Shown here: in pieces, positions 1-64,000 of the stretch | How the letters are laid out: every line of letters begins with the position of its first letter | How positions within the stretch are numbered: position 1 is the first letter of the stretch | Origin: a virus | IMG/VR virus record: IMGVR_UViG_3300027710_000017 | Span: 1-64,000 of that record | DNA length: 64,000 bases | Reading direction: 5' to 3' (one strand) | Made by a program: the position numbers and the translations under genes | The notes under the pieces: model-generated | Told to the model about the DNA's origin: nothing | Database searches by the model: none | Seen by the model: only the letters and a program-made list of their open reading frames with translations

Positions 1-756
1 GCCACCCATAAAGACAAGGTTATTATAATCTGGTAGAAGTCTTGACCTAACGTCGTGCATAAAGTCAGTTAGCCTTAGTTCATACACTAGCTGAACTGCA
101 GCGGCTATATCAAATTTTGCTTGCTCGTCAATTTCTTCTTCCCAGTCGTGGATTCCTTTGTGGTAATTGTACTTCTGCTGTTTAGTATTTGGGAAATACT
201 GTAGAACTTTTTTATAGTACCTGTTTGCATCTCCGTATCCAGCCATGCCCATTAAAATATATTCGTGCTCATTTGGCTTTAATCCAATCAAGTCTGTGAA
301 GGCAGTATAGAATAATCCGAAGCTAAGTGGGTACTTAATCTCTTTAATTAGTTTTATATCTTCCCCGTCACCAGACCAGACGGTAGAAGTAGAAAATTCT
401 CCGATTGCATCTAGGACTACTATCGCTGCTTTATTAAATGGGCTTGTGTAATATCCAGCGCAAGCATGTGAGTAGTGGTGCTTAAAAGCTTTGTCGTGTC
501 TATGCCTTGGCTTCCAGTCAGCCCTACCTCCATTCAGCAATAACCTTAGTTGCTTTAGCCTTGGCTTTTCGTAGTAAGCTATGGCATCTGGATCTCCAAA
601 CTTTAGGCCATCACCCCAAAGGGCTTTATTTGTATACCAGTCATTTTTTTCTTTGCTATATCTTTCAGCATGACCCGCAAACAAGATTGTATTATTGTCA
701 ATAACGGCTAGGGCCGCATCGTGAGATGTTTCATTAAATCCAAAAATTCTCAACAT
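1..756 (-). CDS. Carbamoyltransferase (NodU/CmcH/TobZ family), N-terminal part; runs off the window
   Basis: Not in the ORF track. Translated by hand from ATG at 756: MLRIFGFNETSHDAALAVID...GHAERYSKEKND...HHYSHACAGYYTSPF...VLDAIGE...YILMGMAGYG...NLVFMGG. The start overlaps the upstream stop (TAATG). Confidence 0.9.
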   Translation of the reverse strand, partial: MLRIFGFNETSHDAALAVIDNNTILFAGHAERYSKEKNDWYTNKALWGDGLKFGDPDAIAYYEKPRLKQLRLLLNGGRADWKPRHRHDKAFKHHYSHACAGYYTSPFNKAAIVVLDAIGEFSTSTVWSGDGEDIKLIKEIKYPLSFGLFYTAFTDLIGLKPNEHEYILMGMAGYGDANRYYKKVLQYFPNTKQQKYNYHKGIHDWEEEIDEQAKFDIAAAVQLVYELRLTDFMHDVRSRLLPDYNNLVFMGG

Positions 757-1358
757 TACTCGCTAGCGTATGGGTGCTGTTGTGCTGGCCAAATGCCTCT
801 GTCTACTTCTGGATGGAATTCTGGATCTAGGTATTTGGGAACGCTTGTATGCATATACAAAGCCGTATGCCTTGCCCCAGATGTAACTGTTGTAATTCCA
901 TGTATATATTCTGATCCTGCGCTTGGGAAAAATACAGCAGAGTACTGCCTTGGCTTATACTCAAAATCTTGGTTTGGGAAATATATAATACCACCTTCAT
1001 AATCACTAGGATTATTTAGATAAATTATTGTACTCCACTCAATAAACGGCTCTGGATCCTGAGCATCCATATGAAGATCTCCCTTTGTTCCTGGATTCCA
1101 CCATGAGCCAAAAGCTTTAAATACATAAATAGGATTTACAAACCCATTTAATTCTTTATGAACATCGTTAGATTTGTGACCGTACTTAATTAACAAATCC
1201 ATTACTCTCTTGTTGTATGGAAATGCTGTTCCTCCATACCTTTCAGAGTAGTAGTCTGGGTATGGGTTTCTCTCAGATGGATTCTTTTGCTCTTGAATAA
1301 GAGTCTCAGCATCCTCTGGTGTTATAAAATTGTCAATGATAGTAATTCTGTGTGTCAT
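756..1358 (-). CDS. 2OG-Fe(II) oxygenase, prolyl-4-hydroxylase-like
   Basis: HxD (LHMDAQ), IIYLN..DYEGG, distal His and Arg (YIHGITTVTSGARH). Confidence 0.88.
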   Translation of the reverse strand: MTHRITIIDNFITPEDAETLIQEQKNPSERNPYPDYYSERYGGTAFPYNKRVMDLLIKYGHKSNDVHKELNGFVNPIYVFKAFGSWWNPGTKGDLHMDAQDPEPFIEWSTIIYLNNPSDYEGGIIYFPNQDFEYKPRQYSAVFFPSAGSEYIHGITTVTSGARHTALYMHTSVPKYLDPEFHPEVDRGIWPAQQHPYASE

Positions 1359-1370
1359 CTTTTCTCCTTT

Positions 1371-2180
1371 TTAATATATTGACTTTACGTTAGAAATAAA
1401 CTTTCTAGAGTCTATATCGTTTATCTTAAGACTATTTGGATTGTAAGAGACATCATCATTTGCATAAGGCAATGGCAAGATTGGGCACTTATCCAAACCA
1501 ATGTACCTCCAAAAACTGCTAGATATGATGTCAAGGACCTTGCCATATTTATGCTCTATAGAAAATGTTTTATACTTATTTTCTAAAGTTCTTTGGTTTA
1601 AGTCTGAACCAAGGCTGCTAGGAGCATTATAAACAGTATAGCCTTTCTCAAAACATCTAAAAGATAATAGCTCGTCCTCGCCAAGATACTTAACATATAT
1701 GGGATAGCTGACTGGCTTTAGCGTTCTGGTCTTTGAAAAAATTAAATTCTTACTTATGATGTTCGTTTTACTAAAGTCATCTGACTTTTCAGACTCTGAA
1801 ATTATTGTAAACAGATCTCTGTTTTTAAAGTACTGTTTTCCTACGCCAGAAACAACAGTCTTATTATCTTTAATAAAATCTATTAAGATATTATCCCAGC
1901 CATCCTTAACCATAATGTCATCTGACAATACTAAAAAGTATTCTGAAGAGCTTTCGTGAATTGTTTTTGACTTGTATTCGCAAGGGCTATTCAGGTAGTC
2001 CCAAAATATATGGTTATAAGATATTTGTGGGCTATCAAACATTTCTTTTCTATCTAAGGGGTGTTGATCGTAAACGTGTATATAAATATCATTACTGGTT
2101 GATGAAATAAGGTTGTCAACAACTTCTTTTAAGAATTTATTCTTGTATGAATAAATAACGGCATCAATCGTTGTCGTCAT
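1371..2180 (-). CDS. GT-A fold (GT2-like) glycosyltransferase
   Basis: N-terminal AVIYSYKN..LKEVVDNL; YFLVLSDD (DxD-like) followed by GWD; late GEDELLS. Confidence 0.65.
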   Translation of the reverse strand: MTTTIDAVIYSYKNKFLKEVVDNLISSTSNDIYIHVYDQHPLDRKEMFDSPQISYNHIFWDYLNSPCEYKSKTIHESSSEYFLVLSDDIMVKDGWDNILIDFIKDNKTVVSGVGKQYFKNRDLFTIISESEKSDDFSKTNIISKNLIFSKTRTLKPVSYPIYVKYLGEDELLSFRCFEKGYTVYNAPSSLGSDLNQRTLENKYKTFSIEHKYGKVLDIISSSFWRYIGLDKCPILPLPYANDDVSYNPNSLKINDIDSRKFISNVKSIY

Positions 2181-2931
2181 GGCTTACCTCTGGTGATTTT
2201 TTATTAAATATACCAAAATTCTTTTTTCTCCAGGCAAATTTTTTATAATATCCATAGAGCATAGATCGCCTATTTTCAGCCATGAGCTCGTGTTTATCTA
2301 GCTCTTCGTCCGTATCTATAACCTTTGACTCCCAGTCTTCTCTTTTGAATGGGATTATTTGAAATATTGGCGTACCTTTGGGAATTACACCTCTAAAATT
2401 TCTCTTTAGAAAAAATGCAGTAAAGACTGGAAGGCCCCAAATATCCGACTCTACAATTCCAGACAGGGTATAAAACGGAAGGTCGTGCCTGTTCATTGGT
2501 TGTGTAACCAGTACTGAGTATCCTGGGGGAGTTTCGTAATACCAGTTCATTCTCCAGCCATAGTGAATTGGGTGGCAGTTATCTGGAACTGGAACCTCTA
2601 TAGTTGGCCTAGTGTCTACAATCATGACGTCACCTTTCCAGGACAAAACTGGAACTCCGTTTTCATCTAAGTCTACATAAAGGTCATCCTCTAAGACATA
2701 CTGGTATCCAGCTGTTAGCGCATCAAAGAAAGGCATACACATTTTTGTAGCCACCTGAGCTCCATCAGTTCCTAAAGAGTTCTGAGGGTTTAGCGTCTTG
2801 TCACTATTAGACTTTTCAAACTTTGCTAAGCTTCTATACCATTCTGGGACATGCTTTGTCGCTGGCTGTGGGGCAGTCAGCCTGTCTCCAGGCATTCTAA
2901 AGGATGGAATAAAATTAATTATGTTTGACAT
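2164..2931 (-). CDS. DUF6065-like phage protein, paralogue 1
   Basis: PEWY, KMCMPFFDALTAGY, TPPGYSVLVTQP, IPKGTPIFQIIPFKREDW. Confidence 0.65.
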   Translation of the reverse strand: MSNIINFIPSFRMPGDRLTAPQPATKHVPEWYRSLAKFEKSNSDKTLNPQNSLGTDGAQVATKMCMPFFDALTAGYQYVLEDDLYVDLDENGVPVLSWKGDVMIVDTRPTIEVPVPDNCHPIHYGWRMNWYYETPPGYSVLVTQPMNRHDLPFYTLSGIVESDIWGLPVFTAFFLKRNFRGVIPKGTPIFQIIPFKREDWESKVIDTDEELDKHELMAENRRSMLYGYYKKFAWRKKNFGIFNKKSPEVSHDDND

Positions 2932-3653
2932 TAATTATATTCTTTCTTTGATCTAAAGATAAGTTTGTATCCATTTGCAAACATGCTACGTAGCTTAAGT
3001 CTCTGGTTTGATAAAGCTTTCTTTGAGTCTTCTGCCTCTGCAATCTCGGACTCCCAGCTATCTCTCTTGATTGGAATGACCTGTACTAATGGAGTACCAC
3101 GCTTAATTATACCCTTAAATCCCTTTTCTACAATAAAAGATAGGTGGCCTTCTGTAATAAACTTGTCAGAGTCGACTAAAGCTGGTATTGCAGTTAGTGG
3201 ATAGGTGTCTCTGTGAACTGGATTTAAGAATAGTGTGCTATATCCAGGATCTGTCTTCATATACCAGAACGGCATCACCCTGAACAATGTTTCATGTTGA
3301 CGACTTTTGTCTATTGGGTATTCATCATATTGTTGTTTTTCATGGGAAGAAAACATGTCTGCCTGGAATTGCTTAATTGCAATTGGTATAGACCATGTTA
3401 ACTTTTCTGGATCAGTGGCGTCTAGATAAACGTCGCATGGCATAGTGATCATATAGCCAGCTGTCATTATATCAAATACTGGCATACACCTTTTAACAGT
3501 CGAAGTAGAGTAGCCTTTTGGAAGAGTCTCGGAATCATTTACTGTACCCTTTTGCTTTTTGTACCAATCTGGAACAAACTTTACTGCTGGCTCTGGCGGA
3601 TCTGTATATGCTGAGGTACTTTCACTATGTTGATAAAATTTAATCTTTGGCAT
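2931..3653 (-). CDS. DUF6065-like phage protein, paralogue 2
   Basis: PDWY, KRCMPVFDIMTAGY, TDPGYSTLFLNP, IKRGTPLVQVIPIKRDSW; collinear with 2164..2931. Confidence 0.65.
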   Translation of the reverse strand: MPKIKFYQHSESTSAYTDPPEPAVKFVPDWYKKQKGTVNDSETLPKGYSTSTVKRCMPVFDIMTAGYMITMPCDVYLDATDPEKLTWSIPIAIKQFQADMFSSHEKQQYDEYPIDKSRQHETLFRVMPFWYMKTDPGYSTLFLNPVHRDTYPLTAIPALVDSDKFITEGHLSFIVEKGFKGIIKRGTPLVQVIPIKRDSWESEIAEAEDSKKALSNQRLKLRSMFANGYKLIFRSKKEYN

Positions 3654-4323
3654 AAAACTCCTTAATTCCTAAGTCTATTATAGCATTCCTAGGAATTATC
3701 ATATCGTAAACAGCAGAGGGCTTTTTAGCCTTTCCAAACTCATGGTCTGCCATGTGGCTGCCACTTTTCCTAAATCTAAAAGGTATCATGAATGGCTCTA
3801 GGTATTTTGTTTCTTCAGGAATTTTAACACAATTCCTTGTAGTTTCAAATACTTTAAATGCAGACTCTTCTTCTGGAACTACAAATCTAACTTCACAGCC
3901 CGAATCAATTATCCAAGGAGTATACGCCACAAACATATCATCAAAACACTCTGAGTCCAAATCTGCAACATAGGACGATTTGTAGAATTGTCGCAACCAC
4001 GGTCTATCTAGAAACTTTCTTTCTTTTTTATTTACTAGAATAAAAACTTCTGCATGGCTATATTGCCTCAGTCTAATAAAATTATCATCAATGCTAATTA
4101 GTTTTGGTGCTGGATAAAGAGCTTCTGCGTATTTGTTAATTGGTTTTATAATGCTGCTTTTATATTTTTCTGATGATGAAATTTTTTGAAAATTTAACCA
4201 CTTCTCTGGAACTCTAGACTTAAAGGAAATTTCTACAAAGTTTGGATCATAAGATGAATTCCATATGCCAAAATCATAGTCAGTGTTATTAAGTATGTCT
4301 GGCTTATCCACGATTACCAGCAA
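3640..4323 (-). CDS. Hypothetical protein, possibly a diverged third member of the adjacent family
   Basis: 227-aa ORF overlapping both neighbours; YTPWII and AKKPSAVYDMIIP weakly echo the paralogue motifs. Confidence 0.6.
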   Translation of the reverse strand: MLVIVDKPDILNNTDYDFGIWNSSYDPNFVEISFKSRVPEKWLNFQKISSSEKYKSSIIKPINKYAEALYPAPKLISIDDNFIRLRQYSHAEVFILVNKKERKFLDRPWLRQFYKSSYVADLDSECFDDMFVAYTPWIIDSGCEVRFVVPEEESAFKVFETTRNCVKIPEETKYLEPFMIPFRFRKSGSHMADHEFGKAKKPSAVYDMIIPRNAIIDLGIKEFYAKD

Positions 4324-5017
4324 TCAAGATAGAGATAAAGTCTGACTGATCTATATTCATATCAAAGATTTTACTAATAATTTTTGATACGCTGCCCCTA
4401 GCTATCGTTTGATTTGACATGCTAACATTTATACCAATTCCAACTTGACAATACTTGCCAAAAACAGTTTCAATATCTTTTAAAATTTCTAGAACCTTGG
4501 AGTTGTCATCTCTCCTATTTTTAATTAAGAATAAGTAGGGCATCTTACTTTCTTTAACCCAAACGAGCCTTTCTATCCGAATGTCTGAAGACTCTCCTGG
4601 AATATCATCTTCGAATATAAATGATTTTCCACCTATCCCAAGTATAGCAGGCAGGGCTGAAATAATCGATGGCCCTGGAATTACTTCTACTGGCAATCCT
4701 TCCTCATGAGCAATAACAATTATTTTGCCGCCTGGGTCTGCTATGCTAGCCATCCCGTCATCTGGACATATCAAAACATCTTTATTGCTTTTAAGTGCCT
4801 CAATAACTTTTAAAATTATTGGATCTTCGAGCTCTTCATCCATTGGGGCATAATACTCAATAACAGATCCAGACGGAACAATGGCCAGGTCTTTGCAAAG
4901 ATTGTCAAACAGATGCTTATTTTCTACTAAGACAATGTCAGAATCTCTTATCGCAGACATCATCCTGGGGCCAACGTCTAGCCTATTACCAATGTCTACT
5001 CCACCAACAATTAACAT
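4304..5017 (-). CDS. RsmI-like (tetrapyrrole methylase family) SAM-dependent methyltransferase
   Basis: IGNRLDVGPR, SDIVLVEN, DDGMASIADPG and VEVIPGPS match the RsmI motifs PIGNLxD, DAGxPxISDPG and PIPGPSA; SD GAAGGAAGG. Confidence 0.8.
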   Translation of the reverse strand: MLIVGGVDIGNRLDVGPRMMSAIRDSDIVLVENKHLFDNLCKDLAIVPSGSVIEYYAPMDEELEDPIILKVIEALKSNKDVLICPDDGMASIADPGGKIIVIAHEEGLPVEVIPGPSIISALPAILGIGGKSFIFEDDIPGESSDIRIERLVWVKESKMPYLFLIKNRRDDNSKVLEILKDIETVFGKYCQVGIGINVSMSNQTIARGSVSKIISKIFDMNIDQSDFISILIAGNRG

Positions 5018-5032
5018 ATCTGCCTTCCTTCG

Positions 5033-5104
5033 AGCCTCCTGTCAGGATTGAACTGACGACCTACGCATTACAAGTGCGTTGCTCTACCACTGAGCTAAAG
5101 AGGC
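5033..5104 (-). tRNA. tRNA-Thr(UGU), CCA not encoded
   Basis: GCCTCTTTAGCTCAGTGGTAGAGC...ACGCA-CTTGTAA-TGCGT...GTTCAATC...GGAGGCT. Confidence 0.95.
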
Positions 5105-5105
5105 G

Positions 5106-5178
5106 TACTCCCAACGGGATTCGAACCCGTGCTACCGCCGTGAAAGGGCGACGTCCTAGGCCACTAGACGATGAGAGC
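5106..5178 (-). tRNA. tRNA-Glu(UUC)
   Basis: GCTCTCATCGTCTAGTGGCCTAGGAC, TCGCC-CTTTCAC-GGCGG, GGTTCGAATCC. Confidence 0.95.
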
Positions 5179-5182
5179 AGTG

Positions 5183-5256
5183 CGACCCTGACCAGACTTG
5201 AACTGGCGACCTCCTCCGTGACAGGGAGGCGCTCTAACCAACTGAGCTACAGGGCC
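5183..5256 (-). tRNA. tRNA-Asp(GUC)
   Basis: GGCCCTGTAGCTCAGTTGGTTAGAGC, CCTCC-CTGTCAC-GGAGG, GTTCAAGT. Confidence 0.95.
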
Positions 5257-5311
5257 TGGTGTCCACTTTTATCCCTTCTCTCAGCGGGAGTGGTGTAGAC
5301 TAAACCATTAG
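5257..5311 (-). ncRNA. Putative structured pseudoknot RNA, copy A, between tRNA-Gly and tRNA-Asp
   Basis: CUAA UGGU UUA GUCUAC ACCA C UCCC-loop-GGGA UAAAA GUGGAC ACCA; covaries with copy B. Confidence 0.6.
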
Positions 5312-5382
5312 AGCGAATGGAGAGAATCGAACTCTCACCGTCAGTTTGGAAGACTGAGGCACTACCACTATGCAACATTCGC
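5312..5382 (-). tRNA. tRNA-Gly(UCC)
   Basis: GCGAATG acceptor, TCAGT-CTTCCAA-ACTGA, GTTCGATT, CATTCGCT. Confidence 0.95.
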
Positions 5383-5435
5383 ATTGCCCATTTTTATCCT
5401 TATACCCTTAGGAGTGGTATGGGCCACACCATTAG
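5383..5435 (-). ncRNA. Putative structured pseudoknot RNA, copy B, between tRNA-Asn and tRNA-Gly
   Basis: CUAA UGGU GUG GCCCAU ACCA C UCCU-loop-AGGA UAAAA AUGGGC AAU. Confidence 0.6.
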
Positions 5436-5507
5436 CTCCCCTCCGTGGATTCGAACCACGAACCGACGAGTTAACAGCTCGTTGCTCTGCCATTGAGCTA
5501 GAGAGGA
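5436..5507 (-). tRNA. tRNA-Asn(GUU)
   Basis: TCCTCTCTAGCTCAATGGCAGAGC, ACGAG-CTGTTAA-CTCGT, GGTTCGAATCC. Confidence 0.95.
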
Positions 5508-5539
5508 TTGTGCCCGTTAAGGATGGGCTTCCATTTTAT

Positions 5540-6577
5540 TTAATTATTATATACTGCGTCAAGCTGGTTTGCAAGATCTCTAAGAGTCTTTGCTAGCTCG
5601 GATGCAGCTGTTCTGTCTAGAGTCTCAGTAGAGGCAGCGTTGGTACGAATCTTTTGAATCAAAGATGTCGAACTGTCTAGTGATCCTAGCAAAAGTTGTC
5701 TTGAGGATACAGTGGATGTTGTTGCTGGTGTTTCAGCCACTACCCCCACAACCTTAGAGACTGTAGGCTCTGGAGCTTTTGCTTTAACTGTAGGAACTGA
5801 AGCTACTGCAGCAGTCACCGTTGCTACTGATGTTGTAAAGCCAACCATAAATGGGTTAGGTCCTGTAGTAGTAATCGCAAAAGAGTCATGCAATCCCTGA
5901 ATAGCAGTTCTAATAGACTTCAAGCTCTTGCTAGAGTATGTATTGCCAGAAAGAACCAGGTCAGACCGCTTAGTACTGCCTGCAAACTGAGTAGAGCCAA
6001 CTGCAACAGAGTTTGAAATACAAGCTGGATAGTCAATTCTATCTCCGCTTCCATAGTTTCCAGCTGAGGCATAAAAATCAATCTTGGATGCCTGCAGTGC
6101 AGCAATTGCACTAACAACATTGTTATGGGTTGTTGAAATACTTACCCCTGGAGATGACGGCGTACAGCTTGAACCGTTTCCAGCATTGTAAGAAAATGAC
6201 ACTGCTTTGATATTATACTTAGCTGAATTAGCAATGACCCAATTAAGGGCATTAGATAGCTGAATTCCAGTAATTACGCCAGTCTTAGTCGTTCCTGCTT
6301 CAATCAAAACCAACGGAACTTCTGCGTTATTTGATCTAGCAATATCTGCCATAACTGTGCCATGATTAAATGCCTTAAACTGTGAAGTGCTTCTTGGCGT
6401 TGGTGTTGAGCTACACTCTGAAGGTGCAGCTAGACAAATCTCCGTCACTTCTCCACTAATTAGAGTGGATTCAAAATTTACATCGATAATTGCAACGGCC
6501 CCAGCAGTGTCTGCCTGAGCTGGAACAATTCCAACAAGTGCAAGGATTGTGGCAAATGCGATAGCTAGTTTCTTCAT
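5540..6577 (-). CDS. Secreted subtilisin-like (S8) serine peptidase
   Basis: Signal peptide MKKLAIAFATILALVGIVPAQA; Asp (VAIID), His (NHGTVMA), oxyanion Asn (ASAGN), Ser (FTTSVAT). Confidence 0.75.
   Translation of the reverse strand: MKKLAIAFATILALVGIVPAQADTAGAVAIIDVNFESTLISGEVTEICLAAPSECSSTPTPRSTSQFKAFNHGTVMADIARSNNAEVPLVLIEAGTTKTGVITGIQLSNALNWVIANSAKYNIKAVSFSYNAGNGSSCTPSSPGVSISTTHNNVVSAIAALQASKIDFYASAGNYGSGDRIDYPACISNSVAVGSTQFAGSTKRSDLVLSGNTYSSKSLKSIRTAIQGLHDSFAITTTGPNPFMVGFTTSVATVTAAVASVPTVKAKAPEPTVSKVVGVVAETPATTSTVSSRQLLLGSLDSSTSLIQKIRTNAASTETLDRTAASELAKTLRDLANQLDAVYNN
5546..5574 (-). promoter_or_regulatory. Sigma70-type promoter for the tRNA cluster
   Basis: TTGCAA-17 nt-TATAAT in the last codons of the peptidase gene, about 40 nt upstream of tRNA-Asn. 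Confidence 0.65.
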
Positions 6578-6590
6578 ATTATTTTTCTTT

Positions 6591-6788
6591 CTATTGATTG
6601 ATTAATTTAATTACTGGGGAACACGGGTCTCCGCCGTCTTCCCATTCTTTTTCTTCTTCTTCTGTCATGTACGGATCTCCGTCATGGGTATAGCAGAATG
6701 GCTCAGTTACCCAACCATTGCTAATTCCAACCGCAAGCCACTCATCAAAGTCTGGTGCAGTTGTCTCATCATCTATAATGTTTTCCAT
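6591..6788 (-). CDS. Small acidic hypothetical protein with CxxHD...C motif
   Basis: ORF with SD (AAGGA) directly behind a consensus promoter. Confidence 0.7.
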   Translation of the reverse strand: MENIIDDETTAPDFDEWLAVGISNGWVTEPFCYTHDGDPYMTEEEEKEWEDGGDPCSPVIKLINQ

Positions 6789-6813
6789 AAAAATCCTTTT
6801 GAGTCATACATAC

Positions 6814-6842
6814 ATTATATCTAATTCAAAGGGGCTTGTCAA
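6814..6842 (-). promoter_or_regulatory. Perfect consensus sigma70 promoter
   Basis: TTGACA-AGCCCCTTTGAATTAGA (17 nt)-TATAAT. Confidence 0.85.
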
Positions 6843-7555
6843 CTATTTTTGAGTGACTTATAGTAGCCTAACCACTTACATAGATACAAGGCAAGCCTTT
6901 CATCATCGATAGCAGTTAAAGAGGGATGGTCGATAGAGTTTTTTAGCAAAAATTCTCGCCATCTTTTAGCAACTTTATGTCTATTAGTATTAAGATACTC
7001 TTCTAGCAAAAATTCTGAATCATTTTTTAGGAATTCTTGTTTTAGAAATAACCCCTCAATCGACCATGGCCAGTATGTTTCTGTTTTTATTCTTTTAAAA
7101 ATGTTAGACATATCCGCTAGCTTCCAAGAGTCAAGCTGGAGCTCATAGTGATCTGGGAAAAAACAATCATATTTTACATCAGTTTCATAGGTTGTGGCAT
7201 TTCCTGAAATAATTTTAATTTTATGATTTTCTGGATTACTTTCTAAAAAAGCTTTTTCTACATCTGAATTTAGCTCAATAACTGTTACGCTAGAAACGTT
7301 TTCTTTTTGTGCAAGAGCGATTGGAAGAATTCCAAAACCCAAACCAGTTAATAAAACATCTCCATGAGCCAAGTCATACTGGGAATAAAAAGTATCTTTT
7401 GGATGAATGAAGTCTTTGTCCGTTTGCATCCAACCTATGCCATTATGATATAAAAAATATGCCTGCCTTTCAGGCTCAAAAATTATTTCTACTTCTCCAT
7501 AAACACCTGGAACAATATTTGGCATTGTTGCATCATATATTGTTTTAAGATTCAA
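6839..7555 (-). CDS. Class I SAM-dependent methyltransferase (spermidine-synthase-like Rossmann fold)
   Basis: DVLLTGLGFG motif I; VTVIELNSDV acidic motif II; IISGNA, YDCFFPD. Confidence 0.75.
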   Translation of the reverse strand: MNLKTIYDATMPNIVPGVYGEVEIIFEPERQAYFLYHNGIGWMQTDKDFIHPKDTFYSQYDLAHGDVLLTGLGFGILPIALAQKENVSSVTVIELNSDVEKAFLESNPENHKIKIISGNATTYETDVKYDCFFPDHYELQLDSWKLADMSNIFKRIKTETYWPWSIEGLFLKQEFLKNDSEFLLEEYLNTNRHKVAKRWREFLLKNSIDHPSLTAIDDERLALYLCKWLGYYKSLKNS

Positions 7556-7596
7556 GATCAGCCCTTTCTGAGACAGCTATCTGCAGACTATACAAA

Positions 7597-7652
7597 ATGA
7601 CAAATCCCCTCAGCCTAGATATAATTATATACCCAGGAGAGGGGGTTGTCAA
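7597..7652. promoter_or_regulatory. Palindromic bidirectional promoter overlapping a terminator-like hairpin
   Basis: Minus strand: TTGACA-17-TATAAT (7652..7624). Plus strand: ATGACA-17-TATAAT (7597..7625). Inverted repeat centred on ATATAATTATAT, followed by TTTTG on the minus strand. Confidence 0.75.
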
Positions 7653-7656
7653 ACAA

Positions 7657-7923
7657 TTACTTAGAGTTTTTGTCTACTTTAGAAAAAGCCTGGTTAATCT
7701 CTTCTAGAGTTAGCTGGCCGTCATCCAAGAATGCTCTTGCAAGCTTCTCTACTACGCTAGCTACTCCAAGAATACCTGCCATGATTACTGCAGAGATTAG
7801 GTCAATTCCTACTACTGCACCTGCACCCAAGACGCTAAGTCCTGAAGCCGCAAACACAGCTAGAATTCTCCAGAATATGTTCTTGATGGTTGCCCATCCT
7901 CCTGTTACTCCTTGTTCTTCCAT
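7657..7923 (-). CDS. Small membrane protein (holin-like)
   Basis: Two hydrophobic Gly/Ala-rich segments, charged C-terminus with DDGQLTLEEI; SD AGGAGG. Confidence 0.6.
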   Translation of the reverse strand: MEEQGVTGGWATIKNIFWRILAVFAASGLSVLGAGAVVGIDLISAVIMAGILGVASVVEKLARAFLDDGQLTLEEINQAFSKVDKNSK

Positions 7924-7937
7924 GTTATCCTCCTATT

Positions 7938-8123
7938 TTATTTATCTTCTTTTTCATAACGAAAAATCGGAAATGTTACTACCCATACTAATAAAGTAAT
8001 TAGTATTAAGTTTCCTGTAAGTTCCTTAGCGGAACCTTCAAGAACAAGCCAAGCCACAACCATGCCAAGCAATGTCCATGCCTGTTCTACGATGTCCTTA
8101 GCCAATGCTGTTAAAAATTTCAT
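7938..8123 (-). CDS. Small two-TM membrane protein
   Basis: WTLLGMVVAWLVL and LILITLLVWVVTFPIF helices. Confidence 0.7.
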   Translation of the reverse strand: MKFLTALAKDIVEQAWTLLGMVVAWLVLEGSAKELTGNLILITLLVWVVTFPIFRYEKEDK

Positions 8124-8126
8124 TTT

Positions 8127-10058
8127 TTACGATCCACTCCTTATGTTTACTGTTGTTGCTATACCGCTTATAGAAATTGCTGATAGAGCTGCTTGCACCG
8201 CAACAATTGCTGTAACTACTACCTTCTCTGAATCCTCTCTAACTTGTGGGCTCATGTCTGCCCCTGCGTTTCCAAGGAAGTTTAGGGCCTCTACGGCTCC
8301 ACCAAGAACATCCCCAAGAAGTGGGATAGCCACTAGGGATTCATCTAAAACAATGTCATCGGCCTGGGCTGCCACAAATAGGGCCTCCAGAGCCTGCTGA
8401 TACTCCTCTGAGCCCTGTTCTGCTGTCTCAAAGGTCTCCAGCGCTGCCTCTATAAGAGCCCCTACCTGGGCCTCTGAGAGCTCTGTAGCTATGATCTGAG
8501 AGAGGTCTACAGCCATGAGCAATTCTGGGGAAATCTCCTCTGGTAATTCTTCGGCAGATGTGATAGACTCTTCTTCAGGCTCTATAACGGGAGGTTCAAT
8601 TGGAGAAGGTATTACAGGTTCTGGTTCTGGCTCTGCTGGTGGCTCTATTTCCTCTGGCTGTGGCGTGGTCGATTCTTCTGGCTCTGGCTCCAATGACGGT
8701 TCTGGTTCTGGGGTTGCTGGTATGGAGGGCTGTGGCTCTGGTACAACGGGCACGACTGGGGATGGCTCAATCGGAGTCTGAACTGGAATATCCTCATAGA
8801 CTATTAGAAGAATCAAGACCTTAGGCGTTCCAGGGGCTGGATCATTTTCAAATACGGTGTTAGACACCTCTACTATTGCTGAAGTTTCTCCAGCTAACAA
8901 TTCAAAGAGGATAGAAGAAACATCTTGGCCACGAGTCGAGTTGTTTGGATCTCCGTAGTATCCTATGGCACTAGCAATCCTCTGACCTTCAGGGGCAACT
9001 ATCTCTACAACTGATCCTTCCCATGTAGTTGTTGCACCTTCTGGAACTGTGGGGGCAGGAGGTGGAGGAGACGCCACTAATGTCGAAGCAGTATCTGAGA
9101 AGGAAGAATAGATAGCTTCTGTGTCGTTATCAGAACGTATTCTGAATTGATAAGTCTGATCCAACCCACCTGTAGTTGCAAAAGCATCTCTAGATATGTT
9201 AATGCTGTTTGTGGTAGACGAGATTCCCCAACCTGTGGCGAAGTTATCTGTTGACCAACTAACTGCGTAACGCTCTACTGATGTGCTAGTAGGTATTGGA
9301 GCATCCCAGGTAAGCTGAACGGTTCCGTCTTGCAGCTGAGTAGCGGTGACGTTTGTTGGAGCGTTAAGAGATGGAGCTGGTGGTGGTGGGTTAAATGGAG
9401 CTTCTTCAGTTGGCTCTGGTGCCAGCTCTGGAGTCTCTTCTGTCTCTTCAATTCCGTAAGTCTCGAAGTCAACAATGCTTCCATCATTTAGACGCACTCC
9501 AGTTCGTGGATTGTTCTGTGGGTACTCTGGACCACTTAGGGTGTAGGCCATTGCAACTGTTCCGTCTGAAAGGATAGCAGCGGTAATAACAATACGAGTA
9601 GGTTCTAATGTGCCCTGTAGCCAGATTGGTCTAGCTGAAATGTCTACCTGAAATCCACCATCTGATGAACGAATGATGAGATGTTCATCTGCTCTGTTGT
9701 TTGGGTATACAACCCAGTCAAAAGAGTAAAGCGAGATAGAGGGGGTGCCTGGGTAGGTCCAGTAAGTTCCGTCTGGTCTGCCGAAGGTGATTACTGAGTT
9801 GGTGGTCGCATAAATATTGTTGTAGACAATCCCATCGAAAGTTACGCTGGTTGTTAGTGGAATCTGGTAAGAGGTATCGTCTCCACCGCAGGTGCGAATT
9901 TCTGTGACTACTGGTTCTGTTGAGGCTGCTTGCTGAGCAGCGGCAGCTGCAGCTTCTTGTCCTGGGTAGACGCAGCTTGCATGTGCAAAACTAGCTCCCA
10001 TAAATGATGGGAAAAAAGCTAGAGACAGGACTACTAAAATTTTGATAGGGGTTTTTAT
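8127..10058 (-). CDS. Secreted/membrane-anchored mosaic surface protein (NIDO-like, Fn3, SUEL-lectin-like, Pro/Glu stalk, C-terminal anchor); probable ATA start
   Basis: Frame is open upstream of the ATG at 10001 to an ATA at 10058, 5 nt after SD AAGGAG, which completes a signal peptide; domain motifs are given in the findings. Confidence 0.75.
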   Translation of the reverse strand: MKTPIKILVVLSLAFFPSFMGASFAHASCVYPGQEAAAAAAQQAASTEPVVTEIRTCGGDDTSYQIPLTTSVTFDGIVYNNIYATTNSVITFGRPDGTYWTYPGTPSISLYSFDWVVYPNNRADEHLIIRSSDGGFQVDISARPIWLQGTLEPTRIVITAAILSDGTVAMAYTLSGPEYPQNNPRTGVRLNDGSIVDFETYGIEETEETPELAPEPTEEAPFNPPPPAPSLNAPTNVTATQLQDGTVQLTWDAPIPTSTSVERYAVSWSTDNFATGWGISSTTNSINISRDAFATTGGLDQTYQFRIRSDNDTEAIYSSFSDTASTLVASPPPPAPTVPEGATTTWEGSVVEIVAPEGQRIASAIGYYGDPNNSTRGQDVSSILFELLAGETSAIVEVSNTVFENDPAPGTPKVLILLIVYEDIPVQTPIEPSPVVPVVPEPQPSIPATPEPEPSLEPEPEESTTPQPEEIEPPAEPEPEPVIPSPIEPPVIEPEEESITSAEELPEEISPELLMAVDLSQIIATELSEAQVGALIEAALETFETAEQGSEEYQQALEALFVAAQADDIVLDESLVAIPLLGDVLGGAVEALNFLGNAGADMSPQVREDSEKVVVTAIVAVQAALSAISISGIATTVNIRSGS

Positions 10059-10119
10059 TTTTGCTCCTTGTTAGTGGGGTAAGACTAACAGGATAATTAT
10101 ACCATTTTATTTAGGTATA

Positions 10120-13173
<3,054 letters not shown>

Positions 13174-13187
<14 letters not shown>

Positions 13188-13593
13188 ATAGAATCCTCAT
13201 CCTTTGTTTTACTTTGTCTACGTCTTCGGGTGTGCCGAATATTTCTATCCTAGCAACAATTGGTACTCCAGTTTTTTTAGAGATTAATTCTGCAGCCTTG
13301 CAAAAATGTTCTCCAAAGTTTGTATTCCCAAATCCAACTACTCCTCTGAGGAGATCTCTGTTTTGGGGTACATTTAAAAATTGTCTGACTTGTCTGGGAA
13401 TCGCACTACGTTCGGATCCTCCACCGTAAGTCGGTACAAAGAGTATATAAGGAGAATTGGAAACAAAAGGAGCATGCCCAATCCCAGAATCAATAGGAAT
13501 CCTAGCAATATTAAAGCTTCCATCATCTACCTTATTTACAAATCTTTTTGTATTTCCTGAGTAATTTGAGAAATACACAATGTTTATGGACAT
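13174..13593 (-). CDS. nrdI: Flavodoxin NrdI
   Basis: [35 protein letters not shown]. Confidence 0.95.
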
Positions 13594-13623
13594 TAATTAT
13601 ACCTCTCTTTTTTGTTTGGAGAT

Positions 13624-13655
13624 AAACAAAGGGAAGGGCAAAAATAGCCCTTCCC
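13624..13655 (-). terminator. Rho-independent terminator
   Basis: GGGAAGGGC-TATTTTT-GCCCTTCCC-TTTGTTT. Confidence 0.8.
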
Positions 13656-13674
13656 CAAGTCTATCTTGCTTTAA

Positions 13675-14559
13675 TTACTTGACTAGCTTAACTCTCTTGG
13701 ACTTCTTTACTAGCTTGTTGTACTTAGCAGCTAGCTTGTTAAAGTCGCTCTTTAGCTTTGCATTGTCTGCATTCAGAATAGCTACCTGAGTAAGTAGGTC
13801 TGCAGCTGCAATAGAGAAAGATACTTCCTTTACTGCCTTTGCTAGGCCAGTCACGTCTGTGGCAGAAATGTTTGCAATACCAGCAACTGCACCAGCGGTA
13901 GCAGGAGTGGTGATTACACCCTTGTATAGCTTATCGGTTGAGTTCCAGGTTAGTGCTGTCTTAACAGTTCCACGAAGAAGTGTTGTTGTAATTGTTGCAT
14001 TCTCAACCTTATTACCAAATACGTCAGTAGCGGTTGCAGTAAAGTCTACATCCGAACCAAGGCCAGCAACAGTTGGTACTGAAACTGATAGGTTGTATGC
14101 AGGACCAGCAACACCCTTTAGGTAGTAGGTTGTAGATGATCCACCAACAGAAACAACAACTGAACCAGCTGTGGTCTTAGTAGTGAATGCATAGAAGGTT
14201 GCTGTAGTTCCAGAACCTGTTGCAATCTCAACGCTAGAAGTTCCTGCAGAAGCAGGTACTGGAGCGTCAGCTGCATCCAAAGCTGTTACTAGCTTTGCAT
14301 CAGTTGCTGATGCACGAACAACTGTACCAGTTGCTACTGTAACAACAAACTTAACAGTGTCAGCAAGGTCAACCTTGTTGTCTGATGGAACTGTTGGAGT
14401 TGCTGGAGTTGTTGATACCTTAGATGTAGTTGCTACGTCTGTTGCACCTACGGTTACAGCCGCATTTACGGTTGCGTTAGCTGGAACTGCCAAGATAGCA
14501 GTTGCAACAAGCGCTACTGCCGAAGCAATAGCAATTAGTGGCTTCTTAAATGAAGTCAT
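13675..14559 (-). CDS. Secreted Ala/Thr/Val-rich Ig-like surface protein with basic C-terminal coiled coil
   Basis: Signal peptide ending VPANA; Big-like TATATDVFGNKV; tail KLKSDFNKLAAKYNKLVKK. Confidence 0.7.
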   Translation of the reverse strand: MTSFKKPLIAIASAVALVATAILAVPANATVNAAVTVGATDVATTSKVSTTPATPTVPSDNKVDLADTVKFVVTVATGTVVRASATDAKLVTALDAADAPVPASAGTSSVEIATGSGTTATFYAFTTKTTAGSVVVSVGGSSTTYYLKGVAGPAYNLSVSVPTVAGLGSDVDFTATATDVFGNKVENATITTTLLRGTVKTALTWNSTDKLYKGVITTPATAGAVAGIANISATDVTGLAKAVKEVSFSIAAADLLTQVAILNADNAKLKSDFNKLAAKYNKLVKKSKRVKLVK

Positions 14560-14573
14560 AGTTTTTCTCCTTA

Positions 14574-16349
14574 TTATAATAAATTGAATCTATCCAAATA
14601 CTCTTTAACGTCTTCTGGCATAGGCTTATATTTTATCACATCTTGCCTGTCCATGTCAAGGTCTGATTTTGACCTATCACTAAAAGTATGAATCTCTACT
14701 TCAAGGTTTTGATCCTTTGGGGTGTGAGAAATAGCCCCAAAGATAGCTCCGCAGACAGCGTCTGCAAGGTCTTTTGAAGACTTTCTTGGGTGGTCAACCC
14801 TATTATTTTTCATGATTTTTAATTCCGTAAGCTCTTCAAATAAAAGCTCAATTGTTGGCATTGCCAATCTTTCTTCATACATAAGCATGGCCATGTCTTC
14901 ATAATGCTTTTTAGCTACCGACACTGTCTCTGTTCTCATACCAACGGACTTGAGCTCATTCTGAATGTCAAACGATTGCCAACGGTCAAATGACACCATC
15001 CCAATATCGAAGCCTTGCCTTCTTAAGTTTTGTATCCATTGCTTTACTTCGGAAAGATTTACTGGCCCTTCTATTCTTGGCTCCCAGTAGACAACAGCAT
15101 CTACGATTACCATTGGCACGACTTGCTCATAGTCCTTCATTACCTGAACAGATACCCATTTCTCTACGTGAGCAATTGCTACAGCACACTTGTCATGCTT
15201 CTGAGCAAGGTCAGCATGGACAAAATACTTCTTATTCGGATCTGGCTTAAAGGTCTCATCAAATCTTTTATTTGAATCAATTGGGTTTCTTATGGTCATG
15301 CATGCTCGAACCTTTTCCTGCTGCTTAAAGAACGCATCAGATGCAAAGGTGGGGACACAGGCAAAACGCTGCATGGCATCGCCTAGGTCTGTGTAAAACG
15401 CAAGCTTAAAGTCATCTATCTTTCTTGTAGGGTTAACTTCCCAGGTTGGCTTTTTTAGTGCAAACATTCCTGGGTACTTGTAAGAAATTATATTATCTTC
15501 ATCCCAAGAAATTTCCATAGAGTTTCCTGGAGAATCTTCTGGAAGATCCTCATTCATAATAAACTTATGAGTCTTAGAGATTACTTCTTTTTCCATAATG
15601 ACGTCATCATATCTTTTAGAAATAAAGTCTCCTGGATATCTTGGGAATGATAGCAATGCTACCTTTCCAAGATCTGGGAAACGTGAATCTACGGATGCAC
15701 GGAATGCCTTATAAATATTATCAGCTGTCTTACCCTGGTCATTACCAGTGCCAATCTCTTGAGCGAAACCAGAAATCTCATCAAGCACTGCCAGGATAAG
15801 GTTAAGTCCTTCGTGGGACTCTCTTTCCGAATGTCCAGAATAAACAGTGATTGCCTTATCAAATTCTACGCTATCAGCTTTTGCATAGAACTTTCCAGCA
15901 AACCAGGGAGACTTTTCAATCTTACTTTTAAAGCCTTTAAAGAAAACGTTCTTAGCCTGCTGTGCGTTAATAGCAACGTTAATGATATCTATGGCATCCC
16001 CACTTGGCTTTCCAAAATATCTTGAAGGATCTTTTAGACACAACAGCTTATAAACAATGTATGCACAAGCAACCGTAGACGTGAAGTCTTTTCCAGATCC
16101 TTTACCAAGCTGCAGAATTACTTCATTCTTTGTATACTTTTTATAATAGCGACGGCCTTCTTCTTCCCCCATCAGGTCAATTAAATCTTCTACCCTGTAG
16201 ATCTGACTCATTGCCTCGACAATGTCATACTGGACTTGAGAGAGTGGTGGTTGCTGAAGGAAGTCATCACCCTCAACAAATGTCTTAGCGTCTACTGGCT
16301 TTTCTTCAAAGTTGTCCGCTTTAAGAACTTCTAAGAACTCATCAAACAT
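14574..16349 (-). CDS. Terminase large subunit
   Basis: Walker A LGKGSGKD, Walker B AVLDE, nuclease HADLA...FDRWQS...KDLADA. Confidence 0.92.
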   Translation of the reverse strand: MFDEFLEVLKADNFEEKPVDAKTFVEGDDFLQQPPLSQVQYDIVEAMSQIYRVEDLIDLMGEEEGRRYYKKYTKNEVILQLGKGSGKDFTSTVACAYIVYKLLCLKDPSRYFGKPSGDAIDIINVAINAQQAKNVFFKGFKSKIEKSPWFAGKFYAKADSVEFDKAITVYSGHSERESHEGLNLILAVLDEISGFAQEIGTGNDQGKTADNIYKAFRASVDSRFPDLGKVALLSFPRYPGDFISKRYDDVIMEKEVISKTHKFIMNEDLPEDSPGNSMEISWDEDNIISYKYPGMFALKKPTWEVNPTRKIDDFKLAFYTDLGDAMQRFACVPTFASDAFFKQQEKVRACMTIRNPIDSNKRFDETFKPDPNKKYFVHADLAQKHDKCAVAIAHVEKWVSVQVMKDYEQVVPMVIVDAVVYWEPRIEGPVNLSEVKQWIQNLRRQGFDIGMVSFDRWQSFDIQNELKSVGMRTETVSVAKKHYEDMAMLMYEERLAMPTIELLFEELTELKIMKNNRVDHPRKSSKDLADAVCGAIFGAISHTPKDQNLEVEIHTFSDRSKSDLDMDRQDVIKYKPMPEDVKEYLDRFNLL

Positions 16350-16878
16350 CCGTGTGGACCACCGTTATTACTTCTTGCTTTCTAGACACATCTGAAAGTC
16401 TTCGCATAATCTTATCTCTAATTTCTGGATGCTCGGAGGCAATGTCTTTGAGTATGCCAACTAAAATTTCCTGCTTGTTTTCAATCTCTAGCATTTCTTC
16501 TGCTAGTTCTTTATTTTCTAGAAGTCCAGCCTTCTGTAGCATTTCAATTCTAGTTTTTTCAATATCCATAACTAATTTAATTGAAGCATTTTTTGCACCA
16601 AGGTTTGCTGTAGTTGTAGCATCATCCATAACCTCATAAGCTTTTTGAATTAGCTTGTTGTAGTGAGCGTCTGCACCTGCCAAAGCTTCTCTAGCACGTC
16701 CTCGAATAGCTGCATTATCTGCAGCCATGACTCTCCACTCATTTATATATGCAACAACTTTTTGTCTTGGCATATCTAGCTCTTTAGAGATTTGGGTTGG
16801 TTCATTACCAGCCAAATACTTTTCAACTACCCTGTTTACTTCATCAAGGTGTTCTATTGTTAGATCTTCAAATGACAC
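16342..16878 (-). CDS. Probable terminase small subunit (HTH plus helical region)
   Basis: HTH PTQISKELDMPRQKV; overlaps terL; GTG at 16878 preferred over the ORF-track start, which overlaps the upstream gene. Confidence 0.6.
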   Translation of the reverse strand: MSFEDLTIEHLDEVNRVVEKYLAGNEPTQISKELDMPRQKVVAYINEWRVMAADNAAIRGRAREALAGADAHYNKLIQKAYEVMDDATTTANLGAKNASIKLVMDIEKTRIEMLQKAGLLENKELAEEMLEIENKQEILVGILKDIASEHPEIRDKIMRRLSDVSRKQEVITVVHTDV

Positions 16879-17152
16879 GCTTAGCCCTCTTTCCTCTTTG
16901 TGGGATACGTTTAATACTATCAGATTTAAAGCTTCTGTATGCCCCAACCTGGCCACGTTGGATTTCGAAACAATCTATCCACTGAGCTCCAGTTTCAAGG
17001 TTCGTTGTAAGGCTTTGGAACTTAAACTTAGAGCCATGCTCGCCCTTAACCTTAAAAAGATCTCCCTTGATAATTGAGAACCCATCAATCATAATTTCTG
17101 GATCTTTTGCAAACTTAGTTGGCTGCTCTTCTGTGGGGTTACGCCTTCTCAT
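16868..17152 (-). CDS. Hypothetical protein (SH3-like beta protein)
   Basis: Coupled ORF in the operon. Confidence 0.6.
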   Translation of the reverse strand: MRRRNPTEEQPTKFAKDPEIMIDGFSIIKGDLFKVKGEHGSKFKFQSLTTNLETGAQWIDCFEIQRGQVGAYRSFKSDSIKRIPQRGKRAKRVI

Positions 17153-17411
17153 TGGCCCCTCGTTCTTTAGAAACTTTAAGAAGAACTAGATATCCGATCA
17201 AATCATCAATGTCGTTATCTCCTGGGTACTTCTTTCCCCTTGCAAACCTAGACAGCTTGTCGTCAATCCTAACTAGCAGCTGCTCCATGCTATTTGCTTT
17301 AGAAAAAATTCTAACTGGATCTAGGGCTGAGTCTCCGTATGCCAGATTTTTCTCTATTAGCATGCGCTTGATCTCATCGCATATTCTATTGATATCGTTT
17401 ACTGTATTCAT
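17139..17411 (-). CDS. Nucleotide-modification-associated domain (Nmad1/DUF1599-like)
   Basis: KNLAYGDSA...VRIDDKLSR...DDLIGYLVL. Confidence 0.7.
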   Translation of the reverse strand: MNTVNDINRICDEIKRMLIEKNLAYGDSALDPVRIFSKANSMEQLLVRIDDKLSRFARGKKYPGDNDIDDLIGYLVLLKVSKERGANEKA

Positions 17412-17563
17412 CTACGGGATTTCCTTAATCCAAACTTAGCAAGATAAACGTAGACTGTCTCTACGCTTGTCCCGCACTCTTTTGCAATTTCTTCTGGGCT
17501 CTTCTTGTCAAGCCAGTAGCGTTTCTTTAGCCATGCTTCATTGGTATATAGTTTAGCAGCCAT
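17408..17563 (-). CDS. Small HTH DNA-binding protein
   Basis: KSPEEIAKECGTSVETVYVYLAKFGL. Confidence 0.7.
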   Translation of the reverse strand: MAAKLYTNEAWLKKRYWLDKKSPEEIAKECGTSVETVYVYLAKFGLRKSRR

Positions 17564-17574
17564 GATCTTTTCTG

Positions 17575-18150
17575 TCAATCCCCCAGCCTGTCCCAATTTT
17601 GTAATGCATAATGGCCTATCCCAACTGCATCTGCAATGTCATTATCGCTAATTTCTAAATCATAGTTAATATTAACAAAGTTGATTGTCTTTTGCTTCCT
17701 GACCTCACGCTCATGTTGCTTATACCAAGACTCTGACTTGCCTGGATTTTCTTTTCTCATCAATAGCTTGGCATCTTTTGTGACTTTTCCATTGCCAATA
17801 TATGTTTGCCAGGCTATTGGGTTTGTGCCCTTAAAGACTTTAACTCCAGCCAAGGATGCTCCTGCAAGTATGGCACCCTGAACCATAGAAAGCTCAGACA
17901 TTGTTTTTGGACTATTTATAAAAATTGCCCTTTCTATGACCAAAGCCTCTGGGTTAATATCTCTTATAACGTCTACAACTGACCCTATTGCGCTTGATAT
18001 TTTTTCATAGACATTCTTACCTAAAAACTCAACCTTGCCACTAAGAATAAGTTTTTTATTTTCAAAAACAGCATAGGCTATGCTGGTGGTACTTGCGTCA
18101 ATTGAAATGATCCTATTTGGAACAGAAGAGAATTTACTCAAATTTACCAT
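17575..18150 (-). CDS. RuvC-like Holliday junction resolvase
   Basis: IISIDAS, LVIER, DNDIADAVGIG. Confidence 0.8.
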   Translation of the reverse strand: MVNLSKFSSVPNRIISIDASTTSIAYAVFENKKLILSGKVEFLGKNVYEKISSAIGSVVDVIRDINPEALVIERAIFINSPKTMSELSMVQGAILAGASLAGVKVFKGTNPIAWQTYIGNGKVTKDAKLLMRKENPGKSESWYKQHEREVRKQKTINFVNINYDLEISDNDIADAVGIGHYALQNWDRLGD

Positions 18151-18427
18151 TAGAGAAATCCCTTATTTCTTTTATGGCTTTTTTTACGTCTTGAGGATTT
18201 ACTATACACTTAGTACATAGTGGCTCATCGTTATAAGCAGAAAGCGGCCCGTTACAGCTTTTACAAAGTCTTTCTTTTCCTATCCTTTTGCTTCTTCTGT
18301 TTTGGGCATACTTCTGTGCCATCTTTTCTTTGGTTGCAGATTCTCTGCACCCTGAAGAACAGTATATCTGATAAGAAATCTCTGTTTCAAATACAGAGTC
18401 ACACCAATTACAATGCTTGCTTTTCAT
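18134..18427 (-). CDS. Zn-finger protein
   Basis: CNWC, YCSSGC, CKSC, CTKC. Confidence 0.7.
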   Translation of the reverse strand: MKSKHCNWCDSVFETEISYQIYCSSGCRESATKEKMAQKYAQNRRSKRIGKERLCKSCNGPLSAYNDEPLCTKCIVNPQDVKKAIKEIRDFSNGKFE

Positions 18428-19205
18428 CTAGAGGCTCCAAGGAATTAATCTTTATTAGTCCCTTGCCAGCCTCTGCGCATGCCTTTTGTATTGGACATGT
18501 CTTGCAAATTTTAGAATTAGATCGATAGTTCTTTTCTGGCAGAGTTTTGCTTTCCCATGCCTTACGTACCGTTTTCATCCATTCAAACGCCTGGTTTACC
18601 CACCTGACATAATAATCATTAATCTCTACTGGTATTACCAGAAGGTCATGATTATTTTTGTTTTCATAAATCAAGACAGCTTTTGTCTTGTTTAATATTT
18701 TCATATAGATAAGCAGCTGGATTAAATGTCCTAGCTTTGCTTTGCCACTTGCTTTCCTATACTCAAAACCTTCATTAGGCATTGTCTTAATCTCTCCAAG
18801 AAGATCCTCGCCTGCCCAATCTAGAATAACATCTCCAAATCCAAAAATTGGTGGATCGCTATAAGTAACTTTAAATTCTGAATCTTTTAGAATTCCTGCG
18901 TCAGCCATGGCTTGCTGGATTCGCTCGTGCGACTTTGTTCCGCTAGTCATATTTGCCCCGCCGTAAGCATCGGCATTATCCTCGAACGTTGCACCCTCAA
19001 AAGCTAGGTACCAGTATCTGGGACACTCTCCATGAGAGTATGCTATTGTGCTTGGAGCAAAAGAGTTTTTCTTTGTAAACTTTGGCTCACGCTTAGCGAT
19101 ATACCCGTAGTTAATCTTATCAATAAGATCTTTTGTATTAAGAAACGATGGACCAGAATTTTCTGGACTTTTTAGCATTACCTGCTGTAATAAATTTTTA
19201 GCCAT
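18408..19205 (-). CDS. Cas4-like PD-(D/E)XK exonuclease
   Basis: ECPRYWY, GTKSHE, GDVI...GEIKT, QLLIY, C-terminal CKTCPIQKAC. Confidence 0.8.
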   Translation of the reverse strand: MAKNLLQQVMLKSPENSGPSFLNTKDLIDKINYGYIAKREPKFTKKNSFAPSTIAYSHGECPRYWYLAFEGATFEDNADAYGGANMTSGTKSHERIQQAMADAGILKDSEFKVTYSDPPIFGFGDVILDWAGEDLLGEIKTMPNEGFEYRKASGKAKLGHLIQLLIYMKILNKTKAVLIYENKNNHDLLVIPVEINDYYVRWVNQAFEWMKTVRKAWESKTLPEKNYRSNSKICKTCPIQKACAEAGKGLIKINSLEPLDEKQAL

Positions 19206-19211
19206 AGCTAG

Positions 19212-19517
19212 TTAGCGAATGATATATTTAAGGGCAGCAACCAAGCTATTGATTGATTCTGCTGCAGTATAATAAATATTCTTTTTCGCTCTATCTCCTT
19301 TTTCTACGTTAGTCAACCAGGTTGCACGAAATGCCATTTTAGCTGCAATTGCCTGAAGACGAACGATTTCTAGAGTTACCACACTCATTGGAATGTCTGG
19401 CTTTAGTATAACTTTTGAAATAAAAACAAGTGCGGAAGTTAATTCCTCATCGTTCATATAATCTGCTACTTCTGACAGTCCGTTAATCATGTCTATAGTT
19501 GAAGTGTTGTTTTCCAT
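19212..19517 (-). CDS. Hypothetical helical protein
   Basis: 101-aa ORF with TGGTAGAAT upstream. Confidence 0.7.
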   Translation of the reverse strand: MENNTSTIDMINGLSEVADYMNDEELTSALVFISKVILKPDIPMSVVTLEIVRLQAIAAKMAFRATWLTNVEKGDRAKKNIYYTAAESINSLVAALKYIIR

Positions 19518-19545
19518 AATTACTCTATTCTACCATATTCGGCTA

Positions 19546-20298
19546 CTACTTACCAATATTTTTGGCAAGTGAATTATACATGTCCCAGGCTGATGTAAAC
19601 TCTATACGCTCCTTCAAGCCTTCTAAATATTCTTTGTGAGCTTCTGGTCTTTTTAATGGATCGATAGGGTCCTCTTCTCCAGTAAGTGCCCAGTCTGCTG
19701 CTGGGCAGTAGTCAAAGGTGACTATCTCCAAAAAGTCTCCCTCTCTCCACTCACGCTTTGGCCTCCAGTGTACTTGATTAACTGCACTAAAGATTATGGC
19801 GTCTCCAGTCTTGAGACTATATGGTTGATTGTTTATGTAGATATCCCAATCTATGTTACCGCCAAGCTGGTAATTAAAGGTTACAAGGTTTTCTGTGCTA
19901 TCTATATGTGGTGGTAGCGTGGGCTCATACCTTCCGTCACCATACTTTAAGTCATAGTCTATATAGCTATAATGTGCAAGCTTTATTTCATCTTTGTGCA
20001 ACGGCTTAGAGTAAGAGTCCATAACCTTTTCTACGGATTCTGGGCAATCAAACTCAACAATCAGTCTAGACATATGAGTCATTAGTCTGGGCTCAAGTCT
20101 GCTGGTTGTGCTTATGAACTCCTCTTTGTCTCCAGGCAATGGATGAGACGCCAAGGGCGTATTTTTAATTAGGCTAATTGCTTCTTTTAGTTCTAAAATT
20201 TGATCTTCGGAAAATGGACTCTCTACGTAAATTGGTAGAGTTTTATTATATCTATCAAAGCCCGACAAGAACTTATGCATTTTTGCAACATTAGTCAT
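19546..20298 (-). CDS. 2OG-Fe(II) oxygenase-like, tandem copy 1
   Basis: LPPHIDS, TFNYQL, DWDIYI, NQVHWR. Confidence 0.75.
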   Translation of the reverse strand: MTNVAKMHKFLSGFDRYNKTLPIYVESPFSEDQILELKEAISLIKNTPLASHPLPGDKEEFISTTSRLEPRLMTHMSRLIVEFDCPESVEKVMDSYSKPLHKDEIKLAHYSYIDYDLKYGDGRYEPTLPPHIDSTENLVTFNYQLGGNIDWDIYINNQPYSLKTGDAIIFSAVNQVHWRPKREWREGDFLEIVTFDYCPAADWALTGEEDPIDPLKRPEAHKEYLEGLKERIEFTSAWDMYNSLAKNIGK

Positions 20299-20875
20299 TT
20301 TGAGATCCCAGCTTTAAAAGCCATTCTTCTGACCTATTATCCATAAAATCAAAGTGCTCTAGGCCAACCGTATCTTTACTATCTTTAAGATATAAGTGAC
20401 AGAATATCATTTCTATAAATTCTCCAGGAACGAAGTCTCTGCTTGGTCTCCAATGTACCTGATGTGTTCCACTAAATGTTAACGCTTCGTTATTGTTTAA
20501 AACAAACTCTGTTCCCTCTACATAAATAGGCCAGCTAACATTTGAATCTAGCTGATAATCAAACGTGAATCTTGGCTCGCTAAATCTGTCAAAGTGTGGG
20601 CGAAGGCTTGGAACTTCAGTCTTTCCATTAATGTCTAAAAGTTCATACCTGGAGAACTGATATTCCATTTCAAATCCAGAAAGCCCTGTTATTTTTTCAA
20701 CATGCGAAATTATTTTTTGCTCAATTTTTTCTGGCATTTTAAAGTCTGAAATTTGCTGCACAAACATACTCATAACATATTTGTTATAAGGGTTTTTAAT
20801 TGAGCTAAGCACGTCTTCTAGCTCAGAGTCTGTTAAAACGTTTTGTACAACTATATTTTTTTCATCAAACTTCAA
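20291..20875 (-). CDS. 2OG-Fe(II) oxygenase-like, tandem copy 2
   Basis: LRPHFDR, TFDYQL, WPIYVEG, HQVHWR. Confidence 0.75.
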   Translation of the reverse strand: MKFDEKNIVVQNVLTDSELEDVLSSIKNPYNKYVMSMFVQQISDFKMPEKIEQKIISHVEKITGLSGFEMEYQFSRYELLDINGKTEVPSLRPHFDRFSEPRFTFDYQLDSNVSWPIYVEGTEFVLNNNEALTFSGTHQVHWRPSRDFVPGEFIEMIFCHLYLKDSKDTVGLEHFDFMDNRSEEWLLKLGSQND

Positions 20876-21503
20876 CTTGTTCCTCCAGGTTGCTAATGCC
20901 AGTTTCTCCTATTAAGAAACTTGCACGTTCCCTCAGAACGTCTTCCTGCTGATTGTCTAGTGGCATATCGGACACATACTCTAAATGACAAAAGATCATG
21001 TCGATCTCTGCATCATCTGCTATCTGCTTGTCTTCTCTCCAATGTATTTGCTGAGTTCCTGCAAAAACCAGAGCCTGATTATCCTGTAGATTATAGACAT
21101 CCTCCTCTACAACAAGTGCCCAAGGCTCTGAAGTTTTTAGCTGAATGTCGAACGTTACCCTCTGACTTGGTCTAGTGTCGTAGTGTGGGAAAAGTTTTGC
21201 TCGATATCCAAATTTAGGAGAATACCTTGCAAAAGAGTAGTCTTTTTTAAGCACTAGATGATCTCCCAAAGAATTCTTTACAACTTGATTAATCCTATCT
21301 TCAATCTCTTCGCCCAAAGATACGTCCCAAACCTTATGACTAGCCCAAGGCTGAATCCTGGTCTGCTCTTCTGAGGCATTGCCAATAATTTCATAGATCC
21401 TGTCAATGTGCCCTTGTTCAAATATATCATCAACCACTGTCACATTAAAGTCCTGGTTAGATATATGTCTTTGAGTTGCCTTAAAATCTTTATATGATGT
21501 CAT
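20865..21503 (-). CDS. 2OG-Fe(II) oxygenase-like, tandem copy 3 (probably leaderless)
   Basis: LFPHYDT, TFDIQL, QQIHWR; TATAAT 6 nt before the ATG at 21503. Confidence 0.75.
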   Translation of the reverse strand: MTSYKDFKATQRHISNQDFNVTVVDDIFEQGHIDRIYEIIGNASEEQTRIQPWASHKVWDVSLGEEIEDRINQVVKNSLGDHLVLKKDYSFARYSPKFGYRAKLFPHYDTRPSQRVTFDIQLKTSEPWALVVEEDVYNLQDNQALVFAGTQQIHWREDKQIADDAEIDMIFCHLEYVSDMPLDNQQEDVLRERASFLIGETGISNLEEQVEV

Positions 21504-21524
21504 AATTAAATTATACACCATAGC

Positions 21525-22133
21525 CTAGTAGGCTTCGGTTGCCTCTATAATGGCCTGTTTCTCTTTGCTAGACACCCTGCTACTAGTAACAAACCATGGC
21601 AATAGAATGTCATACAAATCTATTAGTAGATTAACATCCTGAATTTGATACTTCTTCATTTCTTTCCAAGAGTCCTTATCGCCAGCCATGCATCCAAGCC
21701 ATAGTCTAAATCCAGAATGCTTAACCTTTGCCCCAACCTCAAGCTTCTGTGCCACATAGTCTAGCTTATTTGAAGGAAACATAAAGTTTGCTTTTGTTAC
21801 ACTCATCAAATCTAAATCCTTAACTGGTGATGGCGGTAGCATGCCATTTTCCAAGAACTCTCTATTTATATGTTTGTGATCAAATGCAGCTGAGTTCCAG
21901 CCAACAAGCACATCTGCCTCTTCCATAAGTTCGTGCAGCTCTTCTAGCATGGCCTGTTTGCCGTCATGGTGTACTGATTTAAAAATTACCTTTTTGCTTC
22001 CAAGCCACCTGGCTCCAAAGCACAGCATTTCAGTACTCTTAATAATTTGATCAATACTAATGTTCTGATCCCATAGCCCCCATGTATAAACCTGCATAGG
22101 TGTTGTTTCAATATCTAAAAATAATGTCTTCAT
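21525..22133 (-). CDS. RNase H-like DEDDy 3'-5' exonuclease
   Basis: LFLDIET, GWNSAAFD, KLDYVA, YQIQDV. Confidence 0.85.
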   Translation of the reverse strand: MKTLFLDIETTPMQVYTWGLWDQNISIDQIIKSTEMLCFGARWLGSKKVIFKSVHHDGKQAMLEELHELMEEADVLVGWNSAAFDHKHINREFLENGMLPPSPVKDLDLMSVTKANFMFPSNKLDYVAQKLEVGAKVKHSGFRLWLGCMAGDKDSWKEMKKYQIQDVNLLIDLYDILLPWFVTSSRVSSKEKQAIIEATEAY

Positions 22134-22135
22134 AA

Positions 22136-22417
22136 TTAATCCTCAATTAGTTGCTCTAATAGAGATAGCTCTATTATTGCTAGTCTAGTTTTTTTATTTC
22201 CTTCTCCCAGTACCACGATGATAGCTGGGTCATTTTTATTTTTCATTGCATCTGTAGTTGCCTTTGCCCAGTTATCCTGGTTTACGGTAAATCCTTTTGG
22301 ATACTCTTTAAAATCTACCGTAAAGTTTTCAAAGACTGCGTCGCCCTTAGTTGTACCTCTGCCACTATTCTTTATAGCCTTGGCCCCTAAACGCTTAATT
22401 TCAGATCTCTCGCTCAT
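22136..22417 (-). CDS. Small PD-(D/E)XK nuclease/resolvase-like protein
   Basis: NSGRG..KGDA...VDFKE. Confidence 0.65.
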   Translation of the reverse strand: MSERSEIKRLGAKAIKNSGRGTTKGDAVFENFTVDFKEYPKGFTVNQDNWAKATTDAMKNKNDPAIIVVLGEGNKKTRLAIIELSLLEQLIED

Positions 22418-22577
22418 AATCTTTCTTTGTTTTAGTTTTTAAAGATACCTCACTTAGATGTTTTTCAAGGCACATCCATGTAAGTAGTTTTTCTTCTGGG
22501 TAATGTCTAAGGCTAGTTACTTCAGCACTACACATTTGGCACTTAAATTTCCCTTGGTAAACTGTATATCTAGACAC
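22401..22577 (-). CDS. Small Zn-ribbon protein (not in ORF track)
   Basis: GTG start, 58 aa MSRYTVYQGKFKCQMC...WMCLEKH...EREI; fills the gap and overlaps both neighbours. Confidence 0.65.
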   Translation of the reverse strand: MSRYTVYQGKFKCQMCSAEVTSLRHYPEEKLLTWMCLEKHLSEVSLKTKTKKDYEREI

Positions 22578-23580
22578 TGTGTACCTTTTCGTATAGCATA
22601 TTGTAAAGCTCTTTATCTTCTCTTACCTTAGCAACAAAAGCATCTCTACCCTGCAACTTAGTTCCGTCTTCCAATTGGTACCAGGCCCCAGTTCTGCTTA
22701 CAAATCCAAGCATCTCTGCAGTATCTACTAAGTCTCCAACAGAATCAATTCCAATCATGTCTCCTCTGTAGTAAAAGTCATACTCAGCAGAATCTCCTGG
22801 GGCAGATGTCTTAGAATTAAGAACTTCCCATCGGACCTTTCGACCAACCTTTTGCTCTATTAGCTTATCTCCCGACTGAATCTTTGCCTTGATAGCCTGA
22901 GAGTCAGAGCTAGATGAAAACAGTTTAACTATTGTAGATGACATAAACTGTGTTGTCAGCCCTCCTGTTGGAGCTGCCTGAGTATAGGTGGCCTGAATGT
23001 TATTCCTTGCCTGAGAAATTGCAACTATAAGAGCTGGCTTCTCCCGATTATTGGCATAGTTTAGCATTAGCCAAGCATGCTTTAAGTCTTTAGACTCAGC
23101 ACCGATCTGCTTAGTCTGATCCAAAGCCTTTAGCTCATCGGAGTCTTTTTCAAAATACACAGCTGGAAGAAGAGAGCTAATACTGTCAATTACGATAATG
23201 TCTACACCTGCTTGAAGAAGTGCAACACCAACGTCTACCATATCATTTATACTTCTGGCTTCAGAGTATATTAGCTTTTCTGTATCCACCCCTAGCTTTT
23301 TTGCCCAGTCTTCGTCATAGGACATTTCTGCGTCAACCCATGCGCAAAGCTTGCCCTCTTTTTGAGCCATAGCAATCATTTGCAGACAAAGTGAAGACTT
23401 TGCGCTAGACTTGCTTCCCCAAAGAAGAACCTGCCTTCCATAAGGAAAGCCACCACCTAGGGCACGGTTTAGTCCTGCACTTGGCGTAGGCTGCATCTCT
23501 GTCTTGATACCAACACCAGTGCTTAGCCTTTTCCTAATCTTGGGATCTAACTGAGCCATTGCTTCTTCAATAGTAGTCAT
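22570..23580 (-). CDS. recA: RecA/UvsX-like recombinase
   Basis: LNRALGGGFPYGR, WGSKSSAKSS (variant Walker A), WVDAE, IVIDSIS, ISQAR. Confidence 0.9.
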   Translation of the reverse strand: MTTIEEAMAQLDPKIRKRLSTGVGIKTEMQPTPSAGLNRALGGGFPYGRQVLLWGSKSSAKSSLCLQMIAMAQKEGKLCAWVDAEMSYDEDWAKKLGVDTEKLIYSEARSINDMVDVGVALLQAGVDIIVIDSISSLLPAVYFEKDSDELKALDQTKQIGAESKDLKHAWLMLNYANNREKPALIVAISQARNNIQATYTQAAPTGGLTTQFMSSTIVKLFSSSSDSQAIKAKIQSGDKLIEQKVGRKVRWEVLNSKTSAPGDSAEYDFYYRGDMIGIDSVGDLVDTAEMLGFVSRTGAWYQLEDGTKLQGRDAFVAKVREDKELYNMLYEKVHSV

Positions 23581-23801
23581 TAGCCCACCAATCCCGAAAT
23601 CTTGTCTGGATTAAATCCTGACCAAGAATCATCGTCTGTAATAACTACTGGAGCTGACTTAAATCCCTTAGAGATTACCAGATCTAGAGCTTCTTCGTTT
23701 ACTGTAATGTCCACAGTTGAATACTCAATATTCAGCTTGTCCATCATTCTTTTAGTTGCATCGCACTGAACGCACGAAGGCTTTGTGTATACTGTAATCA
23801 T
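23580..23801 (-). CDS. nrdH: Glutaredoxin-like NrdH
   Basis: ITVYTKPSCVQC...APVV...WSGFNPDKI. Confidence 0.93.
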   Translation of the reverse strand: MITVYTKPSCVQCDATKRMMDKLNIEYSTVDITVNEEALDLVISKGFKSAPVVITDDDSWSGFNPDKISGLVG

Positions 23802-26800
23802 TATTTTATATCCTCCAAGATAATTGTTCCATCCTTTGTTTTACCAAACTCAAAAGTGTATGCCATGCCCTCTTTAATATTCATGTATGCCTTTGGAAAG
23901 GCTGTAGGGAATACTGTGACAGAGTGTAGGTTTCGTGAAGTATCTGCCAAGGTAAGAGATGCCATCTTCTTACCTGCCTTTGTAACTCTTGGCTTAAAAG
24001 AAATAACAAACATTTCGTCATCCTTATATGGCAGCATCTTATAGTTTAAGAACTTAACCAGGGCGGATTCAGAACCTTTAATTTCGTCAACACTGATAGC
24101 ATTAACAATCCGATTATCATTACATAAAACAAGGTAGGTTTTACCAGTTTCAATAGTTGTCTGTTCTTCATCAAATATCCCAACACTTCCTGTTTTGTCT
24201 AGAATTTCTACACGTGACCAACCCTTGCCACGTTTAATTGTTTTAACCATTCCCATGAGAACGTACGCACCCTTTTCTTCAAACTCTTCTATGTCATTAA
24301 TAAATGCATAGTAGTGAGATGGAATATCTATGTTAAACTCTGGGAGGTTTAGATACTCATAAAGGCTCTCTCGTACCTCGTTTTCATTTCTTGGGTTATC
24401 ATCAAAAGTTGCTGCTCCTACTAGCTTAAGTGCTTGCAGTGCACGGCTATTGACTCCGTTGCCCTTTCCAAAAGTAAACGCCTCAAGATCTTTATAGGAG
24501 GCAAATGGTCTTCTAGCAATATACTTCTTTGCAATATTGTCAGAGATATACTTGATTGAGCTTAGTCCAAACCTAATGCCCTTACCCTCAATTTTAAAGT
24601 CCATGTCTGATTCATTGATGTGTGGAAGCCTAATAGAAATGTTCATTCTCTTGGCTTCGATCAAATACTCAGTCCTGGCATCCTTATCCTTTTCATTCTT
24701 AAGAACAGAGTACATAAACTCTATTGGATAATACTTTTTAAGCCAGGCTGTCCAGTAAGATAGTGTTGAGTAGGCTACCGCATGAGACTTGTTAAATGAG
24801 TAACCTGCGTGAGCTTCAAAATCTGTCCACAGGTTTAGCGCATCATTTGGAGATAGATAGTTAGACGCACCAGAAACAAACTTTTCCTTAAACTGGTCAA
24901 ACTCTTTTGCATCTTTCTTTTTACCAATAATTTTACGAACCTTGTCAGCTTCGGCCATCGACATTCCGCCTAGCTCAGTACAGGCTTGCATAACCTGCTC
25001 CTGATACAAGATACACCCATAGGTATCTTGAGTAAATGCCTTCATGACTTGGTGATGATAGCTAATGTTTTGCTTGCCGTGCTTACGAGCAATATAGTCT
25101 TTACCAATAGTATTCATGGCACCTGGTCGAACTAGAGCGTTAGAAGCAGCTAGCTCTGCAAAATTCTTTACCCCCATCTTTACCAAAAGATTTGTATATG
25201 GTGTAGCTTCACACTGAAACACTCCCTTAGTATATCCAGAAGAAAGCATCTCGTAGACCTTGTCGTCTTCCATATCAATTTCTAAAAGATTTATATCTTT
25301 CCCAGTCCTATCCTTAATAATATCCAAGGTGTCTCTTAGCACTGACAGGGTCTTTAGACCTAGAGCATCGATCTTAATTAGTCCGATGCGCTCCGCTTCT
25401 TCCATGTCTACCGCAACAACTGGAATTCTGTCTCCGCTTCCTGGAGAAGTTCTTGTTTCCAGTGGTGCATATTTAAATATTGGAGACTTTGAGGTGACAA
25501 CACCAGCAGCATGGATTCCAGTGCCACGAATGCGGCCACGCAGTTGTTCACCGTATTTTTCAATTTCTGGATACTTTTCACGGAACCAGGCAGCTTGTTT
25601 TGATGTGCAATAATCGTCCCAAGTATCTACGACTTTCATAACTTTATTTACGTCGGTCAGCGGTATGTTTAGCACACGAGCAATGTCCCTAACAACACCC
25701 TTGTCTTTGAACTGTAGGAATGTTGCAATAGATGCTACGTGACGATATTGACGTACAAGATAGTCTTTTACTTCTTCACGACGTGAGTCCTGGATGTCCG
25801 TATCGATATCTGGAAAGTCATTACGCTCTGGATTGATAAATCGGAAAAACAGAAGTCCGTGCTTGATTGGATCAATATCTGTAATCCCTAACGCATAGCA
25901 AAGTAAAGATCCTGCAGAAGATCCACGGCCAGGACCTACAAGGATGCCTTCTTTCTTTGCCCAAGAAATCATGTTTCGAACTACAAGAAAGTATGGACCA
26001 AACTTTTTATCCTTGATTACAGACAGCTCTTCCTGTAGTCTATCCAGGTATTCCTGCTTGTCCTTTAAGCCTCTTTGGGCAAGACCCTCAAGAGCAAGAT
26101 TTCTCAGCTCTTCATCTGGCTTCTGGTACTGAACTGGGAGCAAGTCTAGGTGATCCTGAATATCGTAAGAGCCAATCTTTTCAGAAATCTCAAGGGTGCT
26201 CTGGTAAATATCTTCTCTGTCTATTCCCTGAGATGACATTGCATTCTTCATCTCTTCATAGGATAGTAAATGAATTTCAAACTTATTAAAAGACATCTGT
26301 CTATCTGCACCGTAAAGATAATCCAGCTTATCCATAAGATTGTCATGCTTAAGGGACTTTTCGTATGTAGCATCCTTGGCAATCTTATTAGCATATGTAT
26401 TAAGAATTAGCTTTAGCTCTTGAATTTCTTTTTGTCCAGCATGTGAGTGGTGACAGTCTGGAGTTACCACAGCCTTGACGCCATACTCATCAGCTAGCTC
26501 AAGCAGCTGATTATTCACTTCTGGTGGATTATGCGGCATTACTTCAATATAATAGTCTTCTCCAAAAACACGCTTATGCCATTCAATAATGTGCTTTGCC
26601 TCTGCAAGCTCTTCAGCCTCAATAGCTTTTGCTAGTGCACCAGACAAGCAACCAGAAAGAACGATAAGCCCTTCTGAATACTTCTCTAACACTTCATAAT
26701 CAATGCGTGGCTTTTTGTAGTAGCCCTCAGTCCAAGCAATTTCGTTAAGCTTGTTTAGATTTTCTAGACCAACATCATTCTTTGCAATAATAATTATGTG

Positions 26801-27073
26801 GTTATAGACTAGGTCTAAAAGGCCTTTCCTTTCTTCCTTGTCTCTTTGATCAAATCTGTCTTGGGTTATATAACCCTCTACTCCTAATATCGGCTTAATG
26901 CCACTCTCATTAGCAGCCCGAAAGAACTCCCTGTGACCAGAAAGAGATCCGTGGTCAGTAATTGCCAATGCATCCATACCCAGTTCTTTGGCACGCTCTA
27001 CATACTCTAATGGAGTAGCGATGCCGTCAAATAGACTGTAATGAGTGTGGACATGTAAGCCAACATAGGACAT
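23801..27073 (-). CDS. dnaE: DNA polymerase III alpha subunit
   Basis: PHP LHVHTHYS, AITDHG, GRGSSAGSL, FPDIDTD, KIDALGL, YSFNKSHA. Confidence 0.95.
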   Translation of the reverse strand: MSYVGLHVHTHYSLFDGIATPLEYVERAKELGMDALAITDHGSLSGHREFFRAANESGIKPILGVEGYITQDRFDQRDKEERKGLLDLVYNHIIIIAKNDVGLENLNKLNEIAWTEGYYKKPRIDYEVLEKYSEGLIVLSGCLSGALAKAIEAEELAEAKHIIEWHKRVFGEDYYIEVMPHNPPEVNNQLLELADEYGVKAVVTPDCHHSHAGQKEIQELKLILNTYANKIAKDATYEKSLKHDNLMDKLDYLYGADRQMSFNKFEIHLLSYEEMKNAMSSQGIDREDIYQSTLEISEKIGSYDIQDHLDLLPVQYQKPDEELRNLALEGLAQRGLKDKQEYLDRLQEELSVIKDKKFGPYFLVVRNMISWAKKEGILVGPGRGSSAGSLLCYALGITDIDPIKHGLLFFRFINPERNDFPDIDTDIQDSRREEVKDYLVRQYRHVASIATFLQFKDKGVVRDIARVLNIPLTDVNKVMKVVDTWDDYCTSKQAAWFREKYPEIEKYGEQLRGRIRGTGIHAAGVVTSKSPIFKYAPLETRTSPGSGDRIPVVAVDMEEAERIGLIKIDALGLKTLSVLRDTLDIIKDRTGKDINLLEIDMEDDKVYEMLSSGYTKGVFQCEATPYTNLLVKMGVKNFAELAASNALVRPGAMNTIGKDYIARKHGKQNISYHHQVMKAFTQDTYGCILYQEQVMQACTELGGMSMAEADKVRKIIGKKKDAKEFDQFKEKFVSGASNYLSPNDALNLWTDFEAHAGYSFNKSHAVAYSTLSYWTAWLKKYYPIEFMYSVLKNEKDKDARTEYLIEAKRMNISIRLPHINESDMDFKIEGKGIRFGLSSIKYISDNIAKKYIARRPFASYKDLEAFTFGKGNGVNSRALQALKLVGAATFDDNPRNENEVRESLYEYLNLPEFNIDIPSHYYAFINDIEEFEEKGAYVLMGMVKTIKRGKGWSRVEILDKTGSVGIFDEEQTTIETGKTYLVLCNDNRIVNAISVDEIKGSESALVKFLNYKMLPYKDDEMFVISFKPRVTKAGKKMASLTLADTSRNLHSVTVFPTAFPKAYMNIKEGMAYTFEFGKTKDGTIILEDIK

Positions 27074-27081
27074 AGACTATA

Positions 27082-27738
27082 TTACCAATCTATGTTCGAA
27101 CTAGAGGCGGAAGACGGTGTGTCAAAGCCTAGGTAGAAAGCTTCTTGCTCGGCATATGGTACCTTGCTCAAAGCTGACTCTAGTGGATATGGACGGATGT
27201 CTGTCCAATTGAATGGTTCCTTATCTGGAGTTGAAGGAATAAGGGTATAGCTTGTTTCCGTACCCTGACCATTCCTCTTTAGCTTCCAGGTCTGATTTGA
27301 AATGCTTCCAGTCTCAAGAGCGAACTCACGAATGGTATTAAATGCAGACTGCTTGCTTACTCCCATAGACCAAATAGCAACATATGGATCTTCTAGTCCA
27401 TCATCAACTAGAACGTTGCAGTAGAAACGGAGACGTGCTCTCCATCCAGCCTTTGGATCTTTTCTGTGCATTTCTTCTGCCCAGTCACGACCTTCGGTGT
27501 CCATGGTATCTACAGCCTTGCGTCTGTAGTCCTTTGGATTGGTGTGTTCCTTTACAACAAGTGCAAGGCCTCGCTCTTCAGAATAGCTTGAGCTATCCTC
27601 ATCTAGCTCTTCAATGAAACGAATCTTTACAGACTGTCCATCTGCCAGCTTTAGCCAGCGAACCTTTGCTTTATTTTCATCATATTTTGGCTTATCAAGT
27701 AGTGCATTGATATTCTTTAGCCCTTTTACTACGCTCAT
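27082..27738 (-). CDS. Single-stranded DNA-binding protein (gp32-like OB fold)
   Basis: WLKLADGQSVKIRF, KLKRNGQGTETSY, short acidic/aromatic tail; lies between primase and polymerase. Confidence 0.6.
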   Translation of the reverse strand: MSVVKGLKNINALLDKPKYDENKAKVRWLKLADGQSVKIRFIEELDEDSSSYSEERGLALVVKEHTNPKDYRRKAVDTMDTEGRDWAEEMHRKDPKAGWRARLRFYCNVLVDDGLEDPYVAIWSMGVSKQSAFNTIREFALETGSISNQTWKLKRNGQGTETSYTLIPSTPDKEPFNWTDIRPYPLESALSKVPYAEQEAFYLGFDTPSSASSSNIDW

Positions 27739-27761
27739 TTTTTCTCCTATATCTTAGTTTA

Positions 27762-28706
27762 TTATTTTAACATTGAAGCGATTGATTTGTCAAATGATTC
27801 ATCTAATTGCTTAATCTCATCATCTGACATATCGCCTATATCTTTGTATTTTTTATTTAGTTGTATTACGATAACACGAGATCCAAGATTTTCTACAATC
27901 TTGTCTTTCATGTTGCCGCCTGCTTCATCATTATCTGCAATAACGCAAATGTTATTGAAGTATTTTTTGAGTAGGTCTATTTGGTAGTTAGAGACATTTG
28001 ACCCTAGGGTGGCTACCGCTGGGAAGCCGCACTGGTCTAGTCTAATCGCATCGAAAGATGACTCAACTACGTAAACTTTCTTAGATGTCTTAACCCTATG
28101 AAGATTAAACAATATCTTTGCTTTCGGAAGTCTTGGGGTGTTTTTAAAGTCTTTGCCCTCAATTGATCTACCAACAAATCCAACTTCCATGCCGTCTGGA
28201 GAGTGAACTGGAATAGTTACCATGTCTTGCTTTTCAGAATAGCCAAGCCAAAACTTTTTAACAGAAGCTTCTGGAATAAGTCTGCCTTCAAAATATCTCA
28301 TGGCTCTTGGAGATTCTAAAGCTTGGGAGTTAAGTCTTTTAATTGAAACCTGATCATACTGAACATACTCTGGAACATCAACTAGCTTTTTATTAATCCT
28401 ATCCAGAACAGAAGAGCTTTCTTCCTTGCTCTTAATAAATCTGACAGCCTCAAAATATTTTCTTCCAGAATAGTGCATAACAAGTTCTATAAAGTCGCAG
28501 ACGTGGTGGCATGAGAAACAAAAGAATACGCCAGTAATCTTATCTACTTCTCCAGCTGGCGTTCTGTTGTTAGCGTGAAATGGACAAAAGATAATAAAGT
28601 CAGTGTCTACTTCTGACTGGACCTCTAGGCCCGTTCCTTCAAGGACTCTCTTGATTTGCTCTCTTGTATATAGATTGGTTTTGCTTCGTCTATTCCCAGT
28701 ATCCAT
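27762..28706 (-). CDS. DNA primase
   Basis: CHC2 finger CPFH...CFSC; TOPRIM VVESSFD...ADNDEAG. Confidence 0.9.
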   Translation of the reverse strand: MDTGNRRSKTNLYTREQIKRVLEGTGLEVQSEVDTDFIIFCPFHANNRTPAGEVDKITGVFFCFSCHHVCDFIELVMHYSGRKYFEAVRFIKSKEESSSVLDRINKKLVDVPEYVQYDQVSIKRLNSQALESPRAMRYFEGRLIPEASVKKFWLGYSEKQDMVTIPVHSPDGMEVGFVGRSIEGKDFKNTPRLPKAKILFNLHRVKTSKKVYVVESSFDAIRLDQCGFPAVATLGSNVSNYQIDLLKKYFNNICVIADNDEAGGNMKDKIVENLGSRVIVIQLNKKYKDIGDMSDDEIKQLDESFDKSIASMLK

Positions 28707-28951
28707 TCGCTTTGTTTCTTTCCTATATATATTCCGTATAAACTTAGTTTAAATTCAAAAAAATCTTTTAGCTCGTTATAGTATATCGTAAAATCTGGAT
28801 TAATGTCAAGCCTTGGGACATATCCAGAAAGTCTCATCTCTGTTACTAGCAGTCTTATATACTCACCCTTGAGTCTTGGTATGGCAGAGTCATCATGGAT
28901 ATTTCCATCTAAGCCAAACTTCTTGATTGGCTTGTGGTGTATATTAAGCAT
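28625..28951 (-). CDS. Hypothetical protein (probably leaderless)
   Basis: TATAAT 6 nt before the ATG at 28951; the ORF-track extension overlaps the helicase. Confidence 0.65.
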   Translation of the reverse strand: MLNIHHKPIKKFGLDGNIHDDSAIPRLKGEYIRLLVTEMRLSGYVPRLDINPDFTIYYNELKDFFEFKLSLYGIYIGKKQSEWILGIDEAKPIYIQESKSRESLKERA

Positions 28952-28964
28952 GTAATAATTATAA

Positions 28965-30185
28965 CTACTTATCCTCGAAGTCTTTATACCTGTACCAGCC
29001 TTTGTCAAAGTCTGCCTGGACTAAAAACTCTCCCATATAGCCATTACGGTTTTTCCTAAATACACACTCAATAATATCACTGTTGGCTGCACGGCCTAGA
29101 GCTAGGACCCAGTCGGCATCGTAAGCAATCTGTCTAGACCAGGCTGTCTGGCCAAGAGTTGGAACTGTGTCTAGCTTTGTGACATCGTCTGGTGTTGCAG
29201 AAGAAATTGCCATGATCGGAACCTGCTCAGAAATAGCCATAAGCTTTAGTTCACGAGAAAGGTTTTTCATTCTAACAGTTTCGTTATCTGACTTTTGGTT
29301 TGGAGACATTAGCTGTAGGTAGTCAACCACGACAAAGTCTGGCTTATACTGATCTAATTTTCCTCTAAGCACAGATGGGTTTACATCGCCACCACTATCA
29401 TTAGAGATAATGTGAAACTCTGGTTTGCCTTCAAGATTTTTTTCGTGCCACTTAGCTAGATCTTCTAAATCTACCTGACCACTAGAAAGCTTCCTATGAG
29501 ACCAAAGACCTTCTCCCATGATAGCGTACACACGATTACGAACTTCAGTTTCGCTCATTTCAAGACTGACAATCATTGGGGACTTGCCCTGCTTCCAGGC
29601 TTGCACGGCAAAGTAAAGACTTAGCCAAGACTTTCCAATACCTGGATAAGCCAAGAAGACTCCTAGCTGTCCTGGCATAATTCCAGCTGGCAAGTAGTTG
29701 TCAAATCCTGGAAGCCCAGTCTTAATGCCAATGAACCCTAGCTCCTGATCTCTCTGAAGCTTTTTGTAATACTCTATAGCAGAGGCTAAATCGGTTGCGT
29801 CAATATCTCGGATTGCTGAGGTATTTTTCTTGAGCTCAGAAGTCTTTGTAATTAGAGACTCTAGTGCAGCAACACTACTACCACCCTGAATTTCTGTAGC
29901 TGCAGAAACCAAGATTTCTTTTATGCTGCTCTCAAGGTATTCGCCCTGAAGCTCTTCAAGATGATGCTTCGTAGCCCCGACTCCATCAACTGGAGAAAAG
30001 TCCCTAAACTTTTCAACTACTACGGACTTTGGTGGAACGGATCCATTAATCTCTGCATACTTACGAATAAACTGCCAAATATCGGTATGGGTACGCAAAA
30101 GCTTTTCCACATCTGCCTGAAGCAGAACGTGGAGCTGCTTGTCCTCTAGGACCGCAGATATTAGTTTGTCTTCTACGCTACTCAC
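28965..30185 (-). CDS. DnaB-like replicative helicase
   Basis: AYPGIGKS, SLEMSE, VVDYLQLM, QIAYDAD, KNRNG. Confidence 0.92.
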   Translation of the reverse strand: MSSVEDKLISAVLEDKQLHVLLQADVEKLLRTHTDIWQFIRKYAEINGSVPPKSVVVEKFRDFSPVDGVGATKHHLEELQGEYLESSIKEILVSAATEIQGGSSVAALESLITKTSELKKNTSAIRDIDATDLASAIEYYKKLQRDQELGFIGIKTGLPGFDNYLPAGIMPGQLGVFLAYPGIGKSWLSLYFAVQAWKQGKSPMIVSLEMSETEVRNRVYAIMGEGLWSHRKLSSGQVDLEDLAKWHEKNLEGKPEFHIISNDSGGDVNPSVLRGKLDQYKPDFVVVDYLQLMSPNQKSDNETVRMKNLSRELKLMAISEQVPIMAISSATPDDVTKLDTVPTLGQTAWSRQIAYDADWVLALGRAANSDIIECVFRKNRNGYMGEFLVQADFDKGWYRYKDFEDK

Positions 30186-30486
30186 TTAGCCACTCTTTCG
30201 CTTTCTTTCTTCTTTCAATTCTCTGAGCTGTATCCTCTTCGATACGTGATTTAGACTCAATTAGCTTATCTATGTTGCTTGCAAAATTCTTCCAATTTGG
30301 AGTTGGGTATACATCAAAGTAGTACTCTAGCATTTCGTAGCACACGTGCATTCCATAAGAGTCTATGATTGCGTCTGCTGCCCAAGCTTCGGCCCACCTA
30401 TTAAGATTTGGCTTTATGTCATATTTGAACTTGTAGTGCTTTTCAAATTTGCTGAGCAAGGCCATCTGGTCTTTGCGCTCAGCCAT
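30178..30486 (-). CDS. Hypothetical protein (possible helicase loader)
   Basis: Overlaps the helicase start; function is a positional inference only. Confidence 0.6.
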   Translation of the reverse strand: MAERKDQMALLSKFEKHYKFKYDIKPNLNRWAEAWAADAIIDSYGMHVCYEMLEYYFDVYPTPNWKNFASNIDKLIESKSRIEEDTAQRIERRKKAKEWLSE

Positions 30487-30487
30487 T

Positions 30488-30697
30488 CTACTTGGCCTCT
30501 ACCTCAGCCGATGCCTCTTTAACCTTAGAGGCTAACTTGTCCTCAACAAAAGCATAGACACGCTCAAAGGCATCTCCGATGTTCTCACCATCACGCTTGT
30601 TGTCTTGGATCTCTACGTCAATTCGTAGTGACTGAAAGTTTCCTAGATTAAGAGTATAGCCTAAAGCAACCCTTACCTTAGTTTCTTCGTTATTCAT
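30488..30697 (-). CDS. Hypothetical protein
   Basis: LGYTLNLGNFQSLRID; coupled ORF. Confidence 0.7.
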   Translation of the reverse strand: MNNEETKVRVALGYTLNLGNFQSLRIDVEIQDNKRDGENIGDAFERVYAFVEDKLASKVKEASAEVEAK

Positions 30698-30709
30698 ACC
30701 CGTTTCTTT

Positions 30710-31240
30710 CTATATAGATTCTGACCAAATCGGAATGAATCTTCCGTCTTCAGTTCTTGTATATGTCAGTATACCATCGCCCATCCTTCTTGTCAACTCC
30801 TGGATGGATGGAGTTACATCATTTGTAATTAACTTATCTTTCCTAGGTCTTCCCATGTGGTAAGATGCAAGTATATCACGAACTTCTCTTATTTGCGATT
30901 CTGAGTAATAGCTTCTTACCTGCCAGCCAGTTTCTCCGCCTTTTTGTGATCCAGTAGGATATGGAATTATACCACGCTTCATTAAGTTTGGCAAGTATTT
31001 TTTGTGACGATTTACGAGCTCTGCTGTTTGGCCAACAGTATAAGCCCTTTGTCTATTTTTTTTAAAGTCTGATATTAAACAACTTTCTATCTGATCCTTA
31101 ATTATATTATAAACAGACATAATTCCATTAGACTTATTTAAGTGATGAATTCTTACCAAGTCTCCATTTAAGAACCAAACCTTTTTACTTCCAGGAATGA
31201 CTGGAGCGCTATTGTATAGAGCCATGTCCGTTAGTGGCAT
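30710..31240 (-). CDS. MerR-like HTH DNA-binding protein
   Basis: YTVGQTAELVNRH...LMKRGIIP...RSYYSESQI. Confidence 0.65.
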   Translation of the reverse strand: MPLTDMALYNSAPVIPGSKKVWFLNGDLVRIHHLNKSNGIMSVYNIIKDQIESCLISDFKKNRQRAYTVGQTAELVNRHKKYLPNLMKRGIIPYPTGSQKGGETGWQVRSYYSESQIREVRDILASYHMGRPRKDKLITNDVTPSIQELTRRMGDGILTYTRTEDGRFIPIWSESI

Positions 31241-31247
31241 GAAAAAC

Positions 31248-31700
31248 CTAGCTTGGGATTCCTACTGCAAGAATATTAATACCTATAGACGCAGTACCAC
31301 TTGTTCCAAATTTTACAACGCCTTCAATTCTAGATGTAGTGACCAAAGTTAAAACAACAGAAACGTCACCACCACTTTCAGTTCCAGATACGTTAATTGG
31401 TGTTGCTGTTACAATAGGTGGATATTTAAAATCGGCAGCTGGGAAGTTATATGAAAAGCTCGTCGACGATCCAGCTGTGACATCAGTATTTGGTGCAAGT
31501 TCATAGTACCCTCCGACAACCCTAGTGTCAGCAATACGAACATCCTGCCTACCGATGTTTGCGGCAGGGGTTTCAATTGAGCTAAACTTATTTGAAGAGT
31601 ATGAGGCTTGAAGGGAAAGCTGATTTACAGCATTTGCAAGCTGATAGATATACGAAAGGTCAAGTGGTTGCCCTCGCTCTGGTACTGGAATGTTTGCCAT
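31248..31700 (-). CDS. Minor virion protein, C-terminal H-type-lectin/gp53-like beta domain
   Basis: FKYPPIVTATP...INILAVG; end of tail module. Confidence 0.55.
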   Translation of the reverse strand: MANIPVPERGQPLDLSYIYQLANAVNQLSLQASYSSNKFSSIETPAANIGRQDVRIADTRVVGGYYELAPNTDVTAGSSTSFSYNFPAADFKYPPIVTATPINVSGTESGGDVSVVLTLVTTSRIEGVVKFGTSGTASIGINILAVGIPS

Positions 31701-31718
31701 TTTTCTCCTAAACTAATA

Positions 31719-32141
31719 TTATACCAGAGGTATAATCTCCGATTCGTAAATCTCTAAAGCAACGCTGCGGGTCTTAGATATTCCAGATACCTGAATCGCA
31801 TACCTAAAAGACTCTGTTGCTTGGTTGATAAAGCTATAGGTGTGAACAGAAGACGATCCATGGTAAAAATAATCATCATTATCAAACTTAACAAAGATAT
31901 CATATTCTGGCCTGCTCTCTTCATCTTCCCATACCACAGTTACAATATCTGGGCTTTGAATATACTTAGAATCTACTGGTGTGGGTGGTTTAGCATTTAA
32001 AGAAAAAACTGGAGACCAGGCAGAGACTCTGTTTTTGTCATCCGAAACTATCCTGTATCTAACCAGATACTTATTGTCATTAGTAACGTTGGTCAGGGAT
32101 GATTTTGGAATTATTACTTTTTTAATTTCCCTGTCTGCCAC
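31719..32141 (-). CDS. Minor tail protein (Ig/Fn3-like)
   Basis: YLVRYRIVS..SAWSP; tail module position. Confidence 0.55.
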   Translation of the reverse strand: MADREIKKVIIPKSSLTNVTNDNKYLVRYRIVSDDKNRVSAWSPVFSLNAKPPTPVDSKYIQSPDIVTVVWEDEESRPEYDIFVKFDNDDYFYHGSSSVHTYSFINQATESFRYAIQVSGISKTRSVALEIYESEIIPLV

Positions 32142-33313
32142 TAGTCTACCCCAATTGCAATTCTAAATTCAATATAGTTTGATGTATTTGAAGACTTTAC
32201 TATTGGCAATGCCCCGTCGGATTTTATAACAGAATAACCAGTAAGGCCGTATAGTGGGTTTGTGGTTGTAAGATTTTCGAGTCTCATTCCATCTATAGCA
32301 ATGTAGTAATCTGAAGACCCCTCTCCATCCTTAGAAACTTCGGCATAAACTCTTGCAGTATTTGCAGTGTTCCAGTTAAATCCAGGTGTGTAGTAAAGAT
32401 CCTGTATTTGTTTTGAGGACACAAAGTATCTATTCTGAGTAAAGTTTTTTTCTTCTGGAGCAGTTCCAGAGGAAAATGCAGTGTGATCAATGTTTACAGC
32501 AAAGCTTGCATACTGCTGCGGAGTGGTTGATGAGAAAAATCTAACCAATACCTTTAGATTGTCTGGCACGTTAGAATCTTCGCCATCCTTATTGATCAAA
32601 GAGAAGGCAAGCTTGATTCTGTCTGTTGGTGCATTTTTGCTAAAACTAAAAGATGTTTGAGCTCTTTCTATATAATTTCCAGAAGCAACCGTCACGCCCT
32701 GATTAACATCACTCTGTAGTTCTGAGCTATCTCCAACAATCATAATCATGTTATTGAAGAACCTACATCTTTCGTTCCTGTTAACTCTAGTGCTATCTGT
32801 AAAAATTCTATTGTCTGCATTGGTATGGAATATTGGAGTTTCCCTCATTGTTCCATTCACAATATACTCACCAGTGATTACGTTATTCCCAGCAGTATCT
32901 AGTGGTGCATAGACTGAAGGGATCTCGTCTGACCCTAAATACTTCCAGCCTTCTGTTTGATTAAACAAGAAAAAGTTTTTGCTGTCAAATGCCCCTGCTG
33001 ATGGGTTTGACTGTGCTGGAAAAATTCCAACCTCTGTAATCTCGTATCGCTCTTCTGTAGGCAATTCAGCAGTTAAGACTAGTTTAGTCAAATTGTTTTC
33101 ATTAATATAGCCTTTTGAAATAATGGGAACACGAAACATTTCAAAGTCTAACGACTTCTTCTCTGAATACTCTGCCTTTTGTTCCTCAGTAAATCCTGAA
33201 GTTTCACTATTCAATGCAGAGGGTCCGCAACCAACAGCAATATATGAGGCATAGGCTGGCGTCTGACCAACCAAATATTTGGCTAGTATGCCTTTTCCTG
33301 TATTTGTAATCAC
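32141..33313 (-). CDS. Minor tail/baseplate protein
   Basis: MITNTGK..LAKYL...YIAVGCG...ITEVGIF N-terminus typical of tail collar/baseplate proteins. Confidence 0.6.
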   Translation of the reverse strand: MITNTGKGILAKYLVGQTPAYASYIAVGCGPSALNSETSGFTEEQKAEYSEKKSLDFEMFRVPIISKGYINENNLTKLVLTAELPTEERYEITEVGIFPAQSNPSAGAFDSKNFFLFNQTEGWKYLGSDEIPSVYAPLDTAGNNVITGEYIVNGTMRETPIFHTNADNRIFTDSTRVNRNERCRFFNNMIMIVGDSSELQSDVNQGVTVASGNYIERAQTSFSFSKNAPTDRIKLAFSLINKDGEDSNVPDNLKVLVRFFSSTTPQQYASFAVNIDHTAFSSGTAPEEKNFTQNRYFVSSKQIQDLYYTPGFNWNTANTARVYAEVSKDGEGSSDYYIAIDGMRLENLTTTNPLYGLTGYSVIKSDGALPIVKSSNTSNYIEFRIAIGVD

Positions 33314-33852
33314 TACGAAAGCTCCTCAGAATATATTGTATCATGTAGCTCCCGAATATTGGAGATAATTTGTACCTCAACTTGCTCTTCTGGCTTTAAG
33401 TTAATTAGATCAATCACTATATCGCCAGTATTTGGCTCTACATAAACATACTCACAGGTAGAAATAGACAGCTGTGGCTCGCCTGGGGCAGTAAAGATGT
33501 AGTATCCACTGCCGCACTCTGGAGTTTTATTAGAAAGAGAGATTGCAAAATTCTTAAAGTAGTCCCTGTCTGTTCTTGACAAAGGAATAATATTGTCTGA
33601 CCTATACTGATACGACAAGCCAGAAAGATTTTTGATAGGCTGATACGTCACATTTTGACCATTTATAATATCATTTCTAACAATGTTAATTATTTCCTGG
33701 CCACCGATATCTTCAAATATCAGATCAACCATGACGTCTTCTGTTAGCGTGCTATCAGAGAAGTTTAACAACTCTGGCGTTGCAATTTTTACAGAGCTAG
33801 ATGTGCTTGAGTTATAAACTTTTTTATCTACTGATAATGGCTTAGATTCCAT
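33313..33852 (-). CDS. Minor tail protein
   Basis: Translationally coupled within the tail module. Confidence 0.55.
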   Translation of the reverse strand: MESKPLSVDKKVYNSSTSSSVKIATPELLNFSDSTLTEDVMVDLIFEDIGGQEIINIVRNDIINGQNVTYQPIKNLSGLSYQYRSDNIIPLSRTDRDYFKNFAISLSNKTPECGSGYYIFTAPGEPQLSISTCEYVYVEPNTGDIVIDLINLKPEEQVEVQIISNIRELHDTIYSEELS

Positions 33853-36800
33853 TATGCTACCTCACTTAAAAATATAGACATCTCTGGACCCTCTGTAGTT
33901 CCAGAATATTCTATTTGATAAACTACAAACCTGTCAGCCTCTAAAGCTACTTGATCCACATTATCACTGTCCTTATAGTTAATCTTTACGATATCACCGA
34001 GCTGCAATATTGGCATTCCAAACACGGTAAGGCCTACGGATTTTCTTGGCTTCATGATTTTAGAAATCATCCAGGACATTAGATTTTCTGCATCGTCATG
34101 GGACTGAATGTATGGTGCGTCTAGAGTAAAGTCTTTTTTACCATGAGTTAGTCGGCTAACCTTAATGTCTTGATATTCCTGCTTAGCTTTTGCTGTATAG
34201 CTTACCAGCTGCTGTGAATCAAACTGTGTGCTAGACAAATCACTATTTTTATCGAAGTACTCATCTACCGTTAGCTCGTGTGTCGACTGTTGGGTAAATG
34301 TTACACCCTGAATTCTTAAATAGTTGTTGCTTGTTTCGTCTAGGCTTAAAGCCGTGTCTGTTGCATTAAATATTAAGAACTCTGCACCATAAGCAGTTGC
34401 CATAAATCCAGAAGTTGTGTAGCCCTGCATCTTATTAAAGGTTGGAGAAAGCTTAGCGTACAAAGCTGGATAAGCCTTATCATATCTTATATTAAAGTAT
34501 GCGGCTTCACGCATAATTGTGCCAAACTCTTCAAAATAGATATTATATCTTGGTGGCTCTGAAGAACTGATCCCAGAAAGATATGTTGCCTTTATTGCGC
34601 CAGTAAGTCCATACTTTCTAAATGACTCATTCATTCCAGCTTCATCTTGTAAAAAGACATCGCTTATTGGGGTGTCTAAAGCATAAGACGTGTTTTGAGA
34701 ATAGTTGTTTGATATTGCATAAACATTTTCAAACATTGCCCTTGCACCACCACGCACAAAAAGACACATATTTTTGTGTATTGGTAGCGGATCTTCGTCT
34801 ACAACTGTAGCAATTAGCTTATTATTAATGTACAGGAAGAATTTTCTAGATGCTCCAATGTCCTGGTATTCAACTGCAAGATCATATACCGTTGGCTTAG
34901 CTTCATTTGCCATCCTGTACTGCCCAGTAAAGTTTCCGTCATCTACTAGGATTTGAGCCAAACCACCATAAAGCTTTACTGGTATTGCTTTTGTTGTTGG
35001 CCCAGTAGCTGGCTTTGCGACCTTATAAAATAATACGTTATGAATTTCATCTGCATTGTCATATGAGTTTATGTTGTCTTCAGTCAAAGCAGCGATCTCA
35101 AAGAAATATCCATTATTTGTTTCAGGATTTACCAGAATGCCGAGTCCGCCAGACGCCCCTGAAATTATAGAAGGCTGGCTTGGGTTACTTGCAGAGCCAA
35201 GGAAGTATGAAGATGACCCAATTGGAGTCTGAATACTATTAACATTATTTTCAACCTTTCCAATAATTCTCATCCTAGACCCAAAATGCTTGTACTTATC
35301 ATCTAAAGGCTTATACACATATGAAATAAAGTCAGTTGGTACGTCAGAGGTGGTGAATGCTGGTCCAGTAAATACAAAAGCAGATGACTGCATTGTTCCT
35401 GGCGCAATCGAGTCCTCCGAAATATTCTCCAACTCTGGACGATATGTCAAAAGATTTTTCAGAATTCCAGTTCTAGAAGAGTTTTGAGCTAGGGAATTGT
35501 TTATTCCTGCTGCTCCAGAAGTAACAGACTGCGTTGATGGCTTTCCAAATAGCTGAGTTCCGTCCATGACACATCCACGAACATTTTGATTATCTGACCA
35601 ATAAGAAGGCAAGCCTGCTGAGTGAACAACAGCTTTAGTGCCAAACTGCTCCCTACCATGCTTTGCAACTGCACCTTCTGCAAGCCTGGTTTCGTTATCT
35701 GTAATGACATAATTTGGCTCTGCGTATATTCTTACTCTACCAGTTGGATACATTTTTCCATTAAATGGAAGCTTTGCAAAATATTTTTGGTAATCTCTTA
35801 CGCTAGAAATCCACACTCTGCCAATACCACCAGATACAGATGTGTCTGCAGTTATTTCTCCATTAATATTTTCCTGCAATACAGTTCTTTCTACTCCAGG
35901 AATTTCAAACTCTACAGCATCATATTTTATAATTTCGCCATTTGCATAAAAGTATCCGTTATACCTTGTAATCCAATAGACACTTTCTCCAAGATCCATT
36001 GTATTATTTTGGATAGCTCCATTAACAATAACTGGTAGCTGGTCAGTAAGAGTGGTGCTTAGCGGGATTGCCCCAAGCACGAAGTTTGACTGATTATTTA
36101 CAACATCATTTACAGACTTTGTATTTTCAGAGCCAGCGACTTCCCAAAGCAGTGCTGGCTTATAGATCCAAACCTTGTCCTTGTCTATCATGCTTGCCTG
36201 CCTGATTGTCCCGTAAGACCTCTGGATATACCTGGTGCTGTAGTTAATCTTACCGCCGTTGAATACCTCATCTTTTTGACTTGCTATTTCAATGATGTTT
36301 GCCAACTTGGTACTTGTTGTTTTATTACTTATTTGTCCGTCTACAGAAAAATCTTTTGACCCATAAAGAGTTAAGTCTAGCTCTCTTTCGGATTCTGAAG
36401 GTAGCATGTACTCTTTTGACATTACGACAAGATTGTTATACTCATCAAAGAACATTGCACTTTGTGTTGACACAGCTATGTCATTTAATACTTCTGCTAA
36501 AGATTTATCTGGGGCAACAAAAAAGCTTGGAATAATTGGCTCTGAAAGATCACTCACTCTTTTAAATACGTAATTTGAAAAACCAATAGAGTCTAGTATC
36601 ATTGATACGGCATAGCTTAGTGATGCATTTTGAATGAATGTCTGAGGGGCAAGCTTTGATTCAAAGTAAAAGAATAGATCCCTAAGCTCTAGCGTCACAG
36701 ATCTATCTGCTGATGTTAGGTCTGGAATTTCCTCTGAGTACATAGTTTTAATTGGAATATAATAATCGATACCGCTAACATCCAGGATAACCTCATAGAG

Positions 36801-38213
36801 CTTAAACTGAATTCCCTTATTCAGATAATTTCTAACAATGCTTTTTTGATTATAAGAGCTAAAGGCTAGATCATAGTCAAATAGCGACAGTGAGCCAACC
36901 CCAGCTAAAAGTTGTCCAACTGGCATTCCACTATTTCCTAAGTCTGATGCGGATTTAGTAATCTTAAATGACTCAACCTTATCGGAAAGGTCAACGGCAA
37001 GCCTAGGAGATAGCTCAATTAGATCTAGGGTGGAATCTACCTTGTTCATTGTATCTACGACTATGCGTATTCCAGAAATCTCGTCGAACTCTCTATACTT
37101 GATAAGTCCGTCTACTGGATCTACATAGGATGCTGGATCAGTTAGGTTTGTTGCAAAATTTGTAAGCTTGTCTACCTGAGACTCTTCTAGGTACCAGCCA
37201 TATTCTGGAACAAAAACCTCATAGTCTTCAGTAGACTCTATCCAAATATGATACGTACCAATGTCTGTATCTGTTTCTTTAATTAGATAAGCATAACCAT
37301 TTGTGGACGTCTCTGGCAAAAAGCTTTCTGTGTAATACTCGTCTGCTTTTACAAAGATATCTCGATAGCCTTCTGGCACCATAAGGCCATAGGACAACTC
37401 AACATATCCGTCAGACTTGATAATTGCAGATCCGTCTTGCCTTGTTGAGCTAAAGTCAAAAGAAGCAGCGTCTACCCAGTCATTATCTTTTAGGGTTTGA
37501 ACCTTCCACTTTACTGGCGTAGTTTTATTTTGATCTCCAAAAAACGGATCGTTAAAAGTTCCGCCATTGCCAGAAAATGTTCCAAAGTCTATATCTCCAA
37601 CATTAGTTTGCATCTTTACAACTAGCCTATTTGCTGGCAGGATATTTTTATACACTACAAATGGAGAGGCATCGTCTATGAAGTATTGTCCATTAATTAA
37701 TTTATTTGCAATACCTCGCTCAATTCCATTCTCAGTTCTGTAGGATGACCAGTACTTAAACTGATCTTCTTTATGTGACATGTAATATCTAGGTCTTCTA
37801 ATCATGTCAATGTTAGTGAAATGAGTATACTTTCCAGGAAAATATCTAAGCTTGTTAATTCCAGAGCGTGGCCTGAATTTTCCAAAACAATCTTCTAAGG
37901 AATAAAGTAGTCTTTCTTTTTCTTTTTTAGGAGTAAAAAGAATTGGAGTTTCGTCATCATCCTCAAGTCCGCCGTCTACGACAACGTCGGCATCAGTAGC
38001 GTTTGTATAAAAATTACCAGAGTCATTTTCGTCAAATGAGGTTACTGCTAGGCCATAATCGCTAGATGGGCCCTCTGATGGACGATATCTGTAGTTACCA
38101 ATCTTTAGAATGTTTTCTGCAATATTCATATTCCATTCTGCAATGACTGCAGAATTGCTTTTAATTGTAGAGGATGTTTCTAAATGATTTAATAATTCAT
38201 CATCTTTAAACAT
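33852..38213 (-). CDS. Large tail-tip/hub protein
   Basis: 1453 aa; hub-like C-terminus APYIQS...GMPILQLGDIVKI. Confidence 0.7.
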   Translation of the reverse strand: MFKDDELLNHLETSSTIKSNSAVIAEWNMNIAENILKIGNYRYRPSEGPSSDYGLAVTSFDENDSGNFYTNATDADVVVDGGLEDDDETPILFTPKKEKERLLYSLEDCFGKFRPRSGINKLRYFPGKYTHFTNIDMIRRPRYYMSHKEDQFKYWSSYRTENGIERGIANKLINGQYFIDDASPFVVYKNILPANRLVVKMQTNVGDIDFGTFSGNGGTFNDPFFGDQNKTTPVKWKVQTLKDNDWVDAASFDFSSTRQDGSAIIKSDGYVELSYGLMVPEGYRDIFVKADEYYTESFLPETSTNGYAYLIKETDTDIGTYHIWIESTEDYEVFVPEYGWYLEESQVDKLTNFATNLTDPASYVDPVDGLIKYREFDEISGIRIVVDTMNKVDSTLDLIELSPRLAVDLSDKVESFKITKSASDLGNSGMPVGQLLAGVGSLSLFDYDLAFSSYNQKSIVRNYLNKGIQFKLYEVILDVSGIDYYIPIKTMYSEEIPDLTSADRSVTLELRDLFFYFESKLAPQTFIQNASLSYAVSMILDSIGFSNYVFKRVSDLSEPIIPSFFVAPDKSLAEVLNDIAVSTQSAMFFDEYNNLVVMSKEYMLPSESERELDLTLYGSKDFSVDGQISNKTTSTKLANIIEIASQKDEVFNGGKINYSTRYIQRSYGTIRQASMIDKDKVWIYKPALLWEVAGSENTKSVNDVVNNQSNFVLGAIPLSTTLTDQLPVIVNGAIQNNTMDLGESVYWITRYNGYFYANGEIIKYDAVEFEIPGVERTVLQENINGEITADTSVSGGIGRVWISSVRDYQKYFAKLPFNGKMYPTGRVRIYAEPNYVITDNETRLAEGAVAKHGREQFGTKAVVHSAGLPSYWSDNQNVRGCVMDGTQLFGKPSTQSVTSGAAGINNSLAQNSSRTGILKNLLTYRPELENISEDSIAPGTMQSSAFVFTGPAFTTSDVPTDFISYVYKPLDDKYKHFGSRMRIIGKVENNVNSIQTPIGSSSYFLGSASNPSQPSIISGASGGLGILVNPETNNGYFFEIAALTEDNINSYDNADEIHNVLFYKVAKPATGPTTKAIPVKLYGGLAQILVDDGNFTGQYRMANEAKPTVYDLAVEYQDIGASRKFFLYINNKLIATVVDEDPLPIHKNMCLFVRGGARAMFENVYAISNNYSQNTSYALDTPISDVFLQDEAGMNESFRKYGLTGAIKATYLSGISSSEPPRYNIYFEEFGTIMREAAYFNIRYDKAYPALYAKLSPTFNKMQGYTTSGFMATAYGAEFLIFNATDTALSLDETSNNYLRIQGVTFTQQSTHELTVDEYFDKNSDLSSTQFDSQQLVSYTAKAKQEYQDIKVSRLTHGKKDFTLDAPYIQSHDDAENLMSWMISKIMKPRKSVGLTVFGMPILQLGDIVKINYKDSDNVDQVALEADRFVVYQIEYSGTTEGPEMSIFLSEVA

Positions 38214-38912
38214 TTACACCTCTTCCAGCGTTACCGATATGTTCCAAAAATCATGGGTACTGGATCCACGCTTAACAACAGTATAGGAAAAATCTGAAAT
38301 AAACATTTCAATCAGTTGATTATAGTGTGGCAAATGCGAATATGTTTCACTATTGTTTTCAAAAACAGAATACTTGTCGTATGCAAGGTACACCCAAAAA
38401 GAACCTTTGTAGTTTTCGTACCATCTCAAAATTTCTACTCCACCTGCGCCACCATCTGTTGTATACTGCTCAGAAGAGTTTGTTGTATTAGGCAAGATTA
38501 TGAATGATCCATCGTCTCCTGGCTCTCTAGATCCTACAGTATTTAAATCTGACTTACCAGTTGCCTGGTCAAAATTTGGGCTTAGCTTATGAGACCTAGA
38601 TGGTAGCATATTCCAAGAAGTAGAAACTGTTAGTTTATCTGCAATATGATAAGACCTCATCCTACCATTTACCATTCTTTTTCTATTCTCAATTCTTGTT
38701 GGGGTAAACTCTATTGAGGACCTGTTGTCGTCAGATAGAATTAGAAATTGTCCTAGGCTACCTGTTTGAGCATTAAAGCTTGTCTCAGAGTTAACCTCAA
38801 GACCGCTGGGGATGTATAGTCCATCTACAAGCGTGCCAGGGTTTTCAGACCATAGCATAGCTTGTGGTCTTTGATATTTTTTACGGCCTAGCATGTAGTC
38901 TTCTGTAGCCAT
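38214..38912 (-). CDS. Distal tail protein-like
   Basis: Directly after the TMP; RMVNGRMRSYHIADK...WNISVTLEEV. Confidence 0.6.
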   Translation of the reverse strand: MATEDYMLGRKKYQRPQAMLWSENPGTLVDGLYIPSGLEVNSETSFNAQTGSLGQFLILSDDNRSSIEFTPTRIENRKRMVNGRMRSYHIADKLTVSTSWNMLPSRSHKLSPNFDQATGKSDLNTVGSREPGDDGSFIILPNTTNSSEQYTTDGGAGGVEILRWYENYKGSFWVYLAYDKYSVFENNSETYSHLPHYNQLIEMFISDFSYTVVKRGSSTHDFWNISVTLEEV

Positions 38913-41900
38913 TAAAACTTATTCCCCCTAATCCTTTGAGAGTCAATCTGCTTAATTTGTCCAATAACGGATCTAGCAATCTGATCTGCATTGGCATCTG
39001 TTTTAACATTAACGTTTACCTCATAATTATACACTGAATCGCTGGAATGTGTTCCATTATTTATTGCTTTCATCTTGTCTACACCATACTTTTCAACGGC
39101 ATATTTGCGAACGACAAATTCTCCTGGAGTAAGCATTGCAGGGACGGTATCCGTACCCTTAGGCTCAAATATTCCACCATCACCCATGTATGGAACAGGG
39201 CCTCCCTGAGACATCATTAGCTTAGCTCCCTTGGCATTGTACGGAGTGTTGCCTGTTGGAGAGGTAAACTTATCTCCAGTAAGTGGATCTCTAAAGACTA
39301 TTCCAGTATTTACCCTAGCATCTGCCACAGGAACAAAATACCCACGAGTAGGATCGTAAGTTACCGACTCTCTGGTGGATGTGGCAGGAGCTGGTGGAAG
39401 AGCTGCTGACAGAGTCTTTGACCCAAGACTATTCCAGTGAGACACAATGTCTTTAACAATATCTAGGGCTGCTTGCATGGCATCCTTGAAGGGTTGGCTA
39501 GAAGTAACTGCTAAGTCAATGCCGTTTTTTATCTGTGTCCATTCAAGCTTTGTTTTGTTAAGGACTGTTAGGGCTTCGGTAGCTACAGCAAGATTTGCCT
39601 CAGCAATTCGAACAGCTTCTGCTGCTGGCTCTAACCTTGTTTCTTCAATCTTAAAGATTTCTTTTTCAACTCTTAGAATTTCTGCTTCTAGCTCTGTTCT
39701 AGATTTACCGCCAGAAGACCTAAGGTTGCTTAGGGCTCCTTGCCTTGACGCCTCTAGCATATCTCTCTGAGTTCCAATAGCACCCTGAGCAGATTGAGCC
39801 CTCATCTCCTGGGCTGCTCTTGCTGCTGCTGCAATGTCTCCCTGGCTTAGTGCGTCGGCAAGAGAGATCTGTGTTTTCTGCTGTGCGGAAATTGCATCGT
39901 TTGCCTTTTCAATTTTATCTAGCGCATCTAGTCTCTTGTCGTACTTTTCATTAACAGAATCTTCTTGCCATTCAATTTCTTGGATACCAGCCTGAAGGTT
40001 ATCCATTTGGAATTGTAGTGCAGCTATTTCTCTTTGAGCCTGGGCCAATATTTCTCTAGCACCCTTTTGAGCCACACCAGCAATACTAAAGTCTTTTAGC
40101 TTAATTTCCATATCAATCTGAAGCTTTTCTTCTTGCGCAGAGAAGGCTTCCATTGCTTTGTTAAAGCCATCATCAAAAACAGATTGCTTAAAGTCAATGT
40201 CGTTAATTACTTGCTGCATACGTGTAGCAAATTCTGCTGGCAGTTCTGTTATCATACCGCTCAAGAACTTTTGGTATGTTTCTGAAAGTGTTGAGTCGAA
40301 CTCAATTGCTGCTTGCTGTAACTCTGTAAACTTAGTATTGTTTGTGCTAAAAGCATTCTTCATTGCGCTTTCGCCTGAAGCCTGCTGAATATCTTCAATC
40401 AGCTGGAGTCTTGATGCTACTAGGCCTACCTTAGCTGCTGAATCATTAGCATCCTTTCCTAACTGCTTAAGCTCTTTAGAGCTTATGTCTTTTGAGGCAA
40501 TTGCAGCTGCAACGGCTGGGTCCTCTATAGCCTTCAGAGCTTCTGCCACAGACATACCTGCAGCAACTAACTTGTTGAATGCCGTTGACTGGTTCAGGGC
40601 GTCTCTGGAAGCTTCTTTAAGTCCAACCTGGAACTCTCCCAAGGCAATTTCATTAAATACCTTGGCCATGTTTTTGCCAGCCTCTTTAAGTGTAACGATT
40701 CCATTCTTAACTCTTATAAACTTATCTTGAATATCCTTATCAAGTCCTAGTAAGTAATCAATGAAGGTCCTGTTAACTCCTCGGCCAATTAGCTGCTGCT
40801 CAATACCCTTAAACTGCTTCATGTTTTTATTTCCGCCGAGCCACTTATTAAGCTCTGTAATTCCACCAGTTGCTTTTACTGCTGCTTCACGTATTTCTCT
40901 AAGCCTTTGCAACGGCTCTTCGTAAGGGTCTTGCTTCGCTCCGCCTGTAGGTGGAGTTTTAGCATTTGGATCAAAGTCTCCGAGGGTCATATCTGCATTT
41001 CCAGTTTCAGCTTTTTGGAAAGACATAGCTTCTGCATACTCTTTTAAGATTATAGGGTCTGGAGAGTTTGCCCACGCAGCACCTTCTGATTTTAACCAGG
41101 CCTGAACTTTTGGATCGTGAACTGTTTTGACTGAGCTTATTATTGTTGCATACGTTCTCAAGAAGATTTCTTTGCCCTCTTCTGTGAGTTTTTCAAACTC
41201 TGCTATGTCCTGACCAACTAAGTTTAAGTTTTCTGCACCGACTATATCTGCTACAACTTTAACAGTAATAGGGCCCTTTATTTTATCTATTTCATCATAC
41301 ATTCCCTGAAGTTTTTTAGCTGCAGTTGGATTTTTAATAAAGAAGTCTACTGCAAAAGCAGCATCTTTTCCAGATGCCTGAGTTACCTTTGTATAAAAGT
41401 CAATTATATCTGCAGCTTCTTTTGAAGTTTTTGCCCCGTCAACTTGAGCAACAAATGAGGAAACGACGCTATCTATTGGCTTTCCAGTTACTGGATCTGT
41501 AAAAAATTGAGTCATTGCAGATACTTGATTTGCAAAGGCTCCGCCATATTTTGTAATAATATTTACAGTTCTTGTTTGTGTTGATTCTGGCATTGAAAGA
41601 ATATTGACAAGCTGTACTGGGTCAACCTCTTTAGATGCAAGCTGCATTGTAACTAGATACTTTTTCTCTGGTGTCAGATTAGACGATTCCAAATTCTTTA
41701 ATCCAAGAGCTGCAACTGCTGCCATTGGAGTATCTTTATATGCAGCTGTGACAGAAGTTTTTGCACCAGTCATTAAGGCATCTTGTAATTCTGGACTTGC
41801 TGTTTTGTAGCTCTCCATAATTCCAGTAGTTAGTTTTTGATTTTGAGTTAAAATATCTACTCTTGCATCTTCTAATTCTTTGAGGAGCTTGGCCTTTTTT

Positions 41901-44900
41901 ACTAAGTCTCCAGCAGATTCAGCATTAGCTATCCTTTGCTCGTATTCTAACTCTAAAGAGTCGGACATCTGCTGTTGCTGTTCTAATGCCATCTGTTGCA
42001 TTGCTACAGCAGCGCCAGAAGCTAGCCCAAGATCTTCCTTCCTGCCTGTTGACCCTGCAACATATCCAGTAATTCCGCCGCTGACTCCACCAATAATAGT
42101 TCCAGCTACAGCACCAATACCAGTTCCGATTCCTGGAAGGATTGCAGTTCCAATAGCTGCACCAATACCAGCACCGATACCAGCGCCAGCCGCAGCACCC
42201 CCAACCATGGTGCCAATCGCATTCCAGTCAGTTCCTTCAATTGATTTTTTAGCAAGGTCCATCGTTGTCTTAACTTGCTCCTGTTGATCTTCTAGTATTT
42301 CAAGCCTTACTTTAAGTGGGTCCTTAGCTAGGTTTTCTCCATTTGGTCCAAGGATATTAATTAATTGTGCGTTTACCTGAATTCCAAGAGCGTAGTCTCC
42401 CATTTCTTTTGAAATATTTGCGACAACAGATCTTGCCTCAGCTGCAGACATAGCTCCAGAGGCTACTGCTGTAGCCATTTGATTAACTAATTGTGATTGG
42501 GTGGCTACACGGCCGTTAGTTGAAAGTGACTTTGTAACATCACCTATCGCTGTCTTTCCCTCTTCAGTTTGAACAAAAGCTTCTCCAAAAGTTGTCTTTC
42601 CTGTTGCAGTCTGGAATTGGCTCAAAGAGCCTGCCCTTCTTTTATCCATAATTTCACTTGCAGTTGCGTTACCAGCAAACTTGGCAAACTTCTGAAGGGC
42701 TGCGTCGCCTGCGCCTAAGCTACCACTTAAATCAAGAGCACTCTTTTGTGCTGCTTTAAATGCTTCATCTAGCTTATAGGCGGCATACATAGGCAAAGCT
42801 ACAGCTGCAACTAATGCCATCAAGGCTGCGCTAACTGGCCCCTGAATAAACATGGCTAAGGTTGATAGACCAAGCAAAACTGGAGCTATATCTTGAGCAA
42901 CCTTTCCAGCTTCTCCTGGTAGCATCATAGCCGCACCAGTAGCCATGCTTGCACCCATACCAATCATGCCGATACGCTGGGCGCCTTGTGCAAACCTTTG
43001 CTTTGGATCCATTCCAGATCTGGAAGCCGCTAGCCTGCTTTGGGCCTGTTGTCTGCTTATGCGGTTTCCGTTAGCATCTTTATATCCACCCCTTGGACCA
43101 CGTGTCAGCCCTGCGGCTTCGAGTCTTTTTGCTTCTTTTCTATCTAATGCAGCTTGGTTGATAACCTTTCCATTTTCATCAACGACCTGATTTCCAGCCA
43201 TGGTTCCAATAGCTGACCCTATTGGCTTAGCAATAGCATTTCCTACTGCCCTTAGTCCTGATCCTAGCCCAGTGGCGACTGCAGACCCCATCTGCTTTCC
43301 GCTAGCAGCAAGAACACGAGGAGCAAACGCTTCTTTGCGGAATATCCTACCTGATTTTTTGGCTTGCTTATTTTCTTCTGAGTCTGCTTGGGCGGAAGAG
43401 CCAAAAGGATCTCCGTCAAATTTGGGAGGAGCAAAAGTATTTGTAGAAGGAGTTCTAAAAGGATCATTAAGTGGATCATAGCCATCAAAGTACCCTGGAA
43501 TATTATCAGAAATCATAGAGCTAATTAGTGGGGAATACTTCTTTGCCATCTTTGTAGGTATGACCGCTTCCCCTGGAGAAAGCATAGCTGGAACTACGTC
43601 GCCCTTGCCCTTTGGTCCTGGTACTGAAACTACACCAGTCGCAAACTTGTTTCTGCCAAACCTTCTTGCAAGCATCCCCATAACCATTTCAGAAAAAGTT
43701 TTAGCTGGTGCAACTGCTGGCATTTTTTGAGATCCAGCAATGCTATTTCCAGCACTTAATATTTTGCTTAGTTGACTTATAGTTTTTTGAGTTGGAGCTA
43801 TAGGCTTTTCGCTAGTGTTGGACTTTTGAGATCGCCGAGGCTTGGCAACTTCTTTTTCTGCTTTTGAAGATAGTTGACCATAAGACTTTTCTTTGAGCAA
43901 TTTTTCCACAGACTCAAATCTTTCTTTTTGAGCCTTAAGTACATCTGGTCGACCAACCTGATAAATAGAGTTAATTAGTCTGTTTGAAAATGCAAATTTT
44001 TCTTTTTTAGAAAGAGAGTTGTACCTTTCTCTTACACGACTTCTAAGCTCTTCTGGTAACTTTACAGATCCTTGAGACAAGAAGTTTCTTTCAAATTTAT
44101 CTACAAAGCTAGCTCCAAAGATTCTTTGAGAATTTCCGCCTCTTCTGGCACCTATTAGCCTATCCCTTACATTTCCAAAAATTGGGCTGTACTCTTTACC
44201 CCTACTGCTAGCCCCTTGACCAGGCTTTGCTACCGATGTTCTTAGCCTACCAAGCAAATTAAGATCTTGAATCATTGTTTTTGCTGCTGGACTTTTTATT
44301 TTTCTAACTGCTTTTGTTTCGGCCCTTTCGTACATATCTTGAAGGTCCGCCTCTGTTACTGTACGATTAAATGAAGACTTGAGCTCAGACCTCATTGCTT
44401 TGTCAAGATTAAGGGCATAGGACTTTATCTGCCTGTCAGATATGCCGTGTCCCTCAGGAAGCCTAGACAATATTCCAGAACCAAAAAGACCTCTGGGCAT
44501 ACGGCGGAGTGCAGCCAAGTAACCCTTTCCAGTCATTGCTTCTGAACGTATATTAGATGTTGCTCTATTTGCATCGGCCTGCAGTGGTTCTACCATGTTT
44601 GAGAAAAGCTTAAACTCTGTTCCACCTAGCTTGCTGAGTTCAGCTTTAAAGTCTGCCCTCATTTGGTTTGGGTCTAGCCCCATTCTTGCCAAAGCTCCAG
44701 ATCTGACACCTTGCTCAATTTCTCTATCGAAGATTTCAGTGACTTGTTTTCTGCTCAACCTGCCTTCTGGAGAAGCCGACATGTGGGCGCTATCAATAGA
44801 GAAGCTTCTGTCAAATTCAAATGATTTAGGAGCTGACGATGTTCCATTTTCATATCCAGGAACTCCCATGCCCCTAAACAATCTTGCAACAAATCCAGAG

Positions 44901-47833
44901 CCAGATACACGTACGCCTGCCAGGCCTGCAGCTCGCAACTCAGCCTTTAGCTGTTTTGCAATAGCTGGATCACGTGCAATAATCTTGTCTATTTCTTTAA
45001 ACCCAAACCCGCCTGGAGTGTGTGTTTCTATGTATGGAGATCTTGGGTTTATCGAATACTGATTCTTAGTTCCTGGAACCAAATTACTACCAAATGGCAT
45101 TCCAAGTCTTTCAAATGACCCTAGCTGTTTTGAAGATGCTCCACGCATTGGTGCTGGACGCATTGAACTTTGGATTCTTCCCAAACTGAGGCCAGAATTC
45201 TTTGCTCTAACATATTCCATCAATGTGTCGTTAGGATATGCAGACGATCTTCTAGCTACAGCAGATTTTGTGATAAGGTCTATATTGCCATACCTGCTTA
45301 AAGATTTTTCGCTAGGATTAGTAGTAAGAGAGTTAAAGTTCTTTCCCTTAATTCCAAATACTCTATTAATTAAAGATTGCAAAATTGAGGTTTTTGCATA
45401 GCCGTAAGTTGGTCTTTTTGAAGAAGAGGTTGATTTTGGATCTAGCCCAAACAGATCTCTTTCCATGTCCGATCTAGCCTGCTTTTGTCTTGGATTCAAT
45501 ATTCCATATTTAGTTAAATAGTCTGCTCCAGACTGGGTATCAAATGCGCTCTGATACTTTCCACCTTTTCCATTAGCTCGTAAAGCCCGTACAAAGTCTT
45601 CAGACCTCATTCTTGTTGCAACGTTAGATCGGCTCAGCATAGATGCAAATGGATTAAACCCAAATCGGAACCCAGGAATATTATCCGAAATCATGGATGA
45701 TACTAGTCCACGATATTTCTTTGCCTGTTTTGCTGGAATAACAGCCTCTCCTGGTGAGAGCATAGCTGGAACAACATCTCCAGCTCCCTTTGGACCAGGA
45801 ACAGATAAAACTCCAGATGCATACTTTTTTGGAGTTTTGCCCCTTGGCATAACTGGAGCACCAGTTTCAGGATTTCTTCCAAGAAGTCTTGACTGCTGAA
45901 CTACAGCTCTTGCATAAGAAGAAGCCAGTCTGTCAACAGCTCCAGCCTCCACTGCAAAAGTCTGGATTAATCTTGAGTGTGACTGGTTTAGTGAGGAGGC
46001 TACAGCGTTAGCTTCTAGCTGTTGCTGTGTCATGTAGTCTGTTGAAATTCCCAGGCTTCTAGAGGATTGCCCAGTTTTTGAGAATACCCCCATAACGTTT
46101 GCAAAAAGCTTAATTAAGTTTGCGGCTCCGTTAGCAATAAGACCAAACATCATTAAGAAGACTGGTCCAATACCACCAATTAGTGTGGTAGCTACAACAG
46201 CAAACTGCTTTGCGCCGTCACTTAAGTTATTAAAGTTCTTTAAGACTTCTGCACCAAACTGTACTAGTGGGGTAATCGCCTTTAAGAATTCTGCTCCGAC
46301 AGGAGCTAGTGCTGCCTGAAACTTTTCAAGTTGATTTTGAAATTTAAATAGTGGAGACTCTTCAACTCTCTTTAACTCTCGCTCAGAGATAATTGCAAGC
46401 TCCTCAGACGTAGCATTTGCTAGCTTTAGAACTTTTTGTGCCTGAGAGCCATCCTTGATAACGTTCTGGAACAAAGTAGATAGACGTGAAAACTGGAATT
46501 TTCCAAACAGCTGCTCAATAGCCCTTGCACGATTTAAAGGATCTAGAGTGTCTAGGGCTTGCGCAAAGCCAATTACAATGCCTTTGACATCTCCCTTATT
46601 TGCCTGAACAATACCCTTGACATTTATACCAAAGCCATTGAGCATTTCTGCTGCTTTTCCTGTAGGGTTGATCAAAGCTGCAAGACCAGACTTTAGGGCG
46701 TTAGCACCTTCGGAGGCATTAATTCCACCTTCCTTCATGGCTGTCAGGAAGAACGCTAGGTCTTCTACATCTCCACCAAGCTGCTTTACGACAGGACCTG
46801 CTTTTGGAATTGCAATAGTCAGGTCGTTGATGGCAGTTACTGTTTCATTTTCTACAGAGTTTAGGAAGTCAATCTTTCCAGCTAGCTGTTCGGCTGCGAC
46901 CCCAAATGCATTTGTAACTGATATTGTGGCTCTTAAAGCTTCTTGCTGATCTACTTCACCTAATACTGCAAGCCTTGTGGCTTCTGTAACCTGAGCTCTA
47001 AGAGCAGCACCTGTCAAACCCATCTGAGCTGCATCTGCGGCTAGCTCCAAAGTTTTATTTACTTCAATACCATATTTTGTAAATCCATCTGCAAGCCTCT
47101 TCATATCCTCTAAGGCTTTATCAGTTGCCTCTTCGGTATCAAAGGCTTCTCCATAAACACGCTTAAAACGTATGGCCTGCTTTTCAACTTTTTCAAATTC
47201 TTTAACGGCCATAGATCCAAAGATAGCCAAAGGTATTGTGAAACCAACCATAAGCTGGCGACCAGCCCACTGAGTATTTTTACCAAAGTTTAGAAGGTTG
47301 GTAGATCCTTGCTTTACAAGCTGATTAAATAACTGTTGCTTCTGAGCAGCGATGGCAGTTTTGGTTGCCAGGTTTTCCATGTCTAAAGCTAAAGGCCGAA
47401 CAGCAATGGCCTTCATTGCACCACTGCCGTCACGGCCTAGCTTAACATACTGCGTCTGTAGGGTCTTTACTCTTTCACGAGCGACCTTTTCAATTGTGTC
47501 AAATTCACTTCTAAATAATCTACCGAAAGTTTTTGTGGATGCTCCAGCATACCTAAAGTACTCTCCCATGGAGAGCTTGTTTCTTTCAAGTGCAGTAGTA
47601 AAAGACTCTGCAGTTGTAGATATATTTTTTACACTAGCGGCAAACTGTCCAGTTGCATTTATATTATTTATTAAATTGCGCTGGATGTTTTGTGCGGATG
47701 CTGCCTGCTGTGCCCCGCTTTTGAGAAGCTGAGCGTTTAACTGAGATATCTGCCTCTGCAGGTTTTTTATTTCTGCTATACCCACAGATGTGTCAACATT
47801 AATTATAATGTCTGATCTGATATCATCAGCCAT
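38912..47833 (-). CDS. Tape measure protein with internal repeat-delimited cargo domains
   Basis: 2973 aa; TP901-type core (GINASEGANALKSGL), TM/glycine-zipper segments, coiled coils, three VPAMLxPGE modules. Confidence 0.92.
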   Translation of the reverse strand: MADDIRSDIIINVDTSVGIAEIKNLQRQISQLNAQLLKSGAQQAASAQNIQRNLINNINATGQFAASVKNISTTAESFTTALERNKLSMGEYFRYAGASTKTFGRLFRSEFDTIEKVARERVKTLQTQYVKLGRDGSGAMKAIAVRPLALDMENLATKTAIAAQKQQLFNQLVKQGSTNLLNFGKNTQWAGRQLMVGFTIPLAIFGSMAVKEFEKVEKQAIRFKRVYGEAFDTEEATDKALEDMKRLADGFTKYGIEVNKTLELAADAAQMGLTGAALRAQVTEATRLAVLGEVDQQEALRATISVTNAFGVAAEQLAGKIDFLNSVENETVTAINDLTIAIPKAGPVVKQLGGDVEDLAFFLTAMKEGGINASEGANALKSGLAALINPTGKAAEMLNGFGINVKGIVQANKGDVKGIVIGFAQALDTLDPLNRARAIEQLFGKFQFSRLSTLFQNVIKDGSQAQKVLKLANATSEELAIISERELKRVEESPLFKFQNQLEKFQAALAPVGAEFLKAITPLVQFGAEVLKNFNNLSDGAKQFAVVATTLIGGIGPVFLMMFGLIANGAANLIKLFANVMGVFSKTGQSSRSLGISTDYMTQQQLEANAVASSLNQSHSRLIQTFAVEAGAVDRLASSYARAVVQQSRLLGRNPETGAPVMPRGKTPKKYASGVLSVPGPKGAGDVVPAMLSPGEAVIPAKQAKKYRGLVSSMISDNIPGFRFGFNPFASMLSRSNVATRMRSEDFVRALRANGKGGKYQSAFDTQSGADYLTKYGILNPRQKQARSDMERDLFGLDPKSTSSSKRPTYGYAKTSILQSLINRVFGIKGKNFNSLTTNPSEKSLSRYGNIDLITKSAVARRSSAYPNDTLMEYVRAKNSGLSLGRIQSSMRPAPMRGASSKQLGSFERLGMPFGSNLVPGTKNQYSINPRSPYIETHTPGGFGFKEIDKIIARDPAIAKQLKAELRAAGLAGVRVSGSGFVARLFRGMGVPGYENGTSSAPKSFEFDRSFSIDSAHMSASPEGRLSRKQVTEIFDREIEQGVRSGALARMGLDPNQMRADFKAELSKLGGTEFKLFSNMVEPLQADANRATSNIRSEAMTGKGYLAALRRMPRGLFGSGILSRLPEGHGISDRQIKSYALNLDKAMRSELKSSFNRTVTEADLQDMYERAETKAVRKIKSPAAKTMIQDLNLLGRLRTSVAKPGQGASSRGKEYSPIFGNVRDRLIGARRGGNSQRIFGASFVDKFERNFLSQGSVKLPEELRSRVRERYNSLSKKEKFAFSNRLINSIYQVGRPDVLKAQKERFESVEKLLKEKSYGQLSSKAEKEVAKPRRSQKSNTSEKPIAPTQKTISQLSKILSAGNSIAGSQKMPAVAPAKTFSEMVMGMLARRFGRNKFATGVVSVPGPKGKGDVVPAMLSPGEAVIPTKMAKKYSPLISSMISDNIPGYFDGYDPLNDPFRTPSTNTFAPPKFDGDPFGSSAQADSEENKQAKKSGRIFRKEAFAPRVLAASGKQMGSAVATGLGSGLRAVGNAIAKPIGSAIGTMAGNQVVDENGKVINQAALDRKEAKRLEAAGLTRGPRGGYKDANGNRISRQQAQSRLAASRSGMDPKQRFAQGAQRIGMIGMGASMATGAAMMLPGEAGKVAQDIAPVLLGLSTLAMFIQGPVSAALMALVAAVALPMYAAYKLDEAFKAAQKSALDLSGSLGAGDAALQKFAKFAGNATASEIMDKRRAGSLSQFQTATGKTTFGEAFVQTEEGKTAIGDVTKSLSTNGRVATQSQLVNQMATAVASGAMSAAEARSVVANISKEMGDYALGIQVNAQLINILGPNGENLAKDPLKVRLEILEDQQEQVKTTMDLAKKSIEGTDWNAIGTMVGGAAAGAGIGAGIGAAIGTAILPGIGTGIGAVAGTIIGGVSGGITGYVAGSTGRKEDLGLASGAAVAMQQMALEQQQQMSDSLELEYEQRIANAESAGDLVKKAKLLKELEDARVDILTQNQKLTTGIMESYKTASPELQDALMTGAKTSVTAAYKDTPMAAVAALGLKNLESSNLTPEKKYLVTMQLASKEVDPVQLVNILSMPESTQTRTVNIITKYGGAFANQVSAMTQFFTDPVTGKPIDSVVSSFVAQVDGAKTSKEAADIIDFYTKVTQASGKDAAFAVDFFIKNPTAAKKLQGMYDEIDKIKGPITVKVVADIVGAENLNLVGQDIAEFEKLTEEGKEIFLRTYATIISSVKTVHDPKVQAWLKSEGAAWANSPDPIILKEYAEAMSFQKAETGNADMTLGDFDPNAKTPPTGGAKQDPYEEPLQRLREIREAAVKATGGITELNKWLGGNKNMKQFKGIEQQLIGRGVNRTFIDYLLGLDKDIQDKFIRVKNGIVTLKEAGKNMAKVFNEIALGEFQVGLKEASRDALNQSTAFNKLVAAGMSVAEALKAIEDPAVAAAIASKDISSKELKQLGKDANDSAAKVGLVASRLQLIEDIQQASGESAMKNAFSTNNTKFTELQQAAIEFDSTLSETYQKFLSGMITELPAEFATRMQQVINDIDFKQSVFDDGFNKAMEAFSAQEEKLQIDMEIKLKDFSIAGVAQKGAREILAQAQREIAALQFQMDNLQAGIQEIEWQEDSVNEKYDKRLDALDKIEKANDAISAQQKTQISLADALSQGDIAAAARAAQEMRAQSAQGAIGTQRDMLEASRQGALSNLRSSGGKSRTELEAEILRVEKEIFKIEETRLEPAAEAVRIAEANLAVATEALTVLNKTKLEWTQIKNGIDLAVTSSQPFKDAMQAALDIVKDIVSHWNSLGSKTLSAALPPAPATSTRESVTYDPTRGYFVPVADARVNTGIVFRDPLTGDKFTSPTGNTPYNAKGAKLMMSQGGPVPYMGDGGIFEPKGTDTVPAMLTPGEFVVRKYAVEKYGVDKMKAINNGTHSSDSVYNYEVNVNVKTDANADQIARSVIGQIKQIDSQRIRGNKF
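43481..43651 (-). repeat. 57-aa internal repeat, copy 2, in the TMP
   Basis: NKFATGVVSVPGPKGKGDVVPAMLSPGEAVIPTKMAKKYSPLISSMISDNIPGYFDG. Confidence 0.9.
45659..45829 (-). repeat. 57-aa internal repeat, copy 1, in the TMP
   Basis: KKYASGVLSVPGPKGAGDVVPAMLSPGEAVIPAKQAKKYRGLVSSMISDNIPGFRFG; 44/57 identical to copy 2. Confidence 0.9.
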
Positions 47834-47864
47834 GCATTAGCACCTCCTAGCCGCTAGTCCATAT

Positions 47865-48176
47865 TTAGTTGTTTATTCTACCGAAGATACTTGAGTTCCC
47901 CGATGCTTCTTCAACAATCTTGTACACTGTTGGAAGGTCTAGTAGATCTTCCAAAACTTTTACATCCCCTGCTAGCTCTGGCTTAAACTGCTGCATAGCA
48001 ATCTGAACACACTCGATAAGGAGATTCATAGACTTCTCGTTGTCTTCTGAAACTTCCTGAATTTCCTGAAACTTCTTCAAGAATGGTCTCAAAAGAGAAA
48101 TCTTTAGAGGCCTGATCTGGATCTCCTGACCATCTAGCAATGTTACCTTTTTTTCTTCGTTTACTGTAGTTGCCAT
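47865..48176 (-). CDS. Tail assembly chaperone (G-like, short form)
   Basis: Between tail tube and TMP; paralogous to the N-terminal half of 48233..48925; SD AGGAAGGA. Confidence 0.7.
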   Translation of the reverse strand: MATTVNEEKKVTLLDGQEIQIRPLKISLLRPFLKKFQEIQEVSEDNEKSMNLLIECVQIAMQQFKPELAGDVKVLEDLLDLPTVYKIVEEASGNSSIFGRINN

Positions 48177-48232
48177 AGTAATAGTTCCTTCCTAGGTTTT
48201 TTGTGGCTTTGATAATTATATCACAAAGAGGG

Positions 48233-48925
48233 CTATTTTTTAGTTAAATCTTCGTAACCCAAGCCCATGCCTATTCCAAATCCTGCCTTCTGTGCATTGT
48301 ACCCCTGAAGTGCAGTAATGTCATTTGAGTCTTTAGCCTTGCCTTTACTAAATACTCTAGCTTTCATTTCTTCCCAAGCATTGCTGTTTTGTCTTCCAGT
48401 TTGCTTATCTAAATCTACTCCCTGAATTGCCGCAAAAAACTTTTTCTCTTGATAGTCTAGCTCTCTTTTAGTCTCTAGCATTGACGTTAGCTCTGGCATA
48501 GATATATTGGATTCCATCTCTTCATAATTTTTCCAGATGCCCGTCAAGAAGGCCTCGGCTTCTAGCTTTACAAGATCTAATCCAGACCAGTCTGCACCGC
48601 TTGAAACAGCCTGTTCCTTTACTTCTTTGTCGCTTTCCTTTTTTATTTTAATACCTGCGGCTACGTCTATAATTTTATATATTGAGTTTAGGTCAAGGCT
48701 TTCTTCTAGGTCAGACATGGTCTTTATTGGTGGGTAATATTGTTGCATGCATATCCTGGCACACTCAGAAAGAAAGAATATGGCGTCATCATCAGTTTTT
48801 GCTGTTTTGACAAACTCAAAAGCATCCATAAACTGACGCAAATATTTTATCTTAAGTGGGGATATTTCAATGGTATTACCATCGAATAGCTCAATAACAG
48901 ATGTCTCGTATACTCTAGTTGCCAT
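48233..48925 (-). CDS. Tail assembly chaperone (G-T-like, in-frame long form)
   Basis: G-like N-terminal half plus extension WKNYEEMESNISMPEL; leaderless TGGTATAAT-6 nt-ATG. Confidence 0.65.
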   Translation of the reverse strand: MATRVYETSVIELFDGNTIEISPLKIKYLRQFMDAFEFVKTAKTDDDAIFFLSECARICMQQYYPPIKTMSDLEESLDLNSIYKIIDVAAGIKIKKESDKEVKEQAVSSGADWSGLDLVKLEAEAFLTGIWKNYEEMESNISMPELTSMLETKRELDYQEKKFFAAIQGVDLDKQTGRQNSNAWEEMKARVFSKGKAKDSNDITALQGYNAQKAGFGIGMGLGYEDLTKK

Positions 48926-48940
48926 GGCTCTATTATACCA

Positions 48941-48980
48941 AAAGCAAACTGCCCCAGCAACTTAATGCCAGGGCAGTTCT
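48941..48980 (-). terminator. Rho-independent terminator after the major tail gene
   Basis: AACTGCCCTGGCA-TTAAGT-TGCTGGGGCAGTT-TGCTTTT. Confidence 0.75.
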
Positions 48981-49000
48981 ATTTAATTATATTTAAGCTA

Positions 49001-49624
49001 TTAGCTTGCTGGGATTGTACGGTCCACGATCTTTCCGTATGACGCTGAGTCATTTGGAAGCAAACGGAACGAAACTTCAAACATTGTTGCTTCGTCACGC
49101 TTAGCGCCTACAGTAACACTCTCAATAGAAAGTGCACGGTAAGCAACGTAAATACGTTCAATCTGGTCAGATGCTGCACAGTCACCAGTTCCTGGGCCGA
49201 CAGCTACTAGACCACGCTCTACTGGACACTCTCCAATGTCACCTGCGGACAGGTTCATTGTTGGGTTTCCAGCAACAGTAGTTAGGTCATCATCCTTTGC
49301 AGCTAGTGCAAATAGAAGATTCTCTAGTGTAGCTTCAGCAAAAGCAGTATTCAGGTTAACCTGCATACCCTGCTTGTATAGCTTAGCAACATCTAGAACC
49401 TGGTCAACCTGGACTTCTCCGAAGTCAGGCTGGAATACGATCTCAAGACCATTCATTGTGTAACCAACGTTACGGAAGTCAGCATCGTCAGACAAGGTTG
49501 TCTTGTACGATACGTCGTCTGTATATGCTGGTAGATCACCGTCTGTCAAAAGACCGTTTTCGTAAGTAAATAGAGCAGCTGCACCAACAATAATTTGTGA
49601 GCTATTACCACGTGTATATGCCAT
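49001..49624 (-). CDS. Major tail (tube) protein
   Basis: IIVGAAALF, NVGYTMNGL, FAEATLENL, FEVSFRLLP; strong SD GAGGTG; terminator behind it. Confidence 0.82.
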   Translation of the reverse strand: MAYTRGNSSQIIVGAAALFTYENGLLTDGDLPAYTDDVSYKTTLSDDADFRNVGYTMNGLEIVFQPDFGEVQVDQVLDVAKLYKQGMQVNLNTAFAEATLENLLFALAAKDDDLTTVAGNPTMNLSAGDIGECPVERGLVAVGPGTGDCAASDQIERIYVAYRALSIESVTVGAKRDEATMFEVSFRLLPNDSASYGKIVDRTIPAS

Positions 49625-49693
49625 AATTTTTCACCTCTTTTTCGTTTTATGGATAAGAGGGCTTTGTTTCCTCAAGCTAATTATAGCACCCTT

Positions 49694-50269
49694 TTATAGA
49701 TTGGTAGTATTGTAGGAGACGTTTCCCTGAGAATATCCCTTGGTGTGATAGCAATAATCTATGATAATCTTGTTTCCAGCATAGGTCCTGGCAGTACCAA
49801 AGTCAATAATATCCCTGGTTTCCTCTAGTTGATAGATTTTGATGTCGTGAAAATATACTGGTAAAAACTCACCTTTATAAAGCTTGGTTACTGGGTTATA
49901 ATTTGGACTATTTACGATCCAAGCATTAAGATCTTCTGCTGATTCATCGCCACGATCTAGAAGATCCTGAACAACCTGGGTTGCAAAAACAAGTGCCTCA
50001 GAGTCGCTATGCATCTTATAGAAGTAGTAAAGTAGCTGCTCATCCTTAATGTGTGGGAAGGCACGCCTTCTCATCTTAAACATTCTGTCATATACCGCAA
50101 AAACATCAGCCGATGCGTCTGGGAAATTCTCAGTTAGTGCCTGAAGGTCTGTTGGGGCTGTAGGGAAAAACCTCATTATACTACCATTAAATCTTTCTGG
50201 ACCCAAAATTTCTGGGATCTTTTCCGAGAGATAGTCATTAATAAATATTGGTGGGTAAGAGTATGCCAT
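49694..50269 (-). CDS. Tail terminator-like protein
   Basis: Position and size between the neck genes and the tail tube. Confidence 0.5.
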   Translation of the reverse strand: MAYSYPPIFINDYLSEKIPEILGPERFNGSIMRFFPTAPTDLQALTENFPDASADVFAVYDRMFKMRRRAFPHIKDEQLLYYFYKMHSDSEALVFATQVVQDLLDRGDESAEDLNAWIVNSPNYNPVTKLYKGEFLPVYFHDIKIYQLEETRDIIDFGTARTYAGNKIIIDYCYHTKGYSQGNVSYNTTNL

Positions 50270-50937
50270 TATAAGACACCCGCCTTTCTAATCCAATTAA
50301 GCCCAACAGCAATGCCACGAGATCTACCGCCACGCTTAGCAGAGCTAAAATTAGTTTTAAAATCAACTGGGTTGCGAAGATAGTTTGCTATACCAGTTGA
50401 CTCTAGAAAAGACTGCCTAAAGTATCTAGAGAAAAATGAATCAAACACTCTTTCATATTCTCCCTGTACCATACCACCTGGATTATCTACTGTAACTGGA
50501 GCAGATGTAAAAACCTCTTCGCCATCATCCTCAAACGCAAGCACCTTTTGTTTAGGAACTATTGTTACTGGTATGCCATTCTCCATTATTTCTGCCTTGT
50601 TGTAAAATGGAACAGTAGATCCATCTTTTATAGCTCTCGACTGCTTAAACTTAGAATTGAAAGAAAGGCCATTTCCTTTGACTGTATAAGTTAGATTAAA
50701 TAATCTTGCATCTGGGGAACCCGTCTGGTTCCATTCGTATACGTGGTGTAGCAACTGAGGGTTTACCCTAGCGTTCGAATCTATATATTGCTTTAATGCT
50801 ACCAAGGATGTTTCTCCAAATGATTTTAAAAAAGATGGTAGGCCTCTTTTTACACCATCTAAAAACCCAAAAGTATAGTCAACCATATTATCCATATCAC
50901 GCATAAACTTTTTATTATTAACTTTTAGCCTAATCAT
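50269..50937 (-). CDS. Neck/tail-completion protein
   Basis: LHHVYEW, KAEIMENG..VTIVPK; position. Confidence 0.55.
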   Translation of the reverse strand: MIRLKVNNKKFMRDMDNMVDYTFGFLDGVKRGLPSFLKSFGETSLVALKQYIDSNARVNPQLLHHVYEWNQTGSPDARLFNLTYTVKGNGLSFNSKFKQSRAIKDGSTVPFYNKAEIMENGIPVTIVPKQKVLAFEDDGEEVFTSAPVTVDNPGGMVQGEYERVFDSFFSRYFRQSFLESTGIANYLRNPVDFKTNFSSAKRGGRSRGIAVGLNWIRKAGVL

Positions 50938-51386
50938 TATACGTCAGCCCCCTGGTTTTCTGACCTACGAATAATAATCTTATAATATTCAGCATTTCCA
51001 AAAGGACCAACGAATGGCTGGTTTGTTGCCACTTCAAAAATAGTAGACTTTCCCTTTCTTGGTCCAGCTGTTTCTGTGTATAAAGGGTTGCAGTTCTTGT
51101 CACGGATATTTGTGATAATTACATTTGTAATTGCATTCTCAGACTTCCTGCTTGATATTCTTATGTCTTCTCTGGCTCTTCCAATTAGAACATTGTCCTG
51201 AGTTATATCAACGTTTGGCTTAATTTCTTCTTTCCATGCTGTACCAGCAGTATTAAAATTACAGGCAATAGTCCTGTCTAGGATCCAACTTTTCTTAACA
51301 TTTCCTAAAGCTGTCTGCTCAACTATTGGGTAAAAAATGTCTGCTTCCATGGGAAACATGAAGTCTGTCTTGTCTCCGCATGCCAT
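50937..51386 (-). CDS. Head closure (stopper) protein
   Basis: 149-aa beta-rich ORF after the adaptor. Confidence 0.55.
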   Translation of the reverse strand: MACGDKTDFMFPMEADIFYPIVEQTALGNVKKSWILDRTIACNFNTAGTAWKEEIKPNVDITQDNVLIGRAREDIRISSRKSENAITNVIITNIRDKNCNPLYTETAGPRKGKSTIFEVATNQPFVGPFGNAEYYKIIIRRSENQGADV

Positions 51387-52264
51387 TAAAAAACTCCTAA
51401 TGACTTAATGGGCCTGTGATACTTAGAAAGTATCTTGTCCACTAAAATGTTCCCCGTTCCATCAAAAACGCCTGCATCAAATTTGATCTTAAACTGATCT
51501 GTGCTATAGTCAGAAATGTATCTCTTGTAATAGTCTAATTTTCCACAATCAATGTCTTCTACTAGAAGCTCCGTTGCTCTTACAATGTCTGATGGAATTT
51601 TTGCATAACCAAATTCAGCAATAATGGTATAGTCAAATCCTTTGGGGAAGCCCCTAAAGGAAAAATTAAGATCTAGCATGTCGGAGCCACCAGCTGGAAG
51701 GATGTTCGGGGCAGACTCATTTCTATTAATAATTTCAGTAGTGGACTCTTGGACTCCAAGCCTACTCTTATCTATCTCGTACTTAACGGTATAGATATCT
51801 GGATTCGAGGAATCAAACACCAAGATATTATTTTCATATAGCTTCAAAAGCTTTTTTACGTCATCCCAGATTGGCAAAAGATCGGCACCGAGACCGACTG
51901 TGGAATAAGACTTTTTCCTATAGTAAAACCCATCTGAGACTACAGAATCAATGATTGCTCTGGCTAGCTCTTCATTTTTTGCATACTTCTCTATCTCGGT
52001 AGCTGTCTCGCCTTTTGTGTTTGGGTCGACATACGGCCTAACGACTTCAACAATGTATTCTTCGTCGTCGATATTAATTGTGTAAGTGTTGTCATATCTT
52101 GATGGCAAGGACAGAGTTACATTTGAAGATGAGTTTGATGTTGCAGTTCCAGAAATAGTTGAGGAGTCCGCCATATCCAAAATGGTGTATTCGTAGCTAG
52201 TTCCAGTTGAACTAACAGAAATTGTGACATCTGTATTATATGGCGGAACTCTCAAAATTTGCAT
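51386..52264 (-). CDS. Head-tail adaptor
   Basis: ARAIIDS, FGYAKIPSDIVRATELL, TGNILVDKILSKY. Confidence 0.7.
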   Translation of the reverse strand: MQILRVPPYNTDVTISVSSTGTSYEYTILDMADSSTISGTATSNSSSNVTLSLPSRYDNTYTINIDDEEYIVEVVRPYVDPNTKGETATEIEKYAKNEELARAIIDSVVSDGFYYRKKSYSTVGLGADLLPIWDDVKKLLKLYENNILVFDSSNPDIYTVKYEIDKSRLGVQESTTEIINRNESAPNILPAGGSDMLDLNFSFRGFPKGFDYTIIAEFGYAKIPSDIVRATELLVEDIDCGKLDYYKRYISDYSTDQFKIKFDAGVFDGTGNILVDKILSKYHRPIKSLGVF

Positions 52265-52723
52265 TTACTTGCCAAACTCCCTTGCAACCTCTTCTGGAGT
52301 TGCTGTTCTAACATGGCTACGAGATAGCCAAGATTCAGCCTGTTCTGGTGTAACAAGATTATAGCCCTTATAAACTTTTCCGACTGAGCTCCAGGTTACA
52401 TTTTTTGTTGAATAGATTGCAACCTTTTCAACCTTTGGCTTGGTATTTACAGGCTCAGCCTTTGGCTTTCTTGCAACCTTGCCTGTTCCAATTACTCCGT
52501 TAGCAACAGAGGTAATTCCAGCAACGGTGCCATCCCCCAAAGAAGTGCTCTGCTTTTCATTGGTAATAACATTATCTGTATTTGGCTTAACTTCTACAGC
52601 CTGCTTGACTTCAACCTTTTCGGAAAGGTCTTCTTTAACTTCAGGCTTTTCTTCTAGAACTAGCTCATCTTCAGTTTCTAAAATTTCAGAAGCAAGCTCT
52701 TCGCTGTTATTTTCTTCGGACAT
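52265..52723 (-). CDS. Hypothetical protein, acidic N-terminus
   Basis: SD GAAGGAG and own TGATATAAT promoter. Confidence 0.7.
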   Translation of the reverse strand: MSEENNSEELASEILETEDELVLEEKPEVKEDLSEKVEVKQAVEVKPNTDNVITNEKQSTSLGDGTVAGITSVANGVIGTGKVARKPKAEPVNTKPKVEKVAIYSTKNVTWSSVGKVYKGYNLVTPEQAESWLSRSHVRTATPEEVAREFGK

Positions 52724-52762
52724 AGTGTCTCCTTCTATTTATTTAATTATATCAGATTAATG

Positions 52763-52795
52763 AATAAAGGGGCAGGAGCTAGATGCCCCTGCCCC
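52763..52795 (-). terminator. Rho-independent terminator after the capsid gene
   Basis: GGGGCAGGGGC-ATCTA-GCTCCTGCCCC-TTTATT. Confidence 0.8.
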
Positions 52796-52814
52796 CTCAA
52801 TTTGTTTCTATGGT

Positions 52815-53945
52815 TTAGCTGTCAGCAGCTGCGTCAGCGAACGCAATTGCGTCCTCTTCTTCCCACTGTACACCAAAGCGAATGAACACAGTGTATTCAA
52901 TTGTGTCCTTCTTTGGCTGGTACTGACGGTTAACTGTGATGTCCCTCTGGAATCCCCACACACGGTTCTGTGGGAATGTAAGGTCTACGTAACCATCTGG
53001 GTAGTAAGGAACTTCCTGAACGTCAATTCCTAGAACACGGGTAGTGCGAGCACCACCAAATGTCTGACCCTGTCCATCTAGGTAAGCCTGGGTGTTAGCC
53101 GCAGTGTTACCGTTCTTTCCAAGAGCCTCAGCAATTGCGTCAGATAGTGTTCCGTTGTTCTTTACGATACCCTGGAACGCATCGGTACCTGCATAGAACT
53201 TCAAGTTAGACTTGATTGCACGGTACTTACGTGGCAGAGCTAGAACAATCTGCTGCATAACCTCTGGAGTCCATGCATTGTCTGCTACTGTTACCAGCGC
53301 TTCGTGTGCATCTCCGTTAGTCTTTACCTTGTTGACAAAACCGTTCATGATTGAAAGGAATGGGTCTGAACCCGCTCCTGTACCATTAATGGCTAGGTCT
53401 TCGATGTCATTGGCAAAGGCATTTGTCATTAGACGGACCAAGTGATCCTCTAGTGCAGCCCCCTCAATACCATCTTCGAGAGCTTCCGCTGAGACTTCCC
53501 AGTCTAGGCGGATCTTCTTTGTTGTTAGTTCTACCTTTGAGAACTGAGCGCCAGCGTTTGTGTAGTCACCTACAGCCTGAGCTGCGGCACGAATTACACG
53601 CTCACCAACGTTAACCTTTTCAAGTTCCATGGTGTTGGCTCGCATAGTTACACGACGACCATCCTTGGCGAGTACAGTTGCATCCCATACGTAGTCAATA
53701 AAACGACGTGCCTGTTCAGGGCGTAGAATACCACTGCCTGCATCACCCGAAGGATTTACAGCGTTTGGTCCAGTAGTTAGACCATATTCAGCGTTTGGGA
53801 TGTTACCCAGTGTGTTAGCACCTGGATCTGTTACTCCACCAATACCACCAGATGCAAACGCACCCTGACCTTGGAAAGTACCAGAGGCTGTGCCACCTAG
53901 TTCACCAGTTTCTCCTGGCTGATTCTTAATAATCTCTTCCGACAT
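52815..53945 (-). CDS. Major capsid protein (HK97 fold)
   Basis: GILRPEQARRFID, ELTTKKIRLDWEVSAEALEDGIEG, FANDIEDLAING; start at 53945 behind SD AGGAGGTG. Confidence 0.9.
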   Translation of the reverse strand: MSEEIIKNQPGETGELGGTASGTFQGQGAFASGGIGGVTDPGANTLGNIPNAEYGLTTGPNAVNPSGDAGSGILRPEQARRFIDYVWDATVLAKDGRRVTMRANTMELEKVNVGERVIRAAAQAVGDYTNAGAQFSKVELTTKKIRLDWEVSAEALEDGIEGAALEDHLVRLMTNAFANDIEDLAINGTGAGSDPFLSIMNGFVNKVKTNGDAHEALVTVADNAWTPEVMQQIVLALPRKYRAIKSNLKFYAGTDAFQGIVKNNGTLSDAIAEALGKNGNTAANTQAYLDGQGQTFGGARTTRVLGIDVQEVPYYPDGYVDLTFPQNRVWGFQRDITVNRQYQPKKDTIEYTVFIRFGVQWEEEDAIAFADAAADS

Positions 53946-53970
53946 ATTGTCACCTCCTAAGTGATTTTGT

Positions 53971-55314
53971 TTATTTGAATAAATCGGCAGTTTTGAGGAA
54001 ACGTCCGCCCCATAGGGATTTCTCAACCTTTTCTGGTTGAAACTGTACGATCTCGCCTAGATCGCCAGACTTACGAAAAGCAGTATCTGCCTCAACGGCG
54101 TCAACTCGCTTTCCAAAATTGTCAAACTCTGATGCTGCCTGCGCAAGTTCACCCTTTACGGATGAAAGCTCGCCCTTGACAAGACCAAGAGATTTGTTTA
54201 GTTCCGAAACCTGTTCGTGCAAAGACTTTACAGTTTCGGCTAGATCGCTAAAGGCTGATGTTAGAGTACTCTGGATTTCAGTAACTGCATTAGCAATTAC
54301 TTCTTCCGACTTAGATACCTCATCGACTTCTGGTGCAGATTCAGACTTCATTTCGTCCTCAGACTTCATCTCGTCTTCATCCATATCAGCGGACTTGACT
54401 TCTTCTTCATCCATAGATTTCTCTTCAGATTTGGTCTCGTCGTTGTCCATAGACTTTTCTACTGCATCTTCAGTTGTGGCATCTGCCTCTGGAGCGACCT
54501 GTGCTTCTTCAACTACCTCGTCGTTTTTTACGACATCTTCAGTTGTTTCATTCATAGGATTTCCCTCCCTGTTAATCTTAGAAGTATTAATGCCTTTAGC
54601 ACTATCAACTAAGAACTTTATCATTTCTGTTTTTTCGCTGTCGTTTTTTTCAACGAAACCTATGTTCTTCATTGCAGATCCATCTATTGGACTCTCTTCA
54701 GACTCTTCAGATGAAACCTTTACGATTCCGTTCGACACGTCCCAAAAAACATTTTCAAATTCTACGTCAAGGTTCTCTCCCTTGATCATGTCTACTCCGT
54801 CTACCTTTTCAATAGAAAGGATATTAGCAAACTGGTTGGCTGGATTGTCTACAAGAGAAAGCTCTACAAGATCGTAGTCTTTGATGATTCTGATTGATTT
54901 ATCTATTGACTCATCGTATCCGTCATCCCACTTATTCATCTTGCCACCGATTGAAAATCCAGAAAGAGTTCCGTCCAAAACCTTTTCCCAAGTATTTTGT
55001 GCACCCTTAGAAATATACGCAGAAACAAAAACTCCAGAATAGAATTTTTTGGTGTCTGCATCGAAGAACTTCTCTTCTTTAAAATTAACCATTTTGCCAA
55101 CAGATAGTGGCTGGTGCATCTCACGGATATTTCCACGGAATTTCTTAAAAGCCTTTACACTAGCTTCTGTAGTAACTATGTCTGCCTGCTTGTCAACATT
55201 GTCAAGTGTGGCAAATCCTGAAACGATCCTTCGTTCCTGGTCAACCTTACTAAATGGCATAGACAGTCTTACACTGTCGCCATCCATATCCCATTGCGCT
55301 TTTGACATAGTCAT
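53971..55314 (-). CDS. Prohead protease fused to scaffolding domain
   Basis: HK97-type IREMH, LSGFSIGG, ELSLVDNPAN; acidic/coiled-coil C-terminal half. Confidence 0.88.
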   Translation of the reverse strand: MTMSKAQWDMDGDSVRLSMPFSKVDQERRIVSGFATLDNVDKQADIVTTEASVKAFKKFRGNIREMHQPLSVGKMVNFKEEKFFDADTKKFYSGVFVSAYISKGAQNTWEKVLDGTLSGFSIGGKMNKWDDGYDESIDKSIRIIKDYDLVELSLVDNPANQFANILSIEKVDGVDMIKGENLDVEFENVFWDVSNGIVKVSSEESEESPIDGSAMKNIGFVEKNDSEKTEMIKFLVDSAKGINTSKINREGNPMNETTEDVVKNDEVVEEAQVAPEADATTEDAVEKSMDNDETKSEEKSMDEEEVKSADMDEDEMKSEDEMKSESAPEVDEVSKSEEVIANAVTEIQSTLTSAFSDLAETVKSLHEQVSELNKSLGLVKGELSSVKGELAQAASEFDNFGKRVDAVEADTAFRKSGDLGEIVQFQPEKVEKSLWGGRFLKTADLFK

Positions 55315-55384
55315 TCTATTCCAATTATATCGCTTTTTTATCAAATTGTTATATTTTATAGATAAAGGACCATTATATCAGATT

Positions 55385-57013
55385 TTATTCTGAAGAGCGG
55401 CCCTCTCCTTGAGCATTTCTACCTGATATGGTAGCCGTGCTGTCGGATTGGTTATTTGTTCTCTCGGCGTCCCTCTGGCGGTTACCAGCCAAGTTTGCCC
55501 TAGAGTCTGCAGTCTGTCTGGCAGACATCTCAAAAGGATCGTCTCCGTCTGGCCTTTGAGGCAAACCAAGAACCTCTCTAGCTTCGTTCGGAACCATAAT
55601 CTGAGTCTTAACATAACGCTCTAGAATCTGAGACTGGGCTATTTCGTCTGTCAAAGTTAGCTCGTTAAACTTTAATTCTAGAACATCCGTTTTTTCTTTT
55701 ACTATTCTATTAATAAGCTTTTCGACAGTTCTTTGTAAAGGTCTTGCTACCTGCTCTTTGAATGTGCGATCTTGAGAAAGAGCAGCAGCTATGTTAGATG
55801 CATCGGATCCACCTATCTTAGATAGTGGCACCTGATGTGCAACAAGGATGTCGTCACGGTTTCTTAGTCTATAGTCATTAAAGGATGCCTCTTGAACATT
55901 GTTTTCGACTGGCTTCATCTCAAACTCTACCTTGTTTTGGTCAGTGTCACCTGGCAATGGGATGTAGAGGGTTCTGTGAGACTGCCCTTTAAGATTAGTC
56001 TGCATAAATCTAAATAGCTTGTCCTCTGCCTCAGAAGAAAGCTTGGCACCCTTTAGGGTAAAGATATATCTAGGAACAGCCTTATTGCTGAAGTAATCGA
56101 TATTGTACTGAGACGCAAGCTGGTCTCCATGCAAAGAAGAAACTGCAGACATAATGTCTGGAATTCCGTAGTATGTGTTTAATGGAGAGTACTGCTTGAA
56201 GTGGATGATCTCATTTGGTCTTGGATCTTCTGTAATTGGGTTAGCATTGGTTGCTTCAAAGTTTCTAAAGTAAACAACCTTATTTCCTATAATCTGAACA
56301 AAGCCATCCTTTAGTCTACGGACACGCATTGTAGTTGCTGGAATGTGTCCGATGTACCCGATTTCCCCACGGGTAGTTCTTCCAATTTCAAGATAGCCAT
56401 TTCCAGTAGATTCATAATCGGTGAGAACCTTCATCATAATATTTGTAAAAGCTTCTTCGTCATTAAGATTTTCTATCCAGTCACGCATCTCCATCTTTAT
56501 TCTTTCGATGCGCTTTCTTGCCTTTTCTCTTGCAGAGTCATTTTCGTTAGACTCTAACAGCATCAGAGTTCTGTCAGATACGTGAAAGTCATAGCCGAGG
56601 CCTACAGTATTCTGCACCTTTGCATCAATTGCCGCATGGTTGGCAAAAGAGGTGTCGTAAAAGTTTGCTAGCTCATATAGATTCCATGGAGGGGTAATTA
56701 CGTCAAACATGCCGTAACCATTACGATAGACAGTTCCTGGATTTATCTCTTTCGAGGTAGCTCCATTTACTCCAGAATTAATAGCTAGGGCACTGTCCAA
56801 ATAAACAGGACTAGACGTATCTAGACTTTTAGGAACCTGAGTTTCGTATGCCTTAGACATTCTATCTGTTCTACGCTTAAAGTTTTTTTCTAAGCCAGTT
56901 AACCCTTTAAGTTCATTCCAGGCTTTATCAAATGGGTCTTTCGACTTAAACTCATTCTCAACATCGCCAGTCTCTGGAAGTCCAAGATCTCTAATGTAGT
57001 GTTCTTCTGACAT
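55385..57013 (-). CDS. Portal protein
   Basis: STGNGYLEI, HIPATTMR, YYGIPD, YFSNKAVP, PNEAREVLGLP. Confidence 0.9.
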   Translation of the reverse strand: MSEEHYIRDLGLPETGDVENEFKSKDPFDKAWNELKGLTGLEKNFKRRTDRMSKAYETQVPKSLDTSSPVYLDSALAINSGVNGATSKEINPGTVYRNGYGMFDVITPPWNLYELANFYDTSFANHAAIDAKVQNTVGLGYDFHVSDRTLMLLESNENDSAREKARKRIERIKMEMRDWIENLNDEEAFTNIMMKVLTDYESTGNGYLEIGRTTRGEIGYIGHIPATTMRVRRLKDGFVQIIGNKVVYFRNFEATNANPITEDPRPNEIIHFKQYSPLNTYYGIPDIMSAVSSLHGDQLASQYNIDYFSNKAVPRYIFTLKGAKLSSEAEDKLFRFMQTNLKGQSHRTLYIPLPGDTDQNKVEFEMKPVENNVQEASFNDYRLRNRDDILVAHQVPLSKIGGSDASNIAAALSQDRTFKEQVARPLQRTVEKLINRIVKEKTDVLELKFNELTLTDEIAQSQILERYVKTQIMVPNEAREVLGLPQRPDGDDPFEMSARQTADSRANLAGNRQRDAERTNNQSDSTATISGRNAQGEGRSSE

Positions 57014-57384
57014 TACTCTTCATCTCCATAAAGCTCTAAAGTCTTCTTGGCAGCAATAACGGCACCAAGGTCATTCATGGATGGGATAAGCCCCTGCTTC
57101 ATCCTGTCCATTTGCTCAGAGTATTCCTCATCGCTGATTCTGGCAGTTCCTGGGAAAAATATTGGAGTTCCGTCTGGCTCACCGTGGTAAGTAGCAGCTT
57201 GCTTTAGTTTGGCGATCTGATTTTCGTCACCCTTATTTGCTGGAACGTTTAGAACGTTACCGTTACCGTCGGTAAACCACTTTCCATTAGACTTTTTCCA
57301 GACGTAAACGCCCCACGCATACCCAGTTGGCTCTACCAGTGTTAGCTTTGCTTTACCAAGAGCCTCTGCAAATTTATCTTCCAT
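57013..57384 (-). CDS. Hypothetical protein (probably leaderless)
   Basis: TGGTATACT 7 nt before the ATG at 57384. Confidence 0.7.
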   Translation of the reverse strand: MEDKFAEALGKAKLTLVEPTGYAWGVYVWKKSNGKWFTDGNGNVLNVPANKGDENQIAKLKQAATYHGEPDGTPIFFPGTARISDEEYSEQMDRMKQGLIPSMNDLGAVIAAKKTLELYGDEE

Positions 57385-57402
57385 AACCATAAGTATACCA
57401 CA

Positions 57403-60400
57403 TTATACTGCCTGGTATACTTGTGAACGCCAAGAAATATCCTCAGCAACCGTATATGAGTAATCTCCGAACCTAGTCTCGACCTCATCATCGATGATTA
57501 TCTTATTTGTTCCAGTATATATCTTATATATGTCGGATGGATTGACTCCATAATAGCTAGTTGTTGCAATTACTAAGACATTTTCCCATAAAAATGGGAA
57601 TTTCCAGTAATCCCACTCTAGTTCTATAGTTTCTGCTAACTTTACCTTAAACCATGGTCTCTCAATAACTGTCTGAACCTCTTGCAGGTTTGTTGATTTG
57701 TAATAAGATATGTTATTGTATGTCAATGGTGCTGTTAACCTGAGTGCACCAGCATAGTTCCCAAACTCTTGAGTATTTGAAAACCTAATGCCGATCATAG
57801 CCCATTCTTTTATAGTTAGGATAGGGTCTTTAACAAGCTTTCCATTTAAGAAAAAGGACAGGCCATTTTCTAACTTTCCCTCATCACTAATTGCGTAAAC
57901 CTTAGCACGCTTACCAGCAGAGTCTACAGCAACCATGTAAAACTTTATGTATGAGTTTTTGCTCTGTATTTCAAATATCTTGGTAGGGGCATATGGAAAG
58001 AAGTCCTGGTCAAATCTCATGGCAAGCTGCATAGCAATAACTTTATAGTTGTCAGACTTTGCTTCATTTATAGGCACCGAGATTCCCCTATTTACCAGTG
58101 GGTCATAAGATCCACGCATGGTTATACCGCTATTTCTGGTCAGGTAAAGGTAGGGGGTGCTTCCCTTATATATAGAAAATGGATTCTTTTCTTTATAGGT
58201 AAAGTAAAATCCATCTTTTCTGTATGGATAAATATCATTTCCAAACCTTGTTCCTATCGACGTTGGAGCAGTTTCAGATAGGGACATTGATGCATACTCC
58301 AAAGCTTTTATAGATATTGGATTATCTGAAATACTGTTTGATGACATTTCTATGTGAGTTACTATAGCTATGTCTTCAAAAGCTATAGACTGTGGAGGAT
58401 AAATGATCATATTGTCAACTACCTCATACCTAGTGCTTAGCCAGTCATCTCCTGGAGATATAACCCCATCCTTAGGAGCAAGCTCTGTATTTGGAAAATT
58501 ATCAGCTGACGTGTTTGCACCGTTTTCTAAAAGTTGAAAAGTTATGTAGGTTTTTACAACTGAGTTAGACGTGTCATATTTATAGGAGCTTACAGACTTA
58601 TTTTTTAAATCTTCATAATTCTCATAGCCAGTGACCAACTGATTATCTAAGGAGTCGTATCCTCTTTGAACTGGATTCGAATACTGATCCTGAAGCTCTT
58701 GGTACGTCCAGCTTCCTGCAGTTTCATCTTGCACAAACAGGGATGGTGATGGGTAATTGATATTAAACTGTATAAAGTCTAGATCAAGCTTTTCATCGCC
58801 CCTAGGATCTAGAACATTTTTTGCAAAGAATGAAAGTGGCACATAGTCTTGCCAAGAAGAGTCTGCAGCTACAAGGAGTCCAAATCCTGAAAGGTTTTCT
58901 CCAGGAGCTATCCCATAGCTAGGTGTGTGACTACTGATAACTGACTCCGAGTATCCCTTAAGTGTTCCACCATCGTATAAAAATTCAAAAATAGAGTTAT
59001 TGTACAAACCAGCATCGGCCACACTTAAATGTGGTAGAGCTCCATCGACAAAGTCATCAGTTAGTGGTAAACCATCCTGACCAAAAACAGATGATATTTT
59101 GCTTAGGTTTTTTGCTGAGCAAAAGCCAATGCTATAAATCTTGCCGCCGAACGGCTGCGAGAAGTCTTTTCTGCTTCCAACATAAACAGATGGAGATGAT
59201 AGCTTTCCAAAAAATTGAGCAGCCTTACCGCCATAGTAATCTGAAAACTTTCTTATATCTAATGCGATAGCTCCCTTTTCTCCGATTCCAGCCATAGATG
59301 GTCTAGATACGAATGCTATTAAGTTAGACTCTCCCCTTTCATTAATAACATAGCTTATTCCGCTGGCACTAAGTTTAATCTCAAAAGTTGTTTCTGATGA
59401 TCGGTCTTCAATAACTAGCAAGGTTTGTTCTGAAGATGGCAAGGACCCTTCTTTGCATACAACGTATATACCACGAATTTCTTCATTTGCAAGATTTGCA
59501 TTTTCAAAAAATAAGTGCCCGCTTGAAGAGCTCCAAGAAGAGTTAGGTCTTATTTTAATAAAATAGTCAGATTCGTTTTGGGCCTCTTCTAAGTCTAAAA
59601 GCCACTCACTTTCTGTTTTATTGTTAAATTTAGCCACTGGAGCACTGTATGATGGAAAAGAAATAGAGTTTCCATCAATCAACAGGTTGTCGTAAGCCCC
59701 CTGCCTCCACTTTCCTAAGCTAGGATAGTTGTAGTTTTTAGAATATTTGGAAAATGGATAGTCAATAAAAACAGAGCTACCGCTGTAAGCATTATTTATG
59801 TTTTCTGGGAACTCTACCCCCTGGCCATACACAAATCTTCTTTTTGCCATTTGGTTTGGAACTTTGTAGCCATAGATTGCCACACCATCTAGGTCTATTG
59901 GAGAAACGTCTTCGTAAGACCAAAACCCAACCCAATCATTGTCTAACATTACTTCTTCTGAAAGAAAGGTAGTTGATTCTGGAAAATCTAATTCTTCAAC
60001 ATTTATAGAGATCTCTCCTACCTGCTCTCCATTTATTACTAAACTTACAGATGATGCCGAATACCTTATTTGAATTAGCATTGGCCTATACCACTGTCCG
60101 ACATAATGTCTAACAATATACTTGCCAACCTTTAGCGATAGGCTTGCCCCCTTAACATACAGACCATCTAAACCACGAATATTTCCAAAAATTCTTTTTT
60201 CTTCTGTTGTATCGGAATTTATTCTTGCCCAAAACTCAAATGTGTAGTCTTTATATTGACCAGACTTATTTAAAAACCCTTGTCCTGGAACAATTAAAGA
60301 TGGGACTATACCACCACTCTGCTGAACAATAGTGCTATTGGTTGCACCGTATACCAAGGGTATTCCAGAATTTTTTGCAGAAAGCGCATTCTTTCTAATT

Positions 60401-61101
60401 AAATAATATCCATCTAATTCTTCTAGGCCATATGCTTTAGCTGGAATACCTTGTATATTGTCGGCACCAAAAATCTGCACAGGAAGCTCTACTGGAACCA
60501 CACCCAAAGAGCTGGCGGTAAACTCTTCAGACCATTGCCCCAGGGAAACTCCATTTACCAAAAATGACAGATCTTCTAATGTCCCTCCGTCGAAGAAGTT
60601 TGCCCTGATTACTATTCGAATTGATGAATTGTCTGAAGGCAATGAAAATGTTTCTGAAAGAAATATCCAGCTATCGGCAATTTGAGATGTAAAAAGCTTT
60701 AAATTTTGAACTAAGGATCCACTGACAGAATCAAAGTACTCATACCCAATCTCAAATCCAGAAATATATGGGGTTTTACTGTATAGCATAGCAGAAATAG
60801 CAAACGTTGAAAGATCTTCGTTTAAATCTGAAATATTTACCATGTCTGGGCTAACGGCAGTAACACTTAGGCTTTCAGATAGGCTTTCTGCTGCAACTTC
60901 TGTTGTAAAACTTTCTGGAAATGGCTCATCTAGTATGCTGCCAACTGTTGTGGCCACGCCATTATCAATATTCCAAAGAGTCAAGTCCCTATTTTGCTCA
61001 GAAATAAGTGATACGTAATCAGCTTTATCGTCAAGGGGCCAGAAAGCTACTGGATGCTCTGCAAAGATTTTTTCAGCATATAAACTAGAAGGAGTAGACA
61101 T
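57403..61101 (-). CDS. Large virion structural protein with LamG/concanavalin-like domains
   Basis: EHPVAFWPLDD, YTFEFW, VSLVINGEQV, LDGVAIY. Confidence 0.65.
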   Translation of the reverse strand: MSTPSSLYAEKIFAEHPVAFWPLDDKADYVSLISEQNRDLTLWNIDNGVATTVGSILDEPFPESFTTEVAAESLSESLSVTAVSPDMVNISDLNEDLSTFAISAMLYSKTPYISGFEIGYEYFDSVSGSLVQNLKLFTSQIADSWIFLSETFSLPSDNSSIRIVIRANFFDGGTLEDLSFLVNGVSLGQWSEEFTASSLGVVPVELPVQIFGADNIQGIPAKAYGLEELDGYYLIRKNALSAKNSGIPLVYGATNSTIVQQSGGIVPSLIVPGQGFLNKSGQYKDYTFEFWARINSDTTEEKRIFGNIRGLDGLYVKGASLSLKVGKYIVRHYVGQWYRPMLIQIRYSASSVSLVINGEQVGEISINVEELDFPESTTFLSEEVMLDNDWVGFWSYEDVSPIDLDGVAIYGYKVPNQMAKRRFVYGQGVEFPENINNAYSGSSVFIDYPFSKYSKNYNYPSLGKWRQGAYDNLLIDGNSISFPSYSAPVAKFNNKTESEWLLDLEEAQNESDYFIKIRPNSSWSSSSGHLFFENANLANEEIRGIYVVCKEGSLPSSEQTLLVIEDRSSETTFEIKLSASGISYVINERGESNLIAFVSRPSMAGIGEKGAIALDIRKFSDYYGGKAAQFFGKLSSPSVYVGSRKDFSQPFGGKIYSIGFCSAKNLSKISSVFGQDGLPLTDDFVDGALPHLSVADAGLYNNSIFEFLYDGGTLKGYSESVISSHTPSYGIAPGENLSGFGLLVAADSSWQDYVPLSFFAKNVLDPRGDEKLDLDFIQFNINYPSPSLFVQDETAGSWTYQELQDQYSNPVQRGYDSLDNQLVTGYENYEDLKNKSVSSYKYDTSNSVVKTYITFQLLENGANTSADNFPNTELAPKDGVISPGDDWLSTRYEVVDNMIIYPPQSIAFEDIAIVTHIEMSSNSISDNPISIKALEYASMSLSETAPTSIGTRFGNDIYPYRKDGFYFTYKEKNPFSIYKGSTPYLYLTRNSGITMRGSYDPLVNRGISVPINEAKSDNYKVIAMQLAMRFDQDFFPYAPTKIFEIQSKNSYIKFYMVAVDSAGKRAKVYAISDEGKLENGLSFFLNGKLVKDPILTIKEWAMIGIRFSNTQEFGNYAGALRLTAPLTYNNISYYKSTNLQEVQTVIERPWFKVKLAETIELEWDYWKFPFLWENVLVIATTSYYGVNPSDIYKIYTGTNKIIIDDEVETRFGDYSYTVAEDISWRSQVYQAV

Positions 61102-61133
61102 AAATCACCTTCTCTAGTTTACCACACAAAAAT

Positions 61134-61748
61134 CTAGAATCCTCTGATCTCCCAGCTGTCCCACTCTACTTTGTCGTAGTCAACAGATGGGAACCAGGAC
61201 TGACCCTTAAGTCCCATCCAAGCTTGAGAAAGATACATCGTTCCGTCTGTTACTGGAGTGATTTTTCTCATATCTTCCATGTTACCTTCTTCAAAGATAA
61301 CCAAGTCTCCAGGAGAATAATCTATTTCTGACTCTTCTTGAGTGTTTCCGTTTACAGCCATAAGCTTTCCGCCAGAGAAGTTGTTATTCCAAATAACATA
61401 GCCAACAAGGGTATGTGCTGGCCTGTTGATATCTGTTTGGGCTGGCTCCCCAAATTCAGGAATATACCTTGCGATGTAGTGCTTTGAAAACATTGGTGGC
61501 AAATATTCTAAATTTTTGTTGTTTTCTTTAACTGACTCATAAAATCTTTTAGAATACTTAGAAAAAATTTCTAGCATCTCATCAGAAAACTCTCCCCTTG
61601 TCCTAATGTGGAAGCTTACTGAATCTTGACTAAAAAGGTTGTCGTGAAGTGGTGGATGATTTTCTTTTGTATGAAAGTGAGAAGACTTTGCATACTCATA
61701 TACAGCCTGAGCATCTTTAGAAGAAATAAAATTCTTTATTAATATCAT
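61134..61748 (-). CDS. Degenerate 2OG-Fe(II) oxygenase-like protein
   Basis: ILIKNFIS, WNNNFSGGKL, PGDLVIF fold motifs present; iron-binding His residues missing. Confidence 0.6.
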   Translation of the reverse strand: MILIKNFISSKDAQAVYEYAKSSHFHTKENHPPLHDNLFSQDSVSFHIRTRGEFSDEMLEIFSKYSKRFYESVKENNKNLEYLPPMFSKHYIARYIPEFGEPAQTDINRPAHTLVGYVIWNNNFSGGKLMAVNGNTQEESEIDYSPGDLVIFEEGNMEDMRKITPVTDGTMYLSQAWMGLKGQSWFPSVDYDKVEWDSWEIRGF

Positions 61749-61882
61749 TTAAACGACATCCTTGAGTGAGAGTTGTTGCTTGGGCATCTAGAGCAAGTTT
61801 CTTGTTTAGCCTTTGTTACGGGACACTCTTGCACCATTAGGTTATGTCCAAAAATAAAGCATTTTATCTTATTAAAGATCAA
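61745..61882 (-). CDS. Small Cys/His protein (DUF1660-like)
   Basis: TTG start after SD GGAGGA; IKCFIFGH...CP...CSRC. Confidence 0.55.
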   Translation of the reverse strand: MIFNKIKCFIFGHNLMVQECPVTKAKQETCSRCPSNNSHSRMSFK

Positions 61883-62522
61883 TCCAGGTTCCTCCAAAAA
61901 AGTTAGGAGTAATGTCATAAGCGATTGTGATTCTTGGCTTTTCTTCAAACCAATCATCCCTTCCGTGAGGGTGGCCAGTTTCTGACAATATTGCACGATT
62001 GTTCTTGTTAATGTTTTCAAATATCTGACCAGATTTATCTATGTCATAGAATGTTTTTGATGGTTCTGCATTAACACAGTAATATCCATGAAACACTGGG
62101 CTACCCTGACCACCCATGTGATCATGAAAAAACTGTTCATTTTTTAATGGATTTACTCCAAAATTAGCATCGTCAGTCTTTGGATCTAGATTAAACCAGC
62201 CATTAAGATAAAACTTTGTGCCTTTGTCTATTGAGTAATACTCTGAAGCTTCTGCGACCATGTTACGAAGGGCATCTTGTAGTTTTTGGATGCCATCATA
62301 CTCAAATGAGAAAATGTTGTAGTACTTACCTAGCTGTGTAGGGGCGCCAGTCTCCCTAGAAAAATTAGAAAGCTCTTCTGCTGGCATATTTAAAATATTA
62401 TCGTTTAAGAAACTAGACAGTAGATTGTCTAAATAATTATAGAAATCTTCTAGGTCATTATCCAGATAGGCATCAAAGAACTTGTGGGCTGGCTTTGCAT
62501 CGTTCAATTTAGTGGTATCCAA
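61872..62522 (-). CDS. HxH-type 2OG-Fe(II) oxygenase-like (TIGR02466-like), paralogue 2
   Basis: GWFNL, FHDHMGG, FHGYYCVNAEPS, GHPHG, RITIAYD; probable TTG start. Confidence 0.7.
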   Translation of the reverse strand: MDTTKLNDAKPAHKFFDAYLDNDLEDFYNYLDNLLSSFLNDNILNMPAEELSNFSRETGAPTQLGKYYNIFSFEYDGIQKLQDALRNMVAEASEYYSIDKGTKFYLNGWFNLDPKTDDANFGVNPLKNEQFFHDHMGGQGSPVFHGYYCVNAEPSKTFYDIDKSGQIFENINKNNRAILSETGHPHGRDDWFEEKPRITIAYDITPNFFGGTWIDL

Positions 62523-63157
62523 TGCTGTTCTTCGTTTAAGCCAAACTTTTGAATTTCTGATAACGGCAGAAGGTCGTAAGCTATAGTTATTCGATCTCCG
62601 TCCCAATCCCAATCTCCCATAGCATGAGGATGCCCCATTTCAGAAAGAATTGCACGATTATCTTTATTTATGTTTTGGACCTCTTTGTCAAAAACAAGGT
62701 AATGGGTGGTTGATGGCTCTGCCTTTACTGAATAATATCCATGAAAAAATGGAGCTCCTCCTGGGCCGTGGTCATGCCAATTAAGCTTTCCGCCATTCTT
62801 TTTATTATTTATATTAAACCAACCCTGCATTAAGAATTGCTGGCTATCGAAATCTATTCCATAATACTCGCATGCCTCTTTAGCCATTTCTTTTATGGCT
62901 AACCCAAGCTTATAGATTTCTGGAGTGTGAAACTGAAAAACATTATACTGACGCCACTTCATTGTAGAAACGCTTTTTGATTCCTGCCAAGACTCATACT
63001 CTGTTAATGGTGTGACACCAATTAGCTCTGCGTTTTTAATTTTTTCATATCTGAGCCTTAGGTCTTGAGACAAGGTGTCTAGATCATTGTCTAAATATCT
63101 CTCAAAGAATTTATGTGGCTGTGCAGATTTACTTAAACTGGGTAATGGGCTTTTCAT
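62504..63157 (-). CDS. HxH-type 2OG-Fe(II) oxygenase-like (TIGR02466-like), paralogue 1
   Basis: GWFNIN, WHDHG, FHGYYSVKAEPS, GHPHA, RITIAYD. Confidence 0.75.
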   Translation of the reverse strand: MKSPLPSLSKSAQPHKFFERYLDNDLDTLSQDLRLRYEKIKNAELIGVTPLTEYESWQESKSVSTMKWRQYNVFQFHTPEIYKLGLAIKEMAKEACEYYGIDFDSQQFLMQGWFNINNKKNGGKLNWHDHGPGGAPFFHGYYSVKAEPSTTHYLVFDKEVQNINKDNRAILSEMGHPHAMGDWDWDGDRITIAYDLLPLSEIQKFGLNEEQHWIPLN

Positions 63158-63202
63158 AACAACTCTTTTCTATAACTTAATTAAATTATAGCATAAAGGC
63201 TG

Positions 63203-63910
63203 TTAGATTGGATATCTTCCGCCACCCCAAGGGGCGAATCCGAATGGTGAGAATCCGAATGGTGAGAACCCGAATGGTGAAAACCCGAATGCACCAAAGG
63301 GGGCAAATGAGAATGTTGTGGTAATGCTATTAGAAGCAGCTGAAGTTCCAGAGTTTCCATTAGCATTAGTTGCAATAACAGTATATGTCTGAGCTGTTCC
63401 CTGCTCTTGAGTAACATCAACAGTCGTGCTTGCGGTTGTGCCAGTTTTGCTGTCATCAGATGCCCAGGTGTAGCCAGTAATAGCCTTTCCACCATTTGCT
63501 GGGGCTGTCCATTCAACTCTATCGACACCTGCTGATGGGGAAGATGCAGTTGGTGCTGAAGGAGTCGCAGGAACAGTAGTAGCTGTAACGGATGCTGAAG
63601 CTGAAGAAGCTGGGCTTGTTCCATCAGCATTAGCTGCTGTTACAGTAAATGTATAGGCAGTATCTGACTGCAGTCCCTCTACTGTAAGTGGAGACGATGA
63701 TCCAGTTGCTGTAAATCCGCCTGGAGATGATGTTACGGTAAACGAAGTGGCAGCATTTGGACCCTGAGCAGTAAAGGTTACTGTTGCAGCACCATTGTTA
63801 AATGCCCTAGAGGTTCCAACATCTGTAGCGGTTCCAATTAAAGGAGCCGCTGGTGCCAGATGGTCGTTCTGTGCAAGAGATTTCTTTCCCGCTCTTTTAT
63901 TTGCTGCCAT
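63203..63910 (-). CDS. Two-Fn3-domain protein with C-terminal (FGFSP)n tail
   Basis: GLQSDTAYTFTVTAANADG and WTAPANGGKAITGY Fn3 motifs; tail FSFAPFGAFGFSPFGFSPFGFSPFGFAPWGGGRYPI. Confidence 0.85.
   Translation of the reverse strand: MAANKRAGKKSLAQNDHLAPAAPLIGTATDVGTSRAFNNGAATVTFTAQGPNAATSFTVTSSPGGFTATGSSSPLTVEGLQSDTAYTFTVTAANADGTSPASSASASVTATTVPATPSAPTASSPSAGVDRVEWTAPANGGKAITGYTWASDDSKTGTTASTTVDVTQEQGTAQTYTVIATNANGNSGTSAASNSITTTFSFAPFGAFGFSPFGFSPFGFSPFGFAPWGGGRYPI
63230..63316 (-). repeat. 15-bp tandem repeat encoding FGF[SA]P
   Basis: CCGAATGGTGA occurs three times at 15-bp period on the plus strand, with degenerate flanking units. Confidence 0.9.
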
Positions 63911-63934
63911 TTATATATCTCCTAAATTTGTTAA

Positions 63935-64000
63935 TTATGCGGACAAGTCTCCGAAGACTACCCAAGTATTTTCTGCTCTCTTAAACATTGTAGCAGATGA
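63935..64000 (-). CDS. C-terminal end of an upstream virion/tail-fibre-type protein (partial)
   Basis: ...SSATMFKRAENTWVVFGDLSA*, a C-terminal pattern typical of phage fibre proteins. Confidence 0.6.
   Translation of the reverse strand, partial: SSATMFKRAENTWVVFGDLSA

Follow-up and report, generated by a model that had tools for sequence, protein, structure and literature searches.

A predicted family of small structured RNAs fused to the 3' ends of CCA-less tRNA genes in freshwater phage tRNA arrays

Two spacers of a phage tRNA array, designated copy A and copy B, are identified from their sequences as paralogous members of an undescribed RNA family of about 50 nt. The family is uncatalogued, and it is real in that about 90 relatives keep the same fold. 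Its members appear to form the 3' trailers that directly follow CCA-less tRNA genes in arrays of freshwater, actinophage-like siphoviruses. It is becoming clear that phage tRNA arrays commonly contain structured RNAs, few of which have a known job; the element described here is small, sharply conserved, backed by covariation and fused base for base to tRNA 3' ends.

The tRNA array and its two trailer elements

The window analysed is a stretch of 64,000 nucleotides, positions 1 to 64,000 of the IMG/VR virus record IMGVR_UViG_3300027710_000017. Five tRNA genes were identified in the window by ARAGORN and Rfam, all on the minus strand. In minus-strand order, the array and its surroundings are as follows.

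5546-5574, minus strand: promoter-like site, a consensus match only (10 of 12 matches), which would place the start of the array transcript near 5539
5436-5507, minus strand: tRNA-Asn (GTT), no encoded CCA, discriminator at 5436; ARAGORN, and Rfam tRNA at 64 bits
5383-5435, minus strand: copy B, a 53-nt putative pseudoknot RNA forming a tRNA trailer; scored by model R1 at 72.8 bits (E 4e-14)
5312-5382, minus strand: tRNA-Gly (TCC), no encoded CCA; ARAGORN and Rfam
5257-5311, minus strand: copy A, a 55-nt putative pseudoknot RNA forming a tRNA trailer; scored by model R1 at 63.1 bits (E 8e-12)
5183-5256, minus strand: tRNA-Asp (GTC); ARAGORN and Rfam
5106-5178, minus strand: tRNA-Glu (TTC); ARAGORN and Rfam
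5033-5104, minus strand: tRNA-Thr (TGT); ARAGORN and Rfam

CCA is encoded in none of the five tRNA genes. The genes for tRNA-Asp, tRNA-Glu and tRNA-Thr are tightly packed, with spacers of 1-4 nt and no pseudoknot element. Both copies begin with the base that follows a tRNA discriminator, and beyond the paired end of the element a gap of 3 nt (copy B) or 4 nt (copy A) is left to the next tRNA, as an earlier note on this DNA had described. The sequences of the two spacers and the base changes counted between them in that note were also found to be correct: the 6-bp helix carries two double changes and one change from U-G to C-G, and the hairpin one double change. Chance is excluded: a core pattern of 16 bases is present at two places in the window, where 0.23 occurrences would be expected. 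The parts of the two copies are listed below, where S1 is the UGGU/RCCA pairing, S2 the outer 6-bp helix and P4 the inner 4-bp hairpin.

Copy B:
5432-5435, minus strand: single-stranded CUAA; C-U-R-A is invariant in 45 distinct sequences
5428-5431, minus strand: S1 5' strand, UGGU, invariant; would pair with 5415-5418
5419-5424, minus strand: S2 5' strand, partner 5386-5391; six of six pairs covary
5415-5418, minus strand: S1 3' strand, ACCA (RCCA in the family), invariant save for A to G at the first base, which keeps a U-G pair
5414, minus strand: invariant C
5397-5413, minus strand: hairpin P4, stem 5410-5413 with 5397-5400 (three of four pairs covary), variable loop 5401-5409
5392-5396, minus strand: A-rich strand, UAAAA, invariant
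5386-5391, minus strand: S2 3' strand, followed by the tail AAU at 5383-5385

Copy A:
5308-5311, minus strand: CUAA
5304-5307, minus strand: S1 5' strand, UGGU
5295-5300, minus strand: S2 5' strand, partner 5261-5266, one G-U pair included
5291-5294, minus strand: S1 3' strand, ACCA
5290, minus strand: invariant C
5272-5289, minus strand: hairpin P4, stem 5286-5289 with 5272-5275
5267-5271, minus strand: A-rich strand
5261-5266, minus strand: S2 3' strand, followed by the tail ACCA at 5257-5260

The minimum-free-energy structure of copy A is an alternative fold in which UGGU is paired to the ACCA at the 3' end. It was rejected as a family feature because the terminal ACCA is not conserved.

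The portal protein of this phage is 47% identical to those of Streptomyces siphophages, and its DNA was found in runs belonging to 17 studies, among them metagenomes of lake water and of the subsurface. The portal likeness and these occurrences point to a freshwater, actinophage-like lineage, an assignment that does not extend to the host itself.

A C directly follows the discriminator behind every CCA-less phage tRNA compared (window 5033-5507 and all trailers), regardless of what comes next; it may be an encoded C74 or reflect a cleavage-site preference of a host endonuclease. On the 3' side of the array, an operon occupies 1-5017 of the window on the minus strand, and no terminator-like site on that strand was found between the two. 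The first operon gene encodes a methyltransferase of the TP_methylase family (RsmI-like) and starts 15 nt past tRNA-Thr. It is followed, in order, by two proteins without a family match, a protein that resembles DUF6065 at a score below the cut-off, a protein with a weak match to glycosyltransferases, a further protein without a family match and a carbamoyltransferase.

Family members, fold and comparison with known RNAs

Viral contigs were scanned twice with patterns free of tRNA sequence and chance matches were sorted out, which gave 54 further instances. A model, R1, was built from 38 family sequences. Over 577 kb of IMG/VR contigs, R1 matched 60 full-length and 2 truncated elements in 57 sources (45 distinct sequences) and, outside family members, nothing but one marginal leader match. 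A covariance-model search for homologues had been proposed in the earlier note as a check, and the relatives recovered in this way keep both the arrangement and the covariation. A metagenome scan added 28 members, bringing the family to about 90, all in uncultured phages. BLAST searches with both element types against 50,697 records of isolated phages returned only chance matches of 23-25 nt, and a loose pattern applied to cellular genome contigs gave no true member among the matches listed (at least 120). The window's own 93-kb record holds two copies only; five other records (three complete, 103-116 kb) hold one or two each, in the tRNA array only.

When Rfam was searched at gathering and at permissive thresholds (E up to 10, 196-nt query), only tRNA passed and no match to the element was obtained, so that its uncatalogued status, for which the same search had been suggested, holds. 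The highest-scoring model other than tRNA, DUF2815, reached 17.3 bits (E 0.66), below its gathering score of 41.2. None of the Rfam models for HDV, twister, pistol, hatchet, hammerhead, preQ1-I/II/III and SAM-II matches the element.

In the 45 distinct sequences, S2 shows double changes at all six pairs, with 99.6% of cells pairing, and P4 shows double changes at three of its four pairs. All pairs taken together, 99.8% of cells pair, compared with 30-46% when the partners are slid, and the covariation score was reached by none of 500 shuffles. RNAalifold returned the same two helices from a structure-naive MAFFT alignment. S2 and P4 are thus proven as nested helices. The RNA lies on the tRNA strand, since 13 G-U cells of the alignment would become A-C mismatches if read on the opposite strand. 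The element is therefore a covarying structured RNA on the tRNA strand that is absent from Rfam, in agreement with the candidate new class of non-coding RNA put forward in the earlier note.

About 20 positions are invariant, namely C-U-R-A, UGGU, RCCA, the lone C, both pairs that close P4, and U-A-A-A. In 45 of 45 sequences, the strand that leads from the hairpin to the last helix reads U-A-A-A(-A). These invariant positions, together with free compensatory change in nine pairs, argue for purifying selection on the fold and against a functionless element, whether a decayed tRNA remnant or a selfish repeat spreading within arrays. The latter explanation would suit the optional occurrence of the element and the resemblance of UAAUGGU to a D-loop stretch of neighbouring tRNA-Gly genes, but tRNA models do not match the element and there are only one or two copies per genome. 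It is disfavoured, with a slim chance at best of being correct.

The earlier note had described covarying pseudoknots with an invariant first helix. Covariation holds for the helix between the loop and the 3' end (S2) and for the hairpin, and not for the closing helix S1, in which three pairs never vary and the fourth changes from U-A to U-G only (four distinct sequences). No other S1 variants were found in viral-contig or metagenome scans in which S1 was left free (about 90 members). Because UGGU and RCCA are invariant, S1, and hence the pseudoknot, is without covariation support. Pairing of the two would create a classical H-type pseudoknot, a plausible and geometrically sound model that is unproven and rests on invariant bases. 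In the modelled knot, a loop 1 of 1-3 nt crosses the 6-bp stem, the stems are separated by 0 nt, and the A-rich strand crosses the 4-bp stem, where it would be expected to occupy the minor groove of S1. In several subfamilies, loop 1 and the A-rich strand are both shorter by one base, a joint loss that hints at one compact fold. Such a fold would gather U-R-A, the last S1 pair, the lone C, the P4 closing pairs and the first U of the A-rich strand at the junction of tRNA and element.

This architecture recalls the preQ1-I/II and SAM-II aptamers, which are likewise small, with a short loop 1 and an A-rich strand placed for the minor groove of stem 1; preQ1-II also has a hairpin inserted in loop 3. 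A ligand-binding aptamer or riboswitch-like sensor (for example of preQ1), formed by an H-type pseudoknot with an A-rich third loop, would be in keeping with upstream tRNAs that are often Asn or Asp, which are queuosine substrates. It is nevertheless very unlikely. No Rfam riboswitch matches the element even at E up to 10, the element sits between tRNAs with no expression platform, and S2 and S1 abut directly, leaving no unpaired base in the place where preQ1-I keeps its ligand-pairing C. The queuosine argument, which had been raised in the earlier note, is itself weak because Gly or Met tRNA can also stand upstream.

Theta ribozymes are minimal HDV-like ribozymes that adjoin CCA-less phage tRNAs (Kienbeck et al. 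2024, PMC10879173). They have in common with the element a length of about 50 nt, their occurrence in Caudoviricetes, a start 0-1 nt from the 3' end of a CCA-less tRNA and, if the pseudoknot model of the element holds, two helices that cross, the last strand being preceded by an inserted hairpin. The theta/HDV-like definition comprises G1 of P1 at the cleavage site, a catalytic C that comes first in J4/2, and P3/L3 with P1.1 (PMC10879173). In place of G1 at the cut, the element has unpaired C-U-R-A and its first helix begins at base 5; in place of P3/L3/P1.1, the S2 5' strand is followed directly (0 nt) by the S1 3' strand; and the strand that corresponds to J4/2 starts with U rather than the catalytic C. 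The settings differ as well, since theta ribozymes are from the gut and the element is from lake water and actinophage-like phages. The element was thus correctly separated from theta/HDV-like ribozymes on the absence of P3/L3, and G1 and the J4/2 C are also missing in the 45 sequences.

There is a close to negligible chance that the element has diverged from one of the known families, be it theta/HDV-like, twister, pistol, hammerhead, preQ1-II or the coremin-type exonuclease blockers. The modelled crossing helices with the inserted hairpin resemble HDV P1/P2/P4, and C-U-A-A and the succession hairpin-AUAAA-helix are reminiscent of twister, but the defining HDV/theta features are missing and no such Rfam model matches at E up to 10 with a 196-nt query. 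The helix order of hammerhead, pistol and twister does not fit when compared by eye. Coremin-type exonuclease-resistant RNA has a 4-bp hairpin with a YGAD (YGNNAD) loop, then a spacer of 8-10 nt and a second hairpin. The hp1 loop YGAD and the 8-10 nt spacer are missing from the element, whose first hairpin loop is 7-9 nt long and pairs downstream, and whose spacer to the second hairpin is 1 nt.

The pseudoknotted acceptor arms of plant-virus tRNA-like structures and the pseudoknot substrates of RNase P (PMC12710915) share with the element the H-type pseudoknot modelled here and, after the last strand, a short tail whose first base is A. In copy A the tail is ACCA. However, the ACCA tail is not conserved in the family, the conserved RCCA is internal and paired, and there are no T-loop or anticodon mimics. 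Tails include ACCA, ACUA, AUUA, AAU, GUU and AAG, among others, and in L161, the closest relative and a near-identical one, AAG stands in place of the ACCA of copy A. The stem-plus-ACCA end of copy A, once suggested to be acceptor-like, is therefore a feature of that copy and not of the family, where tails read A-N-N-A or AAU. The conserved 3' (N)CCA after the last helix that marks an aminoacylatable tRNA-like end was not found among the family tails.

Position behind tRNAs and proposed role

All 56 instances found without tRNA sequence in the pattern abut a tRNA 3' end where the contig reaches far enough (upstream tRNA Asn in 39, Asp in 9, Gly in 5 and Met in 1), and there the first base of the element follows the discriminator of a CCA-less tRNA. 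Trailers of this tRNA-Asn begin with C whether or not an element is present; because of this the leading C is probably tRNA position 74, with the core of the element starting at U. The 3' side is loose, usually with 2-5 variable bases before the next tRNA. A hairpin lies 3' of the element in L097/L167, and L155/L176, L192 and L194 have no downstream tRNA. Release as a free 54-nt RNA through processing of both flanking tRNAs, as envisaged in the earlier note, is not general because several members are without a tRNA downstream.

The same tRNA-Asn 3' end was found in 55 viral contigs, 13 of which carry the element. In the other 42, tRNA-Asn is followed by a 3-nt spacer and tRNA-Asp, by other conserved spacers or by promoters. 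The element is dispensable. A comparison of gene content between 57 element-bearing and 42 element-free loci gave no RNA-processing partner; a homologue of SNase and an upstream secreted protein are enriched at element loci, which looks like a phylogenetic effect.

Our tentative preference is that the element serves as cis-acting punctuation at the tRNA 3' cut, possibly by self-cleavage. The element would be co-transcribed with the array tRNAs, act in cis and fix an endonucleolytic cut at the junction of discriminator and C74, which is needed before CCA can be added to the upstream tRNA. Exonucleases would be unable to trim away a knotted trailer of 53 nt, so that an endonucleolytic cut at the junction would be required. 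Punctuation is favoured because of this predicted block to trimming and because the invariant bases cluster at the junction in the pseudoknot model. About half of the weight given to this role falls on an element that would cut itself off and so match theta ribozymes in function, though built on another core. The remainder falls on a junction presented to host RNase Z or RNase E, or on a cap that would protect the downstream fragment from 5' exonuclease. RNase P acting at the next tRNA would then leave the element as a stable stub.

Punctuation is supported by the location of all 56 instances at a tRNA 3' end wherever the contig extends far enough, by the looseness of the 3' side and by the lack of CCA in the array tRNAs, and it has a precedent in theta ribozymes, which hold the same place behind CCA-less phage tRNAs (PMC10879173). 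Against it, the element is optional (13 of 55) and other contigs manage with a 3-nt spacer to the next tRNA; unrelated RNAs, manA included, are found in the same slots, which suits a passenger gene; S1 is without covariation; and no known ribozyme core fits. The genes that accompany theta ribozymes are also absent, as is RtcB. PF01743 was not found in six element-bearing records (three complete), RtcB/PF01139 and PF09414 were not found in five, and PF02467 was not found in the window's own record. A CCA-adding enzyme and RNA ligase are absent from the six records and RtcB from the five. Public RNA libraries searched over the stretch gave only tRNA look-alikes, with no cover on the elements. 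One RNA-library contig of 112 nt joins the element of a relative to tRNA-Gly, and shows neither transcription nor ends.

A bolder proposal, which we consider unlikely, is that the element represents a new class of small self-cleaving ribozyme that cuts at its own 5' edge and so makes the 3' end of CCA-less phage tRNAs. The invariant UGGU:RCCA helix, the lone invariant C and the A-rich strand would then form the catalytic core. The position is the one at which the sole characterised precedent, the theta ribozymes, is catalytic, and a second, independently evolved solution would stand beside them if the proposal were true. If the element is not a ribozyme, it would be a compact nuclease-resistant or protein-binding module of freshwater phages that are abundant, and expression systems based on tRNA arrays could take it up as a candidate part.

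Alternatively, the array may be an expression and release platform for a passenger small RNA, with the freed pseudoknot acting in trans. This is possible rather than probable. The tRNA 3' endonuclease would release the RNA upstream, and RNase P or trimming downstream. As a mimic of an acceptor end, it might act on RNase P, on a defence enzyme that targets CCA ends or on a phage protein as a decoy or sponge. With R-C-C-A behind it, the S2 strand resembles an acceptor 3' strand with discriminator and CCA. GGU:CCA pairing is used by loop L15 of RNase P and by T-boxes to hold tRNA 3' ends, and by analogy UGGU:RCCA could be the same pairing. That the sequence is so strongly invariant would fit an RNA recognised by a macromolecule. 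The stable RNAs of the T4 tRNA cluster and the 3' spacer of the E. coli leuZ operon are precedents for a passenger RNA. GOLLD is placed in tRNA arrays by Morgado 2020, as cited in PMC9569102, and pseudoknots with a 3' RCCA are RNase P substrates (PMC12710915).

Several features do not fit a passenger. No partner protein family is enriched near the element, RCCA is internal and not a 3' end, the 3' end of the RNA is undefined where no tRNA follows, and neither exact fusion to the tRNA end nor conserved junction bases would be needed. A trans-acting RNA nevertheless stays close behind punctuation because phages that share this tRNA carry the element in the manner of an accessory gene and because manA, a second motif of 53 nt and an RNA of about 170 nt occupy the same slots. 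The manA RNAs found here, GOLLD of Mycobacterium arrays and stable RNAs 1 and 2 of T4 all take a tRNA slot in an array and are presumed to be freed by tRNA processing; the element is much smaller, is unrelated to them in sequence and fold, and is fused to the tRNA end without a spacer.

Other RNAs in these arrays

The tRNA arrays of these phages hold several uncatalogued RNA families side by side, together with manA RNAs (RF01745, 62-76 bits, maximum 75.8), which lie between tRNA-Gly and tRNA-Asp in related freshwater phages.

L175, 4904-5088: manA RNA (RF01745)
L155, 657-838, minus strand: manA RNA (RF01745)
L160, 2800-2980: manA RNA (RF01745)

The manA motif has been described as a possible 5'-UTR riboswitch of marine cyanophages, and given that description a location between tRNAs is an unexpected setting. 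A spacer type of 90-112 nt (L157, L160, L342) has the same first seven bases as the manA-bearing spacers.

A second uncatalogued spacer RNA of 48-57 nt was found mostly between tRNA-Gly and tRNA-Asp (L043:645-701, and also L065, L113, L171, L358, L371, L411 and L427). It has an invariant core of about 27 nt and a closing stem of 9-10 bp that covaries between contigs, and it has no match in Rfam. A conserved spacer RNA of about 170 nt fills the Asp-to-Thr spacers (164-172 nt) of L071, L157, L163, L175 and L139 and follows tRNA-Asn in L327; its members share sequence blocks at either end, and there is no Rfam match at E up to 0.1. A tRNA-like gene of 69 nt (L160:2308-2376 and L148:1974-2042) scores 46.7 bits with the Rfam tRNA model and is given an abnormal two-base anticodon by ARAGORN. 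In L160 it lies directly 3' of the element.

The leader of tRNA-Asn was also considered.

5508-5537, minus strand: tRNA-Asn leader, possible mini version of the element without the hairpin, uncertain

No third full copy was detected in this leader, where R1 gave no match at E up to 1. In the window, in L165 and in L154/L155, the sequence 5' of tRNA-Asn can fold into a small hairpin or pseudoknot that lacks the inserted hairpin. The form in L165 (3758-3792, R1 E 0.55) is clearer, with UGG...CCA and a 6-bp second stem kept. When the window type is compared with the L154/L155 type, the leader stem shows covariation, and in L154/L155 the structure takes up the whole leader behind a good promoter.

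Follow-up and report, generated by a model that had tools for sequence, protein, structure and literature searches.

The window, namely the 64,000 nucleotides analysed here (positions 1 to 64,000 of the IMG/VR record IMGVR_UViG_3300027710_000017), comes from a siphophage that has not been cultured and whose genome measures about 110 kb; its host is probably Gram-positive or actinobacterial. A single open reading frame of 2973 aa on the minus strand, P0001, encodes the tape measure protein (TMP): Pfam family PF10145 PhageMin_Tail (TP901-type) matches aa 253-444 with 88.8 bits, against a cut-off of 33.2, and PHROG TMP families cover aa 11-649, with E values down to 1e-92. Neither a peptidase or protease nor any domain besides PhageMin_Tail was found by the Pfam search of this protein. 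Related TMPs from environmental phages number at least 582 in IMG/VR. The features of the gene and of its surroundings are the following:

38912..47833, minus strand: TMP gene P0001, 2973 aa; single open reading frame with PhageMin_Tail and PHROG TMP matches and more than 580 relatives in IMG/VR
45854..47833, minus strand: conserved N-terminal TMP core, aa 1-660, with a hydrophobic stretch at about aa 545-585; kept in nearly all relatives
45659..45829, minus strand: module 1, aa 669-725, beginning with KKYASG and ending with IPGFRFG; HMM E 7e-32
44864..45658, minus strand: domain A, aa 726-990, ADP-ribosyltransferase-like predicted fold, pI 10.6; AF2 model and fold searches
44843..44863, minus strand: orphan junction VPGYENG, aa 991-997; motif and comparison with relatives
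43844..44842, minus strand: domain B, aa 998-1330, alpha/beta, no known fold matched, pI 10.1; AF2 model
43652..43843, minus strand: basic linker, aa 1331-1394, for the most part disordered by prediction, closing with ARRFGR before NKFATG; pI 11.9
43481..43651, minus strand: module 2, aa 1395-1451, beginning with NKFATG and ending with IPGYFDG; HMM E 9e-31
42743..43480, minus strand: basic low-complexity linker, aa 1452-1620 (pI 10.5), then a second hydrophobic cluster at about aa 1628-1697 (hydropathy)
42059..42211, minus strand: glycine-zipper-like hydrophobic stretch, about aa 1875-1925; hydropathy maxima at aa 1881-1908
39053..39175, minus strand: module 3, diverged C-terminal copy, aa 2887-2927; HMM E 5.6e-9, aligned with the C-terminal copies of relatives
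38915..39052, minus strand: C-terminal 46 residues, probable tail-tip plug; kept in relatives
33852..38912, minus strand: two genes downstream of the TMP gene, 232 aa and 1453 aa; distal tail and tail hub or fibre, by position

The TMP scaffold combines a TP901-type N-terminal core with hydrophobic segments, a C-terminal half that is long and helical, and the plug; cargo slots interrupt this scaffold. Hydropathy reaches its maxima at aa 551-569 in the N-terminal core and at aa 1654-1680 in the second cluster, whose region (T2) is kept in relatives. The protein is basic throughout aa 601-1620, with pI values of 10-12 (10.5-11.9 for the linkers), and the C-terminal half has a pI of about 5. [quoted passage not shown] The TMP gene is the largest of the tail genes. 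Directly after it, the 232-aa and 1453-aa genes recur in more than 60 related loci; the larger product has a PHROG minor tail protein match, while Pfam matches neither of the two. Upstream, two open reading frames both belong to phrog_10504; for these a chaperone-like role, and for the 232-aa product a distal tail role, are suggested by position.

The first-pass annotation had described two 57-aa modules bracketing about 670 aa of basic sequence, with a third, diverged module near 39100..39200, and these elements are all recovered. The stretch between the modules measures 669 aa, its two domains having pI values of 10.1-10.6, and an HMM built from relatives finds both internal copies as well as the diverged one at 39053..39175. 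Modules 1 and 2 are identical at 44 of 57 residues, yet at only 119 of 171 bases; 26 of the 42 identical residues with degenerate codons use different codons, and the longest identical run of bases is 14. Since the protein is conserved while synonymous sites are scrambled, the internal modules appear to be old copies under purifying selection; recombination at the DNA level is an unlikely cause of their conservation, because of the shortness of the longest common run. The short signature that had been noted at the boundaries is also borne out: PG[FY]xxG occurs exactly three times in P0001 (aa 720, 992 and 1446), against 0.05 occurrences expected from composition, and K[YF]AxG opens both internal modules. 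Each slot starts right behind a module ending in PG[FY]xxG, and a copy of this module stands before the C-terminal plug as well. Modelled alone as a monomer by AF2, module 1 has very low pLDDT values, mostly below 40.

Alignment of related TMPs, the check that the first-pass annotation had proposed, reveals an abrupt change at these joints. Module 1 is present in all relatives, and 964 long TMPs have part of the cassette in common; among 38 unbiased relatives, pairwise identity is 0.4-0.67 up to the last Gly of PG[FY]xxG and drops to 0.07-0.12 right behind it. The segments that follow the module are highly diverse, 333 of them falling into 62 clusters, and the domains at this joint are swapped, permuted or absent among relatives: the BLAST map contains the arrangements M1-A-M and M1-B'-A-M, three-module forms and other inserts. 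Domain A is found in only 3 of 61 unbiased relatives and domain B in one. In the same sample 43 TMPs have a single internal module followed by a variable stretch; the idea of a cassette that is always bracketed by two modules is rejected, most relatives having one internal module. Pfam families match few of the variable segments, at least 57 of 64 representatives having no match, and for most of them the term effector is therefore not established. One relative (L032) carries a HAD phosphatase in the same slot, between two modules, with 58 bits against a cut-off of 27.

The AF2 model of domain A has pLDDT values of 50-84 in the core and a mean of only 56. A VIA fold search with this low-confidence model against 48,161 chains gave DarT (four entries) and SopF as the top five matches, with 153-171 residues aligned and Z scores of 4.8-6.6, values of which even those around 6.5 are within reach of unrelated models; CteC, CopC and OspC3 rank lower. 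Foldseek has the same two families, DarT and SopF, in its top rows, at E 0.08 or weaker. Among 119 copies, which are about 30-77% identical, 13 residues are 97-100% conserved (R741, Y760, R787, E791, R807, Y810, G811, Y848, G849, D869, E936, G942 and F943), most of them being polar, and R807 and E936 reach 99-100%; R862 and S863 show 90-91% conservation, and Ser or Thr occupies position 864 in 96% of the copies. ADP-ribosyltransferases have their catalytic triad (R-S-E or H-Y-E) on strands 1, 2 and 5; in the low-confidence model of domain A, R807 precedes a predicted strand, S863-[ST]864 is located at the start of a strand that is followed by a helix, and E936 lies in a strand. The predicted fold, together with the invariant polar residues of R/S/E type, suggests that domain A is enzyme-like.

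Sequence searches do not connect domain A to a described family. The DarT family PF14487 has no match anywhere in the phage record at E 10, and a sequence-profile search of the PDB with domain A gave no match at the same threshold. Pfam searches with domain A, domain B and the modules revealed nothing significant, the best results being Catalase-rel (E 0.17) and, for domain A, DUF3626 (PF12294; 10.6 bits against a cut-off of 27, E 0.28), for which a six-frame search also found nothing. No usable match to either domain was obtained in the ESM Atlas, and no confirmed free-standing gene for either was found among 1.84 billion representative proteins: the 51 matches are giant TMPs or pieces of them, with the exception of one 527-aa match (P0148). 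In three relatives (L022, P0134 and P0143) domain A stands directly before the C-terminal module.

Domain B is predicted with much higher confidence, with pLDDT mostly at or above 90 over model residues 10-300 and lower values of about 62-80 around residues 91-100, 201-220 and 291-300; in the linker that follows (aa 1331-1394) pLDDT is below 50 over most of the length, with a single predicted helix close to the end. Fold searches with domain B (Foldseek against the PDB, VIA wide and BFVD) returned only short helical overlaps and matched no known structure; the sigma-factor rows, with TM of about 0.1, are regarded as noise. At least 97% of 36 copies, aligned from full-length proteins, conserve H1017, N1089, G1115, G1118, Y1139 and E1161; together with a Gly-rich loop at 1113-1120, the residues H1017, N1089, Y1139 and E1161 hint at a ligand site. 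In a comparison with His-Me finger nucleases, which have a beta-beta-alpha metal fold with a catalytic His, H1017 and N1089 are conserved and a small hairpin lies ahead of a helix, but no His-Me nuclease is present among the fold matches. The enzyme-like character originally attributed to the whole insert is thus retained for domain A, on its predicted fold and invariant polar residues, and is exemplified by the HAD phosphatase of the relative; domain B has no recognisable enzyme fold.

The VPGYENG motif had been proposed to split the insert into two domains, and this agrees with both structure prediction and comparison, since it separates two domains that fold independently in the AF2 models and occur apart in relatives. 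One relative (P0018) is 82% identical through domain A and carries a different insert at the VPGYENG joint; in two others (P0056 and P0067) the equivalent PGYxxG runs straight into a module, where P0001 has domain B. A metagenome scan with domain B found two loci only. Module 2 is better read as the module normally located behind domain A, displaced by the insertion of domain B; the latter, an orphan domain that is well folded in its model, has entered at the N-terminal border of that module.

Near relatives of this TMP are absent among the cultured phages searched (INPHARED). Megablast with the TMP gene found nothing there, and the tblastn matches to cultured phages (of Streptomyces, Gordonia and Staphylococcus) were confined to the N-terminal 20%; the sole match of the cassette alone is 38 aa of the module in Gordonia phage GMA1, and the 57-aa module alone gave no match at E 1e-3. 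The module profile matches Douge gp16 twice (963-1013 and 1410-1474, E 9e-22), TM4 gp17 at 701-749 (i-E 8e-14) and JBD30 gp46 at 1018-1055 (E 5e-5). The match in TM4 is located just upstream of the Mt3 hydrolase motif of this TMP (PMC1796659), and Streptomyces phage Belfort has an M23 peptidase flanked on both sides by module-like matches that are no more than marginal (i-E 0.0012 and 0.15). As judged from sequence similarity, the module is a general TMP element that recurs in Douge, TM4 and JBD30. In JBD30 gp46, residues 1022-1066 form a predicted "hook" in an AlphaFold2 model, proposed as the baseplate anchor of the cut TMP (PMC11445458). Neither of the two module HMMs matches T5 pb2, whose anchor corresponds to residues 1085-1127, even at E 1000, although the two elements may be analogous in function.

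These data are best accounted for by a TMP with module-delimited cargo slots, in which domains A and B would be cargo delivered to the host and domain A would act there early as an ADP-ribosylating enzyme; we assign to this reading a probability of roughly 0.55. By analogy with described systems, finished proteins probably enter the host from the tail together with the DNA. The module would correspond to the TMP hook, disordered when alone, and would serve as a docking piece for the tail-tip hub, a role suggested by the JBD30 prediction; a proteolytic cut may occur beside it, as in T5 pb2. Since no homology between the module and the anchor seen in T5 is detected, the basis for the docking role is the published JBD30 prediction and not a structure. 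Of the proposal that the module is a docking or processing signal, the part that stands is its coincidence with a predicted hook beside a predicted cleavage site.

Inside the tail lumen the cargo would be unfolded or extended and would form part of the ruler; unfolded storage must be assumed, because three copies of a 30-kDa globular domain cannot fit side by side in the lumen when folded. The cargo would then be expelled ahead of the DNA and refold in the host, and its region probably ends on the cytoplasmic side, since aa 600-1620 are strongly basic and lie between hydrophobic segments. Soon after entry, domain A may finally attach ADP-ribose to a target, either a host component or a nucleic acid. 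ADP-ribosylation by a protein carried in the phage particle has a precedent in T4 Alt, which is delivered from the head, and early action of an enzyme delivered from the tail has one in the TMP-fused RNA polymerase of P23-45. For cleavage, docking and injection the proposal draws on analogy with T5 pb2, TM4 Mt3 and the RNA polymerase fused to the TMP of P23-45.

A different possibility is that the inserts act in the cell envelope, for wall crossing or channel building, in the manner of TM4 Mt3, T5 pb2C or the M23 and transglycosylase domains in TMPs of other actinophages, and that the modules just hold the pieces in the tail tip. Apart from the RNA polymerase of P23-45, most TMP cargo characterised experimentally is indeed muralytic (PMC1796659, PMC10038345); M23 and transglycosylase domains adjoin modules in cultured relatives, LysM and CW_7 domains are found in relatives, and PHROG endolysin and transglycosylase matches are present among the variable segments. 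However, neither domain A nor domain B has similarity to wall hydrolases in Pfam and fold searches, the wall-binding LysM and CW_7 domains of relatives are located in the acidic C-terminal part and not in the basic slot after module 1, and domain A has its best fold matches among transferases that use NAD and are active inside cells. An envelope function is thus unlikely.

Alternatively, the cassette could handle DNA, binding the leading genome end in the tail and escorting or protecting it as a pilot, with the DarT-like fold of domain A reflecting nucleic-acid binding and not modification of the host. The uniformly basic charge of aa 601-1620 is in agreement with this role, as is the activity of the best fold match, DarT, on single-stranded DNA; moreover, TMPs have been reported to touch the DNA end in the tail (PMC13033339, PMC11445458). 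A housekeeping binder should be conserved, yet domains A and B are rare among the unbiased relatives and dozens of unrelated sequences occupy the slot; in addition, the invariant Arg/Ser/Glu-type residues of domain A would point to catalysis. For these reasons a DNA-handling role is considered improbable, ranking behind a function in the envelope.

That the modules are left over from old fusions or duplications involving the TMP C-terminus, and the inserts a neutral filler that sets tail length only, would fit module 3 being an ordinary C-terminal TMP element homologous to the internal copies, and the shortening of the TM4 tail upon Mt3 removal, as expected for a ruler segment (PMC1796659), but it is hardly credible given that the internal modules keep 77% protein identity with randomised synonymous sites and persist across hundreds of phages, that domain B is predicted to be globular with high confidence and that domain A keeps its 13 (near-)invariant residues over 119 copies. 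An invariant helical tape, one of the findings that would have spoken against the initial proposal, does not describe the insert, which is globular by AF2 and variable in relatives.

TMPs are usually regarded as passive rulers or channel formers, a few of them carrying wall hydrolases and one an RNA polymerase. In more than 580 environmental phage contigs, fixed joints of the ruler are used as slots for dozens of unrelated domains, and these include an ADP-ribosyltransferase-like family that, in a set of 1.84 billion representative proteins, is restricted to TMPs. Should the cargo be delivered, as in the preferred reading, it would be the earliest phage protein in the host, preceding phage gene expression, and the slots would be a natural place for anti-defence and takeover functions. 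A wider and more doubtful extension, which we put forward tentatively, is that the 56-aa hook module and PG[FY]xxG represent a general siphophage "cut-and-dock" code, by which any cargo would be stored unfolded, released in order and refolded in the host, making the ruler a programmable injection device for effectors of first-minute takeover or anti-defence. Were this extension correct, a large unexplored set of effectors would exist, including the TMP-only ADP-ribosyltransferase-like family and an orphan fold. In practice, the module would also make it possible to locate such TMP cargo in any siphophage and would offer a handle for engineered protein delivery by phages; since it is present in the cultured and tractable phages TM4 and Douge, cleavage and docking are directly testable.

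Among known systems, T5 pb2 (pb2* and pb2C; Linares et al. 2023, PMC10038345) is similar in being a TMP with a distal functional piece proposed to be expelled first. It is cut inside the tail, after R1127, a site located by LC-MS of virions; the C-terminal piece, which bears a metallopeptidase motif and is muralytic, remains in the tube, and its expulsion at infection has been proposed (PMC10038345). T5 pb2 has one fixed muralytic cargo at the C-terminus, whereas in the present case there are several internal slots with interchangeable, non-muralytic cargo; moreover, its anchor at 1085-1127 is not detected by the module profile. In JBD30 gp46 (Valentova et al. 2024, PMC11445458) the module homolog lies upstream of a C-terminal coiled-coil plug, as does module 3 here, but hook and cleavage are predictions and not observations. 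Douge gp16 and TM4 gp17 contain the module by sequence and the papers on both do not discuss it; in none of the JBD30, Douge and TM4 papers is it described as a boundary of swappable domains.

Functional domains embedded in a TMP are also found in mycobacteriophages, where motifs 1-3 are small host-like domains that contribute to the length of the tail and favour infection, although the phage is viable without them (Piuri and Hatfull 2006, PMC1796659). Those motifs are peptidoglycan hydrolases, whereas the repertoire described here is far larger, mostly belongs to no known family and includes an ADP-ribosyltransferase-like domain. In Thermus phage P23-45 the 5002-aa TMP gp96 is fused to a virion RNA polymerase that transcribes pre-early genes (Chaban et al. 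2024, PMC10770324); the likeness lies in a giant TMP with a folded enzyme as cargo, active on the cytoplasmic side right after infection, and it demonstrates that cargo borne by a TMP is able to function within the host cell. Differently from P0001, the cargo of gp96 is N-terminal, fixed and an RNA polymerase, and neither a repeated delimiting module nor polymorphism is reported.

Polyvalent proteins and MuF polymorphic toxins carry variable effector domains on a conserved virion carrier (Iyer et al. 2017, PMC5512222; Jamet et al. 2017, PMC5576092), and MuF-VIP2 fusions are found in actinophages (PMC7302621); tape measure proteins are not mentioned in the polyvalent-protein paper (PMC5512222). 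These proteins and T4 Alt resemble the TMP family in having ADP-ribosyltransferases among the variable effectors, a sharp conserved junction and delivery with the DNA. Polyvalent and MuF carriers are head proteins (MuF or portal-associated) with a toxin that is usually C-terminal, and their processing is attributed to zincin-like peptidase domains; P0001, conversely, is a tail ruler with internal slots. Polyvalent proteins combine several conflict-related domains with a zincin-like (MPTase) or other peptidase in a single virion polypeptide; P0001 likewise has several domains, but the Pfam search detects no peptidase among them. The Sle1-type TMP-related effectors (Nagakubo et al. 2026, PMC13277306) share a helical TMP-like carrier with a variable domain, loaded in the tube and ejected, but they belong to an actinobacterial contractile injection system and not to a phage, their variable domain is C-terminal and a hook module is not reported. 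With respect to polymorphic toxins in general, the TMP family has the sharp junction to a hypervariable domain, while the arrangement of a C-terminal toxin with an adjacent immunity gene is not matched: the slots lie within the protein, and its gene is followed by the conserved tail gene of 232 aa.

The tape measure protein (TMP) of this siphophage is encoded by a single ORF, in which the codon of residue i starts at position 47833-3(i-1). Its main features are:

38912..47833, minus strand: TMP, single ORF of 2973 codons
aa 669-725, minus strand: module 1 (module profile, E 7e-32)
aa 726-990, minus strand: cargo domain A (AlphaFold model and conserved residues)
aa 998-1330 (43844..44842), minus strand: cargo domain B (confident model)
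aa 1395-1451, minus strand: module 2 (module profile, E 9e-31)
aa 2887-2927 (39053..39175), minus strand: module 3 (module profile, E 5.6e-9)

Pfam PhageMin_Tail matches aa 253-444 (88.8 bits, cut-off 33.2), PHROG tape-measure families cover aa 11-649, and the surroundings are those of a virion module, with portal and capsid genes, an Ig-domain protein in the position of the major tail protein and two chaperone-like ORFs ahead of the TMP, and a 232-aa gene and a 1453-aa minor tail protein behind it. Of the two ORFs immediately 5' of the TMP (103 and 230 aa, 47865..48925), neither matches a Pfam family, and each matches phrog_10504 along its N-terminal 90-100 residues, so that the tail chaperones look more like a pair of distinct paralogous genes than like a frameshifted G/GT pair.

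The first-pass annotation had described two modules bracketing about 670 aa of basic sequence, a third, diverged copy near the C-terminus and an [FY]xxG signature at the boundaries, and this observation holds in every element. All three copies are detected with a profile made from module sequences of related TMPs; 669 residues separate the internal ones, with a pI of 10.1-11.9, while the C-terminal half has a pI of about 5. PG[FY]xxG occurs three times (aa 720, 992 and 1446), against 0.05 occurrences expected from composition. Modules 1 and 2 are identical at 44/57 residues and at only 119/171 bases, no run of identical bases exceeds 14, and different codons are used at 26 of the 42 identical residues having degenerate codons; thus, as the first-pass annotation had it, the internal copies are old and kept alike through selection on the protein.

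With aa 669-1451 alone as the query, 964 long TMPs were found, and a scan with conserved N-terminal peptides revealed at least 582 relatives in IMG/VR, of which 80 were retrieved. When 119 proteins were mapped onto this TMP by BLAST, aa 1-1000, comprising the core, module 1 and domain A, were usually colinear, and beyond aa 1000 the relatives diverged: in some a module directly follows domain A (order M1-A-M), in others a B-type domain precedes it (M1-B'-A-M), others carry three internal modules, and in others roughly 400 aa of unrelated sequence follow instead. Annotation of 232 proteins with one HMM per region gave a general plan of core, module 1, variable segment, optionally a further module and variable segment, hydrophobic cluster, helical half, variable segment and C-terminal module followed by a plug of terminal residues. 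Clustering gave 62 groups for the 333 segments after an internal module and 64 for the 115 preceding the C-terminal module, so that the stretch in front of the C-terminal module is a second hypervariable slot. In an unbiased IMG/VR sample of 61 distinct full-length TMPs, one internal module is found in 43, two in 17 and three in a single protein; domain A is present in only three and domain B in one. With the end of module 1 as anchor, an alignment of 38 unbiased relatives gave a mean pairwise identity of 0.32-0.67 (mostly at least 0.4) over the last 40 module residues and of 0.07-0.12 starting with the first residue past PG[FY]xxG. The variable domains anticipated between conserved modules are thus present, and in these alignments PG[FY]xxG appears as a sharp demarcation, like that in polymorphic toxin families.

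The junctions themselves are informative. In two related TMPs, P0056 and P0067, the RLFxxMG-PGYxxG that closes domain A is directly followed by the module core (SVPGPKGxGD), whereas in this phage PGYENG is followed by domain B, by ARRFGR-NKFATG and only then by the module core; domain B, together with a second short [FY]xxG lead, has therefore been inserted at the N-terminal border of the module normally found behind A. P0018 is 82% identical through domain A, and a different insert begins at exactly the same residue as domain B; P0033, with B' before A, has a degenerate RLFGR-KYAFG joint between them, and in L022, P0134 and P0143 domain A immediately precedes the C-terminal module. Thus, the [FY]xxG signature is borne out as a real cassette joint, and the sequence comparisons establish the TMP as a ruler whose conserved scaffold has fixed joints at which domains are exchanged.

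Pfam has no family for the module. A profile of 30 modules (alignment A7), run against all PDB chain sequences, found two matches in the mycobacteriophage Douge TMP (gp16, PDB 8ZDO chain S; 963-1013 and 1410-1474, E 9e-22) and one, at E 5e-5, in that of Pseudomonas phage JBD30 (1018-1055). Only residues 1658-1699 are modelled in the Douge structure, so its modules are unseen (PMC13033339). JBD30 residues 1022-1066 were predicted to fold into two helices plus a hairpin, a "hook" that is proposed, by analogy with T5, to fasten the TMP in the baseplate once cleavage at 1066 has taken place (PMC11445458). In T5 pb2, mass spectrometry located a cut after R1127; the new C-terminus (1085-1127) is seen docked between hub subunits, and the cut-off C-terminal piece, which has a metallopeptidase motif with muralytic activity, is retained in the tail, its expulsion at infection being proposed (PMC10038345). 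The profile has no match in pb2, even at E 1000; therefore the module is linked to this observed anchor by analogy only. Directly past the pb2 (L105) cleavage site, aa 1128-1160 (GG..PG..Y..GE.G.EVV.P) bear a loose by-eye likeness to the module core that neither module HMM detects and that is possibly a coincidence. The module is also found in mycobacteriophage TM4 gp17 (L104), at 701-749, roughly 30-50 residues upstream of Mt3, an experimentally characterised 114-residue hydrolase motif including W853 (PMC1796659), and in Gordonia phage GMA1 (1457-1518, i-E 8e-18); Streptomyces phage Belfort has marginal matches only (i-E 0.0012 and 0.15), flanking an M23 peptidase. No mention of the module was found in the papers on the Douge and TM4 TMPs (PMC13033339, PMC1796659). 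As a monomer it has low confidence in both AlphaFold models, as would be expected of an element requiring a partner in order to fold.

Among 1.84 billion representative proteins, domains A and B gave 51 matches, all giant TMPs or pieces of them except one protein of 527 aa (P0148). The model of domain A plus module 1, based on 14 sequences (mean pLDDT 56, core 50-84), shows a mixed alpha/beta fold. Foldseek returned no significant PDB match, the top rows being SopF (7DN9, E 0.08) and seven DarT entries. With this weak model, the best of 48,161 chains in an independent structural search was Mycobacterium tuberculosis DarT (Z 6.6, 166 residues aligned), then SopF (Z 6.5, 171 aligned) and three further DarTs (6.0, 5.4 and 4.8), with CteC, CopC and OspC3 lower down; unrelated rows align about 50 residues. 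Across 119 copies of about 30-77% identity, R741, Y760, R787, E791, R807-P-x-Y810-G811, Y848-G849, D869, E936 and G941-G942-F943 are 97-100% conserved, R862 and S863 90-91%, with Ser or Thr at position 864 in 96%. In the model R807 lies before a strand, a strand that begins with S863/S864 leads into a helix, and E936 is within a strand, which is the order expected of an R-S-E ADP-ribosyltransferase. The Pfam DarT and DUF3626 profiles remain below threshold. Domain A probably (roughly two chances in three) has an ADP-ribosyltransferase-like fold and, if so, catalysis is likely.

Domain B, modelled from 33 sequences (mean pLDDT 77.5, residues 10-300 mostly at least 90), has no fold match in PDB or BFVD. 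Its conserved residues, H1017, a Gly-rich loop at 1113-1120 (P1113-x-G-x-x-G-x-G1120) and the invariant N1089, Y1139 and E1161, suggest a ligand site; the loop and the invariant residues look like a nucleotide- or phosphate-binding site. A His-Me nuclease fold is conceivable for domain B; H1017 and N1089 are conserved and a helix follows a small hairpin, and no nuclease of this kind is among the fold matches. Among 64 representative variable segments of relatives, Pfam recognised LysM twice and an HAD IIIB acid phosphatase once (58 bits, cut-off 27), the latter in L032, the TMP of IMGVR_UViG_3300032240_000720, in a 968-aa stretch (6825-9728) bounded by two hook modules; this segment also matches DUF2608 and a PHROG polynucleotide-kinase-like family. 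Three further single matches (cEGF, DUF5525, GPS2_interact) have no evident relevance; PHROGs adds endolysin-type, polynucleotide-kinase-type and transglycosylase matches, and the remainder are orphans. LysM or CW_7 wall-binding domains were also noted shortly upstream of the C-terminal module (P0013 aa 2755-2799, P0046 aa 2530-2569), and DUF6861 in the hydrophobic region of one relative (P0057 aa 1600-1700).

The module may serve to dock at the tail tip, possibly in conjunction with a cut, so that each unit would end in a hook like the whole protein. Cargo would be stored extended in the tail lumen and count as ruler length, since TM4 without Mt3 has a tail about 20 nm shorter (PMC1796659); it would then be expelled ahead of the DNA and refold. 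By hydropathy, about aa 545-585, 1628-1697 and 1875-1925 are hydrophobic; aa 600-1620 between such clusters are uniformly basic and the wall-binding domains of relatives lie in the acidic half, suggesting by the positive-inside rule that the cassette would end on the cytoplasmic side. The P23-45 virion RNA polymerase, fused to the TMP, shows that enzymes carried by a TMP can work on this side (PMC10770324), and T4 Alt and actinophage MuF-VIP2 fusions are cases of virion delivery of ADP-ribosyltransferases (PMC5512222, PMC7302621). The wall-related matches among the variable segments would fit inserted domains that act in the envelope, an unlikely rival reading; a cassette that escorts the DNA end, basic as it is, is somewhat less likely still. 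The slots hold folded, conserved, TMP-specific domains, and that they are neutral filler is highly improbable.

For such hook-bounded cargo, precedents are the functional domains embedded in the TM4, T5 and P23-45 TMPs, polymorphic effectors delivered by virions, as in MuF toxins and polyvalent proteins, and the TMP-like effectors of contractile injection systems (PMC13277306). No description was found in the literature searched of a repeated hook module as boundary of interchangeable internal slots, of TMP cargo polymorphism at the present scale, or of an ADP-ribosyltransferase-like domain within a TMP.

Cultured phages have no DNA-level match to the TMP gene, and their protein matches are confined to its N-terminal fifth; the best are from Streptomyces, Gordonia and Staphylococcus phages, hence a Gram-positive or actinobacterial host is likely. 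The contig is 93 kb long at an estimated completeness of 82%, so that the complete genome would measure roughly 110 kb. A 1232-aa ORF adjoining the portal gene (57403..61101), without any PHROG match, may encode a large head-associated or ejection protein, and a cluster of five tRNAs (Thr-tgt, Glu-ttc, Asp-gtc, Gly-tcc and Asn-gtt) is located at 5032..5507 on the minus strand.
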